Assembly (NCBI GenBank): GCA_964536725.1
Contig: CAZHYJ010000004.1
Location: forward strand, 48,940-98,018
Direction of reading: 5' to 3'
DNA from: an uncultured Gammaproteobacteria bacterium
GTDB taxonomy: Bacteria > Patescibacteriota > Patescibacteriia > Magasanikbacterales > GWA2-37-8
DNA: 49,079 bases
The position numbers and the translations under genes were made by a program. Below, piece by piece: positions 1 through 49,079 of this stretch; positions within the stretch are counted from its first letter, which is position 1, and the number at the start of each line of letters is the position of its first letter. The notes under the pieces were generated by a model. The model saw nothing but the letters and a program-made list of their open reading frames with translations, was not told where the DNA came from and did no database searches.

Positions 1-86
1 TTGATTCTACCACGTCTTTTCTTGCTTTTCAAGTGGAAGATATTGTGCTAAAATATCTCTGTTGTTTTTCATAGTTAATTATATAT

Positions 87-1118
87 ATGAACTTAAAATC
101 ATTTTTCAAAGAAGCCATCAAAAAGGAAGCATCTGATTTGCATCTAGTCGGCGAGGAGTTGCCCATGTTGCGGATTGAGGGAGAATTACAACCAATCGAA
201 GAAAAACCGTTGGGAAGCAAAGAGTTGGAGACAGCCATTTTTGAATTATTAAACAAAGACCAATTGGCACGTTACAAAGAAGAGATGGAGTTGGATTTTA
301 GCTATGAACAAGACGATGTTCGTTTCCGTGTCAATTTACATCAGCAAGAAGAAAACATTGGTTTGACCGCTCGTCTTATCCCGGCAGAAATTCCCACACC
401 AAAGGATTTGAATTTTGAACCAATTTTATCAGAGGTACCAAATTTTTTGGATGGTTTGGTTTTGGTGACTGGTCCAACTGGTTGTGGCAAATCAACCACT
501 ATCGCTTCGATTATTGAAGAGATTAATAAAACGCGTAAAGCTCATATTGTTACTGTTGAAGATCCGATTGAATTTGTTTTTCAAGACAAAGAGAGCTTGA
601 TCGAACAACGTGAAGTGGGCACAGACACCAAATCTTTCGCCAGTGCTTTGAAACATGTTTTGCGCCAGGATCCAAATGTAATTTTGGTAGGAGAAATGCG
701 TGATCCTGAGACTATCGCCACTGCTTTGACGGCGGCCGAGACTGGTCATTTGGTATTATCCACTTTGCATACTTCTAGCGCTGCTGAAGCGATTGAACGT
801 ATTGTGGATGTTTTTGATGGTTCGAAACAAAAGCAGGTTTTGATCCAATTGGGTGCGGTGTTGCGTGTAGTGGTGGCACAACAATTGTTGCCAGCCAAAG
901 ATGGTGGGCGTGTGCCAGCGCGTGAGATTTTAGTGAATACTCCGGCGGTGGCAAGCATGATTAAAGAAAACAGTATTAATCAGATCAAATCGGCTATTCA
1001 GACTGGTGCCAAGGAAGGCATGGTAACAATGGAAAATTCAATTAAACATTTATTAAAAGAGGGGTGGATTACTGAAGAAGTGGCAGAAAATCGTTCCAGT
1101 CGTACTAAAAAAGTTTAA
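87..1118 (+). CDS. pilT: Type IV pilus retraction ATPase (PilT/PilU family)
   Basis: Walker A GPTGCGKST, Asp box TVEDPIE, Walker B LRQDPNVILVGEMRD, His box TGHLVLSTLHT. Confidence 0.9.
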   Translation: MNLKSFFKEAIKKEASDLHLVGEELPMLRIEGELQPIEEKPLGSKELETAIFELLNKDQLARYKEEMELDFSYEQDDVRFRVNLHQQEENIGLTARLIPAEIPTPKDLNFEPILSEVPNFLDGLVLVTGPTGCGKSTTIASIIEEINKTRKAHIVTVEDPIEFVFQDKESLIEQREVGTDTKSFASALKHVLRQDPNVILVGEMRDPETIATALTAAETGHLVLSTLHTSSAAEAIERIVDVFDGSKQKQVLIQLGAVLRVVVAQQLLPAKDGGRVPAREILVNTPAVASMIKENSINQIKSAIQTGAKEGMVTMENSIKHLLKEGWITEEVAENRSSRTKKV

Positions 1119-1121
1119 ATA

Positions 1122-2576
1122 ATGCTTAAAAAATATTTTAAAACAATCGCTAAGATAGCCAAACAAGAAAAAACTCCAGTGTATCTGGTGGGCGGTTTTG
1201 TGCGTGATTTTTTGATGGGGCGCACACAAAAGAAGGATGTTGATTTCGTAGTGGTAGGAAGCGGACTTGAGTTTGCTAAAAAATTTGATGAGGCATTGAA
1301 AGAAGAAGGTAGTTTAGTGGAATTTCCTGATTTTGATACAGCGCGGTATGTTATTGACGAAGCAGATGCTCAATTGGTGTTGGAGTTCGCTGGTGCTCGA
1401 TCAGAAAGCTATCGTACCGAATCACGTAAGCCACAGGTAGTGGCGGCAACTTTGGAAGATGATCTTAAGCGCCGTGATTTTACAGTTAATGCAATGGCTG
1501 TGCCAGTGGAGGCATTCACTGGTTTGCTTAGCCCGACTAAAACAACGATTAAAAAACATTTGGTTGACCCGTTTAAAGGGCAAAATGATTTAGAAGAAAA
1601 AACATTGCGTACGCCACTCGATCCAGATATTACTTTTTCTGACGATCCTTTGCGTATGATGCGAGCGATTCGTTTTGCCGGACAGTTGGATTTTGGTATT
1701 GACCCGAAAACTTTAGAGTCAATTTTTAGAAATCGCGAACGGATCAAGATTATTTCCGCCGAACGTGTACAGGAAGAGTTGGTTAAAATGATGGGGGTAG
1801 AAAAACCGTCAATTTGTTTGACGTTGCTTTTTCAAACTCAACTTTTAGATCTGATTTTACCGGAAGTGGCACGTCTTGACGGAGTAGAGGAGATTTATGG
1901 TCATCAACACAAAAACAATTTAATCCATACTTTTAAAGTGGTGGATAATATTGCCGAACGTACAGACAAGGTAATGTTACGCTTGGCAGGATTGTTTCAT
2001 GATATTGGTAAATCAGACACCAAACAATTTGTTGCTGGTACGGGTTGGACTTTTTATGCCCATGAACATTTGGGAAGAAAAATGACGCACCAAATCTGTA
2101 AGCGCTTGCGTTTTTCCAAAGAACAGACTGCTTACTTAACAAAACTGGTGCGTTGGCATCAACAACCCATTAGTTTAATGGACGAAGGTATAACCGATTC
2201 GGCGGTGCGACGGTTGATAGTTGCTCTCGGAGACGAGTTGGATGATTTACTTGTTTTAGGAATATCAGATATTACCACTGGTAATCTTGGTAAATTAAAA
2301 AAACGTCAGGAAAATTATCTGCATCTTAAAAAACGTATCGAGGAAGTGATGGAGAAAGACAAATTACGCGCCTTTCAATCACCCGTGCGCGGTGATGAAA
2401 TTATGCAGTTGTGTGGTTTGAAGCCCGGGCCAACGGTCGGGAAAATCAAAGAAGCGATTGAAGAAGCAATTTTGGAAGGGGAGATTCCGAATGAATATGA
2501 ACCGGCGTTGGAATATTTTAACAAGATAAAAGGAGAATATTTGGCGAAAACGGCGGAGTGGGAAAGATTAAATTAA
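1122..2576 (+). CDS. cca: CCA tRNA nucleotidyltransferase (class II) with HD domain
   Basis: VGGFVRD, DVDF, RRDFTVNAM, DDPLRMMRAIRF, SAER and HDIG motifs; the four tRNA genes in the window lack encoded CCA. Confidence 0.85.
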   Translation: MLKKYFKTIAKIAKQEKTPVYLVGGFVRDFLMGRTQKKDVDFVVVGSGLEFAKKFDEALKEEGSLVEFPDFDTARYVIDEADAQLVLEFAGARSESYRTESRKPQVVAATLEDDLKRRDFTVNAMAVPVEAFTGLLSPTKTTIKKHLVDPFKGQNDLEEKTLRTPLDPDITFSDDPLRMMRAIRFAGQLDFGIDPKTLESIFRNRERIKIISAERVQEELVKMMGVEKPSICLTLLFQTQLLDLILPEVARLDGVEEIYGHQHKNNLIHTFKVVDNIAERTDKVMLRLAGLFHDIGKSDTKQFVAGTGWTFYAHEHLGRKMTHQICKRLRFSKEQTAYLTKLVRWHQQPISLMDEGITDSAVRRLIVALGDELDDLLVLGISDITTGNLGKLKKRQENYLHLKKRIEEVMEKDKLRAFQSPVRGDEIMQLCGLKPGPTVGKIKEAIEEAILEGEIPNEYEPALEYFNKIKGEYLAKTAEWERLN

Positions 2577-2608
2577 TTAAATTATAAAATCTAAAATAAT
2601 ATTAATAT

Positions 2609-4345
2609 ATGTCGCTAAGTTTTTTACGAACAAAAAAATTCTACCTAATTTTAGGTGGAGTAGTCGTGGTAGCTTTGATTGGTTGGAACTCTTACCGCAA
2701 AGCCAACACACCGGTTCAATATGAAACGGTAAAGGTGGAACGAGGTAATCTGGTTCAAACTGTTGAGGTGACCGGCAAAATTGAGTCGGTGACCGATTTA
2801 TCATTACGTTTTGAAATTCCTGGTACGGTGGATGTGATTAAAACAGCGGAAAATACCCAGGTTAAAGCAGGTGATTGGTTGGCTAATTTGCGTTTAGCAG
2901 AATTGAATGCGGCTGTGGCCCAAGCCAGTGCCAACTTAAATCAAAAATTAGCTGGTCCATCAACTGAAGATCGTAGTTATTATCAAGCGGCGGTTGATTC
3001 AGCCAAGTCTTCGTTGGCACAAACACAGGTAGATACACAATCTAGTATTAATGCGGCTGAGGCCGCACTCGAGACGGCAAAAAACAATTTGAAATTGGCT
3101 GAGGGGGGAGAGAATAGTCAAATTGTGAGCAACGCTTATGATTCAGCGGTGGCAACTTTGCAGACCGCATTAGGCACAATTGATAGTGGTCTTACTCAGG
3201 CGGATAATATTTTGGGAGTGGATAATACTTTGGCTAACGATAGTTACGAATCATATTTGTCTATTTTAGACAGCTCTAAACTGTCTTTCGCTAAGACCAA
3301 TTATTTAATCGCTAAGTCAGCACGTGATCAGGTTAGGCCGCTTATCCTCGCCTTAACCACTGGAAATGATCGTGCCAAAGTTGATGGCGCCTTACCTTTG
3401 GCACAAACTGCATTGTCAAAAAATATTACTTTGTTATCTTCGGTTGGTGAAGTTTTAACCGCTACACCACCAGTTGGTACGCTTACGCAGACGGTGTTGG
3501 ATGGTTACAAAACTACAATCGACACTGCTCGTACTGCTGCTACTACACAATACACCAATGTGATTGCTAGAAGTCAGTCGGTGGCTGATGCTAAAAATAG
3601 TTACTCAACATATTTAGTAGCCTACACCAAAGCGGAAAAAGATTTGGCTAATGCCAAAGAAAATGCCAACAATTTAATTGCTTTAAAACAGGCTGCCTAT
3701 GATCAAGCACTGGCTAGTTATGGTAGTAAAGTTAATCCACCACGCGAAATTGATGTAGCGGCTTATCGTGCTGCATTGGCCTCGGCTGTGGCCAATCGTG
3801 ATAAAGCGATTATTCGTGCTCCAATCGACGGGTTGGTAACTAAGGTAAACAAGAAAAAGGGTGAATACATTTCGGGTGCCGAAACAATGATTCAGTTGTT
3901 GTCGCCACATTACGAAATTAAAGTGGATATTCCAGAAACTGATATTCCCAAGTTAAAATTAAATGACGCCGCTCAGATTACTTTGGATGCTTTTGGCAAG
4001 GACGTAAAGTTCTCTGGAAAAATTGTAAATATCGAACCGGCTTCAACTGAAATTCAGAATGTTGTATATTACAAAGTTACTATCACCTTGGACGATACTG
4101 TGCAACCAATTAAACCAGGCATGACAGCAAATGTAACCATTACAACCGCGACTCGTGAAAATGTTTTGTCTATCCCTTATCGTACGATAAAAATCAACGG
4201 AGCAAAAACCGTTCGGGTTCTGGAAAACAACCAACCGAAAGAAACCGTCGTTGAAACTGGTTTGCGTGCCGACGAAGGTAAAGTAGAAATATTATCTGGT
4301 TTAACCGAGGGGCAAGTAGTTGTGGTGAGTGTAAAAACAGAATAA
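2609..4345 (+). CDS. Efflux transporter periplasmic adaptor (MacA/HlyD-like) with long helical region
   Basis: N-terminal TM, IRAPIDGLV barrel-sandwich motif, KPGMTANV, directly upstream of ABC ATPase and permeases. Confidence 0.8.
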   Translation: MSLSFLRTKKFYLILGGVVVVALIGWNSYRKANTPVQYETVKVERGNLVQTVEVTGKIESVTDLSLRFEIPGTVDVIKTAENTQVKAGDWLANLRLAELNAAVAQASANLNQKLAGPSTEDRSYYQAAVDSAKSSLAQTQVDTQSSINAAEAALETAKNNLKLAEGGENSQIVSNAYDSAVATLQTALGTIDSGLTQADNILGVDNTLANDSYESYLSILDSSKLSFAKTNYLIAKSARDQVRPLILALTTGNDRAKVDGALPLAQTALSKNITLLSSVGEVLTATPPVGTLTQTVLDGYKTTIDTARTAATTQYTNVIARSQSVADAKNSYSTYLVAYTKAEKDLANAKENANNLIALKQAAYDQALASYGSKVNPPREIDVAAYRAALASAVANRDKAIIRAPIDGLVTKVNKKKGEYISGAETMIQLLSPHYEIKVDIPETDIPKLKLNDAAQITLDAFGKDVKFSGKIVNIEPASTEIQNVVYYKVTITLDDTVQPIKPGMTANVTITTATRENVLSIPYRTIKINGAKTVRVLENNQPKETVVETGLRADEGKVEILSGLTEGQVVVVSVKTE

Positions 4346-4360
4346 TTTTGTTTTTAAAAT

Positions 4361-5086
4361 ATGGCTGAATTAATTAAGGTTGCCAACTTGACCAAACAGT
4401 ACGAAAACGAAGGTGTGGTTACACCGGTGTTGTATGGTGTTAGTTTTCATATTGAACAAGGAGAGTTTGTGGCAATCATGGGACCGTCGGGATCGGGTAA
4501 ATCCACCCTCATGCACATCCTGGGTTTTTTGGACAAGCTGTCTACGGGTGAATATTGGTTTGGCGGGAAAGATGTTAGTAGTTTAAGCGATGATCAGTTG
4601 GCCGACATGCGTAGCACATCGGTTGGTTTTATTTTTCAGGCATTTAATTTACTTCCTCGAACCACTGTGATGGAAAATGTAATGTTGCCATTAGTGTATA
4701 CCAAACTTTCTGTTGTGGAGCAGAGGTTAAAAGCCAAACAGGCTTTGGAGTCAGTGGGTTTGGGGCATCGTTTGGAATTTTATACCAACCAATTATCCGG
4801 TGGAGAAAAACAACGGGTTGCGATTGCACGGGCGTTGGTGAATAATCCAGCAGTAATTTTTGCGGACGAACCAACTGGTAATTTGGATTCCAAATCTGGT
4901 TTGCAAGTGATGAAAATTTTGCAAGAATTAAATAACCAAGGTCACACAATTATTTTGGTTACACATGAGCGCTATACTGCTGACCATGCCAAGCGTATCA
5001 TTCGCGTACGTGATGGTGAAATTGAAGATGACGCGATGGTTGTCAACCGCCAGATTGCTTCGGCTACTACCGAGCTTAAAAAATAG
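4361..5086 (+). CDS. ABC transporter ATP-binding protein (MacB/LolD-like)
   Basis: [37 protein letters not shown]. Confidence 0.9.
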
Positions 5087-5096
5087 CACTAAATTT

Positions 5097-6338
5097 GTGA
5101 ATTTTTTTGAAAATGTAAATTCTGTTTGGCGTCTGATTGGCCGCAATAAAGTTCGGTCGTTTTTGACGATGCTCGGTATTATCGTGGGTATTATGTCGGT
5201 GATTGTGGTGATGTCGGTGGGGGCAGGTGCACAGAGTTTGATTTTGAATCAGGTAAAAAGCATGGGGTCAAATCTAATAGGTGTCTTACCGGGTAAATCC
5301 GATAGCAATGGTCCACCAGCTTCAGCGATGGGGATTGTGATAAAGACTTTAACGTTGGCGGATGTTAATTATATCGTCAATAATAAAGATGTCACATATA
5401 TAGTTGCGGGCACTGGTTATGTGCGCGGGAGTGATACAATTGCTTGGGAGGATAATAAAACGGACACTAGTTTTGTGGGAGTTTCTGCTGAGTTGCCATT
5501 GATTGAAGACACGGTTGTTGCGAGCGGTCGGTTTTTTTCTGCAGAAGAAGATCGGGTGCAAGCGCGAGTGGTAGTGTTGGGTAGCGCGGTGGCGAAAGAG
5601 TTGTTTGGTGATAATAATCCGTTGGGTCAACAAATTAAAATAAAAAAGTCTAGTTTTAATATTATTGGCGTGATGACTGCGCGCGGGAGCAGTGGTTTTC
5701 AAAATCAGGATAATCAAATTTATGTGCCGATTAATACTGCTCAGAAAATTTTGTTGGGAGTTGATTATGTAAGTTTTGCACGTTTTAAAATTGACACAGC
5801 TGACAATGTTAATCCGGGTGTAGATTATATCGCACAAGTGTTGCGTGAACGACACAAAATTGACGATCCAGAAAAAGATGATTTTTCCGTGCGTTCAATG
5901 GCTCAAGGAGTAGAATCAATTTTGAAAATAACGGATGCCTTAAAAATATTTTTAGCCGCGATTGCCACGATCTCTCTTTTGGTTGGTGGCATTGGGATTA
6001 TGAATATCATGCTTGCGGCCGTGGAAGAGCGGACGCGTGAGATTGGCTTGCGCAAAGCGGTGGGGGCAAAAAATAAAAATATTGTTGTGCAGTTTTTGAT
6101 CGAAACTATTATGATTACTTTTTTGGGTGGTCTAATTGGGATGGTGCTGGGGATTTTGATTTCTACGACGGTGGCAAAAATAGCGGAGAGTATGGGGTAT
6201 AATTGGGATTTAGTAATTTCTCTTTGGTCTATTTTGCTGGCAGTTGGTGTATCAATCGGTATTGGTTTGTTATTCGGAATTATTCCGGCCAGACGGGCGT
6301 CAAAATTAAATCCGATTGAAGCTTTGCGGTATGAATAA
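5097..6338 (+). CDS. MacB-like ABC permease 1
   Basis: RSFLTMLGIIVG, VGGIGIMNIM, RTREIGLRKAVGA, LNPIEALRYE; start set to GTG 5097 because the longer ORF overlaps the ATPase. Confidence 0.85.
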   Translation: MNFFENVNSVWRLIGRNKVRSFLTMLGIIVGIMSVIVVMSVGAGAQSLILNQVKSMGSNLIGVLPGKSDSNGPPASAMGIVIKTLTLADVNYIVNNKDVTYIVAGTGYVRGSDTIAWEDNKTDTSFVGVSAELPLIEDTVVASGRFFSAEEDRVQARVVVLGSAVAKELFGDNNPLGQQIKIKKSSFNIIGVMTARGSSGFQNQDNQIYVPINTAQKILLGVDYVSFARFKIDTADNVNPGVDYIAQVLRERHKIDDPEKDDFSVRSMAQGVESILKITDALKIFLAAIATISLLVGGIGIMNIMLAAVEERTREIGLRKAVGAKNKNIVVQFLIETIMITFLGGLIGMVLGILISTTVAKIAESMGYNWDLVISLWSILLAVGVSIGIGLLFGIIPARRASKLNPIEALRYE

Positions 6339-7584
6339 AATAAATTGGTCGGCGGTACAACTTGCTTGGGGTGCTTTGAAAGCGAAAAAGACGCGCTCGA
6401 TTTTAACGATCCTCGGAATTAGTATTGGGATTGCAATGGTGATTGCGATTATGGCAGCGGGACGCGGGCTTGATTATTTAATTATGGGGGAGTTGGAAGT
6501 TTTTGGTTCGGACACGATTAGTATTGAAGTAAAAGTACCCAGCACTAAAAAGAATTCCAATGAAAATGCTTCCAGTCAGGCACAGGGTGTTACGATTACT
6601 ACTTTAAAAGACAAAGATCTTGAAGTGGTAAGTAAAAACCCGGGTATTGTGGCGGCCTACGGTTATGTGATGGGGCAGGAGGTGGCTTCATATGACGGAC
6701 AAAACAAAACAGTGATGTTGATAGGTGAGGGATATAACGTACGCGAGGTAGAAAAGTTTGCTATGGAAGAAGGCAGAATGTATACCGCTGAAGAACAGGA
6801 ATCGTCTGTGCAGGTTGCGGTTTTGGGTTGGGGGGTAAAAAATTATTTTTTTAGTGACAACTCGGCTCTCGGTCAAATAGTATATATCAAAGGAAAACCT
6901 TTTCGAGTGGTGGGTGTAGCGGCAAAACGCGGAGCGGTTTTTTCTATGGATATGGATAATGTGATTTTACTCCCGACAAAAACAATGCAAAAAAAGATTT
7001 TGGGTACCGATTATTTCCAGGCCATTATTGGAAAATTAAAAGATGTTAACACTGCTGACGCAACGGTGAGGGAATTGGAAGAGGCTATTCGTATCAATCA
7101 TAAAATTGACGATCCAGAAAAAGATGATTTTGCGATTAATACAATGGCTGAGGCGATTGGTATGTTGAGTAGTATTGTGGGGGGTATTACATTATTACTG
7201 GTGGCACTGGTTTGTATTTCATTAGTGGTAGGTGGGGTGGGTATTATGAATATTATGTACGTATCAGTTACCGAACGAGTTTTTGAAATTGGTTTACGCA
7301 AAGCGTTAGGGGCGAAAAGTAAAGACATTCTTTGGCAATTTTTATCCGAGGCAGTAATTTTAACCGTGCTTGGTGGTTTGGTAGGTATTTTGCTAGGTTT
7401 AATTTTGGCGCTGATTATTTACGCCGCTGCCACCTATTACGGTTTATCCTGGATCTACTCAGTTCCGATTTCTTCAATATTTTTATCCGTCGGTTTCTCT
7501 GCCGCTGTTGGTCTAGTGTTTGGTCTCTATCCAGCCAAAAAAGCCGCTAGTTTGGAGCCAATGACGGCGCTGAGGAAAGAGTAG
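6331..7584 (+). CDS. MacB-like ABC permease 2
   Basis: RSILTILGISIG, GGVGIMNIM, EIGLRKALGA; ATG 6331 overlaps the end of permease 1. Confidence 0.85.
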   Translation: MNKINWSAVQLAWGALKAKKTRSILTILGISIGIAMVIAIMAAGRGLDYLIMGELEVFGSDTISIEVKVPSTKKNSNENASSQAQGVTITTLKDKDLEVVSKNPGIVAAYGYVMGQEVASYDGQNKTVMLIGEGYNVREVEKFAMEEGRMYTAEEQESSVQVAVLGWGVKNYFFSDNSALGQIVYIKGKPFRVVGVAAKRGAVFSMDMDNVILLPTKTMQKKILGTDYFQAIIGKLKDVNTADATVRELEEAIRINHKIDDPEKDDFAINTMAEAIGMLSSIVGGITLLLVALVCISLVVGGVGIMNIMYVSVTERVFEIGLRKALGAKSKDILWQFLSEAVILTVLGGLVGILLGLILALIIYAAATYYGLSWIYSVPISSIFLSVGFSAAVGLVFGLYPAKKAASLEPMTALRKE

Positions 7585-7591
7585 CAAACAG

Positions 7592-7620
7592 TTGATTTTT
7601 ATCTAAATACAGGATAGTAT
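7592..7620 (+). promoter_or_regulatory. Putative sigma70 promoter of dnaG-rpoD, overlapped by an 11-bp inverted repeat
   Basis: TTGATT-17 nt-TAGTAT; AAATACAGGAT (7605-7615) and ATCCTGTATTT (7627-7637) are complementary. Confidence 0.5.
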
Positions 7621-7642
7621 AGAAACATCCTGTATTTTAATT

Positions 7643-9430
7643 ATGGCCGACACCCAACTTATCAAAGACAAGCTGGATTTGGCGCAGTTTATCGGTGAAT
7701 ACGTCCAGGTCAAAAAGGCTGGTTCCTACTGGAAAGCCTGTTGCCCATTTCACCACGAAAAAACGCCTTCTTTCATGATCCATCCGGAACGTCAGTTCTG
7801 GCACTGTTTTGGTTGCTCCAAGGGCGGGGATATTTTTACTTTTGCGCAAGAAATTGAAGGATTAGATTTTTCTGAAGCACTAAAATTGTTAGCCGATCGC
7901 GCGGGGGTAAAAATTGATAGCTATCGCAATGAGATTGACAAGAGTCAAAAAAATCGCATTTTAGAAATTAATCAAAAGGCGGCATATTTTTTTAATCACG
8001 TTCTTCTAGAGATGGCCCAAGCGAAAGACGCGCGTGATTATTTGGAGCGGCGCCAATTAAAAAAAGAGGTGATTGCTGATTGGGAAGTGGGATATATTCC
8101 TGATCAATGGGAGTTGCTTACCCAATATTTTTTAAAAAAAGGAATTGGCGTGGATGATTTGGTGGCTTCGGGATTGACGATTAAAAAAGATGGGGTGACA
8201 GGCGGTCGAGGATATTATGATCGTTTTCGTGGGCGGATAATGTTTCCAATTAAAAATGTCCATGGTAATATTGTTGGCTTTACCGGTCGACAGTTGGTGG
8301 AAAACCCGGATGCGGGCGGGAAGTATGTGAACTCTCCTCAGACTATTGTGTTTGATAAGTCGCGCGTGTTGTATGGATTAGACAAAGCCAAGATGGAAAT
8401 TAAGGCGAAAGATTTGGCAGTAATTGTGGAAGGTCAGATGGATGTCATTGCTTGTCATCAGGCGGGAATGAAAAATGTGGTAGCGGCATCAGGGACAGCT
8501 TTAACACCAGAACAAATTCGGTTGATTGAACGTTATACCAAAAATATCGCGATGGCTTTTGACGCGGACAAGGCGGGAATCAACGCGGCGAAACGGGGGA
8601 TTGATGTGGCGTTAAAAGAAGGTATGAATGTAAAGGTAATCCGCGTGCCGGAAGGTGCCGGTAAAGATGCGGATGAAGTAATTAAAAAAAATCCAGCGGT
8701 GTGGTTTAAGGCAGTAGAAGATGCCACGGATATTATGCAATGGTTTTTTGATATTGTGTTGGCGGGGAGAAGGTTGGTTTCACCTAAGGAACGCCAGGCG
8801 GTTAGTGACGAACTTTTGCCGTTGATCGGTTTGATTCCGTATGCGGTGGAAAAAGATATTTGGTTAAAAAAACTGGCGGAGACGATCGATACTGAGGTGG
8901 TGGTTTTGCGGGAAGATTTAAAAAGAATCGCTGCTCAGCAAGTAGTACGTGTGCATAATCCGCTAGTAGCGAAGCCAACAATAGCAGTCAAAAAGGTTGT
9001 CCCGTCACACCTTGATTCTTTGTTTGAAAGGTTGTTGATGTTGATTACCAAATTTCCTGATATTCTTCCCGATGTTGTGGCTAAATTACCAGATCTATTA
9101 CCGGCCGATTCCGAGCAGTCTAAGCTTTACGAAACCATTAAAAAACAGTATAATGATAACAACGACTTTACTCTCGCCACTTTTTTGTCAATTTTGGCTT
9201 TGCCGGAATTTTTTGAAGTGGTGGAGATTTTAAGACTCAAGGCGGAATTAGAATTTTCTGAATGGAATATTGAGCAGGGGCGTGTTGAATTGATTGAGAC
9301 GACGGAGCGGTTGAGAGAAGGGGGCAAGCGTTATCGCCGGCAAATTTTGCAGCAAGAAATTAGCGCAGCTGCTAAAGCAGGTGATCAGAAGCGAGAAGAA
9401 GAATTATTAACTCAATTTCAAAATTTGTAG
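7643..9430 (+). CDS. dnaG: DNA primase
   Basis: Zn finger CCPFHHEKTPSF..WHCFGC, DRFRGRIMFPI, KYVNSP, TOPRIM VEGQMDVI and FDADKAG. Confidence 0.95.
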   Translation: MADTQLIKDKLDLAQFIGEYVQVKKAGSYWKACCPFHHEKTPSFMIHPERQFWHCFGCSKGGDIFTFAQEIEGLDFSEALKLLADRAGVKIDSYRNEIDKSQKNRILEINQKAAYFFNHVLLEMAQAKDARDYLERRQLKKEVIADWEVGYIPDQWELLTQYFLKKGIGVDDLVASGLTIKKDGVTGGRGYYDRFRGRIMFPIKNVHGNIVGFTGRQLVENPDAGGKYVNSPQTIVFDKSRVLYGLDKAKMEIKAKDLAVIVEGQMDVIACHQAGMKNVVAASGTALTPEQIRLIERYTKNIAMAFDADKAGINAAKRGIDVALKEGMNVKVIRVPEGAGKDADEVIKKNPAVWFKAVEDATDIMQWFFDIVLAGRRLVSPKERQAVSDELLPLIGLIPYAVEKDIWLKKLAETIDTEVVVLREDLKRIAAQQVVRVHNPLVAKPTIAVKKVVPSHLDSLFERLLMLITKFPDILPDVVAKLPDLLPADSEQSKLYETIKKQYNDNNDFTLATFLSILALPEFFEVVEILRLKAELEFSEWNIEQGRVELIETTERLREGGKRYRRQILQQEISAAAKAGDQKREEELLTQFQNL

Positions 9431-9447
9431 TCTAACGTTAAAAATTT

Positions 9448-10824
9448 ATGTCTGGTAAAAGTAAGTTGCAAAAGAAAATTAAAAAAGCGGCAGTGAAGGT
9501 TGTAAAAAAAGTAAAGGCAAAAAAAATAATTAAGACTAAGCCGGTAAAGTCGATGAAGAAGATTGTTGTTTTTAAAAAAGCGGTCAAAGTTTTAAAAAAG
9601 AAAGAACTTGCTAAAAAAATAGAAAAAAAATCCGATAAAAAACACGGGCATAAGTTTTTTGTACATAAAAATAATAAGGCGCTGAAGCATAAAACGCATT
9701 TTGTCGCGCCAGCAGTGGTTGAGCCAGTTGTAGAGCCAACATTAACTGCAATTTGGGAAATGGTGCGTAAAGGTAGAAATCGTGGTTTTATCACCGAAAC
9801 AGAGTTGGGTGCTTTGATGGCACGTCCGGAATGTTATTTGGATCTTTATGAGGGATTGCTAGATGTTTTTGAAAAAAATGGAATCACCGTAGTCGAAGCG
9901 GCCACAAATTTGTTAGGCGCAAAGGTTTCTCAGAGCGAAACTTTGAAACAATTTCAAGGTTCACAACCAGATATGGATATTCCATTTGATCTTGGAGAGA
10001 TTTCCTCTGATTCCATCCAGATGTATTTGCGTGAGATCGGCAAGATTCCGCTTTTGAAAAATGACGAAGAAATCGCTTTGGCAAAACGTAAAGAAAAAGG
10101 TGATCATCGCGCAGAGCGAAAAATTATTGAAGCCAACTTGCGTTTAGTAGTTTCCATTGCGAAAAAATTTGTCGGTAAAAGTTTGTCTTTGTTGGATTTA
10201 ATTCAAGAAGGTAATATCGGTTTGTTTCGAGCGGTAAAGAAATTTGATCATCGTAAAGGTTTTAAATTTTCAACCTATGCTACTTGGTGGATTCGTCAAG
10301 CCATTACACGTGCGCTAGCTGATCAGTCGCGTACGATTCGTATTCCGGTGCACATGGTGGAGACGATCAATCGTTTTCAGCAGGTGCAGCGTCGTTTGAT
10401 GCAAGATTTGGGACGTGATCCAACACCAGAAGAGTTAGCGGCTGAAATGGGTGAAGAGGTAGAAAAAATTAATCATATTATTAAAATTTCTCAGGACACA
10501 GTTTCGCTCGAGGTGTCTGTGGGTGACGACGATGACGATACTCAGTTGGGAGATTTTATCGAAGATGTCAAAAATGTTTCGCCGGATCGTGCGGCTGGTT
10601 TGCAGATTTTGCGTGATTATGTACGCGATGCCATTCAATTTTTGTCTCCGCGTGAACAAAAGATCTTGGAGATGCGTTTTGGTTTAGCCGATGGCGTGAC
10701 GCATACTTTGGAGGAAGTGGGTACCGAGTTTGGTGTAACGCGTGAACGTATTCGTCAGATTGAAGCCAAAGCGTTAGAAAAAATTCAAACTTCTGATTTG
10801 ATCAGTAAGCTGCGCGATTATTAG
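9448..10824 (+). CDS. rpoD: Primary sigma factor sigma70 with Lys-rich N-terminal extension
   Basis: [53 protein letters not shown]; follows dnaG. Confidence 0.95.
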
Positions 10825-10826
10825 TG

Positions 10827-10852
10827 TATATTCGCTAAAGCGACATATTCTC
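10827..10852. repeat. 26-nt palindromic dispersed repeat, copy 1
   Basis: TATATTCGCTAAAGCGACATATTCTC, 25/26 identical to 29435-29460; core TCGC-TAAA-GCGA hairpin. Confidence 0.75.
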
Positions 10853-10854
10853 GT

Positions 10855-11934
10855 ATGAAAATTGTTTTTTCCGGAGGAGGAACATTGGGTCCGGTGGTGC
10901 CGTTAATTGCGATTGCGGAAGCTTGTCGTATGCAAGATCCGAAAGTGCAACTGGTTTGGGTGGGTACAAAAAATGGTCCCGAACGGGAAGTCGTGGAACA
11001 ATATGATATTCCTTTTTTTACGATGACGGCTGGTAAATGGCGCCGGTATTTTTCTTGGTGGAATTTTTTTGATATTTTTAAGGTTATTACCGCGTTTTTT
11101 AAATCCATCGTTTTTATCTGGCAGGAACAACCCGATCTTTTGATTTCGGGCGGGGGATTTGTCAGTGTGCCACTACACTGGGCCGGTTGGATTTTGGGCG
11201 TACCAACTTGGATCCATCAACAAGATGTTGAGCCGGGGTTGGCCAATCGTTTGATGGCGAGCATTGCCAAAAAAATTACCACCGCTTTGCGTGAGGGTGT
11301 GGATAAATTTACTAATAAAAAAACCGAATGGCTGGGTAATCCATCACGTGATTTAACTGGTGCGGATTTGGTAGCGGCGCGAACTCGTTTTAATATTCCC
11401 GAGGGTAAGCCGGTGATTTTTGCTTTGGGTGGCGGTACTGGTTCCTCTCGTTTAAACGAATTAATTTTGGAGGCGTTGCCGGCTTGGCCACGTGATTGGC
11501 AAGTGATCCATTTGGTTGGCAAGGATCGGCCGAGCGAGCTGCAAGAGCGGGCAATGGGGGTTTTTCCTAATTATCATGTCTATAAATTTTTTACGACAGA
11601 GATGAAAGAGGCTTTTGCTTTGGCGGATGTGGTGGTGGCGCGAGCTGGTTTTGCTACGATTACGGAGCTGGCAGCTTTAAGCAAGGCGGCAATTTTATTG
11701 CCGATGGCTGGGACGCATCAAGAAAAAAATGTGAAAATGTTTACCGATAATAATGCGGTGGTGGCGCTAAACGAAACAGCTGACAATGGGTTAAAATTGG
11801 CACAGATTGTAAAGGATCTGATTAATCAACCAGAAGTCCGAACACGCTTGGGAAAAAGATTAAACGAAGTGCTTCCACGGGCAAAGCCAGAGAGGATTAT
11901 AGAGATAGTAGAGGAGTTGGTGAAAGATAAATAA
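10855..11934 (+). CDS. murG: Lipid II GlcNAc transferase MurG
   Basis: SGGGTLGP, HQQDVEPGLANR, GNP, GGGTGS, VVARAG, HQEKN. Confidence 0.85.
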   Translation: MKIVFSGGGTLGPVVPLIAIAEACRMQDPKVQLVWVGTKNGPEREVVEQYDIPFFTMTAGKWRRYFSWWNFFDIFKVITAFFKSIVFIWQEQPDLLISGGGFVSVPLHWAGWILGVPTWIHQQDVEPGLANRLMASIAKKITTALREGVDKFTNKKTEWLGNPSRDLTGADLVAARTRFNIPEGKPVIFALGGGTGSSRLNELILEALPAWPRDWQVIHLVGKDRPSELQERAMGVFPNYHVYKFFTTEMKEAFALADVVVARAGFATITELAALSKAAILLPMAGTHQEKNVKMFTDNNAVVALNETADNGLKLAQIVKDLINQPEVRTRLGKRLNEVLPRAKPERIIEIVEELVKDK

Positions 11935-11976
11935 TTTTTTATATTTATTTATGCGATATATTTTAAATAATATTTT

Positions 11977-12474
11977 ATGAAGAAAATACTTTTGGTTATC
12001 GGGGTAATTGTCTTAGCAGCAGTTGTTTTTTTAGTTTTAAAAATTACAGTCTGGGCACCAACGACTAAACTGGGCAATAATGAAGTGCGTTTGCGTAATA
12101 CCGAAGTGTTAACTCGTCAAGATACAGCAATAAAATTTTTAGGAAAAAAAATTGCTCGCGCCGGTCTTTCAGCTGATTCACCATCAATCACTTCCTGTCC
12201 TTTAGAGATAAATTATCGCGATAATCGTGAGACGATTGATTTTCAAGAAGCGCAAAATATGCAGGTGCACGGATTTGATATCACGATGAATAAATGTGAT
12301 GGTGAGGTTAACGATATTTCGTATGCGACTTTTTCTTTGGTAGACACGGTTGATTCGGCTTTGCGTGAACGGGGAAATTATTGTGAATTTAATATGGAGT
12401 GTGGTGCCTTAAAGTGTGCTGAAGGTTTATATCAGCTTTGCAAAACAAACGAATGTACCTGTGGTAATTTGTAG
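11977..12474 (+). CDS. Membrane-anchored Cys-rich hypothetical protein
   Basis: N-terminal hydrophobic helix; 8 Cys, six clustered at the C terminus. Confidence 0.6.
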   Translation: MKKILLVIGVIVLAAVVFLVLKITVWAPTTKLGNNEVRLRNTEVLTRQDTAIKFLGKKIARAGLSADSPSITSCPLEINYRDNRETIDFQEAQNMQVHGFDITMNKCDGEVNDISYATFSLVDTVDSALRERGNYCEFNMECGALKCAEGLYQLCKTNECTCGNL

Positions 12475-12489
12475 AAAGTAATTAGTGTT

Positions 12490-13170
12490 ATGGAGGAAAC
12501 TAAAAGGCGAATCAACAAGTATATACTTCTGTTTTTGTTAGGCGGTTTTTTGGGTTGGTGTATCGAGCTTGTTTACCGCTCTATTACTCTTAAACAAGTG
12601 GTTAATCCCGGCTTTTTAAGTGGCCCACATTTGCCGATTTATGGTTTTGGTTTAGTGTTACTAACAATTATTTTAAATAGCGGAAAGTTTCACTGGCTAA
12701 TAAATATTTTTTCTTTCGCGGTGGTGGCTACTATGATGGAATTGGTATCAGGGTGGTTTTTTGAGTATTTTTTTCATTTACGTCTTTGGGACTATTCAGA
12801 TGAGTGGGGGAATTGGCGCGGTTGGATCTGTCCGCGTTTCTTTTTGTATTGGCTGTTGTTCTCTGTATTTTATTATTTATTTTTTTACAAAATAGTTACA
12901 AAAAAAGTAAATCATACCCTAAAATCGCGCGTCAAATTGGGTCTTGCTTATACCTTAATTTTTATAATCTTTATTGACCTAACCCATTCCTTCTATAGCG
13001 CGGGATTGATCGGAAGTGGTTGGGCGGACAAATATAAAAAAACCTTTCCTGTTTTATCTAATTACAAGATCTTTAAACCAGATCACGCTACCAATTTTAT
13101 CAATTCTATTACCCAGTCTATCAAAAATTATAGTAACTATAATTTGCCAGATAAGATTTTTAAGAAATAA
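12490..13170 (+). CDS. Putative ABC transporter permease family (CmpB/TMEM229-like) membrane protein
   Basis: GFLGWCIE, NPGFLSGPHLPIYGFG, LWDYS, GWICPRF. Confidence 0.7.
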   Translation: MEETKRRINKYILLFLLGGFLGWCIELVYRSITLKQVVNPGFLSGPHLPIYGFGLVLLTIILNSGKFHWLINIFSFAVVATMMELVSGWFFEYFFHLRLWDYSDEWGNWRGWICPRFFLYWLLFSVFYYLFFYKIVTKKVNHTLKSRVKLGLAYTLIFIIFIDLTHSFYSAGLIGSGWADKYKKTFPVLSNYKIFKPDHATNFINSITQSIKNYSNYNLPDKIFKK

Positions 13171-13321
13171 CTCTTCGGGGGCAGTCGCTTTTTTTTACAC
13201 CTTCTTGGATTGATTGGCTTGGTTTTTGGTTATTAAAATAAAGGCAGCTTCAGTATTTACGGTTTTTTATTATTTGTGGTATAATGTCATCGTTAGAGAA
13301 ATTAATTTTTTTCCGAAACAA

Positions 13322-16300
13322 ATGGTGAAAAGTAAAGGAAAATTAGGTAAAAGCTTTATAAAAGTTGCCATTTTTGGTTTCGTCCTCTTTTTGTTTTTTC
13401 CTTTTAACGAAATTTTTTCTGCTACTTCAATCACAAAATTTTCCGATACATTTGCTGGCACCACAATCGACACAGTCAAATGGACAGAAATTGATACTGC
13501 TGTTGGTGGTAGTGGTGGTACAGCCGGAAATGTTCAGCAAAATGAAGTGGCCATGATTAAGAGTACTGGTGCTTGGGCGGCAAATGGATTGAAGAGTGTT
13601 GATTATTTTGATCGCTCGGCTTCGGATGTTAGTATAGAGACAGATGTAATAATTCCAGACTGTTCTGCTTATGAAGGTGTAATTGGCTATGGTGATTTTG
13701 CCTTTGGTACTAATCCAAGTAATGCATATTTAGTTTATAGTCACGGGCCGTTGTATTTTGCTTATTATAATAACGGTGTTAGAGCAAATCTTGCAACCGC
13801 TTCTTTTACCTGTACCAACAACGTGTCTTTTCACGTTAGGTTGGTTGTTTTGCAAGAAGGTGGCGCTGAATTATATATTAATAGTTCTTCTACACCAGCT
13901 GCTACTTTGGCGGTAGGCACTTTTACCAATAAGCAGGTTTTTTTATCAAGCCATAGTTCAGTTGATTTTGTCTCCTATGACAACTATACAGTGAATGCTT
14001 TTGCGCCAGATGCACCGACAAATTTGGCTGCCTCTCCGTCAGATTCAGCTGTTTTTTTGAGTTGGACCGCGCCAGCAGATAATGGCGGTTCAGCTATAAC
14101 CGATTATTTGGTTGAATACAAAGTGTCCACCGATAGTATATGGGGTGTTTTTGCAGACAGTGTTACAACTACTGCCTCAGCTAATGTTAGTAGTTTGACC
14201 AACAGTATTAGTTATGACTTTAGAGTGTCTGCCATAAGTGTTGTTGGGACTAGTACAGCATCAAGCGTAGTTTCTTCTACGCCGATTGTGGCTGTTCCTG
14301 GACAGCCATTAAGTTTATATGGTCTGCCAGGAAATGGACAGGTTTCTTTAAGCTGGGCTGCTCCTTTGTTAGATGGAGGATCGGCAATCACTGATTACAT
14401 AGTTAAATATACCACCAGTAGTGTTTGGTCAACTTTTTCTGATGGAACTTCGAGCTCTACAACTGCAGTGGTTACTGGTTTAACAAACAATACTACTTAT
14501 GGTTTTTCAATTACCGCAGTAAATAGTGTGGGAAATAGTGTTACTTCGAGCGTGGTTTATGTTACGCCCAGAATTTTACAACTTTCTGATATATTTTCTG
14601 GTGCTGTTATTGATACAGCTAAATGGACAGAAGTTGATACTGCCGTAGGAGGTAGTGGTGGATCTGCTGGTAAAGTACAGCAAAATAATGGTTTGATTGT
14701 TTTAGGTACTGATGCTTTTGGCACTAATGGAGTAAAAAGTACGTCTACCTATAGTAGAGAGAGAAATGATTTGATAATAGAATCGGATTTAAATACACAA
14801 GACTGTACTGCTTATTCTGGTGGTGTTGGTTTTGGTGATTTGAATATCGGAGCAAATCCAGGTGACGCCTATATCGCTTACAGTCATGATGGAGCAGTGT
14901 TTGCTTATTATCACAATGGTGTGCGTTTGGGCGTGGCCACTTCTACATTTTCTTGCACCAATAATACTCCCTTTCATTTTAAGATAGTGGTTTTGCAAGC
15001 AGGTGGAGCAGAGCTTTATATAGATGGCACCTCAACGCCCAATATTGTTTTGTCTGGTGGCTCGTTTACTGAAGGACAAGTTTTTTTAGAGAGCCACAGC
15101 TCTTCTCAGTCAGTTACTTACAACAATTTTTCACTTAGTGCATCCGTGCCTGGTGCACCCACAAATTTAGTTGCTGGAGCGGGGGATAGCCAAGTCTCCT
15201 TGACATGGGATGCTCCGACAGATAACGGTGGTACAGCTATTACTGATTATACTATTGAGTATAAACAAAATTCGACTGCTTCTTGGTCTAGTTTTGTTGA
15301 TGGAGTGTCTGCGACTGCTTCTACTATTGTTACTGGTCTATCTAATGGGATTAATTATAATTTTAGAGTTTCGGCAATAAATGCGATTGGCATCAGTACT
15401 TCTACCAGTATTGTTACCGCTATGCCGATTACCGCAGTGGCTTCGGCGCCATCTGTTTCAGGAGTTAGTATTACTGGCACGTCAACTTTAACTGGTGTTT
15501 ATGCCTTTGTTGATACAAATGGTGATAGTGAAGGTAGTTCAGTAATGCGTTGGCTAAAGTCAGATACCGCGAGTGGAACATATTTAGAAATTAATGGGGC
15601 AAATAGTTTAACCTATACACCAACTGCTGGTGATATAAATAGTTATATTAAATTTGAAATTACTCCAGTTGCAACAGTGGCCCCAACTACCGGCACAACA
15701 GTAACAAGTTCTGCTACTAGCAGAATTAATGTATCAAATGATTATATTAGTTTAATACTTTCTACTGGGCAAAGTCTTTCTCTTGGATCGTTGGGAACCC
15801 CCGCACTTTCAACATCCCAATCTTATGGCAACTTAATGTTGGACGGTAGTTCGCTTGTACCATTAATAGAAAGCAGTGTGGAGTCGATTAGTAGTGCTAT
15901 GGCAAATGGTATATCGGCTGATACTATTGGTGATTATTATCGTACTGTAGTAGCCAAACATGGGACGGCTGGTGCAGCTTATGTAAGTTTAAAAAAGGGG
16001 ACAGCAGCCTACCAAAACGGCATGACTCAAGCTGCCACCACTAAAACAGCTGTGGAAGCTTTAGGAAAAACTTTGCGCGTTATCGGTGTAACTGTTATTC
16101 ACGGTGAGTCTGATTTTCTTGCTGGTAATTCTGACAGCTACGAAAGCTATCTGGAAGAATGGCAAAGTGATTACGAAACCGATGTAAAAGCGATTACTGG
16201 CCAAAGTGGTACGATTCCTTTGTTTACTGACCAAATGAGTTCTCATACTGGCTACAGCACCGCTACTTCAAGCTTGCCGATTGCTCAATTAGCAGCTTCG

Positions 16301-18475
16301 GAAAGCAATCCAGGTAAAATAATTTTAGTTACACCTAAGTATTTTTTTGATTATGCTGATCATGCACATTTGGTAAATACCAGTTACCGACTTTTGGGTG
16401 AATATTATGGTAAAGTAATGCAAAAAGTTGTTGTTGAGGGAGAAACTTGGAAGCCATTAAGCCCAGAAGATGTTGTTAGAAATGGAAATATTATTTATGC
16501 CACTTTTAATGTTCCGGAGGCGCCTATTACATTTGATACTTCAACTATTTTAGAAGCAACTAATTATGGTTTTGAATATTTTGATAATTCTTCCTCTGCA
16601 TCCATAAGCAGTGTTGAAATTTATGATACGGATACTGTTAAAATTACTTTAAATACTACTCCTACCGGTAGTGGACAGAAATTACGTTATGCTTATACGG
16701 GCACCGCTGGAGCTACTCCAGGTGGACAAGTGGCTGGATCTATTAAGGGTAATCTGCGTGATAGTGATCCAACCATATCTCTTTCGGGAAATTATCTATA
16801 TAACTGGTCGGTTCAGTTTGATGAGGCAATAACCGAAGATTCAGCTGGGCCAACTCTTGCAGAAGTTAATGCTATTACTACTCCAACTTCTAGTACTGTG
16901 CCGAGTTATACTTTTTCGTCAACTGAAGCTGGTACGATTGCTTATGGCGGTGGTTGTTCAAGTAGTGTTACTTCTGCTGTTGCTGGTTCAAACACAATTA
17001 GTTTTTTAACTCTAGCCAACGGCACTTATAACAGTTGTACTATTACTGTTACAGATAACTATGGTAATACCAGTTCGCCGTTGGCAGTTAGTTCTTTTGT
17101 TGTTGATAACGTTGCTCCAAGTGTCCCTGCCTTTTCTACCATTACTCCAGCTATTTCGTCGGTTGTTTTTGTTTGGGATAGTGTCTCTGGAGCTTCTTCG
17201 TACGCTGTTTCTTCTACAGCTGTTTCGGTTTCTTCTACTAGCAATACTAATATGACTTTATCTGGTTTTACTCCGAATAGCTTGTATTATTTCCAAATTA
17301 AATCTATCGACGCCGCTGGTAATTCTAGTAATTATTCAACTGTTACTTCCACATATACTTTGGCTTCCGTGCCTTCTTCTGTTTCTGGTGTTGCCAATTC
17401 TCAAACAGCAATTACTATTTCTTATTCTGGTGACGCTACTGATTATTATGTGGAAAATACCACCAAAGGAACAAATTCCGGTTGGACAACCGCTACTTCT
17501 TACCAGTCAACAGGTTTGGTTTGTGGCACTTCATATATTTTTAGAGTGAAGGGGAGAAATAGTGTTGGTGTAGAAACTTCTTATGCCGATTCGATAACGG
17601 TTAATACTACTGCTTGCGGTGGCGGAGGTATAGTTATTTTTAATCCACCAGTTATTAATTCTGCAACTACAGTCAGTATTACCCCAACAATTACTGGAGG
17701 TACTGTAGCCTTTAATTTTAATGTTTCCAATGTTGCATACGTTGCTATTTCTGATAATGTGAATTTTGTTAACTCCTCTTGGGAGACATATTATGCAACA
17801 AATAAAATTTACAAATTATCTTCCTTGTTGAAGGCGGGCGAAACAAAAAAACTTTACATCAAATTTCGTGCCGCTGATGGTTCGGAAACAAAAGTGCAAA
17901 CAGTTACTTTGTCTGGCGCTGAAGGAATTGCGGGCACTACAAATGATATCAGTGCCGCAGTTTATTTATTTAATCGCAATCTTGCTCCGGGAGTTACTAA
18001 TAATGATGTAAAATTGCTTCAAAAATATTTAAATACTCATGGTTTTGTTGTTGCTTCTAGAGGAGCAGGTTCTCCTGGCAGAGAGACTGCTTTCTTTGGT
18101 GCTGCCACCAAAACTGCTTTAATTAAATTCCAAAAAGCAAAAGGTTTAAAACAAACTGGAATTTTAGATTTAACAACGCGCAATAAAATTAACAGTGTCT
18201 TAACCGCTCCTGCTTCAACAGTTAGTCAACCGCAAACACCACTAAGTAGTTATGTTTTTAAATCATTTTTAACGGTTGGCTCGAACGGTGAAGAGGTGAG
18301 GCAGTTGCAACTACGTTTACAAGAATTAGGTTATATGGATAAGAGTATTAAAGTTGTGCCTCATTTTGGTGTTGCTACCAAAGCGGCTGTTATTAAATTA
18401 CAAAAAGACAACAAACTTATTCCGGTTGCTGGTTATGTTGGTCCAGGAACGAGGAAAATATTAAACAAACGGTAA
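13322..18475 (+). CDS. Large surface protein: duplicated beta-sandwich/lectin-like module, Fn3 repeats, SGNH (SASA-like) esterase, C-terminal peptidoglycan-binding domains
   Basis: Signal peptide; repeated KWTE(I/V)DTAVGGSGG module; WxAPxDxGGxAITDY Fn3 repeats; GQS, HGESD and DHAH motifs; two VKLLQKYL/VRQLQLRL PG-binding-like repeats. Start set to ATG 13322, downstream of TGGTATAAT. Confidence 0.75.
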   Translation: MVKSKGKLGKSFIKVAIFGFVLFLFFPFNEIFSATSITKFSDTFAGTTIDTVKWTEIDTAVGGSGGTAGNVQQNEVAMIKSTGAWAANGLKSVDYFDRSASDVSIETDVIIPDCSAYEGVIGYGDFAFGTNPSNAYLVYSHGPLYFAYYNNGVRANLATASFTCTNNVSFHVRLVVLQEGGAELYINSSSTPAATLAVGTFTNKQVFLSSHSSVDFVSYDNYTVNAFAPDAPTNLAASPSDSAVFLSWTAPADNGGSAITDYLVEYKVSTDSIWGVFADSVTTTASANVSSLTNSISYDFRVSAISVVGTSTASSVVSSTPIVAVPGQPLSLYGLPGNGQVSLSWAAPLLDGGSAITDYIVKYTTSSVWSTFSDGTSSSTTAVVTGLTNNTTYGFSITAVNSVGNSVTSSVVYVTPRILQLSDIFSGAVIDTAKWTEVDTAVGGSGGSAGKVQQNNGLIVLGTDAFGTNGVKSTSTYSRERNDLIIESDLNTQDCTAYSGGVGFGDLNIGANPGDAYIAYSHDGAVFAYYHNGVRLGVATSTFSCTNNTPFHFKIVVLQAGGAELYIDGTSTPNIVLSGGSFTEGQVFLESHSSSQSVTYNNFSLSASVPGAPTNLVAGAGDSQVSLTWDAPTDNGGTAITDYTIEYKQNSTASWSSFVDGVSATASTIVTGLSNGINYNFRVSAINAIGISTSTSIVTAMPITAVASAPSVSGVSITGTSTLTGVYAFVDTNGDSEGSSVMRWLKSDTASGTYLEINGANSLTYTPTAGDINSYIKFEITPVATVAPTTGTTVTSSATSRINVSNDYISLILSTGQSLSLGSLGTPALSTSQSYGNLMLDGSSLVPLIESSVESISSAMANGISADTIGDYYRTVVAKHGTAGAAYVSLKKGTAAYQNGMTQAATTKTAVEALGKTLRVIGVTVIHGESDFLAGNSDSYESYLEEWQSDYETDVKAITGQSGTIPLFTDQMSSHTGYSTATSSLPIAQLAASESNPGKIILVTPKYFFDYADHAHLVNTSYRLLGEYYGKVMQKVVVEGETWKPLSPEDVVRNGNIIYATFNVPEAPITFDTSTILEATNYGFEYFDNSSSASISSVEIYDTDTVKITLNTTPTGSGQKLRYAYTGTAGATPGGQVAGSIKGNLRDSDPTISLSGNYLYNWSVQFDEAITEDSAGPTLAEVNAITTPTSSTVPSYTFSSTEAGTIAYGGGCSSSVTSAVAGSNTISFLTLANGTYNSCTITVTDNYGNTSSPLAVSSFVVDNVAPSVPAFSTITPAISSVVFVWDSVSGASSYAVSSTAVSVSSTSNTNMTLSGFTPNSLYYFQIKSIDAAGNSSNYSTVTSTYTLASVPSSVSGVANSQTAITISYSGDATDYYVENTTKGTNSGWTTATSYQSTGLVCGTSYIFRVKGRNSVGVETSYADSITVNTTACGGGGIVIFNPPVINSATTVSITPTITGGTVAFNFNVSNVAYVAISDNVNFVNSSWETYYATNKIYKLSSLLKAGETKKLYIKFRAADGSETKVQTVTLSGAEGIAGTTNDISAAVYLFNRNLAPGVTNNDVKLLQKYLNTHGFVVASRGAGSPGRETAFFGAATKTALIKFQKAKGLKQTGILDLTTRNKINSVLTAPASTVSQPQTPLSSYVFKSFLTVGSNGEEVRQLQLRLQELGYMDKSIKVVPHFGVATKAAVIKLQKDNKLIPVAGYVGPGTRKILNKR

Positions 18476-18506
18476 TATTCTCTCTAATTTTCAATAATCA
18501 AACTTT

Positions 18507-18538
18507 AAAAAACAACCTCTGTCTGAGGTTGTTTTTTT
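18507..18538. terminator. Bidirectional intrinsic terminator
   Basis: AAAAAACAACCTC-tgtct-GAGGTTGTTTTTTT between convergent genes. Confidence 0.8.
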
Positions 18539-18541
18539 CTG

Positions 18542-19426
18542 CTATTTTTTTACCTCCATCGAAGCCATCAGCTGCTGCATTAATTCAGATGTTTTTTGAA
18601 TGTTTGTATCCATGAAGATAACTTTGCTGTTTTGGCTAATTCCGATAGACTTTAGAGTGTCTAAATATTGAGTAAGATTGAGAATGGCGAGAATTTCACT
18701 AGATGATTGATTGGTGGTTTTTTGTACAGTCTCGATAGATTTGCGCAAACCCTCAGCAATCGCTTCGCGTTCTAAAGCAATGCCTTCACCCTGTAATCTC
18801 TTTCTTTCTTTTTCTCCTTCCGCTTCTTTGACTGCCTGTATTTTTGCCGCTTCACCCTTGTTTTCCGCTGCTTTGCGTAATTGTTGGGAGGCAACCACCT
18901 CTGACATTGCATCGGTGATAGTTAGGGGGAAATTAACGTTGGTGATTTGAAAACTTTTGATTATCATTCCCCATTCGTTAAATTGTTTTTCCAAATCAGT
19001 TTGGATGTGTAGTGCTAGTTCTTCTTTTTTCTCCAAGATTCCCTCGTGGGTTTCTTTGGCGATATAAGTGCGTAGAGAATTTTCGATGGTGGCTTCCATA
19101 GACTGTCTAGCGTTCAAAAGTGCATAGGTAAATCTTTGGACACCTTCGCCAGCTGGGTCAACTTCGAAAATTAAGTTAGTAGCAACGTCGACAATTACTT
19201 TATCGGCAGAAGGGTATTTCCCGCTAATAACAAAGTTTTGTTGACGCATTGATACTGTGTTAGCAATTCTTTCTAACAGTGGCACTTTTAGGTTTAATCC
19301 AGTGGTCATGGTGCGTCGGTATTTGCCTAAAAATTCAACTACCAACACGGTGTTTTGTTTGACGATTTTGATGTTGGCCAAAATTATTATGACCGCGATG
19401 ACGGCCAAGACGTATAGAGTAGGCAT
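18542..19426 (-). CDS. SPFH/band 7 domain protein
   Basis: N-terminal TM, VVEFLGKY, GLNLKVP, coiled coil AENKGEAAKIQAVKEAEGEKERKRLQGEG. Confidence 0.85.
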   Translation of the reverse strand: MPTLYVLAVIAVIIILANIKIVKQNTVLVVEFLGKYRRTMTTGLNLKVPLLERIANTVSMRQQNFVISGKYPSADKVIVDVATNLIFEVDPAGEGVQRFTYALLNARQSMEATIENSLRTYIAKETHEGILEKKEELALHIQTDLEKQFNEWGMIIKSFQITNVNFPLTITDAMSEVVASQQLRKAAENKGEAAKIQAVKEAEGEKERKRLQGEGIALEREAIAEGLRKSIETVQKTTNQSSSEILAILNLTQYLDTLKSIGISQNSKVIFMDTNIQKTSELMQQLMASMEVKK

Positions 19427-19513
19427 ATTTTATTGATTAAATTAACAGGTTAAAATGTTGTCTAACCATTGTTATCGTATCAACTTTAATTAGGTTTGGC
19501 AAGAATGAATGCT

Positions 19514-19585
19514 AAAACAAAAACCAGTTCTCTCTTCTGGTATTAAAACTTAATATCAAAAGGGAACGGAACTGGTTGTTTGTTT
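19514..19585 (-). terminator. Long compound hairpin C downstream of the GC-rich ORFan
   Basis: AAAACAAAAACCAGTTC pairs with GAACTGGTTGTTTGTTTT; inner TATTAA/TTAATA stem. Confidence 0.55.
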
Positions 19586-19618
19586 TTTGCGCTGAATCGC
19601 GCTGGTGGGGAGTTGGTG

Positions 19619-19879
19619 TTAACCACCGAGCTGAAAATCGATCGCGGCGTTGAACACAGTCGCGAAGGCATCGTGGGCCTCATCCCATCCGTTGGCGCCC
19701 TCCTCGACGAATGGCACTTGGGTCTTCTGCTCGGCCCACGGGAGCCAGTTGGTGCGACCACCGAAAGGCAGCCCTGTCCGCACCTTGATGGTGCCGTCAC
19801 GCTGCCAAATGGCCTCGCACCGGACATTGGCCGCTCCACATTCAATGTGGTGGCCATCCTCGTTGGTTCTGATCCCCAT
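19619..19879 (-). CDS. GC-rich ORFan, 86 aa
   Basis: GGAGGAATAGAT-ATG strong SD; sharp GC rise (one 60-nt line counted at 65%) between AT-rich flanks. Confidence 0.55.
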   Translation of the reverse strand: MGIRTNEDGHHIECGAANVRCEAIWQRDGTIKVRTGLPFGGRTNWLPWAEQKTQVPFVEEGANGWDEAHDAFATVFNAAIDFQLGG

Positions 19880-20023
19880 ATCTATTCCTCCAAAGTTGCC
19901 CAAAGGCAAGTTAAATATAGACTAACAAACCATAGAGGGAGAGTCAATATTTGATTTGTTTAATATTATTGATTTATATTAAAAAATAAGGTAATATTTT
20001 GATAGAAATTAATTAACACTTTT

Positions 20024-21481
20024 ATGGCTTTCCGCAGAAATTTTGATTTTTTACCAGCTAGGGAAACCGAATTATTTAAACCGGAAGTGGCTTCTAATGT
20101 AGAAGGTAAAATCGAGCAAGTTATTTGGACTACAGGTTTTAATTTTGATTCTGAAGAAGGTTCTTTGTGGGCTCATCGTTATGGTGACATGTTAAAAGGT
20201 GGTGAAGTGGCGGGTTTAAAATTAGTTTTTTTAAAAAATTTATTAGCCGACTTGCCAAAAGATGTCGTATTAAAAATTATAGTTTCAAAATCTCCTAATG
20301 AAAATACAAAGAAGCTTATTTCTGATTTGTCAGAAGCATTGGTGAATGTAGGTGCGGATGAGAAGAGGCTGCAAATTGAGGTATCAGAAAATGCATATCA
20401 GGGGAGGAATAAAGAATGGGCTCGTGATTATTGGCTTTTAGCAAATGATGGACAAACAATATACACGCCAAATTATCAAGCGAAAAAAGATAAAGAGTTA
20501 CAGTTAAATCAATACTCTGAAACCGCCGCAGAAGGTTTGGGGTTAAAAAGAATTGAGTGCCCGTTTTATTTTGAAGGAGGAGATATAAGAGTGGCCGAAA
20601 GTAAAATGTTTATAGGTTTAGATACAATTTTGGATAATCTTAAAGCAAGTAAAATTAGTATTACATTAGATGCAATTTTAGAAATGGCACAAAAATTTTC
20701 TCGTTGGTTTGGTATGGAAGAGGTTGAAGTTGTTGGATTGGATTATGTCAAGAAAATAATTTCGGATCAATCGTTTAGGCAAAGCAATCAAATCGAAAAA
20801 GATAAAATGTTGAGGCCGCCTTTTTTTCATACCGATTTGTATTTTACCCCGCTCGGTGGCGGTAAAGTAGCGATAGGCGACATTAAGCAGTTTTTTAGAA
20901 TTTTAAGTGAGTCAGGATGTGATGAAAAAAATATTAAATATAGTTTTTTACAAGTTCTAAATAAATTAAATGAGCAACTAAAAGGTTTTTCTAAGTTGGC
21001 AGATTTTGAGAGAATGCTTAAAGATTGTGTGGGTACTATTTTGGATGTCGTCAATTCTGGACAATCAATTGAGAATCACCCTGCCATAGGAAGAATTCAA
21101 CTTTTTTTAGATAGAGTAGCTGAACAGATGGAAGAGAGTGGTTTTGAGGTAATACGTTTACCGATTATGCCAAATTTTGGTAATGAACGAACAAACGATC
21201 GTTCGGCAATGATTACTTATAATAATTCTTTGGTAGAGAAATATTTTGATGGGCAGTCAGTGGTCAGTCGCATTTGGCTTCCTTCTTATGGGGCGAATCG
21301 AAGAAGTATAGATAATGATGGGCGGCGAGTCCCGGCAGATGCGCTAGATATGGTTGATGATGAAGCGCGAAGAATATTAAAAAACAACGGAATTGAACCG
21401 TTGCCTATAGAAACCGGTTTTGAAAGATCGCTCTATGGCGGGTCACTGAATTGTAGTTTGTTAGAAAAAAGACAATTATAA
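20024..21481 (+). CDS. Pentein-fold (amidinotransferase/deiminase superfamily) protein
   Basis: WARD, FEGGD, HTD and C-terminal GGSLNC in the order typical of agmatine/arginine deiminases. Confidence 0.65.
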   Translation: MAFRRNFDFLPARETELFKPEVASNVEGKIEQVIWTTGFNFDSEEGSLWAHRYGDMLKGGEVAGLKLVFLKNLLADLPKDVVLKIIVSKSPNENTKKLISDLSEALVNVGADEKRLQIEVSENAYQGRNKEWARDYWLLANDGQTIYTPNYQAKKDKELQLNQYSETAAEGLGLKRIECPFYFEGGDIRVAESKMFIGLDTILDNLKASKISITLDAILEMAQKFSRWFGMEEVEVVGLDYVKKIISDQSFRQSNQIEKDKMLRPPFFHTDLYFTPLGGGKVAIGDIKQFFRILSESGCDEKNIKYSFLQVLNKLNEQLKGFSKLADFERMLKDCVGTILDVVNSGQSIENHPAIGRIQLFLDRVAEQMEESGFEVIRLPIMPNFGNERTNDRSAMITYNNSLVEKYFDGQSVVSRIWLPSYGANRRSIDNDGRRVPADALDMVDDEARRILKNNGIEPLPIETGFERSLYGGSLNCSLLEKRQL

Positions 21482-21502
21482 TATTTTACTGACGAATTTT
21501 TG

Positions 21503-21519
21503 GTGATCCGGCTGAGATT
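21503..21519 (-). repeat. 17-bp duplicate of the tRNA-Lys 3-prime end
   Basis: GTGATCCGGCTGAGATT at 21503-21519 and 21608-21624; the duplicate ends in CCA on the minus strand. Confidence 0.85.
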
Positions 21520-21608
21520 TACCCCCTACACTACGCTTCGGGTCATAAACCTCTCATCCCTTCCGAACAACAACAAAAACACCACCTAACGGTGGAATTT
21601 TTGTTTTG

Positions 21609-21681
21609 TGATCCGGCTGAGATTCGAACTCAGGACCGTCTCCTTAAAAGGGAGCTGCTCTACCAGCTGAGCTACCGGACC
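21609..21681 (-). tRNA. tRNA-Lys (UUU)
   Basis: Acceptor GGTCCGG/CCGGATC, D arm GCTC/GAGC, loop CTTTTAA, T arm CTGAG-TTCGAAT-CTCAG. Confidence 0.92.
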
Positions 21682-21801
21682 AATTGATTTAACAACTGTT
21701 AAATGATATACTATTTTTATCTAAATAGCAATATCAGCCTGTGGAAAATTACTAATTTATTGTCAAAAATATATCATTTTTTAAATAATAAGTCAATATC
21801 T

Positions 21802-22374
21802 ATGTTGAACAAAAAATATTTGCAGGTTTTACGTGGTCAGGTTTTGGGCTATGCGGTCAAACGTCGCGAGGTGATAAAGATTGCGGGAGACGCCCAACAC
21901 CACGCCAAAAGGGCCATTTTTGCCTTCCAGAGGGATGATAAGGCGGCGGGAGAAGAGTCCTTGCGCCAGGCCAATGAGCTTTTGGTGCAAATCAACAAGA
22001 AATTTAAGGGCGACAAAGCCCTGTTTGATGAGGGGTCATATTTAGCCGCTACTGAAGAGTATGTGGAGTCATATTTGTTCCACCAATTTTGGCAAGGTAA
22101 AGAATTGGGCAAGATTGCTGGTCTGATTGTTGACGCTGATTCTTACATCGGTGGCCTATGTGATTTGCCAGGCGAACTCTATCGTTATGCTATTAAATCT
22201 GCCACGGCGAAAAATTTTCCGATGGTAGAAAAGTGTTACAAACTGTCAGAAGAAATTATTGGAGAATTGATGGATATGGATTTGACCGGTTACAATCGTA
22301 ACAAATTTGATCAGGCGAAGGGTGCGTTGCACAAGATTGAACAAGTGGTGTACGAAGTTAGTTTGCGTAAGTAA
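21802..22374 (+). CDS. Translin/TRAX (C3PO-like) family protein
   Basis: All-helical ~190 aa with EEYVE and YIGGLCDLPGEL motifs; start set to ATG 21802. Confidence 0.75.
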   Translation: MLNKKYLQVLRGQVLGYAVKRREVIKIAGDAQHHAKRAIFAFQRDDKAAGEESLRQANELLVQINKKFKGDKALFDEGSYLAATEEYVESYLFHQFWQGKELGKIAGLIVDADSYIGGLCDLPGELYRYAIKSATAKNFPMVEKCYKLSEEIIGELMDMDLTGYNRNKFDQAKGALHKIEQVVYEVSLRK

Positions 22375-22378
22375 AATT

Positions 22379-23686
22379 ATGTTGGGTGATTATTTTAAAA
22401 AAATAAAACACTATCTAATCGCCGTTGCGGCATATTGGTGGTATGGCCGTCCGTCACGCAAGTTAATTGTTGTCGGGGTGACCGGTACCAAAGGTAAATC
22501 CACTACCTGTCGTTTGGTGGCTTCGGTTTTGGAGGCGGGCGGGTACAAAGTAGGGATGTTGTCAACAGTAGAATTTCAGGTGGGCGAAAAACGTTGGGCG
22601 AATGATAAGAAAATGACGATGCTCGGGTTGGGGCAGATTCAAAAGATGTTGCGTGAGATGGTGCGAGTCGGTTGCCAATACGCTGTGATAGAAACATCCT
22701 CCGAAGGTATTTTGCAATATCGTCACTATGGTTTGAATTATGACATCGCGGTATTTACCAATTTAGGCACTGAACACTCTGAGCGTCATGGTGGTTTTGA
22801 AAATTTAAAACAAGACAAAGGGAAAATGTTTGCTGCTTTAGCAAGTAGAAGGAAAAAACTTTTTGGTAAAAAAATTTCTAAAGTTATTATCGCTAACGTT
22901 GACGATCAGCATTCGGAATATTATTTAAATTTTTCGGCAGATGAGAAATGGGGTTTTGGTTTGGGCGTGAATAAGGCAGAAGGTTCGAAGTCACATACAC
23001 TAGTTGGCAAGATTGTGGGAAATGATTCTGGTCGTTCGCAATTCGTAGTTGGTGGAGAAAATTACAGTTTAAATATCATCGGTGATTTTAATGTTTACAA
23101 CGCCATGGCGGCGGTAGCGGTTGGAAAATCGCAAGGATTGAGTCCAATACAAATATCAACTGGTTTAATGAATGTAAAACAGGTGGAAGGTCGGATGGAG
23201 TTTATCGATTGTGGTCAGCCGTTTAAAGTAGTGGTAGATTATGCGCACGAACCATTGAGTTTAACTGCTTTGTTTAAAACTTTAAAAGATTTGGTGGCGA
23301 AAGATAGTGGAAGAGTGATAGCGGTGGTTGGGTCCGATGGTGGCGGGCGAGATGTTAGTAAACGTGGTAAAATGGGCGCTGTGGCAGGAGAATTGGCTGA
23401 TATTGTAGTAGTGACAGATGTAAATTGTTTTGATGAAGACCCAAAAGCAATCGCCGAGATGTTGGCGGTGGGTGCGCGCGAAGTGGGGAAAATTGAAGGC
23501 AAAGATTTGTTTGTGGAGGTGGATCGTCGCAAGGGAATTGAATTAGCGATTAAGTTGGCCCTCCCCGGTGATGTTGTTGTTGTTACCGCCAAAGGCACGG
23601 AGCCGTGCATCGTGGTAGCAGGTGGAAAGAGGTTGCCCTGGAACGATCGCGTTGTTGCCAAAGAAATTTTACAATCGATAAAATAA
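22379..23686 (+). CDS. murE: UDP-MurNAc-tripeptide synthetase (Mur ligase)
   Basis: GVTGTKGKSTT, IETSSEG, VFTNL, FNVYN, GRME, VVVDYAHEP. Confidence 0.85.
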   Translation: MLGDYFKKIKHYLIAVAAYWWYGRPSRKLIVVGVTGTKGKSTTCRLVASVLEAGGYKVGMLSTVEFQVGEKRWANDKKMTMLGLGQIQKMLREMVRVGCQYAVIETSSEGILQYRHYGLNYDIAVFTNLGTEHSERHGGFENLKQDKGKMFAALASRRKKLFGKKISKVIIANVDDQHSEYYLNFSADEKWGFGLGVNKAEGSKSHTLVGKIVGNDSGRSQFVVGGENYSLNIIGDFNVYNAMAAVAVGKSQGLSPIQISTGLMNVKQVEGRMEFIDCGQPFKVVVDYAHEPLSLTALFKTLKDLVAKDSGRVIAVVGSDGGGRDVSKRGKMGAVAGELADIVVVTDVNCFDEDPKAIAEMLAVGAREVGKIEGKDLFVEVDRRKGIELAIKLALPGDVVVVTAKGTEPCIVVAGGKRLPWNDRVVAKEILQSIK

Positions 23687-23701
23687 TTTCTAATAAAATA
23701 T

Positions 23702-24376
23702 ATGTCATTAGAAAAAAAGATTCAACTACGTCCGAATGAAGAGATCGACCTGATTGTTCGTCGTTCCGGAGCGATTTTTACTTGGAGATATATTTTAAGT
23801 TTTGCTATTTTATTTTCCACTGCTTTTTATCTCTTCTGGCTTTTGGCTCAAGGTTGGTGGGGGATGGTGATAGTTGGTCTGGGTTTTGTGGTCGGTATAT
23901 ATATAATTTTTCACGCTTGGTTTTTTTGGAAAAATAATATGTTGGTGGTTACTACAGAGCGCGTGGTTGATATCAACCGTTTGAGTTGGTTTGAAGAGCT
24001 GATTTCGGCAGCGGCCTATAACGATATCAAAGATATTTATCTTCATCGCAAAGGGGTGTTCGCTAGTATTTTTAATTACGCAACGGTGGTAATTGAAAGT
24101 AAAAGTCAGCGTGCGTTATTGGAATTACCGGCAGTGGCTGAACCGGAAAAAATCCTGGCTTTGGTGCTGGATAAAATTGATCAGTCTGAGAGCCGGCGTG
24201 GTCTGCTGAAAAAGCAGGCAGTGTACGATCGTTTTTTAGAGATTATTCCTGAGTTGGAGGAAGCAGAACTGTGCGAAGTGTTGGACTTAGTTGATTTACG
24301 TTTGGCTAATTTAGCGGGTGATGTGACAAAAACACCAATCGAAGAGGTTGATAAAAATGAGGAAGAGGTGATATAA
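23702..24376 (+). CDS. Membrane protein with bacterial PH-like domain
   Basis: Two TM helices, then LVVTTERVVD..IKDI..GVFASIFNYATVVIES. Confidence 0.65.
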   Translation: MSLEKKIQLRPNEEIDLIVRRSGAIFTWRYILSFAILFSTAFYLFWLLAQGWWGMVIVGLGFVVGIYIIFHAWFFWKNNMLVVTTERVVDINRLSWFEELISAAAYNDIKDIYLHRKGVFASIFNYATVVIESKSQRALLELPAVAEPEKILALVLDKIDQSESRRGLLKKQAVYDRFLEIIPELEEAELCEVLDLVDLRLANLAGDVTKTPIEEVDKNEEEVI

Positions 24377-24426
24377 TAAAACCATATTCCCCAAGGGGAA
24401 AAGTTTTGGTATTTAAATGATTAATT

Positions 24427-24837
24427 ATGCCGACCAGGGGGAAAAATCACTGGCAAAACATATTCGGTTCGCGCTGGTTTTTACTAGTGCTTTTGGTGAT
24501 TGCAATTTTGGTAGCTGCTTCTTACGGGCGCGCCTATTACCGCGACTATCAAGTGCGACAAGAAATTGTTGCTTTGCAAAACGAAGTTAAAAAATTAGAA
24601 GCGAAAAAGATTGAAACAATGGAGATTTTGCAGTATGTAAAATCGAGTAATTTTATTGAAGAAAAAGCGCGGATGGAGTTGAATTTGATTAAACCAGGCG
24701 AGAAAATGGCGATTGTTGCCTCTGGTACGGGTGTGGGAGAAAATGAGGTTGAAAAGACCGGCGATTATGTTGTTGATATACCTAATCCGGTAAAATGGTG
24801 GCGCTTGTTTTTTGGGGGCTTGCGTGACAATCAATAA
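24427..24837 (+). CDS. ftsB: Septum formation initiator (FtsB/DivIC family)
   Basis: TM helix, coiled coil, IEEKARMELNLIKPGE. Confidence 0.75.
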   Translation: MPTRGKNHWQNIFGSRWFLLVLLVIAILVAASYGRAYYRDYQVRQEIVALQNEVKKLEAKKIETMEILQYVKSSNFIEEKARMELNLIKPGEKMAIVASGTGVGENEVEKTGDYVVDIPNPVKWWRLFFGGLRDNQ

Positions 24838-24881
24838 TTTTGTATAATTTAAAAACTTATTAATTAACTTTCATTTTTTCT

Positions 24882-25904
24882 ATGGAAAATCTAGTACCTA
24901 ACACTGAACCGGTGGTTGGTGTTAAAGCAGAAAAAGAGCAAAAAAATTTAAAAATGTTTTTGCTTGGATTGGGTGGTTTAGTTTTGACTGTTTTGATTTT
25001 GACTATTTTTGTTGGGGTATATCGTGTTTATGCCAAAGGGGCAACTGACACCTTTACTGTAACAGTAGCAAAAGCTTTGCGTTTGCCGGCGTTAAAAATC
25101 AATGGTGAAGTTGTTCGTTATGGTGAGTTTGCCGATGATATGAAAGCAATACGCAAAATGCGTGATTATGAAAAAGCCAACAATGGCCAGAATGCAGAAA
25201 TGACTGACGAACAGATGACGGATCAGGTGTTATGGCGTTTGGCCAATAGTATATTGGTTAAAGAAGGGGCTTTGGCCTATAATTTGAAAATAGAACAAGC
25301 GGATATTGATAAATTGAAAACACAATTGTTGCAAAATTTTGCAAGCAGCGATGAATTGGACAGAGAATTACAACAGCGTTATGGTTGGAATTTAGCAACT
25401 TACGAAAAAAAGGTGATGAATACTTTTGTTTTACAATCAAAGTTGTCTGAGGCTTTGACATTGGACGTAAAACTGAAAGACGGGGTAAAAGTTCAAGCTC
25501 AAGCGGTTTTGGATCAAATCAAAGCGGGTGCGGATTTTGCGGAAATGGCCAAAAAATATGGTCAGGATGGCACTAAAGATACTGGCGGCGATTTAGGCTT
25601 TTTTGCCGCTGGTGATATGGTACCACAGTTTGAACAAGCTGCTTTTGCTTTGAAAGCAGGGGAGACTACCCAAGATTTGGTCGAGACCGAATATGGTTAT
25701 CATATAATAAAGACAGTAGAAAAGAAGACAGAAAAAGTAAAAGATGAGGCTGGTCGGATGGTAAACAAAGAACAGGTTCGTGCTAGTCACATCCTCTTCC
25801 GTTTTCCAGCGGTAGATACATATTTAGATAATTTGGCGAAGAAATCTACAATTCATTTGTATATTAAGGCGCACAACCCATTCACTGAGTTATTGACAAA
25901 ATAA
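24882..25904 (+). CDS. prsA: SurA/PrsA-like parvulin peptidylprolyl isomerase
   Basis: FAEMAKKYGQD, GGDLGFF, MVPQFEQAAF, TEYGYHIIK, ASHILF. Confidence 0.8.
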   Translation: MENLVPNTEPVVGVKAEKEQKNLKMFLLGLGGLVLTVLILTIFVGVYRVYAKGATDTFTVTVAKALRLPALKINGEVVRYGEFADDMKAIRKMRDYEKANNGQNAEMTDEQMTDQVLWRLANSILVKEGALAYNLKIEQADIDKLKTQLLQNFASSDELDRELQQRYGWNLATYEKKVMNTFVLQSKLSEALTLDVKLKDGVKVQAQAVLDQIKAGADFAEMAKKYGQDGTKDTGGDLGFFAAGDMVPQFEQAAFALKAGETTQDLVETEYGYHIIKTVEKKTEKVKDEAGRMVNKEQVRASHILFRFPAVDTYLDNLAKKSTIHLYIKAHNPFTELLTK

Positions 25905-25940
25905 ATAAAATAAAGACGGGGGCCTAGCCCTCGTTTTGCT

Positions 25941-26011
25941 GCGGGATTAGTACATTGGTAGTATGCATCCTTCCCAAGGATGAGAGGCCAGTTCGATTCT
26001 GGTATCCCGCT
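25941..26011 (+). tRNA. tRNA-Gly (CCC)
   Basis: Acceptor GCGGGAT/ATCCCGC, anticodon arm CATCC-TTCCCAA-GGATG, T arm GCCAG-TTCGATT-CTGGT. Confidence 0.92.
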
Positions 26012-26070
26012 CGATACATCACTCGGAAAAGGTCGAGCGATGTAAAATGGTTGAGTCGATGGAGGTGTCT

Positions 26071-26826
26071 ATGCGGATCAAAGAAAGATCTGTGCGGGCG
26101 ATTGTGCTTGCGGACGGCCCCGAATTGGGACCCGGTTCCATTCTGGAGGCTGGTTACAAGGACAGGCTTCCGAAGTGTATGCTTCAGGTCGGGGGGCAGA
26201 CGCTCATTGTGCGCATCCTGAAGATGTTGAACGCCTTCGGGATTATCAATGTCACCGTCGTGACGGGGCATAAGAGCGCGTTGGTGGAGAAGGAGGGTGG
26301 TTTTCGTGCGCGTTACGTCAAGAACCCCTTCTACCACGTGCTGGGGAGTGTGGCCTCTCTGTGGTTCGCACGGCATTGTCTGCGGGACAGCGACGTCCTG
26401 GTGCTGAACGCCGGGATGTTCTTCGAAGAAGCGGTGCTGACCAAGCTCCTGGACGATTCGGAGAGCAACTTCGTGCTGTTGTCTGATTCTAGTCGGCAGG
26501 TGGACACCAGCAACCAGTTCCTCTTGAAGGAAGGTGAACTCTGCGGCTACAGCGAGTGCGGCAAGGCCGTCATGCCCACGGACGCATATCTCGGTGTGGC
26601 CAAGATCAGCGCGTCTTTCATTGACGAGTTTCGTTCTTGCCTCCGACTCCTGGTTGAAGAGGAGAAGTGGGCAGATCAGCGCTGGGAAGACACCTTCGTT
26701 CGTGAGTGTCAGCGGTTCAGAGTAGAAGTCAGGGATGTCTCTGGCATGTTCTGGAGCGGTCTCAACTGCTCCAAGGACTACGACGATGTCGTCGCCTGGG
26801 TCGACGCTCAGCGCGACAAAACCTAG
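26071..26826 (+). CDS. GC-rich nucleotidyltransferase (LicC/phosphocholine cytidylyltransferase-like) with degenerate motifs
   Basis: AIVLADG, LPKCML, VVTGHK, NPFY, SLWFAR; SD GGAGGTGTCT-ATG; ~58% GC in a counted line. Confidence 0.7.
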   Translation: MRIKERSVRAIVLADGPELGPGSILEAGYKDRLPKCMLQVGGQTLIVRILKMLNAFGIINVTVVTGHKSALVEKEGGFRARYVKNPFYHVLGSVASLWFARHCLRDSDVLVLNAGMFFEEAVLTKLLDDSESNFVLLSDSSRQVDTSNQFLLKEGELCGYSECGKAVMPTDAYLGVAKISASFIDEFRSCLRLLVEEEKWADQRWEDTFVRECQRFRVEVRDVSGMFWSGLNCSKDYDDVVAWVDAQRDKT

Positions 26827-26897
26827 TCGTCCGTGTAAAAGCGAACGACATTATGGAGGTGAAATATTGTTTCGCGTGGTGGGGGGATGCGCGGACC

Positions 26898-26992
26898 AAA
26901 AGTCCATTCGCACACCACCTTTTTTTCTCAAAATGTTTTTGGATGAAAAGGTGGAGGTAAAATTTTGGAGGATAAATTTGCGAATGGATTTT
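26898..26992 (+). repeat. Conserved compound hairpin A
   Basis: Outer stem AAAAGTCCATTCGCA/TGCGAATGGATTTT, inner CCACCTTTT/AAAAGGTGG; homologous to 29298-29378. Confidence 0.7.
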
Positions 26993-26996
26993 CTTT

Positions 26997-27067
26997 GCCC
27001 TCTTTGTTCAGTGGCAGAACAGTGGTATCGTAAACCACAAACATCAGTTCGATTCTGATAGAGGGCT
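26997..27067 (+). tRNA. tRNA-Thr (CGU)
   Basis: Acceptor GCCCTCT/AGAGGGC, D arm GTTC/GAAC, anticodon arm GTGGT-ATCGTAA-ACCAC (unusual A32), T arm ATCAG-TTCGATT-CTGAT. Confidence 0.88.
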
Positions 27068-27142
27068 CATTTATACACACCTTGTCATTGAAGAAGTTTT
27101 ATACTTCTTCTTTTTGTGGTATAATTTAGTTATCAATTGCTT

Positions 27143-27823
27143 ATGATTAAATTGCAAGGAGTAACTAAACTTTATACCGCCACTTCCGTTGCACTGCGGG
27201 ATATTAGTATTAATATTGGTGCGGGGGAGTTTGTGTCAATTATTGGTCAAAGTGGTAGTGGTAAAACAACACTAGCCAAACTTTTGATTGCTGAAGAGCG
27301 TCCCACCAAAGGCCATATTCAAATTGGTGATTGGGATTTGACCAACATTACCTCCAACGAAGTTCCATATTTACGTCGTCAGATTGGAATGATTTTTCAG
27401 GATTACAAACTTCTACCCAAGAAAACTATTTATGAAAATGTAGCTTTTGCTTTGGAAGTTGCAGGTGAAAACAGCAATCGCATTCATCAGGTTATTCCGC
27501 AATTGTTGGAAATTGTTGGTTTATCTAAAAAACACGATCATTATCCTTTTCAACTATCTGGTGGTGAGCAACAACGAGCGGCTATTGCACGTTCGCTCGC
27601 TCATCGTCCAAAAATAATTGTGGCAGATGAGCCGACTGGCAATTTGGATACAATTAATACCGAAGAAATAATCCAGATATTAAAAAAGATAAATGAATTT
27701 GGTACGACTATTATGTTGTTAACGCACAATCGTGAAGTGGTAAACAGTTTGCGTCGTCGGGTGATTACTTTGCATGGTGGAGAGATTGTGATGGATCAAA
27801 GTGAAGGAAAATATGTGCTTTAA
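27143..27823 (+). CDS. ftsE: Cell division ATP-binding protein FtsE
   Basis: [37 protein letters not shown]; upstream of ftsX. Confidence 0.9.
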   Translation: MIKLQGVTKLYTATSVALRDISINIGAGEFVSIIGQSGSGKTTLAKLLIAEERPTKGHIQIGDWDLTNITSNEVPYLRRQIGMIFQDYKLLPKKTIYENVAFALEVAGENSNRIHQVIPQLLEIVGLSKKHDHYPFQLSGGEQQRAAIARSLAHRPKIIVADEPTGNLDTINTEEIIQILKKINEFGTTIMLLTHNREVVNSLRRRVITLHGGEIVMDQSEGKYVL

Positions 27824-27851
27824 ATTGTAAATGAAATTATAAGCGAAACGT

Positions 27852-28760
27852 ATGGTATCATTTTGGCGAGTGTTAAAATTTGCTTTTCAAGATTTAGGTC
27901 GCAATATTGGGATGTCTTTCATGACTGTCTTTATTTTGGTTCTAATGTTGCTGTCTTTTAACACCTTGTGGTCAGTGGAGATTTTGACCAAGCAAGCGGT
28001 GAGTACAGTGAAAGATCAGATCAACGTTAGTATATATTTTTCTTCTGACGCGAAAGATAAGGAAGCTGAAGATGTTAAAAGTTATCTAGCGGGTTTTCCT
28101 GAAGTAACACAGGTGGATTTACGCAGTCGTGATGAGGTACTGCGTTTGTTCCAAGAGCGTCATAGTTTGAGCCCAGAAGTTTTGGATGCGTTGAAAGAAT
28201 TAGGTGGCAATCCTTTTGGCCCGACGGTAATCGTCAAAACCAAAGAACCAGGTGATTACAAAAAGATTGTGGAGGCTCTGAATGCTCCGGAATACAAAGA
28301 TTTGATTGAAGCGAAAAGTTTTGATGAGCATTCTGATGCGATCGACAAAATCCAAAATATCACTAACCGAATTGAGGGGGCGGGGATGGGGTTGACGATT
28401 TTGTTTGCGCTGATTTCCTTTTTGGTGATATTTAATACGGTGCGGGTGGCAATAACTAGCCAGCGTTTTGAGATTGGAATTAAACGTTTGGTGGGGGCGA
28501 GCAACTGGTTTATCCGTGGGCCATATTTGGTTGTGTCAGTGATTTTAACTTTGATTAGCGTGGGTGTGGCGGCGGTCATTATTAAAATTGCCTTAAAATG
28601 GGTGGATCGTTATTTGTCTGTGGTTTTCGCCAACGGCTTCTCCTTGACAAATTATTACAATTCGCATATTCTGTACGTGTTTGGCGTACAGATCTTAGTG
28701 GTGCTGGTTTTAACAGTACTATCCAGTGTCTTAGCGATGCGCCGACAATTGAAGGTGTAG
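27852..28760 (+). CDS. ftsX: Cell division permease FtsX
   Basis: Four-TM topology, IFNTVRVAI, EIGIKRLVGASNWFIRGP. Confidence 0.9.
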   Translation: MVSFWRVLKFAFQDLGRNIGMSFMTVFILVLMLLSFNTLWSVEILTKQAVSTVKDQINVSIYFSSDAKDKEAEDVKSYLAGFPEVTQVDLRSRDEVLRLFQERHSLSPEVLDALKELGGNPFGPTVIVKTKEPGDYKKIVEALNAPEYKDLIEAKSFDEHSDAIDKIQNITNRIEGAGMGLTILFALISFLVIFNTVRVAITSQRFEIGIKRLVGASNWFIRGPYLVVSVILTLISVGVAAVIIKIALKWVDRYLSVVFANGFSLTNYYNSHILYVFGVQILVVLVLTVLSSVLAMRRQLKV

Positions 28761-28801
28761 TTTGATAACAATGTTTGTGTGTGGATAGTATGAGTATATA
28801 T

Positions 28802-28872
28802 TCCGGGGTCGTCTAAAGGCAGGACTGCAGACTTTGAATCTGTATATCTTGGTTCGATTCCAAGCCCCGGAA
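28802..28872 (+). tRNA. tRNA-Gln (UUG)
   Basis: Acceptor TCCGGGG/CCCCGGA, anticodon arm GCAGA-CTTTGAA-TCTGT, T arm CTTGG-TTCGATT-CCAAG. Confidence 0.92.
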
Positions 28873-28981
28873 CAACTTTAATATAGTAATTAAACAGGGT
28901 TTATATTGACAAAACCCTGTTTTTGTAGTAGTATCAAAATCGTAGTTTTGTTTACTACTCTTTTTTGTTAGGGGGGCAAGG

Positions 28982-29221
28982 ATGCTCGGAAAAACGTGCC
29001 GGTTCCGGTTCAATCGAGCGTTGCATACGAGCAACGCAGTCAGCTTTTACAATGACTGTGTTGTGTATGTTTTCTTGGAGCGATCAGACGGCCGGTTCAA
29101 GGCCGTCATCAGGGAGATCCCGGCAGACAAGGAAGGTCTGGGCATGGTCGGTACGTGCCTAGTCGCTTCGGCTGCCGAATTGTTCCCCATGGACAGCCAC
29201 TCTTCGGTGGTTGTCGCCTAG
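28982..29221 (+). CDS. GC-rich ORFan, 79 aa
   Basis: Purine-rich GGGGGGCAAGG before ATG; upstream TTGACA-17-TAGTAT; GC rise relative to flanks. Confidence 0.45.
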   Translation: MLGKTCRFRFNRALHTSNAVSFYNDCVVYVFLERSDGRFKAVIREIPADKEGLGMVGTCLVASAAELFPMDSHSSVVVA

Positions 29222-29297
29222 TCAACTCGACACCTCAAACAGGAGTCAGACAATGCCAATGCCTCGCGAGAGGCCTGGTGTGGGTAAGCAGTTCTAC

Positions 29298-29378
29298 AAG
29301 AACCGCTCGCAACCACCATGTTTTTTTCTAAAATTTTTGGAGAAAGACATGGAGGGGGTATATTTGCGAGCGGTTCTT
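29298..29378 (+). repeat. Conserved compound hairpin B
   Basis: Perfect 15-bp outer stem AAGAACCGCTCGCAA/TTGCGAGCGGTTCTT, inner CCATGT/ACATGG, followed by a T tract. Confidence 0.7.
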
Positions 29379-29434
29379 TTTTACTCATTTAGCAAGGTTG
29401 CTTAAAACCTTGTTTTTTGTTAAAATATCCTTGC

Positions 29435-29460
29435 TATATTCGCTAAAGCGATATATTCTC
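29435..29460. repeat. 26-nt palindromic dispersed repeat, copy 2
   Basis: TATATTCGCTAAAGCGATATATTCTC; matches 10827-10852. Confidence 0.75.
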
Positions 29461-29512
29461 ATTCGTTCGGAAAAGGAAAATTTGTTTTCCTTTTCTCTCA
29501 CTCATCTCAAAT

Positions 29513-30211
29513 ATGAACCAAGTAGAAATCGTTTTTAATAACCAAAAAATTAAGGGTGTCTGGCGGGATGAAGCGGACGAAAGTGTCTGGGCGGAAATCT
29601 TTAAATGGCGTGAGTATCGGGTGGTTGAGGATATTATCAAGCGGGATGATGTCCAGATTTTTGATATTGGTGCCCATGCTGGTTTTTTTGTTTTGTACTG
29701 TTTAGCTCTGAACGACAAAGTCAAGGTTGTCTGTGTTGAACCGGAAAAGAAAAATCTGGAGGCGTTGGCGAGTAATCTAAAATTAAATAACAATTTTAAA
29801 AAAGTTAAGATTGTTCCCGGTGCGTTAGCTTTGGTTGATGGTGATTGCTTTTTAAAGATTTCAGCTGACAGCCACAATCATCATATTTTAGCGAACGATG
29901 AAAACGCTGAAGGGGTGGAAAAGGTTGTTGGTGTTAGTTTGTTGGGTCTGGTGAAAAAAAACAAAGTAAAAAAGATTGATCTGCTTAAAATGGATATTGA
30001 AGGAAGTGAGTTTGATTTGATAGAAAGTTGGAGCGATGGAGAATGGAAAATTATTGCCAACTTGATCTTTGAGTACCACGAACAATCTGGCCATGGAAAA
30101 GAAGAATTGTTAGATATCCTCCGTCAGAATGGATTTGGTGTGCAGGTGTTCCCATCGCGATTTGACAAAACTATGGGAATTATTTTTGCTAACAACAAAA
30201 GAATAAAATAA
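29513..30211 (+). CDS. FkbM family SAM methyltransferase
   Basis: FDIGAHAG, VEPEKKN, LLKMDIEGSE. Confidence 0.85.
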   Translation: MNQVEIVFNNQKIKGVWRDEADESVWAEIFKWREYRVVEDIIKRDDVQIFDIGAHAGFFVLYCLALNDKVKVVCVEPEKKNLEALASNLKLNNNFKKVKIVPGALALVDGDCFLKISADSHNHHILANDENAEGVEKVVGVSLLGLVKKNKVKKIDLLKMDIEGSEFDLIESWSDGEWKIIANLIFEYHEQSGHGKEELLDILRQNGFGVQVFPSRFDKTMGIIFANNKRIK

Positions 30212-30238
30212 TTTTAATTTCTCTTACTTATTTTGAAT

Positions 30239-31567
30239 ATGCAACACGAAGCTTGGGTAGTTGCAGTGGATATGGGCTATGGCCACCAAAGAGCCGCCTA
30301 TCCTTTGCGTCATCTTTCTCCTACGGGCAAAGTAATTATTGCTAATAATTACGAAGGTATTCCTCAGAGAGATCGTGCTTTTTGGAAAAGTTCACAAAGC
30401 CTTTACGAATTTTTTTCGCGCGCAAAAACATGGCCATTGATCGGTGATTGGGTTTTTAAAACTTTTATTGACAATCCGCAGCGCATCAACAAATTTTATC
30501 CGCGTCGCGATTTGTCTAAACCGAACTTTCAATTAAAAAATACCTATCGACTGATTCGTGCCGGTTGGGGGAAGGACTTAGTTGAATTTTTTAACAAAAA
30601 GGACGTTCCACTAATCACTACTTTTTTTTCGGTAGCTTTTTTTGCAGAAGAACACAAATTTAGAAACGAGATCTATTGTGTTGTGTGTGACAGTGATGTT
30701 AGTCGAACTTGGGCACCCTTAAACCCTGCTAAAAGTAGGATAAAATATTTGGCGCCATGCCGTCGGGTAGTAGAGCGCCTAAAACTTTATGGTGTACCTG
30801 CGAAGAATATATTTCTTACTGGTTTTCCTTTGCCGGAAGAAAATTTGGGTGGAAAAAAATTAAATATTTTAAAAAAAGATTTGGAAGAAAGAATAGTGAA
30901 TTTAGACCCGGAAAGGCATTATCGTCAAAAATACATGGGTACAGTAAAGCAATTTCTTAAAGGGGTAAAAGAACATGAGCGCCATGAACACCCGTTGACT
31001 TTGACTTTTGCTGTTGGTGGGGCGGGCGCGCAACGCAATTTGGCTTTAACGATTCTGCAGAGTCTGCGTGAAAAAATTATTGACGGGAAAATAAACTTAA
31101 ATTTGGTTGCCGGCTCCAGAAACGATGTTTATCTTTATTTCAAGCATCAGGCAGAAAAAATGGGTTTACAAAAAAAACTTGGGAATAATTTAAATATTAT
31201 TTTTGCGGTAGAAAAGGAGGATTATTTTGCTCTTTTTAACGAAGTGTTGCGCACCACGGATGTTTTGTGGACGAAACCGAGCGAGTTGGTTTTTTATACT
31301 GCTCTGGGGTTACCGGTTATTATTGCCCCACCGCTTGGTTCGCAAGAAGATTTTAATAAAATCTGGTTGAAAACTGTTGGTGCAGGTATCTCTCAAGAAG
31401 ATCCGCGTTATGTTGATGAGTGGTTGTTTGATTGGATTAAGACAGGTTGGTTGGCGGAAGCGGCTATGGCGGGGTTTTTGGATGGGCGACAGTTCGGTGT
31501 TCAAAATATGGTGGACGTTGTTTTTAATAATGTGGTTGAACCGGCGCGTGATTATCAGTTGTTGTAA
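30239..31567 (+). CDS. GT-B fold glycosyltransferase-like protein (MGDG synthase/MurG-like)
   Basis: DMGYGHQRAA, TGFP, GGAG, WTKPSE, GSQE. Confidence 0.6.
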   Translation: MQHEAWVVAVDMGYGHQRAAYPLRHLSPTGKVIIANNYEGIPQRDRAFWKSSQSLYEFFSRAKTWPLIGDWVFKTFIDNPQRINKFYPRRDLSKPNFQLKNTYRLIRAGWGKDLVEFFNKKDVPLITTFFSVAFFAEEHKFRNEIYCVVCDSDVSRTWAPLNPAKSRIKYLAPCRRVVERLKLYGVPAKNIFLTGFPLPEENLGGKKLNILKKDLEERIVNLDPERHYRQKYMGTVKQFLKGVKEHERHEHPLTLTFAVGGAGAQRNLALTILQSLREKIIDGKINLNLVAGSRNDVYLYFKHQAEKMGLQKKLGNNLNIIFAVEKEDYFALFNEVLRTTDVLWTKPSELVFYTALGLPVIIAPPLGSQEDFNKIWLKTVGAGISQEDPRYVDEWLFDWIKTGWLAEAAMAGFLDGRQFGVQNMVDVVFNNVVEPARDYQLL

Positions 31568-31629
31568 GTTTGACCATATTGGTTTAATTTGGTATGATAT
31601 AAGTAATAAAATATTAAATAGTTAGATTT

Positions 31630-32004
31630 ATGAAAAAACAGTTAGTTTTATATGTAATAGCACTGGTAGTCACAATTGCGGGAGTGTCATTTTGGGCGTA
31701 TCAAAACAGTAAGCCGATGTCGGATGATGGACGCCTTATTTTATATTTTAGTAATGGGTGTGTGCATTGTGCTAATGTAGAAAAGTTTATGGCGGACAAT
31801 GGTGTAAAAGAGAAAATTACTAAGTTGGAAGTGAAAGAAGGTAATATTAACCGCACTAATGCTGCGGAGATGGTGAAATATGCCAAACAATGTAGTTTAC
31901 CATTAAGCCAGATCGGTTTTCCATTTTTATGGACGGGCAACGAATGTTTGATGGGGGATATAGATATCGTTGGTTATTTTTCTGAACAAATTAAAGTCAA
32001 ATAG
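31630..32004 (+). CDS. Exported thioredoxin/glutaredoxin-fold protein
   Basis: N-terminal TM, YFSNGCVHC, GFPFL cis-Pro-like motif. Confidence 0.7.
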   Translation: MKKQLVLYVIALVVTIAGVSFWAYQNSKPMSDDGRLILYFSNGCVHCANVEKFMADNGVKEKITKLEVKEGNINRTNAAEMVKYAKQCSLPLSQIGFPFLWTGNECLMGDIDIVGYFSEQIKVK

Positions 32005-32005
32005 T

Positions 32006-32506
32006 ATGCGAAAATTATTTTTTGTTTTACTGTCTTTGGGTTTGCTGTTGCGCGCTTCGACGGCTTCAGCAGTTTGTCCGGTTTGCACGTTTGCCGTGGG
32101 GGCAGGTGTTGGTTTGGCACAATGGATCGGTATTGATGATACTATCTCGGGTGTTTGGATCGGTGGTTTAACAGTTTCGATGATTATTTGGACGATTAAC
32201 TGGTTAAATAAAAAACATTGGATTTTTAAGGGGTATAAAAGTATAATTGCTATAGCATATTATCTTTTGATTGTGGTGCCATTGTATTACAGCGGACTAA
32301 TTGGCCATCCTTATAACACTCTTTGGGGTATGGACAAATTATTGGCGGGCATTGTCTTTGGTGGTTTGGTGTTTTTAGGATCAGTAAAATGGTATGAATA
32401 TTTGAAGAAGAAAAACAACGGACACGCTCATTTTCCTTTTGAAAAAGTAGTTTTTCCAGTTGGGGCACTAGCTCTGTCTAGTTTATTATTTTATTTTTTA
32501 AGTTGA
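32006..32506 (+). CDS. Membrane protein with N-terminal CPVC motif
   Basis: Signal peptide ending ASA, then VCPVC, then about four TM helices; ATG one base after the upstream stop. Confidence 0.65.
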   Translation: MRKLFFVLLSLGLLLRASTASAVCPVCTFAVGAGVGLAQWIGIDDTISGVWIGGLTVSMIIWTINWLNKKHWIFKGYKSIIAIAYYLLIVVPLYYSGLIGHPYNTLWGMDKLLAGIVFGGLVFLGSVKWYEYLKKKNNGHAHFPFEKVVFPVGALALSSLLFYFLS

Positions 32507-32531
32507 CCATTGTGTGGAATAATAAAAATAT

Positions 32532-32560
32532 AAACACTGCCTGTTGGCCAGTGTTTTTTT
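32532..32560 (+). terminator. Intrinsic terminator
   Basis: AAACACTG..CAGTGTTTTTTT. Confidence 0.6.
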
Positions 32561-32602
32561 GTGGTATAATGTATATGTTATAATATTTTTTTCTGCTTAA
32601 CT

Positions 32603-34282
32603 ATGGATAATGTGATTTTACAGATGGCGGTATTGCTCGGGATTACCGTGGTTGTGGCTTTTTTAATGCGTTTATTACGTCAACCTTTGATCGTATCTTA
32701 TATTATTGCCGGTATTGCTTGTGGTCCATTTTTTTTGAATTTGTTGCGCGACCAAAAGCAGATGTATGAAGTTCTTGGTCAATTTGGCGTAGTGTTATTA
32801 TTATTTATCATTGGTTTGAGTTTAAATATTCATCATTTAAAACACATTGGAAAAATCTCTGTAATAACCGGTTTTGCGCAGTTTGTTTTTACTGCCGTTA
32901 TCGGCACGTTTCTGTTATTGATTCTTAAATTAAGCTTGGCGACTTCTCTGTTCTTGGCAATTGCCATTACTTTTTCCAGTACAATAATAATAATGCGCTT
33001 GTTGTCTGATAAAAAAGATACGGAAACTGTTTACGGTAAACATGTGGTTGGTTTACTGATGGTGCAGGATATTATTGCGATTTTGATCATGATATTTTTG
33101 GGTGTCTTGAAGAGTGGTGGAGAGCAGGCCACCTATACGTTGTTGATTTTATTTATCAAAGGTGTTTTTTCGGTTTTGGCAGTAGTGGTTTTGTCAAAAT
33201 ATTTATTACCGACTATTTTGGAAAAAGTTTCGGAATTAAGTGAGTTATTGTTTATCTTTACAATCGCTTGGTGTTTTGGTATGGCTAGCTTGTTGCATTT
33301 TTTGGGTTTTTCAACTGAGATTGGGGCAATTGCCGCCGGTTTGGCTTTAAGTTCTTCGCCATATCAACCACAAATCGTTAGTCGTCTTAAACCATTGCGA
33401 GATTTCTTCCTGGTTCTATTTTTTATTGTGTTAGGAAGCACGATGGCCATTTCTTCACTTTCATCAATCTGGTTACCAGGCGTTATTTTGTCGCTTTTTA
33501 TTTTGATCGGCAATCCGCTTATTTTATATTTTGTTTTTCGTGGTTTCAAATTTACCAGACGAAACAGTTTTTTGATTGGTTTGACTGCTGCCCAGGTTAG
33601 TGAATTTGGTTTTATACTACTTTTTACCGGTGAGCAAACAGGGCATATCGTCGGTGATGAGGTGGCAATCTTCACTTTTGTAGCTTTAGTGACAATATTC
33701 TTTTCTTCTTATCTGATACTTTATAACGAAAAAATTTATCAATGGTTTTTACCATGGTTTAAGCTGTTTGGACCAGATAAGGCTTTAGACGAGCGTCAAA
33801 AGCATCTACCGCTTTATAATGTTTGGGTGATCGGTTATCATCGCATTGGCTATGGTATTTGTGAAGCGTTGTTGGGGATGAAGAGTAAGTTTGCAGTAAT
33901 AGATTTTGATCCAGCGGTAGTTAAGAAATTGCATACACGTAAAATTCCAGTAGTTTTTGGAGATATTGCGGATGTTGAGTTCTTGGGAGATTTGCGTTTT
34001 GAGCATACTAAATTGGTAATCATGACGATTCCAGCTGCAGATGATCAAATAAACATGATCAAATATTTGACGCGCCACAAAAGTACCGCTATCATTATCG
34101 CCAACGCCTATCATCGGTCTGACGCAACGGCGCTTTACAAAGCTGGTGCTGACTATGTGATGATGCCATATTTATGGGGAGGGGATTGGGCAGCCGCAAT
34201 GATTAAAAAAAACAAGTGGACCAAGAAGAATTTTGACAAGCTAAAAAAAGAGCAAAAGAAGTTACTAACAATGTCTAGTTAA
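32603..34282 (+). CDS. CPA2 cation:proton antiporter with RCK/TrkA-N domain (Kef-like)
   Basis: About 12 TM helices, FSSTII, QDI, FFIVLG, QVSEFGF, GYHRIG, FGD. Confidence 0.85.
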   Translation: MDNVILQMAVLLGITVVVAFLMRLLRQPLIVSYIIAGIACGPFFLNLLRDQKQMYEVLGQFGVVLLLFIIGLSLNIHHLKHIGKISVITGFAQFVFTAVIGTFLLLILKLSLATSLFLAIAITFSSTIIIMRLLSDKKDTETVYGKHVVGLLMVQDIIAILIMIFLGVLKSGGEQATYTLLILFIKGVFSVLAVVVLSKYLLPTILEKVSELSELLFIFTIAWCFGMASLLHFLGFSTEIGAIAAGLALSSSPYQPQIVSRLKPLRDFFLVLFFIVLGSTMAISSLSSIWLPGVILSLFILIGNPLILYFVFRGFKFTRRNSFLIGLTAAQVSEFGFILLFTGEQTGHIVGDEVAIFTFVALVTIFFSSYLILYNEKIYQWFLPWFKLFGPDKALDERQKHLPLYNVWVIGYHRIGYGICEALLGMKSKFAVIDFDPAVVKKLHTRKIPVVFGDIADVEFLGDLRFEHTKLVIMTIPAADDQINMIKYLTRHKSTAIIIANAYHRSDATALYKAGADYVMMPYLWGGDWAAAMIKKNKWTKKNFDKLKKEQKKLLTMSS

Positions 34283-34288
34283 ATAACT

Positions 34289-34786
34289 ATGCGTACTGCC
34301 AATCGAAAACCAGGGCCATTTAGCCTACTTAAGCCCGACCCGGTGATTACTAAAGAAAAATTTAATGAGCTTGAAAACAAGTTAGAGAGACTAAAAAAAG
34401 CCAAACCAGCGGCCGCTGTGGAGGTGGCGCGTTTGGCGGAGCTGGGTGATTTTTCGGAGAATGTTGAATACCAGATGGCCAAAGGGAAGCTGCGGGGGAT
34501 TAATAGTAGGATTCTGAATTTAGAAAATCAACTTCACGAAGCTGTGGTGGTAGAGGAGCAAAAATCGACGGGTGTCGTCCAAGTTGGCAGTATTGTGACC
34601 GTTGCTCAAGGTGGCAAGGAAAAAGTCTTTAAAATACTTGGCTCAGTCGAATCTGACCCGAAAAACGGGGTTATTTCTTACAATTCGCCCATCGGTGCAG
34701 CCCTATTAGGGGCTGAGAAAGGGGGGAAAGTGGTTGTAAAACTGGCCGATCGTGCGGTTGAATATCGCGTTGTAAAGGTGGAATAA
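34289..34786 (+). CDS. greA: Transcription elongation factor GreA/GreB
   Basis: GDFSENVEY, VQVGSIV, ISYNSPIGAALLG. Confidence 0.9.
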   Translation: MRTANRKPGPFSLLKPDPVITKEKFNELENKLERLKKAKPAAAVEVARLAELGDFSENVEYQMAKGKLRGINSRILNLENQLHEAVVVEEQKSTGVVQVGSIVTVAQGGKEKVFKILGSVESDPKNGVISYNSPIGAALLGAEKGGKVVVKLADRAVEYRVVKVE

Positions 34787-34795
34787 ATTGCTGCA

Positions 34796-34824
34796 TTGAC
34801 TTTTTCTGGTTTTTGTGGTATACT
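34796..34824 (+). promoter_or_regulatory. Sigma70 promoter of the cold-shock gene
   Basis: TTGACT-17 nt-TATACT preceded by TGTGG. Confidence 0.7.
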
Positions 34825-34908
34825 ACTTTTGTAAAATATCCTGAGAAACCTCGTCGACTTTCTTCAAAGGGTATAGAAAATTTGCACTTATTTATTTGTC
34901 TTACAAAT

Positions 34909-35121
34909 ATGAAAGGTACTATCAAAAGTATTATCGCTGAGAAACACTTTGGTTTCATCACGCCTGATGCTGAAGAGCATGAGCCAAAAGACGTTTTCTT
35001 CCATGAGAGCGGTTTGGCTGAAGGTATTCAGTTTGCTAGTTTAAAAATTGGCGACGTTGTTACTTTCGAAAAAGAGGATTCTGATAAAGGTCCTCGCGCA
35101 GTTGGCATCGTTCTAGCTTAA
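34909..35121 (+). CDS. csp: Cold-shock domain protein
   Basis: FGFI RNP1, DVFFHES RNP2, KGPRA; 70 aa. Confidence 0.9.
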   Translation: MKGTIKSIIAEKHFGFITPDAEEHEPKDVFFHESGLAEGIQFASLKIGDVVTFEKEDSDKGPRAVGIVLA

Positions 35122-35140
35122 ATTCTTCCAAGAATTCAAC

Positions 35141-35173
35141 AATACCTCGCACTAATTTAGTGTGGGGTATTTT
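35141..35173 (+). terminator. Intrinsic terminator
   Basis: AATACCTCGCACTA-at-TTAGTGTGGGGTATTTT. Confidence 0.7.
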
Positions 35174-35180
35174 GTTTTTA

Positions 35181-35209
35181 TTGACAAATAGCTAAAAATA
35201 TGAGATAAT
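35181..35209 (+). promoter_or_regulatory. Sigma70 promoter of the ABC-F gene
   Basis: TTGACA-17 nt-GATAAT. Confidence 0.65.
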
Positions 35210-35221
35210 CAGGCTTTGTCA

Positions 35222-35319
35222 CGCCATAGTCCTTTCAAGGACGAAGGCAGATGTTTAGTAATCGCCTACGCATAAATGCTATGGCGCTTCAATGTCGCCT
35301 ACGCATAAATGCTGCGGCG
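35222..35319. repeat. Cluster of three REP-like palindromes
   Basis: CGCCTACGCATAAATGCT(ATG/GCG)GCG at 35263 and 35296 (33-nt period), plus the inverted relative CGCCATAG..CGAAGGC at 35222-35248. Confidence 0.7.
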
Positions 35320-35328
35320 TATCACAGT

Positions 35329-36780
35329 ATGGCCGAAGATGTAATTTTACGGTTCGACAATGTAACGTTTGAATATGCGGAAAAGAAACCCGTGCTTGAC
35401 GAGGTGTCTTTTGGTGTGCGTAAAAGTGCAAAAATTACTTTGATGGGACAAAACGGTGCGGGTAAAAGCACGATCTTTAAATTGATAAAAGGGGAATTAA
35501 AACCAACTAAAGGCAAGGTGTTTATCACCAACGATGCATCGATTGCCACCGCGCTACAGATGGTTGAAAAGCAAGATTTGGGTTTGACGGTCGAACAATA
35601 TTTTTCTAAAGCATTTAATGAAGTTCCTGGGAATATTAAGAGTCAGATCAGTAAAGTGATGAACGCGGTTAATTTGACCGTACCAACTGATCGCAATGTT
35701 GGGGATCTGTCAGGTGGTCAACAGGCGAGACTTTTGTTGGCCTATGCCTTAATCCAAAATCCAGACATTTTACTCTTAGATGAGCCAACGAATAATTTAG
35801 ATAAAGAAGGTATTGACCATTTGATTGAATTTTTGGTGATGTACGACAAAACCGTGATGGTCATCTCTCACGACGCTGATTTTTTAAATTGTTTTACTGA
35901 GGGTGTTGTCTATTTAGATGTTTTTACCAAAAAAGTTGAGACATACGTCGGTGACTATTATTCAGTAGTAGAAGAAATTAGTTTGCGTATTGAGAGAGAA
36001 ATAAAGAAAAATGCGCAATTGCAAAAAGAGATTCAAGATAACAAAGAAAAAGTAAACTTTTTTGCCAATAAAGGTGGTAAGATGCGCAAATTGGCCAGTA
36101 AACTAAAAGAAGAAATTGAAGAACTGGAAGAAAACAAAGTGGATGTTCGTCGCGAAGATAAAACCATTCGTGAATTTACTATTCCGGCGCAAGGAATCGT
36201 AGGTAATGTGGTGACGATCAATTCAGTGAAGGTGATTAAAAATCATGAGGCAGAAACAAAAGAAGTGAATATTTTACTTCGTCAAAGAGATCGACTTTTG
36301 ATTTCTGGTCCAAATGGTATTGGTAAAAGTACCCTGCTTCGTTCTTTGGTAAATCACGCTGATGATGGCCAAATTATTTTAAAAGACACCCGCGTCGGTT
36401 ACTATAGCCAAGACTTTGCTACCTTAGACTATGAGCAAACAGTCTTTGATTCTTTAAAGGATGTCTTAACTGCAGAGACAGATATTCAGGAAATGCGCTC
36501 AATCGCCGCTGGTTTTTTGATTACTGGTGAATTAATGGGGCTTAAAATTGCTCAACTTTCAGAAGGTCAGAAAGGTTTGTTATCATTCGCGCGCTTGGTG
36601 TTGTTGCGACCGGGCCTTTTGGTGTTGGACGAACCAACAAATCATATTAATTTTCGCCATATTCCCGTGATTGCCAAGGCAATTAACGAATTTGACGGCG
36701 CGATTGTTCTGATCAGTCATATGCCGGATTTTGTCAAAAAAATCAAGTTTAACAACGAATTAGACCTCGGTAAGCTATAA
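35329..36780 (+). CDS. ABC-F family ATPase
   Basis: Two NBDs (GQNGAGKST/LSGGQ/DEPTNNLD and GPNGIGKST/LSEGQ/DEPTNH), no TM segments. Confidence 0.9.
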   Translation: MAEDVILRFDNVTFEYAEKKPVLDEVSFGVRKSAKITLMGQNGAGKSTIFKLIKGELKPTKGKVFITNDASIATALQMVEKQDLGLTVEQYFSKAFNEVPGNIKSQISKVMNAVNLTVPTDRNVGDLSGGQQARLLLAYALIQNPDILLLDEPTNNLDKEGIDHLIEFLVMYDKTVMVISHDADFLNCFTEGVVYLDVFTKKVETYVGDYYSVVEEISLRIEREIKKNAQLQKEIQDNKEKVNFFANKGGKMRKLASKLKEEIEELEENKVDVRREDKTIREFTIPAQGIVGNVVTINSVKVIKNHEAETKEVNILLRQRDRLLISGPNGIGKSTLLRSLVNHADDGQIILKDTRVGYYSQDFATLDYEQTVFDSLKDVLTAETDIQEMRSIAAGFLITGELMGLKIAQLSEGQKGLLSFARLVLLRPGLLVLDEPTNHINFRHIPVIAKAINEFDGAIVLISHMPDFVKKIKFNNELDLGKL

Positions 36781-36860
36781 ACTGGCTCGGCTATTGATTT
36801 TTATTAGGAAATGTGGTAGAATCATGGAAATTACATTTTAAGTAATTCCAAATATAATAT

Positions 36861-37511
36861 ATGGGTAATTTTAGTCGTGAAGGCGGTAGATCAGGTGGCG
36901 GTGGTGGACGCGGCGGTTTTGGTGGTGGAAGATCGTTTGGCGGTGGTGGTAGATCGTTTGGTGGTGGTAGATCATTCGGTGGTGGTAGAGACAGAGATGG
37001 TGGCGACAGACCAATGCACAAAGCTACTTGTAGTGAATGTGGCAACAGCTGTGAGCTTCCTTTCAAACCAACCGGCGATCGACCAGTATTCTGCAGCACT
37101 TGTTTTGGAAAACAACAAGACGGCGGCGGTGCTAGTAGACCAACCAGATCATTTGGTGGTGAGAGACGTGAAAGACCTCGTTTTGATGACAACCAAATGC
37201 ATGATGCTATCTGTGGTAAATGTGGCAAAGAATGCCAGGTACCTTTCAAACCAATGGCTGGTAAGGATGTATTCTGTAGTGATTGTTTTGAAAAAGGTGG
37301 CAAGGGTGGTAAAGATACTGGTGAGCTTATGGATCAGTTGAAAGCATTACATGTGAAGATCGATAAGTTGATGGCAATTTTAAACCCAAAGGCGACAGTA
37401 GAAAAAACTGAGAAGCCTGAGGCAAAAAAAGAAATCGCAACCAAAGAGGTTGTGAAAGAAAAAGCCAAAAAAGCTGCTCCTAAAAAAGTTGCAGCTAAGA
37501 AGAAGAAATAA
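36861..37511 (+). CDS. RGG-rich protein with two CxxC-x17-CxxC zinc ribbons and a Lys-rich tail
   Basis: CSECGNSCELPFKPTGDRPVFCSTC and CGKCGKECQVPFKPMAGKDVFCSDC. Confidence 0.8.
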   Translation: MGNFSREGGRSGGGGGRGGFGGGRSFGGGGRSFGGGRSFGGGRDRDGGDRPMHKATCSECGNSCELPFKPTGDRPVFCSTCFGKQQDGGGASRPTRSFGGERRERPRFDDNQMHDAICGKCGKECQVPFKPMAGKDVFCSDCFEKGGKGGKDTGELMDQLKALHVKIDKLMAILNPKATVEKTEKPEAKKEIATKEVVKEKAKKAAPKKVAAKKKK

Positions 37512-37521
37512 AAAAGTTTTT

Positions 37522-37552
37522 AAAACCCCGACTGTAAAAAGTTGGGGTTTTT
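37522..37552. terminator. Bidirectional terminator
   Basis: AAAACCCCGACT..AGTTGGGGTTTTT between convergent genes. Confidence 0.7.
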
Positions 37553-38619
37553 ATATGTACCATTTTTTTAGTCTGAGAGCTGGTTTTTCAATCAAATACC
37601 ACGAGGCCATTGCGAAAGGTAGAGTGAATACTATTGTTAGAATAATGAGAGAGGGGACGGACAGATATTTGTGAAAATAATGGATAATAGTCTGCCCCAC
37701 AGGGTAGGCGTAAATATATAGTCCGTAAGAGTAATCAACATTTGAAAACCAGGTTAATATTTTCTGTGATAAGGGTGCTCCAGCTAACGATAGAGTGAGG
37801 TATGGCACGACCAATAGTACAAAGTAAAAAGTTGCATTTTTATTTAGATAACTCAAAAAACATACTGCTAGCACGAGTAGTATAGAAATGATAGGTCTGA
37901 AGCTTAAATATTTTCGCAGTTCAAGACCTAAGGCTCCAGAGAAAAACAGCGCGCCAAAAAGTAGTAATTGTCGTGAGTCTAAATTTAAAAAATTAATGAC
38001 TTGAAATATTTGGTATCGGCCGATTAAAAACCTCAGCCCCATTAGAAAAACAATTACTAAAGCTGTGCCAAGTATACGGCGTTTTTTTTAGAGGTATCAT
38101 TAAGCAAACCAAAAGAATGTAGCAAGTCCATTCGTAGGGAAGAGTCCAAAGAGGTCCATTAACGCCGGTGCGAGGATTTGTTTTAAACACCCCGGGCAAA
38201 CTGTACTGGGTGTCATACAAGGAAAGCCCGCCGAGTACATAATGATAGGTGCTGGGACGAGTAAAATATTCTTTTAAGGTTGATGTTGATGTGAGTGGTC
38301 CTAACACAAACGTGGCTAAAAAAAGAACCACCGCCAAAGCGGGGAAAATTCTTAAGAATCTTTTCCAAAAAAAAGATTTGATACTGTTGCTGTTCCACAA
38401 ACTGTTGGCCACTAAGAAACCGCTGATAATAAAAAACATAAACACGCCCAAGCGGCTAAAAGATAGTAGTCCGTTGGTAATTTTTGTTAGCCAATCTTTT
38501 TCCGGCAAACCTAATAAGGCGTAGGAGTGAGTGATAATCACTCCAGTTGCCGCCATTAGGCGAAGTAAATTAAAACTGTTTTTGTTTCGAATCAGTAGGA
38601 CGTCTTCAGTTTTTTGCAT
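37551..38619 (-). pseudogene. Acyltransferase_3 (OafA-like O-acyltransferase) frameshifted at an A8 run
   Basis: FNLLRLMAA, FFIISGFL, KRFLRIFP and WTLPYE in one frame; DYSYGLYIYAYP and WYLIEKP in the next; removing one A at 38082-38089 fuses them. Confidence 0.8.
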
Positions 38620-39406
38620 AAGGTACTGGGAAAAGACCTTTAGCTTTGAAACCATCGGTCTTGTCGCCCCCAACTGTCAATTTGGCGAAGAAATTAAATT
38701 TTTCTATACTCTTTAGGTCTTCAGGATCAAAACCAAAGTTTTCTCCCACCTGCTTGGCGGTGCGATTGTCGGGAGTAAAACAAATAATGTGATCAACAAC
38801 ATTAAAAAGCTGTTGTAGCCCGTCGAGTGAATACTGAATAGTGGATTGATCAGAGAGGAGGCACTTGATACCATATTCTTTGTTGACAGCAATGTTTCTG
38901 CCATCATCTACAAAGTTGTGAAATTCGTCGACGAATAGAGAAGCGCCCCTTAGATCATTTTTTAATTTGTAGAATTCTGCCAAGATGTATGTGCCCACTT
39001 CGCGAGCAACGTGATTGCCGATGACTGGGTAACTTAATTTACACAGGATGAATTTTCCGTTTTTAATTTCCAGTAAATCAACTTCTTGTTTGAACTTGTT
39101 AATATTAAATTCCGCGTTACCCTTGGCGACTTCGAACACTATTACATTATCTTTGTTCGCATAAGGCATAACGTCGTTGATAAGGTCGCCAAATGGATCG
39201 ATGAATAATCCACCTCTTGATTTTACTAAATCGGAAATTACCAAACTTTCCACTAGGACACTTTTACCTGTACCACTTCTTCCCAATACATACATGTTTC
39301 CTTTTCTGTCCTCTTGTTCTAAACCAAAAGTTTCTCCCGATTCTAAAACCCCGATTGCCATAGCATCATCCGTTAAAACGTCACCTATTATTTTTGGGTT
39401 GACCAT
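38606..39406 (-). CDS. Compact HerA/VirD4(TrwB)-like P-loop ATPase
   Basis: GRSGTGKS, FIDPFGD, LFVDEFHNF; only 266 aa. Confidence 0.65.
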   Translation of the reverse strand: MVNPKIIGDVLTDDAMAIGVLESGETFGLEQEDRKGNMYVLGRSGTGKSVLVESLVISDLVKSRGGLFIDPFGDLINDVMPYANKDNVIVFEVAKGNAEFNINKFKQEVDLLEIKNGKFILCKLSYPVIGNHVAREVGTYILAEFYKLKNDLRGASLFVDEFHNFVDDGRNIAVNKEYGIKCLLSDQSTIQYSLDGLQQLFNVVDHIICFTPDNRTAKQVGENFGFDPEDLKSIEKFNFFAKLTVGGDKTDGFKAKGLFPVPYAKN

Positions 39407-39461
39407 ATGTTTTATATTAAATTAGTTAATTATTAATAATATTGTAAACCTGTTCTTTTGG

Positions 39462-39701
39462 TTAGTCGATTAATTTTATTTTCTCCTCCCGTGTTAGTTT
39501 TTTTATTTTACTTTCCGCTTTCGATGCCAGCGACCGGTTGCGGAACTTTTTAGAATAAACCAATTTAACCGGTCGGCGGGTACGTGTATATTTCGCGCCA
39601 AGTTCGGAAGTATTGTGTTCGTTTATCCTTCGTTTTAAATCGACGGTGATACCGGTGTACAAAGTCTTATCTACGCACTCCAGGATATACAAATAATACA
39701 T
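39462..39701 (-). CDS. GIY-YIG nuclease family protein
   Basis: YYLYILEC..LYTGIT..RRINEHN..GAKYT..RPVKLVY..AE. Confidence 0.85.
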   Translation of the reverse strand: MYYLYILECVDKTLYTGITVDLKRRINEHNTSELGAKYTRTRRPVKLVYSKKFRNRSLASKAESKIKKLTREEKIKLID

Positions 39702-39702
39702 A

Positions 39703-40107
39703 TTATTCAATAGTCCTTCGCCCCACCTTTGTTCGTGAGCGCATTATCTTAGATTCAATTCGTCTTAATTTTGAAGCCTTTGTCGGACGAGTTGGTCGGC
39801 GATGTTTTGGTACATGCAAGGCTTTGGTTACTAACGCTTGTAGTCGCGCTATCGCTAGCGCCCGATTTTGAGGCTGAGAGCGCTCTTCTTCAGACATCAC
39901 CACCACCTCATCGGCGTTGTTTATTTTATTCGCCAACTTTATTCGCACTCGCACTTTTTCTTCTGCCGTCAAAATCCGTGAATGGCCCACTGGCCAATGT
40001 ACAATGGTTTTGGTGGAAGTCTTGTTCACATTTTGTCCACCCGCACCAGAAGAGCGAGCAAAACTTACCCGGATTTCGTTTACTGGTATGTGGATAGAAG
40101 AGCTCAT
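39703..40107 (-). CDS. arfB: Alternative ribosome rescue factor B
   Basis: RSSGAGGQNVNK, RSQPQN, basic tail RRPTRPTKASKLRRIESK. Confidence 0.9.
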   Translation of the reverse strand: MSSSIHIPVNEIRVSFARSSGAGGQNVNKTSTKTIVHWPVGHSRILTAEEKVRVRIKLANKINNADEVVVMSEEERSQPQNRALAIARLQALVTKALHVPKHRRPTRPTKASKLRRIESKIMRSRTKVGRRTIE

Positions 40108-40448
40108 ATTGTATGCAACAAACAATCACACGGCTTTTCTTTCAGAATTACTTTTTGTTCGTTTGCGGTATTAATGAATGTTTTTTGACTGCTAGAACCA
40201 ATAGCCAATTTTTTATCTAGGGGAGTGCGGTGTTGGTATCCGCGGCGAGCAAACTCTTTTATTAATTCTTCGTGTCGTAAATACAATGCCTTTTGTTTGC
40301 CGACCCAGCGTAATGTTTCTGGATGTCTAGAGTATCCACCCTTTCCCTTGTGTTTTGTGAGGATATTCCAAAGCCCGTGTAGCTCTCGGTGCTCGGCTAG
40401 CAGATGTTTGTGGCATAAATGTTTCGGATGTATGTCCCACACGCGCAT
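40104..40448 (-). CDS. Pyrimidine-dimer DNA glycosylase (T4 endonuclease V-like) family
   Basis: MRVWD..L..KHLLAEHRELH, GYSRHPE..RW, EFARRGYQH. Confidence 0.7.
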   Translation of the reverse strand: MRVWDIHPKHLCHKHLLAEHRELHGLWNILTKHKGKGGYSRHPETLRWVGKQKALYLRHEELIKEFARRGYQHRTPLDKKLAIGSSSQKTFINTANEQKVILKEKPCDCLLHTI

Positions 40449-40464
40449 ATATACCAGGTTAAGA

Positions 40465-40974
40465 CTACATTACTTTATCTGTCACAGTAACAATTATGCT
40501 TACCACACCAACCTCGTCTCCATCGCCAATTGAAACCGATAGTGTTCGTGTGTCTTTAACAGCTGACACGATAAAACTAGTGCCTAGATTCATTGTATTT
40601 TGGATGTTCCAGCCATCTTTTTTTATTTTTTCGTTGTATAACGTTTGAGCTTCAGCTATACTTTTGTTGGTAGACACTATCACTTGGTAGCCATTGGCAC
40701 CAAAATTTTGCATAGCGGACAGTATTTTTCCGTCTAAGATATACACATCGCTTGGAAACCCATCGGGTAAATTTATTTCACCACCGACTTGGAGCGACCC
40801 TTCCGCGGTCTGGAGATTTATAGCCCCATTATTTAAATCAACCTCGCTGTTACCGCCGAGACTTTTTTCTAAGTCTTTTTCAATTTGTTTTTCTGTCAAG
40901 CTTTCTGTGCCGCAGCCAGATAGGAACAAAGTAAAAAATAAAACCACTATAACCAATTTTGTTTTTTTGAACAT
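40465..40974 (-). CDS. Hypothetical lipoprotein
   Basis: Lipobox LSGC after a hydrophobic signal; LPDGFPSDV. Confidence 0.6.
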   Translation of the reverse strand: MFKKTKLVIVVLFFTLFLSGCGTESLTEKQIEKDLEKSLGGNSEVDLNNGAINLQTAEGSLQVGGEINLPDGFPSDVYILDGKILSAMQNFGANGYQVIVSTNKSIAEAQTLYNEKIKKDGWNIQNTMNLGTSFIVSAVKDTRTLSVSIGDGDEVGVVSIIVTVTDKVM

Positions 40975-40996
40975 ATGAAAATATTTTTATAAATAG

Positions 40997-41464
40997 TTAT
41001 TTATTTTTTAATTTCTCTAATTCGTCTTTAAGTTCCACCATTTTCATCTCTCTTCCTATCATTACTTGATTAATTTTTTCCAATTCAGAAATTTTAACCT
41101 GAAGTTCCCGTTCAACTTTTTTTTGTTCAGTAACATCGCGTATTATACCGACAATAAACTTATTTCCTTGTTCATCGATAAAGCGTGTTTTTTTTGTAAT
41201 GATTATTAAAATTTTTCCATCTTTTCCTGTTAGAGGCTCTTCGCTGATGTTGCTTTTGCCGGAGTCTAACACTGTTTTGTCAACCTCTAAAAAATGGTCC
41301 ATCTGGTCTTTGGGCAAAGATTCTCCAAGAGTTTTTCCCATGATGCTCTCTTTGGTCAATCCTAGCATATCGCATAAAGCATCGTTACAGTAAACAAACT
41401 GAAAACTGTCATTTTTAACAAAGACAGGGTCAGCGATCGAATTTAATATGGCATCGTAGATCAC
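40997..41464 (-). CDS. Stand-alone PAS domain protein with C-terminal coiled coil
   Basis: IADPVFVK..CNDA..GKT, GIIRDVTEQK, REMKMVELK; GTG start. Confidence 0.75.
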   Translation of the reverse strand: MIYDAILNSIADPVFVKNDSFQFVYCNDALCDMLGLTKESIMGKTLGESLPKDQMDHFLEVDKTVLDSGKSNISEEPLTGKDGKILIIITKKTRFIDEQGNKFIVGIIRDVTEQKKVERELQVKISELEKINQVMIGREMKMVELKDELEKLKNK

Positions 41465-41547
41465 ATGCTAAAACAAGGGTTATTAAATAGCTAAATATAG
41501 TATATCACAAATAGCCATATTTTAGTATTTATGTTATTAAATGACCG

Positions 41548-42684
41548 TTATTTTGTTTGCGTCTTTGAATAATTATCCTTCATCCAAATAACTGCCAAAA
41601 AGGTTGAAATTGGCATAGATAAAGCCACGCCAATACTACCAACTAAAGTACGAACAATCTCAGTGGCAATCATTTCATTATTAACAACTTCGCTGAAAGA
41701 GGCCGGTCCGGTTGGGTTAAGATAAAAAAGTAGCAAGAGCGGCAAACTGGCACCGGCATAGGTTAGAAAAAGTGTATTCACTATTGCCCCTAAGTGAGTA
41801 TTACCAACTTCGTAGGCAGATTTATATACTTGTGCGCTGGTAAGATTTGGGTTAGCCTTTTTAATTTGTCTAACCGACTCTACCTGTCCAACAATTACAT
41901 CATCTAGAACACCGACAGTACCAATTAAAATTCCGGTTAAAAGCAGTCCTCTAAAATCTATTGTGCCATTATTCGCACCAAGTAAGAAAGTTGCTTCTTC
42001 TTGCGCTAAGCCAGTGAGACGAGTTAAATGGGTAAAAATCCAAGATAAGATAAAGGTAGCGATTAAAGAAAGAAAAACACTAACTACGGCAATATGTGAT
42101 TTTCTGTTCCAACCCTCGGTCAAATAAATAATAATGGCCAAAATTATCAAGGCACCTAATACACCAACCACTAATGGACTACTGCCACTTATTATTTTTG
42201 GAACAATAAATTTAATGATTACAAAAAAACTTATTACTAAACTTATCAAAGACTTAACACCTTTCTTTTTTCCAATAATTATGATGACAACGGCAAAAAT
42301 TAACGCTAACCAGAATAAATAGCCACTGCGGACTAAGTCAACGATATAGTAATCGGTTGCACCATCAATATTTTTTACCTCGCTAACCATAACTTTATCT
42401 CCAACTTTGTAAATATTAGCACTAGCGACATCGATTTCAGAAATTCCAAGGTGCTCAATTTCTTTGTTTTTCCATTCTTTTTCCAGTCCTCGTAAAAGTA
42501 AGTTTTGTTGTAGTGCTTTTGATCCGTCTTCTCGTTCTATTGTTTTTTCTTCTGTAATTTTTATCACTTTGGCTTTAAAAACACGATCATTGGCTGGTTG
42601 TAAATTAACATTTTCTTGAGCGCAAACCAGAATTGGAAAAAATAGTAAAAAAGAAAAGATTGTTATGGTTATTTTTCTCATCAT
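41548..42684 (-). CDS. YibE/F family membrane protein
   Basis: GVLDDV, SAYEVG..HLGAIVNTLFLTYAG, EIVRTL. Confidence 0.85.
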   Translation of the reverse strand: MMRKITITIFSFLLFFPILVCAQENVNLQPANDRVFKAKVIKITEEKTIEREDGSKALQQNLLLRGLEKEWKNKEIEHLGISEIDVASANIYKVGDKVMVSEVKNIDGATDYYIVDLVRSGYLFWLALIFAVVIIIIGKKKGVKSLISLVISFFVIIKFIVPKIISGSSPLVVGVLGALIILAIIIYLTEGWNRKSHIAVVSVFLSLIATFILSWIFTHLTRLTGLAQEEATFLLGANNGTIDFRGLLLTGILIGTVGVLDDVIVGQVESVRQIKKANPNLTSAQVYKSAYEVGNTHLGAIVNTLFLTYAGASLPLLLLFYLNPTGPASFSEVVNNEMIATEIVRTLVGSIGVALSMPISTFLAVIWMKDNYSKTQTK

Positions 42685-42686
42685 AT

Positions 42687-43484
42687 TTAGTGTAATAAAT
42701 ATAAACTAAAAGCCATTAAAGCCATACCGCAAATTAAACCAAATAAACTCGTGTGTCCACCATATCTTCTAGCAGTGGGTAATAATTCATCAAAAGATAT
42801 ATACACCATAATCCCGGCTACAATGGCAAGTATAATACCCAAGACATTGTTATTGATAAAGGGAAGTAAAATAAAGTATGTCAACAAAGCCCCGACTGGC
42901 TCTGCTAAACCAGCGAGCAAGGCATATAAAATACTTTTCTTTTTATTTTTAGTTGCATAATAAATTGGCAAAGCAATACAAAATCCTTCCGGTATATTAT
43001 GAATAGCAATTGCAATCGCTATTGAAATACCAAATACCATGTTGATACTGGCAGTGGTAAAAGTGACTATACCCTCGGGAAAATTATGAATAGCAATAAC
43101 AATGGCAGTAAAAATACCTGTTTTTAACAGCGCCTGTTCAACCCAAAATTGTTGCTTATTTTTTTTGCATTCTAAACTCGGGCAAGCCTCCATTCGATTA
43201 TGGGTGAAGGTGTCAATTAAACCAGCAATTGCCAGACCAACTAAAAACATAGCAATTACCAAACCATTCCAATTATTTTTAGATCCGTCGGTTAATAAAT
43301 GGTTGGATTCTTTTAATAATTCAAAAAAGGAAAGATAAATCATCACACCAGCAGAGAGACCAAGACCAAATGACAAAAATTTGGTACAAGTAGTTTTAAC
43401 CCAAAATATTAAAAAAGCACCGATTACGGTGGAAAGACCGGCTAAAATAGTTAAGATAAAAGCCAAAATTATATTATTTTGCAT
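42687..43484 (-). CDS. zupT: ZIP family zinc transporter ZupT
   Basis: LAGLSTVIG, HNFPEG, AIAIHNIPEG, GLAEPVGA, SFDELLP. Confidence 0.9.
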   Translation of the reverse strand: MQNNIILAFILTILAGLSTVIGAFLIFWVKTTCTKFLSFGLGLSAGVMIYLSFFELLKESNHLLTDGSKNNWNGLVIAMFLVGLAIAGLIDTFTHNRMEACPSLECKKNKQQFWVEQALLKTGIFTAIVIAIHNFPEGIVTFTTASINMVFGISIAIAIAIHNIPEGFCIALPIYYATKNKKKSILYALLAGLAEPVGALLTYFILLPFINNNVLGIILAIVAGIMVYISFDELLPTARRYGGHTSLFGLICGMALMAFSLYLLH

Positions 43485-43515
43485 TTATATTTAATTGGTT
43501 GTTGTTTTAGCAGTC

Positions 43516-43532
43516 TTGTGAACGTGTCTCAA
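43516..43532 (-). promoter_or_regulatory. Candidate Fur/Zur operator overlapping the zupT -35 box
   Basis: TTGTGA-N5-TCTCAA; minus strand reads TTGAGA-17 nt-TAAAAC. Confidence 0.5.
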
Positions 43533-43536
43533 TTTT

Positions 43537-44298
43537 TTAGTGTCCGTGTCCAATTTTTAGTAAAAACATCAAACCCACGCCAGCGAAGAAACAGATAAAG
43601 GCGATTAATGATTTTCCAAAGTTGGATTCTTTGTGTAGTTCTGGAATTAGATCGGATGCAGAAATATAAATAAAACCACCGGCTGTTACCCCGATCAGCA
43701 GAGGCATCACTCCTTGAGCAATATTAATAAGTGCAAACCCGCAGAGCGCTCCTAAAATAGCGGTAACGCCAGAAAGAAAATTGAAGAGCAGTGCTTTGGC
43801 TTTGGAAAATCCGCCATATATAAGCACACCAAAATCAGAAATTTCTTGCGGAATCTCATGAAGAACAACCCCGATTGTGGTGGCTATTCCAAGTTCGGTG
43901 CTTAATGAAAAAGCAGCCACAATAACTACACCGTCTATAAAATTATGTAGCCCATCTCCGATTAAATTTAAATATGTAAATGGGTGAACGGGGCAATCGC
44001 CACTGTTTTTATGACAATGATGCCAGTGCAAAACTCTTTCCAATATAAAAAATAAAGCAAAACCGACAAGTACTGCTAAGGCCACACTATCCACTCCGTG
44101 TTTACCCTCAATACTCTCTATCGCTTCGGGAATTAAGTGTAAGAAAGCACCGCCCATGAGGGAACCGGCTGAAATTGCAACTAAATAAAATAAAATTTTA
44201 TTTAGAAGTTTATCTTTTAAAAACAAAGTTACTATTCCCACGAATGAGATAATACTGACTGAAAAAGTGGCAATAACTGAATAAAATAATACATCCAT
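43537..44298 (-). CDS. Second ZIP family metal transporter
   Basis: HWHHCH loop, GDGLHNFIDG, HEIPQEISDF, SDLIPELH. Confidence 0.9.
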   Translation of the reverse strand: MDVLFYSVIATFSVSIISFVGIVTLFLKDKLLNKILFYLVAISAGSLMGGAFLHLIPEAIESIEGKHGVDSVALAVLVGFALFFILERVLHWHHCHKNSGDCPVHPFTYLNLIGDGLHNFIDGVVIVAAFSLSTELGIATTIGVVLHEIPQEISDFGVLIYGGFSKAKALLFNFLSGVTAILGALCGFALINIAQGVMPLLIGVTAGGFIYISASDLIPELHKESNFGKSLIAFICFFAGVGLMFLLKIGHGH

Positions 44299-44301
44299 AC
44301 A

Positions 44302-44685
44302 TTATTTGCTTAAAACGCATTTATTACATACCCCAGTTAGTGTTAACTGGTGATAGATGCTAGTAAAATTTTTAAAATGTCCAAAGGAGTGTTTGCATTC
44401 TATTTTCTCCATATAACCACATTTTTTACAAATGATATGGTGGTGTGGTTTGTCGGCTGAGCAATATATTTTTTCTTTATCAACAACTTCTGCATTAACT
44501 AAATGTAAATCTTCAAATAAATTTAACGTCCTATACACAGAGGCTCTGTCAAAATGTTTTAATTTTTTATGCAAATCACGGGCAGAAATAGGGGTGTGGT
44601 TGGTGGTTAAAAATTCTAAAACAGCCAAACGGGGTTTGGTTGCTTTATATCCAACTTCTACTAATTTTTGCTTGAGTTTCTCCAT
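44302..44685 (-). CDS. Fur family transcriptional repressor (probably Zur)
   Basis: TKPRLAVL, RASVYRTL, HHHIICKKCG, C-terminal CNKC; start set to ATG 44685. Confidence 0.88.
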   Translation of the reverse strand: MEKLKQKLVEVGYKATKPRLAVLEFLTTNHTPISARDLHKKLKHFDRASVYRTLNLFEDLHLVNAEVVDKEKIYCSADKPHHHIICKKCGYMEKIECKHSFGHFKNFTSIYHQLTLTGVCNKCVLSK

Positions 44686-44695
44686 AACAAAAACA

Positions 44696-44734
44696 TTATA
44701 ACACACTTGCGAATGGTTCGCAAGTGTGTTATAA
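44696..44734. promoter_or_regulatory. Perfect 18-bp palindrome containing the fur promoter and candidate operator
   Basis: TTATAACACACTTGCGAA-tgg-TTCGCAAGTGTGTTATAA; minus strand reads TTGCGA-17 nt-TATAAT. Confidence 0.65.
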
Positions 44735-44770
44735 GTTGGCGGTGTTGGTCGCTAAAGGATATGGGTTAAT

Positions 44771-45122
44771 CTACAGTATCACATTAAAGATATAGCCCAT
44801 TATCATAACCCCAATAAGGGTAATACCAAAGAATGTAGCAAGTAACTGCCAGCGCATTACTTTCTTCAAGATCATCGCTTCGGGAATAGAAATCGTTACA
44901 ATAGCAGTCATAAAGGCTAAAACAGTGCCTAGCGGAACGCCTTTGCCGACCAGAGCCTCCATTACCGGAATAACACTTACAGAATTGGCATAAAGAGGGG
45001 AGCCAAGCAAAGTTGCTAATGGTACTGCCCACCAAGTTTTTGCGGATAGATAATGTTCCACCAAACTTGCTGGAACAAAACCATGTATCAACGCCCCGAT
45101 ACTTACACCTAATATGACATAT
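44771..45122 (-). pseudogene. 3-prime half of a DUF318/ArsP-like permease, truncated by the IS
   Basis: Frame reads PYVILGVSIGALIHGFVP..PLYAN..GVPLGTVLAFM..ISIPE up to the IS end; the N-terminal half is absent on the far side. Confidence 0.8.
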
Positions 45123-46210
45123 GGGGGATGATTAAATTAATTCTGTTGAAAGTAGTATAACAAATTACGCTAAACTAAGAGATTAATTCGCCGTTTTCTG
45201 GGATAATTCTCATGTATGAATACATTACATGAGAAATCGACCTGTTGTCGGGCGAAAATATATAAATTCGGCAACAAACGTAGACAGTGTTCTGGTTGTA
45301 AAAAGACTTGGACGGTGTGGGCTAAAAAGAGAGGTGTCAAACCTTCTCGTCCCCGCCACAACCTTCTTAAAAAGGTTCTGGTGGAAAAACAAAGTTTGTT
45401 CTCGCCAAGGTTGAATCGAATTACCTTGACCGAGGCGGCACGCAGTTTTCGTCTGCGTCGTTCAATGGAGCAGTTTTTAAACAGCAGTGGTTCTAACCAC
45501 ATTCCAGCTGGCAAACTAATTCTACTCATCGATGCCCTTTGGTTTAATTTTAAAAAAGAAAGATGGGCGATGTATCTGCTAACAGTAAGACCAACTGATA
45601 GCGAGCGAGCAACCTTTCTTGATCCCATACTGCTCAGAGGAAAAGAAAACTACGAGGATTGGTCACAGGTGATTGATTCCCTGTCTGTAAGGGTCAAAAA
45701 ACGCATTGTAGCAATGGTTTCTGATGGATTTAGAGGTAGTACTCGGATTGCAGCCAGCCACGATTGGATACTACAACGTTGTCACTTCCACCTGTTCTCA
45801 CAACTGCAGGTGAACCGTGGCCAGTGGAAAAAACTACCTGACTCAAAATTGCGTGAACAGATCTGTGTGACCATGCGAAAAATCCTTGCTACCAAAACAC
45901 ACCTCACAGAATATTTGAACGAATTGATTTCACTACTCAATCGCAAAGACTGTCCACACCGATTACACGCCATTGGTTTAGAGTTAATTCGCCACCACCA
46001 GGAATTTCGTTCCTATCTGAACTTTCCAGAATTAAATTTACCCAACACCACCAACTCAGTGGGATCAATGAACAAAATTATCCGCACTGGTTGCCGACAC
46101 TTGCGAACACCACAATCATTAATTTTAAGGAGCAAATGTTTAATACGTATGCGTAAAACTATCGTCTGTAGACCTAAGATTTTTCAACAGAATTAATTTA
46201 ATCATCCCTC
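45123..46210 (+). mobile_element. Small IS256/Mutator-like insertion sequence (~1.09 kb)
   Basis: TIRs G(G/A)GGGATGATTAAATTAATTCTGTTGAAA at 45123-45151 and 46182-46210 (1 mismatch), flanked by ATAT on both sides. Confidence 0.85.
45216..46196 (+). CDS. IS256-like DDE transposase, possibly inactive
   Basis: N-terminal Cys-rich ribbon, LIDALW, VSDG, QRCHFH, TTNSVGSMN. Confidence 0.75.
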   Translation: MNTLHEKSTCCRAKIYKFGNKRRQCSGCKKTWTVWAKKRGVKPSRPRHNLLKKVLVEKQSLFSPRLNRITLTEAARSFRLRRSMEQFLNSSGSNHIPAGKLILLIDALWFNFKKERWAMYLLTVRPTDSERATFLDPILLRGKENYEDWSQVIDSLSVRVKKRIVAMVSDGFRGSTRIAASHDWILQRCHFHLFSQLQVNRGQWKKLPDSKLREQICVTMRKILATKTHLTEYLNELISLLNRKDCPHRLHAIGLELIRHHQEFRSYLNFPELNLPNTTNSVGSMNKIIRTGCRHLRTPQSLILRSKCLIRMRKTIVCRPKIFQQN

Positions 46211-46286
46211 ATATATTAAATATTATCCCAATTAACAGGAATTAACTGGGGTTATTAAGTGATTAAACATAGTATACCATAAATAA

Positions 46287-47417
46287 TCACATTTTAGTAA
46301 CATTATTTAACACATCAAGTATGCGTTCATGTATAATTTGAGGGTTGACTAAGGATGCAACTTTTTTTATTTCTTTTTGTGTGAGCTTTATCTTCGCTAA
46401 TCTTTTTACAACCTTAGCTACTTGAGTAGGATTATCAAAGGAGTCTATTACCATTCTTTTTAAACCGACTTTGATTAGTATCTCAGAAAAACCAACATTT
46501 TTTGAAACTAGCACAGATGTTCCGTTTATTACTGCTTCTGCAGCAACATTGCAGAATGTTTCAAAGTTAGATGTAACAATCAAAAGATTGACAGAGCGAT
46601 AAAATTTAAAAAGATCCTCTTGACTCATCGGTTCTTTTCGTTCAATTGTTTCAGGAATTCCAAATTTTTCGTCCCAACGAGATGTTACCATAACAGCCCT
46701 GTGTTGCCACCCTTCATGTAGTAATTCTTTGTGCAAAGCGATAAAAGCTTGGAAGTTTTTGATTGGTGTCCAGCGCCCTATAGCAGCAATTTTAAAACGC
46801 CCAACATCTTTTCGTCGGATATTATTTTTAACAATTACGGCTGGGTTGGGGATAACAACACTGTGTTTAATTGGATAGCCCAAAATTTCTTTTTCAACAG
46901 TTTTTTTACAAATTTCAGAAGGAAAAATTATACTTACTGCCGATGAAACTATCCATTTTTCATAAAATAAAAGTCTTTTTTTAATAAAAAAATTCTTATG
47001 TTCAATTTCTTTTTGTAATACTCCAGCATAACGCAAGACAATTGGAATTCCGAGTTCCTTGGCTGCTTGAGCCAAAATCCACGGTGTATTGTATGTCCCG
47101 TTTATTAGTAAAATATCAGGTGCTTCTAAACGAAGAATCTCTTTGGCTGTTTCAATCAAAATATCCCATTTCTTTCTTATGTTGCCAATTTTTTCCCATG
47201 AATGTCGAGGTAATATATCTATACCATTAATAATATGATGACTAAAAAATGAGGGAAGATAACGGCGAAAAATAATGGCGCCCAAGATGTGTCTACCTGT
47301 AATAATTTCAATACCTACAATTGTATCTTCCTTGTCTTCAAGCCAATCAAAAAGGGCAAGATTGGAAATGGTAATACCTCCAAAGGCGTCACGATGTACG
47401 TTTGTTGCAATTTTCAT
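46287..47417 (-). CDS. Glycosyltransferase family 4 (GT-B)
   Basis: IGRWTPIKNF, TSNFETFCNVAAEA, VGFSE. Confidence 0.8.
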   Translation of the reverse strand: MKIATNVHRDAFGGITISNLALFDWLEDKEDTIVGIEIITGRHILGAIIFRRYLPSFFSHHIINGIDILPRHSWEKIGNIRKKWDILIETAKEILRLEAPDILLINGTYNTPWILAQAAKELGIPIVLRYAGVLQKEIEHKNFFIKKRLLFYEKWIVSSAVSIIFPSEICKKTVEKEILGYPIKHSVVIPNPAVIVKNNIRRKDVGRFKIAAIGRWTPIKNFQAFIALHKELLHEGWQHRAVMVTSRWDEKFGIPETIERKEPMSQEDLFKFYRSVNLLIVTSNFETFCNVAAEAVINGTSVLVSKNVGFSEILIKVGLKRMVIDSFDNPTQVAKVVKRLAKIKLTQKEIKKVASLVNPQIIHERILDVLNNVTKM

Positions 47418-47428
47418 TGATATTTTTA

Positions 47429-48138
47429 TTATTTTTTCTTACTCCAAGTTTCCATTGTATTTCCAATATCTAACACTATTTTATTTTTAGCCTTTGCAAT
47501 TTTGGGCCCTATGATTTTTCCACCAGGACCTCCGCTATAGAGAATTAATTGCATGCCAGATTTAACAGCCGCGTCGATTGCTTGTTCATTATCATTCCAA
47601 TTTTTTTTAGGAAAACCGTCAAACCTGTCGCTACTTTTATTTGTTAGTTCATAGGTTTTACGAAAATTGGAAATTATTTTTTTATAATCCTTATGGATTA
47701 TAAATACGCCGTCACTAGCTTCTAATAGCATTTTGATCATCTTATGGGTCCAATCATTTACATAAAAATTATCAAAATAAAATGGACGTGACTTAAAGAA
47801 ATTATATAAATAATAATTTGATAGGGAAATACCGGAGATAGACGGGGCGAAGTAGGTGCAATTATTCCCCGCTTCAATGATTTTTTTTTGCAAAATATCT
47901 GTAGGTATTCCAACTATCCCCAATCTCTCATTCCATCCTTTTATATAATCAAAGTCATTAAATGGCTTAGATTTATCCGCCTTCAATATCTTGCATTCTT
48001 CGTCGCCCATTCTAACAATGGAGATGCTCTTGTGGTTTACTATCGCATCACCAACAATTGCAAAAATTGCTTTAGGACTGACAGTTTTGAAACATATTTT
48101 TTTTCTGAATCAGCTAATTTTTTTACAGAAAATAACAT
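47429..48138 (-). pseudogene. GT-D-fold-like glycosyltransferase with a frameshift near the 5-prime end
   Basis: SISIVRMGDEE, LYSGGPGGK and VLDIGN; the frame upstream of 48010 is open to about 48105 then hits TGA; ATG 48138 is in another frame and one added A joins them. Confidence 0.6.
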
Positions 48139-48284
48139 AGTTGAATTTAAATTTTAAGTTAAAATTATTATATCAAAAATATTCCTATTTGGCGAGTATT
48201 TAATACGTTAACAATATGTAGACTGTCGTCGATTTTAGAAAATACAGAATTGCATAATCAGAAATTAGCTGAAAACAAATATAA

Positions 48285-49079
48285 TTATAAGGAACTTTGA
48301 AATTCTCCTACAATTTCTTCTAATATGTCATGAAAGCTAATAATACCAATAATATTATTCGATGATTTTTCGGTTATTAAAACAATACTAATCTCGGACT
48401 TTTTTAAACGTTCAATCGCAACTAGTGATGGTACATCCGCGTCAATTTGTATAACAGGTTGAATAATCGATTTTAAATCCATATTGTCAAAACCTTTATC
48501 AAAAAGATGATTAAGAACATCTTTGGTTTCAATAGCGCCTATATTTTTATTTAAACTACCATCACAAATCGGAAAAACAGATTTATCACTTGTAGTTATT
48601 TTCCTTCTAATTTCTTCTGTTGGATCATTAATATCCAGCCACACCACTTTTTCACGTGAAGTCATAAAATCTTTTATTGGTCGGTTACCCAAATGGAAAA
48701 TTCTTTCTACCATTTTTTGTTCGGCTCGTTCAAAAACACCACTCTCTGTTCCCTCGGCAATTAATAGCTTAATTTCTTCTTCGCTGACGGTTTGTTCGGA
48801 AGCTGGTTTGGTGCGCAATAGTTTGAGCAACACACTAGTTGATGAGCTGAGCAATTTTACTAATGGACTGGAAATTTTCAAAATCATTTTGATGGTACCG
48901 GCAACTTTCAACGATCTCTTCTCGGGATTTGATAAAGCGATTTGTTTTGGCACTAATTCGCCAATGATCAAGGAAAAATAGGTGATAATAATAACAACTA
49001 TCGCCACGCTAATCGTTCCGCTGTAAGCAGAAATGGAAGAAAATTGATTTAAATATTCTTCTAAGTATTCAGCGAGTGT
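48285..49079 (-). CDS. Hemolysin/CNNM (DUF21 + CBS) family protein, 5-prime end outside the window
   Basis: IIGELVPKQIAL, SEEEIK, CBS pair, DILEEIVGE; no CorC C-terminal domain. Confidence 0.85.
   Translation of the reverse strand, partial: TLAEYLEEYLNQFSSISAYSGTISVAIVVIIITYFSLIIGELVPKQIALSNPEKRSLKVAGTIKMILKISSPLVKLLSSSTSVLLKLLRTKPASEQTVSEEEIKLLIAEGTESGVFERAEQKMVERIFHLGNRPIKDFMTSREKVVWLDINDPTEEIRRKITTSDKSVFPICDGSLNKNIGAIETKDVLNHLFDKGFDNMDLKSIIQPVIQIDADVPSLVAIERLKKSEISIVLITEKSSNNIIGIISFHDILEEIVGEFQSSL

Follow-up and report, generated by a model that had tools for sequence, protein, structure and literature searches.

Long compound hairpins behind foreign single genes inserted at tRNA genes in a Magasanikbacteria-like lineage

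Candidate Phyla Radiation (CPR) bacteria have tiny genomes with few recognised mobile elements, and how they acquire genes is poorly understood. In the window studied here (the whole 49,079-nt stretch of DNA that was analysed), two GC-rich genes that lie just behind tRNA genes each end in a long hairpin, and the two hairpins resemble each other. Do these structures close mobile DNA cassettes, or do they act at the ends of transcripts? A sequence-only reading of the locus had proposed an attC-analogous recombination site for gene capture, a MITE-like element, or a structured RNA or terminator family.

Foreign genes inserted directly 3' of tRNA genes

Insert A (979 nt, 26018..26996, + strand) was delimited by blastn of the window against the related loci L037 and L038 and by a survey of tRNA spacing. 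It starts 0-5 nt past the 3' end of tRNA-Gly(CCC) (25941..26012, +; ARAGORN and Rfam), homology to L037 stopping at 26017, and reaches up to tRNA-Thr(CGU) (26997..27068, +; ARAGORN and Rfam). It stands in place of a 103-nt unaligned stretch of the L037 Gly-Thr spacer, a spacer that measures 1-20 nt in many more distant relatives according to the same survey. A small 5' stem-loop, CATCACTCG..CGAGCGATG (26015..26044, +; RNA fold and sequence), marks its left end. The cargo, gene A (26071..26826, +; alternative starts at 26059 and 26047), matches NTP_transf_3 in Pfam and NCBIfam, a cytidylyl/nucleotidyl-transferase-like family, and has a GC content of 0.57, a GC3 of 0.74 and a GGAGG Shine-Dalgarno (SD) site. 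It has no evident promoter and is therefore probably read from the tRNA-Gly transcript. Among 5.8 billion proteins only three homologs were found, at no more than 43% identity, the two nearest on contigs with a GC content of 0.55-0.61 in Aminotran_5 / CDP-OH_P_transf operons.

Insert B (514 nt, 28879..29392, +), separated from insert A by tRNA-Thr, FtsE, FtsX and tRNA-Gln, was defined by comparison with L037 and L038 and starts 5 nt after tRNA-Gln(UUG) (28802..28873, +; ARAGORN and Rfam). L037 is devoid of it, and L038 has, at exactly this nucleotide, 181 nt of unrelated sequence; TTTA is found at both junctions of insert B and AGTTA at those of the L038 segment. The left part of the insert forms a terminator-like hairpin for tRNA-Gln (28892..28934, +; terminator scan and RNA fold) that overlaps a sigma-70-like promoter (TTGACA-17-TAGTAT), and the right flank is the ancestral tRNA-Gln terminator (29391..29420, +), also present in L037 and L038. 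Gene B (28982..29221, +; GC 0.55, GC3 0.70) encodes a 79-aa ORFan that has no homolog among 5.8 billion proteins, no match in Pfam, PADLOC, PHROG or NCBIfam searches, and an AlphaFold pLDDT of 49. It always lies behind FtsX, in samples from several sequencing projects. Its SD is a G-rich site weaker than that of gene A, a nuance to the earlier description of GC-rich, SD-bearing inserts starting just after tRNA-Gly and tRNA-Gln.

The GC3 of genes A, B and a third GC-rich gene, C (see below), is 0.70-0.74 versus 0.24-0.46 in native genes, and an SD-like motif is missing from 43 of the 44 native genes checked. The empty-site comparison suggested by the sequence-only reading showed both sites to be empty in L037 (FtsX 92%) and the inserts to be polymorphic among relatives. 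Inserts A and B are true foreign insertions directly 3' of tRNA genes. The Gly-Thr site is empty in L037 and holds the NTP-transferase gene in the window, an ABC-F paralog in L038 and a Sa_NUDIX defence effector in L133; in other relatives it holds HNH-like, likely acetyltransferase, Nudix, HIT-like and sugar-nucleotidyltransferase-like genes, types read from translations save where a search supports them. The tRNA-Gln site is empty in L037 and contains a 33-aa ORF in L038 and gene B in the window. Other cargo at tRNA-adjacent sites occurs in L038, in L133 and in about ten more distant loci, and no A/B hairpin was found behind any of the relatives' alternative cargo. The same hot spots thus take many single genes without the hairpin, which argues that insertion there does not need it. 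Duplicates of tRNA 3' ends in the spacers of L059, L075, L081 and L092 point to integrase-type traffic at these tRNAs. The window's own inserts are free of such a repeat, as previously remarked, and short direct repeats (AGTTA, TTTA, TCACAA) flank three inserts.

Two related hairpins and a third, conserved one

Hairpins A (26898-26996, +) and B (29298-29385, +) were delimited by sequence, RNA fold and alignment. Both lie where they had been described and have in common the core TCGCA-(C)-ACCACC..TTTTTTTCT(C)AAAAT(G)TTTTTGGA..TGGAGG..ATTTGCGA, in which GGAGG pairs with CCACC in each copy. In hairpin A, an outer stem (26899-26912 / 26979-26992) encloses an inner U-rich/purine-rich stem (26915-26954), which is followed by 12 additional nucleotides that include another GGAGG and then by UUUUCUUU; its 3' end lies 0-4 nt upstream of tRNA-Thr. 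Hairpin B has a perfect outer stem of 15 bp (29298-29312 / 29364-29378) and an inner stem of 17 pairs, followed by UUUUUU. The global alignment of the two scores z = 9.35 (none of 2000 shuffles reach the score), and plain blastn within the window recovers a 52-nt core at E = 0.002. Neither the part of the 3'UTR that separates the stop codon from the hairpin (z = 1.25) nor the 5' regions of units A and B show any similarity, so the homology is that of a discrete module of ~90 nt. Judged by sequence, hairpins A and B are homologous, diverged copies, in inserts whose cargo and remaining sequence are not homologous. Between them the centre is conserved and the outer terminal stem varies, 5 of its 14 pairs being different.

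These hairpins are 88-99 nt long versus 14-31 nt for native terminators and contain 29-37 pairs versus 5-13; their paired region is ~3x longer, as first estimated. Within the window, compound hairpins in which a 14-17-nt GC-containing outer stem encloses an inner hairpin occur intergenically only at A, B and C.

Unit C lies on the minus strand. Its 5' part (19880..19950, -; alignment), with a promoter-like TTGACT-17-TAGTCT, a small UTR hairpin and a GGAGG SD, is ~70% identical to the copy found in a distant relative, L125. Gene C (19619..19879, -; GC 0.61, GC3 0.72) encodes 86 aa with a confident structural model (pLDDT 85) for which fold comparison gave no significant match, and relative to the L125 copy it shows a dS of 0.71 and a dN/dS of 0.24, the mark of purifying selection. 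The hairpin C block (19504..19600, -; alignment with L125 and RNA fold) comprises a small GC stem-loop, an A-run, a long compound hairpin and a U-run. Over ~88 nt it is identical in L125 save for one A in the A-run, and, taking 0.46 synonymous differences per site, a substitution-free stretch of this length has a probability of ~1e-23. Homology between the two units breaks directly after the U-run, beyond which L125 carries ~85 nt of inserted DNA. The L125 homolog sits directly 3' of the ortholog of the window's tRNA-Lys(UUU) (21608..21681, -; ARAGORN), flanked by a 6-bp TCACAA repeat, and unit C thus occupies different positions in two syntenic genomes. This change of position with a conserved block fits the idea of a cargo-independent module. 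The distance from stop codon to hairpin C is equal in both long-diverged gene copies, which indicates that the hairpin was inherited together with the gene. Hairpin C has no sequence in common with A and only a marginal similarity to B.

A 26-nt terminator beside tRNA-Lys is also identical in L125, next to a protein that is only 67% identical. Going by this terminator, non-coding hairpins are unusually conserved in the host lineage generally.

The predicted folds contain internal loops and bulges. Hairpin A folds at -35.2 kcal/mol on the sense strand (z -4.9) and -29.7 on the antisense strand, and hairpin B at -46.0 kcal/mol (z -9.9) and -36.5, gains of 5.5 and 9.5 kcal/mol, respectively. Hairpin C folds slightly better as antisense (-33.3) than as sense (-29.7), so this strand bias is not general. 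In the A/B alignment each copy forms 29 of 29 pairs, with six two-sided changes and four one-sided changes via G-U transitions; when partners are slid by 1-3 columns as a control, pairing falls to 48-64%. The compensatory changes noted before are borne out to the extent that pairing is kept, but the inner difference (CCT/AGG versus CATGT/ACATG) is mainly a 3-bp stem extension in B. The view that this covariation means selection is weakened: the covariation comes from two sequences, is statistically weak (7 of 500 shuffles reach it) and could look the same under quasi-palindrome correction. A U-run follows the stem on the sense strand at each gene's 3' end (A ..GGAUUUUCUUU; B ..GGUUCUUUUUU; C ..CUGGUUUUUGUUUU), and in the window a long sense-strand compound hairpin followed by a U-run is found after all three GC-rich genes and after no other genes.

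Further copies and partner enzymes were searched for. The covariance-model scan proposed earlier covered the window and 594 kb of related loci and yielded no further A/B copy; the loop core alone gave only chance matches in GTDB representative genomes, and the core patterns tried against viral contigs gave none. The two A/B copies in ~53 kb both follow foreign genes, none being found after the ~44 native genes; the known long hairpins amount to two copies of the A/B type (A, B) and two of C (window and L125). In Rfam only tRNAs scored above the gathering threshold, and the hairpins gave noise-level matches to microRNA precursors. Pfam searches of the window and Logan annotations revealed no integrase, transposase or HUH domain, which agrees with the absence of a visible integrase reported before, and none lies in the 4 kb beyond (~53 kb in total); no tnpA or tnpB was found either. 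No attC R'' (RYYYAAC) or R' (GTTRRRY) core was returned by a regex search of the three hairpins and 15-20 nt of flank on either strand, and the window contains neither a cassette array nor an adjacent intI or attI.

RNA end or DNA end

We give an even chance to the explanation that hairpins A and B are an RNA-level 3'-end module that serves mobile single-gene units just 3' of tRNAs as a leaky terminator or a protective hairpin. That the hairpin acts as RNA we infer from its G-U pairs, the U-run that trails it, its place 3' of the gene and, for A and B, the better folding of the sense strand; the same features favour the structured RNA or terminator option among those initially listed. The long compound stem-loop with its U-run would probably serve at the transcript's 3' end as a leaky intrinsic terminator and a protective cap; it may also be a processing site of the RNase III type. 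A terminator at hairpin A is probably leaky, as it stands 4 nt before tRNA-Thr, for which no promoter was found between the hairpin and the tRNA 5' end. The native PpiC hairpin likewise abuts tRNA-Gly in the window, L037 and L038, and both arrangements fit read-through followed by tRNA processing that would leave the hairpin as the mRNA 3' end. The module would be part of small, horizontally mobile, single-gene expression units, each with a GC-rich coding sequence and its own SD site and some with a host-type promoter. Within this Magasanikbacteria-like lineage, such units would occupy insertion hot spots just downstream of tRNA genes. Integration itself would be independent of the hairpin: the sites may be loaded clade-wide by tRNA-targeting integrative elements, whose scars would be those seen in relatives, and/or by illegitimate integration at short (4-6 bp) repeats, with later exchange through flanking homology. 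Several observations sit uneasily with this RNA-level module. The hairpin C block is substitution-free despite the dS of its gene, whereas a plain terminator needs structure only; stems with over 30 pairs exceed the usual terminator range by far; the right ends of all three inserts or units fall within 0-14 nt of the hairpin U-run, as expected of an element end; and the presence of one module on two unrelated cargo genes, 2.4 kb from each other, requires a common source.

The DNA-level alternative draws on several of these points. In it the hairpin, an analogue but not a homologue of attC, would be the site at which a non-autonomous single-gene cassette recombines; it would fold as ssDNA and be recognised by a recombinase supplied in trans from elsewhere in the genome or by a co-resident element, tRNA 3' ends being the targets. 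A module common to unrelated cargo, the retention of hairpin C far beyond its cargo with homology breaking exactly at the hairpin end, the different placement of unit C, right junctions 0-14 nt past hairpins A, B and C, polymorphic inserts with clean empty sites, and a foreign cargo composition as in integron cassettes all speak for it. The attC-analogous idea is nonetheless weakened by the missing cores, the lack of an array, the lack of a recombinase within ~53 kb and the hairpin-free cargo entering the same sites. A variable terminal stem around a conserved centre is moreover the reverse of attC sites and transposon ends, the G-U pairs point to RNA, inserted DNA continues past the hairpin in L125, and only 2 + 2 copies are known. 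We consider this alternative unlikely, while granting it appreciable weight. Its wider form, in which a CPR lineage would possess a non-integron cassette system with families of ~90-nt hairpins as cargo-independent ends, a trans recombinase and sites 3' of tRNAs, would explain hairpins that stay unchanged while their cargo diverges; we hold it to be unlikely. It is quite improbable that the hairpins are independent palindromic repeats of the MITE, ERIC or Correia kind that inserted themselves downstream of genes and are co-transcribed. A discrete ~90-nt module with inverted-repeat ends would suit such elements, ERIC and Correia being imperfect palindromes in transcribed intergenic DNA as well, but the terminal repeats differ from one copy to the other, no clear target duplication surrounds the module, the copies within ~53 kb here are confined to two foreign genes with none in the relatives' 594 kb, and the fixed offset of hairpin C bespeaks inheritance with its gene. 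A 3'UTR-derived small RNA or cis-regulatory element, for instance one sequestering the GGAGG of the 3' arm, would place the sequence too under selection, in keeping with the conserved centre of A and B, the substitution-free block of C and the GGAGG-CCACC pairing. Set against these are the lack of an Rfam family or of any nameable target, and a hairpin C that does not carry the sequence of A and barely resembles B; we regard this role, too, as quite improbable. Hardly probable at all is a functionless by-product, namely quasi-palindromes left by fold-back or template-switch repair at illegitimate-integration junctions, with the compensatory changes arising through quasi-palindrome correction. 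Long palindromes are hot spots of breakage and template switching, the hairpins do lie at insertion junctions, and the inner arm of hairpin B weakly resembles the ancestral terminator next to it, with 17 of 20 bases matching. That resemblance is within chance, 8 of 100 shuffles attaining as much, and neither the specific core common to A and B despite their different junctions nor the conservation of hairpin C across genomes is expected of a by-product.

Significance and known systems

The locus shows positions directly behind tRNA genes to be landing sites at which close relatives differ in single genes, including a defence effector. If the hairpin is an RNA end-cap only, it illustrates how regulatory parts can accompany genes in transfer; were the module a handle for moving units, it would represent a new cassette system. 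Either way, the two hairpin families provide search models for tracing gene flow in CPR bacteria.

In integrons, attC sites are imperfect inverted repeats of ~57-141 nt at the cassette 3' end that keep their structure while their sequence varies, and in chromosomal integrons the attC repeat is more uniform than the cargo. They also bear extrahelical bases, and it is their bottom strand that folds as ssDNA; solitary attC sites and CALIN clusters belong to the same kind of system. The units described here are similarly single genes of foreign composition closed 3' by an imperfect inverted repeat, of 88-99 nt. They differ in having no RYYYAAC/GTTRRRY cores, attI, intI or array, in the core genes and tRNAs that separate A from B, in a conserved part that is central, in the promoters that two of the three units possess, and in their targets, tRNA 3' ends. 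PATE, an element derived from IS200/IS605, carries a subterminal hairpin at either end, has a TnpA/TnpB partner and makes no target duplication. Set beside it, inserts A and B give a mixed picture: a small hairpin lies close to their left end and the long one close to their right, the two ends are unrelated, tnpA and tnpB were not found, and the junctions bear 4-6-bp repeats. As in intrinsic terminators, the transcription units here end in a sense-strand stem-loop with a GC-containing base and a U-run. T7 RNase III sites leave a protective 3' hairpin, and the layout of lower stem, internal loop and upper stem seen here resembles theirs. Intrinsic terminators usually have stems of ~5-14 bp and loops of 3-8 nt, against 29-37 pairs here, and in contrast to both classes these hairpins are homologous between unrelated genes, type C being conserved beyond structural requirement.

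Correia (CREE), ERIC and REP sequences are imperfect palindromes of ~100-150 nt. They act on the processing, stability or termination of RNA and show conservation across species, at different loci. They too are imperfect palindromes in transcribed intergenic DNA, but are multi-copy with conserved termini, as opposed to 2 + 2 known copies with variable termini behind foreign genes only. A passage of PMC2649163 describes Correia elements as binding RNase III and affecting neighbouring genes. For Neisseria, a passage of PMC1538595 relates the minimal mobile elements of Saunders and Snyder (2002), variable genes between conserved genes without a mobility gene; once DNA has been taken up, flanking homology is the presumed route of their exchange. 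Among the proteins of the window is a T2SSE/PilB-type ATPase, and type IV pilus and DNA-uptake ATPases belong to that family. As in minimal mobile elements, one site with conserved flanks houses different genes in each relative and no mobility gene inside; peculiar to the present inserts are the strict location at tRNA 3' ends, the 4-6-bp flanking repeats and the shared hairpin on GC-rich inserts. Finally, novel integrative elements of Prochlorococcus form tRNA-targeted islands in a streamlined genome (bioRxiv 10.1101/2020.12.28.424599). The inserts of the window depart from these in being single genes of 0.5-1 kb with no integrase and no tRNA-fragment repeat; they resemble them in placing variable cargo directly 3' of tRNA genes, in a group whose other members carry partial tRNA duplications.

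Foreign genes closed by long 3' hairpins

Three genes of the window are foreign: gene A (26071-26826, encoding an NTP_transf_3 protein), gene B (28982-29221) and gene C (19619-19879, minus strand). Their GC3 is 0.70-0.74, as opposed to 0.24-0.46 in the 44 native genes checked, in a window with an overall GC content of 0.395. A survey of the ribosome-binding sites of all 47 genes (44 native and the three GC-rich ones) found no SD-like motif in the 20 nt ahead of the start in 43 of the 44 native genes (e.g., upstream of 27143, 27852 and 29513), while GGAGG precedes A and C and a weaker G-rich site precedes B. The description of inserts A and B (the DNA holding these genes) as GC-rich and SD-bearing in an earlier, sequence-only reading was thus accurate, with the weaker site in B. 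A search of 5.8 billion proteins yielded just three homologs of gene A, each at no more than 43% identity, and the two nearest are found on contigs with a GC content of 0.55-0.61, in aminotransferase / CDP-alcohol phosphatidyltransferase operons. The protein search returned no homolog for gene B, whose structure model is poor. Gene C has one homolog at 76% and weak repeat matches; its structure model is confident, yet matched no fold.

The window belongs to a bacterium of the Candidate Phyla Radiation that resembles Candidatus Magasanikbacteria; its FtsX has its best named homologs among Magasanikbacteria and Patescibacteria proteins. Assemblies made independently in several sequencing projects show the same junctions, which rules out assembly chimeras as the source of the GC-rich segments. 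Four independent Logan contigs stop exactly at 29464, before a 12-bp palindromic hairpin (29464-29495; GGAAAAGGAAAA..TTTTCCTTTTC), and others are broken within the hairpin that closes gene B; inverted repeats probably interrupted the assembly at these points, which would have no biological meaning. A further GC-rich patch (36861-37030) was rejected as a foreign insert: it encodes the N-terminal Gly/Arg-rich repeat (GGGRSFGGG) of a native protein in which CxxC motifs recur (36861-37511), a compositional effect.

The hairpins that close genes A and B (26898-26996 and 29298-29385) are both followed by a U-run and share the core previously described for them. Their global alignment is far beyond chance (z = 9.35, 2000 shuffles). 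No relation is seen between the sequences that separate stop codon from hairpin (z = 1.25), or between the 5' regions; the shared part is therefore a module of its own, about 90 nt long. Terminator-like hairpins of native genes in the window are 14-31 nt long. Because GC content confounds a ranking of 100-nt windows by minimum free energy, we dropped it in favor of an inverted-repeat scan. A perfect inverted repeat of 18 bp around a 3-nt loop lies at 44696-44734 (TTATAACACACTTGCGAA / TTCGCAAGTGTGTTATAA). It extends over the start annotated for a Fur-family gene (44302-44706, minus strand) and may serve as an operator or as a terminator.

As sense-strand RNA, hairpin A folds at -35.2 kcal/mol (z -4.9) and hairpin B at -46.0 kcal/mol (z -9.9), the antisense folds being weaker by 5.5 and 9.5 kcal/mol respectively. 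All 29 consensus pairs of the alignment form in both copies, with two-sided changes in six and changes via G-U in four; sliding the 3' partners by 1-3 columns lowers pairing to 48-64%. Pairing is therefore kept, as noted before, but the selection that had been read from it is less certain: two sequences carry little statistical weight, and quasi-palindrome correction could mimic the pattern. Inspection ruled out a conserved peptide across the hairpins, since the reading frames of A and B differ, and a conserved promoter, since TTGGAG-16-TATATT in B has no equivalently spaced counterpart in A. An origin of hairpin B from the adjacent ancestral terminator was rejected, a 17/20 match not being beyond chance.

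Variable cargo beside tRNA genes

Insert A lies between tRNA-Gly and tRNA-Thr and insert B 3' of tRNA-Gln, and both are polymorphic among relatives. In one relative (L037, FtsX 92% identical), both sites are empty. Its tRNA-Gly and tRNA-Thr are about 100 nt apart, compared with 984 nt in the window, and a few bases after its tRNA-Gln stands the terminator that the window has to the right of hairpin B, which delimits insert B to 28879-29392. Neither insert has a duplicated tRNA fragment at its right end, in agreement with the sequence-only reading.

Other relatives carry other cargo. In L038 (88%), an ABC-F paralog occupies the Gly-Thr site, and an unrelated 181-nt insert (6155-6335) lies 3' of tRNA-Gln at the same nucleotide position as insert B; it combines a terminator and a promoter with a Trp/Lys-rich ORF of 33 aa (MWKEYKEYLSNNPKGYWFKAKLYGWGWTPVKWQ) and is flanked by 5-bp AGTTA direct repeats. 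In L133 (83%), the Gly-Thr spacer is filled by an AT-rich gene (1264-2022) for a 252-aa Sa_NUDIX protein. Its matches to PADLOC effector and DRT-associated NUDIX models point to a defense-type gene in the same hot spot as insert A. Across about 30 relatives, this spacer measures 1-20 nt in many distant loci and elsewhere 100-1700 nt with different single genes. The alternative inserts have no A/B-type or C-type hairpin, so the loading of these sites is independent of the hairpin.

A duplicated tRNA 3' end is the classic scar of integrase-mediated integration, and such duplications occur in the Gly-Thr spacers of several relatives. L059, L075 and L081/L082 have one or two extra tRNA-Gly 3' ends (..ATTCCGCTCA), and a 97-nt unit is tandemly duplicated in the spacer of L081. 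These repeats are leftovers of integration and excision events that recurred at tRNA-Gly. In another relative, L092, a GC-rich remnant of 120 nt comes after tRNA-Gln (7854-8100), together with a second copy of the tRNA's 3' two-thirds, which marks an integrase scar. Further along the same locus, at 9060-10230, a 196-aa gene with a GGAGG site (GC 0.61, GC3 0.79) lies in a GC-rich segment flanked by GCGTTCGGA(G/A)CC repeats.

Strain variants from other samples (L122-L124) show 0 differences in insert B. They differ at 21-27 positions in all, of which 20-25, nearly all synonymous, fall in a 490-nt tract of ftsX (28229-28719), with one or two in the flanks. The tract looks like a recombination mosaic imported from a diverged relative. 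We rejected dating insert B from this identity, as such a mosaic says nothing about age.

A second hairpin family and its distribution

Gene C is closed by a long compound hairpin of its own (19504-19586, minus strand), preceded by an A-run and followed by a U-run, with a sequence unrelated to A and marginally similar to B. A copy of the whole unit was found in L125, a syntenic but distant relative from a separate sequencing run. The two loci have a tRNA-Lys in common and are anchored by the C-terminus of a 1753-aa giant surface protein (13214-18475; fibronectin type III repeats, C-terminal peptidoglycan-binding domains), 67% identical to a partial gene in L125. There, the gene C homolog lies directly 3' of tRNA-Lys with a 6-bp TCACAA repeat on both flanks; in the window, the tRNA-Lys spot has no insert and the unit lies about 1.7 kb away, between other genes.

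Gene C is GC-rich in both and differs from its homolog at 57 of 261 bases (dS 0.71, dN/dS 0.24), and promoter and 5'UTR are about 70% identical, while the two 3' blocks, about 88 nt long, differ only by one A in a run; homology ends right after the U-run. Nothing else speaks as strongly as this conservation for such hairpins being more than exchangeable terminators; a caveat is that a native terminator of 26 nt likewise shows no difference between the two loci. The inner stem (19540-19560, minus strand) holds the 10-mer TTGATATTAA, identical to the core of the nick region in the replication origin of phiX174. We did not adopt this phiX174/pC194-like motif, an a posteriori lead that has no counterpart in A or B and no Rep gene, and is likely due to chance.

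The covariance-model scan that had been proposed (R1, built from A and B), run unfiltered on the window, recovered A and B and nothing more, all other matches being ordinary terminators at 20 bits or less, and gave no match in 594 kb of related loci. The loop-core pattern TTTTTTTCT(N)AAAAT(N)TTTTTGGA has 29 matches in 185,579 GTDB representative genomes, rejected as chance because all are without the ACCACC/TGGAGG flanks. Among IMG/VR viral contigs, the hairpin C core has 0 matches, the A/B core 6, attributable to chance, and gene C no relative. Comparison of hairpins, UTRs and 5' regions with all loci by blastn returned only themselves and the L125 copy of C. Rfam gave nothing for the hairpins at gathering or E-value thresholds, the plasmid collection no match to unit A and the phage collection none to unit C.

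Candidate roles: RNA ends or ends of mobile DNA

What the sequence-only reading noticed is real, and more structured than it could see, with sites that are empty in one relative and hold other cargo in others, and with a hairpin family besides that of A and B; the cassette system it suspected is supported in part only. We consider it about an even call that the hairpins act as an RNA end-cap or leaky terminator of mobile single-gene units. A role at the RNA 3' end is suggested by a sense-strand 3' hairpin after every foreign gene of the window and after no native one, by the U-runs that follow, by the G-U transitions in A and B and their bias toward the sense strand, and by hot spots that are loaded without any hairpin. 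In addition, hairpin A adjoins a promoterless tRNA-Thr just as a native PpiC hairpin adjoins tRNA-Gly, which suggests read-through followed by tRNA processing, with the hairpin left as the mRNA 3' end.

That the hairpin is instead a cassette end mobilized in trans at the DNA level seems rather unlikely to us. In its favor, unrelated cargo carries the same module, the right junctions lie 0-14 nt from the U-run in all three units, and hairpin C has stayed unchanged although its gene has diverged and occupies another locus. The proposed analogy with attC, the integron cassette recombination site, finds no core motifs (R''/R') on either strand and no array. Domain searches of the window detected no integrase, transposase or HUH domain, as the absence of a visible integrase had indicated, and none is listed in the 4 kb past its right end. 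Moreover, the hairpins are conserved at the center and variable at the termini, and the L125 insert has DNA beyond its hairpin. MITE-like, small-RNA or by-product readings share the remaining weight. The hairpins fit no described family; in kind, as hairpins that lie 3' of transferred genes in hot spots next to tRNAs, they come closest to known things.
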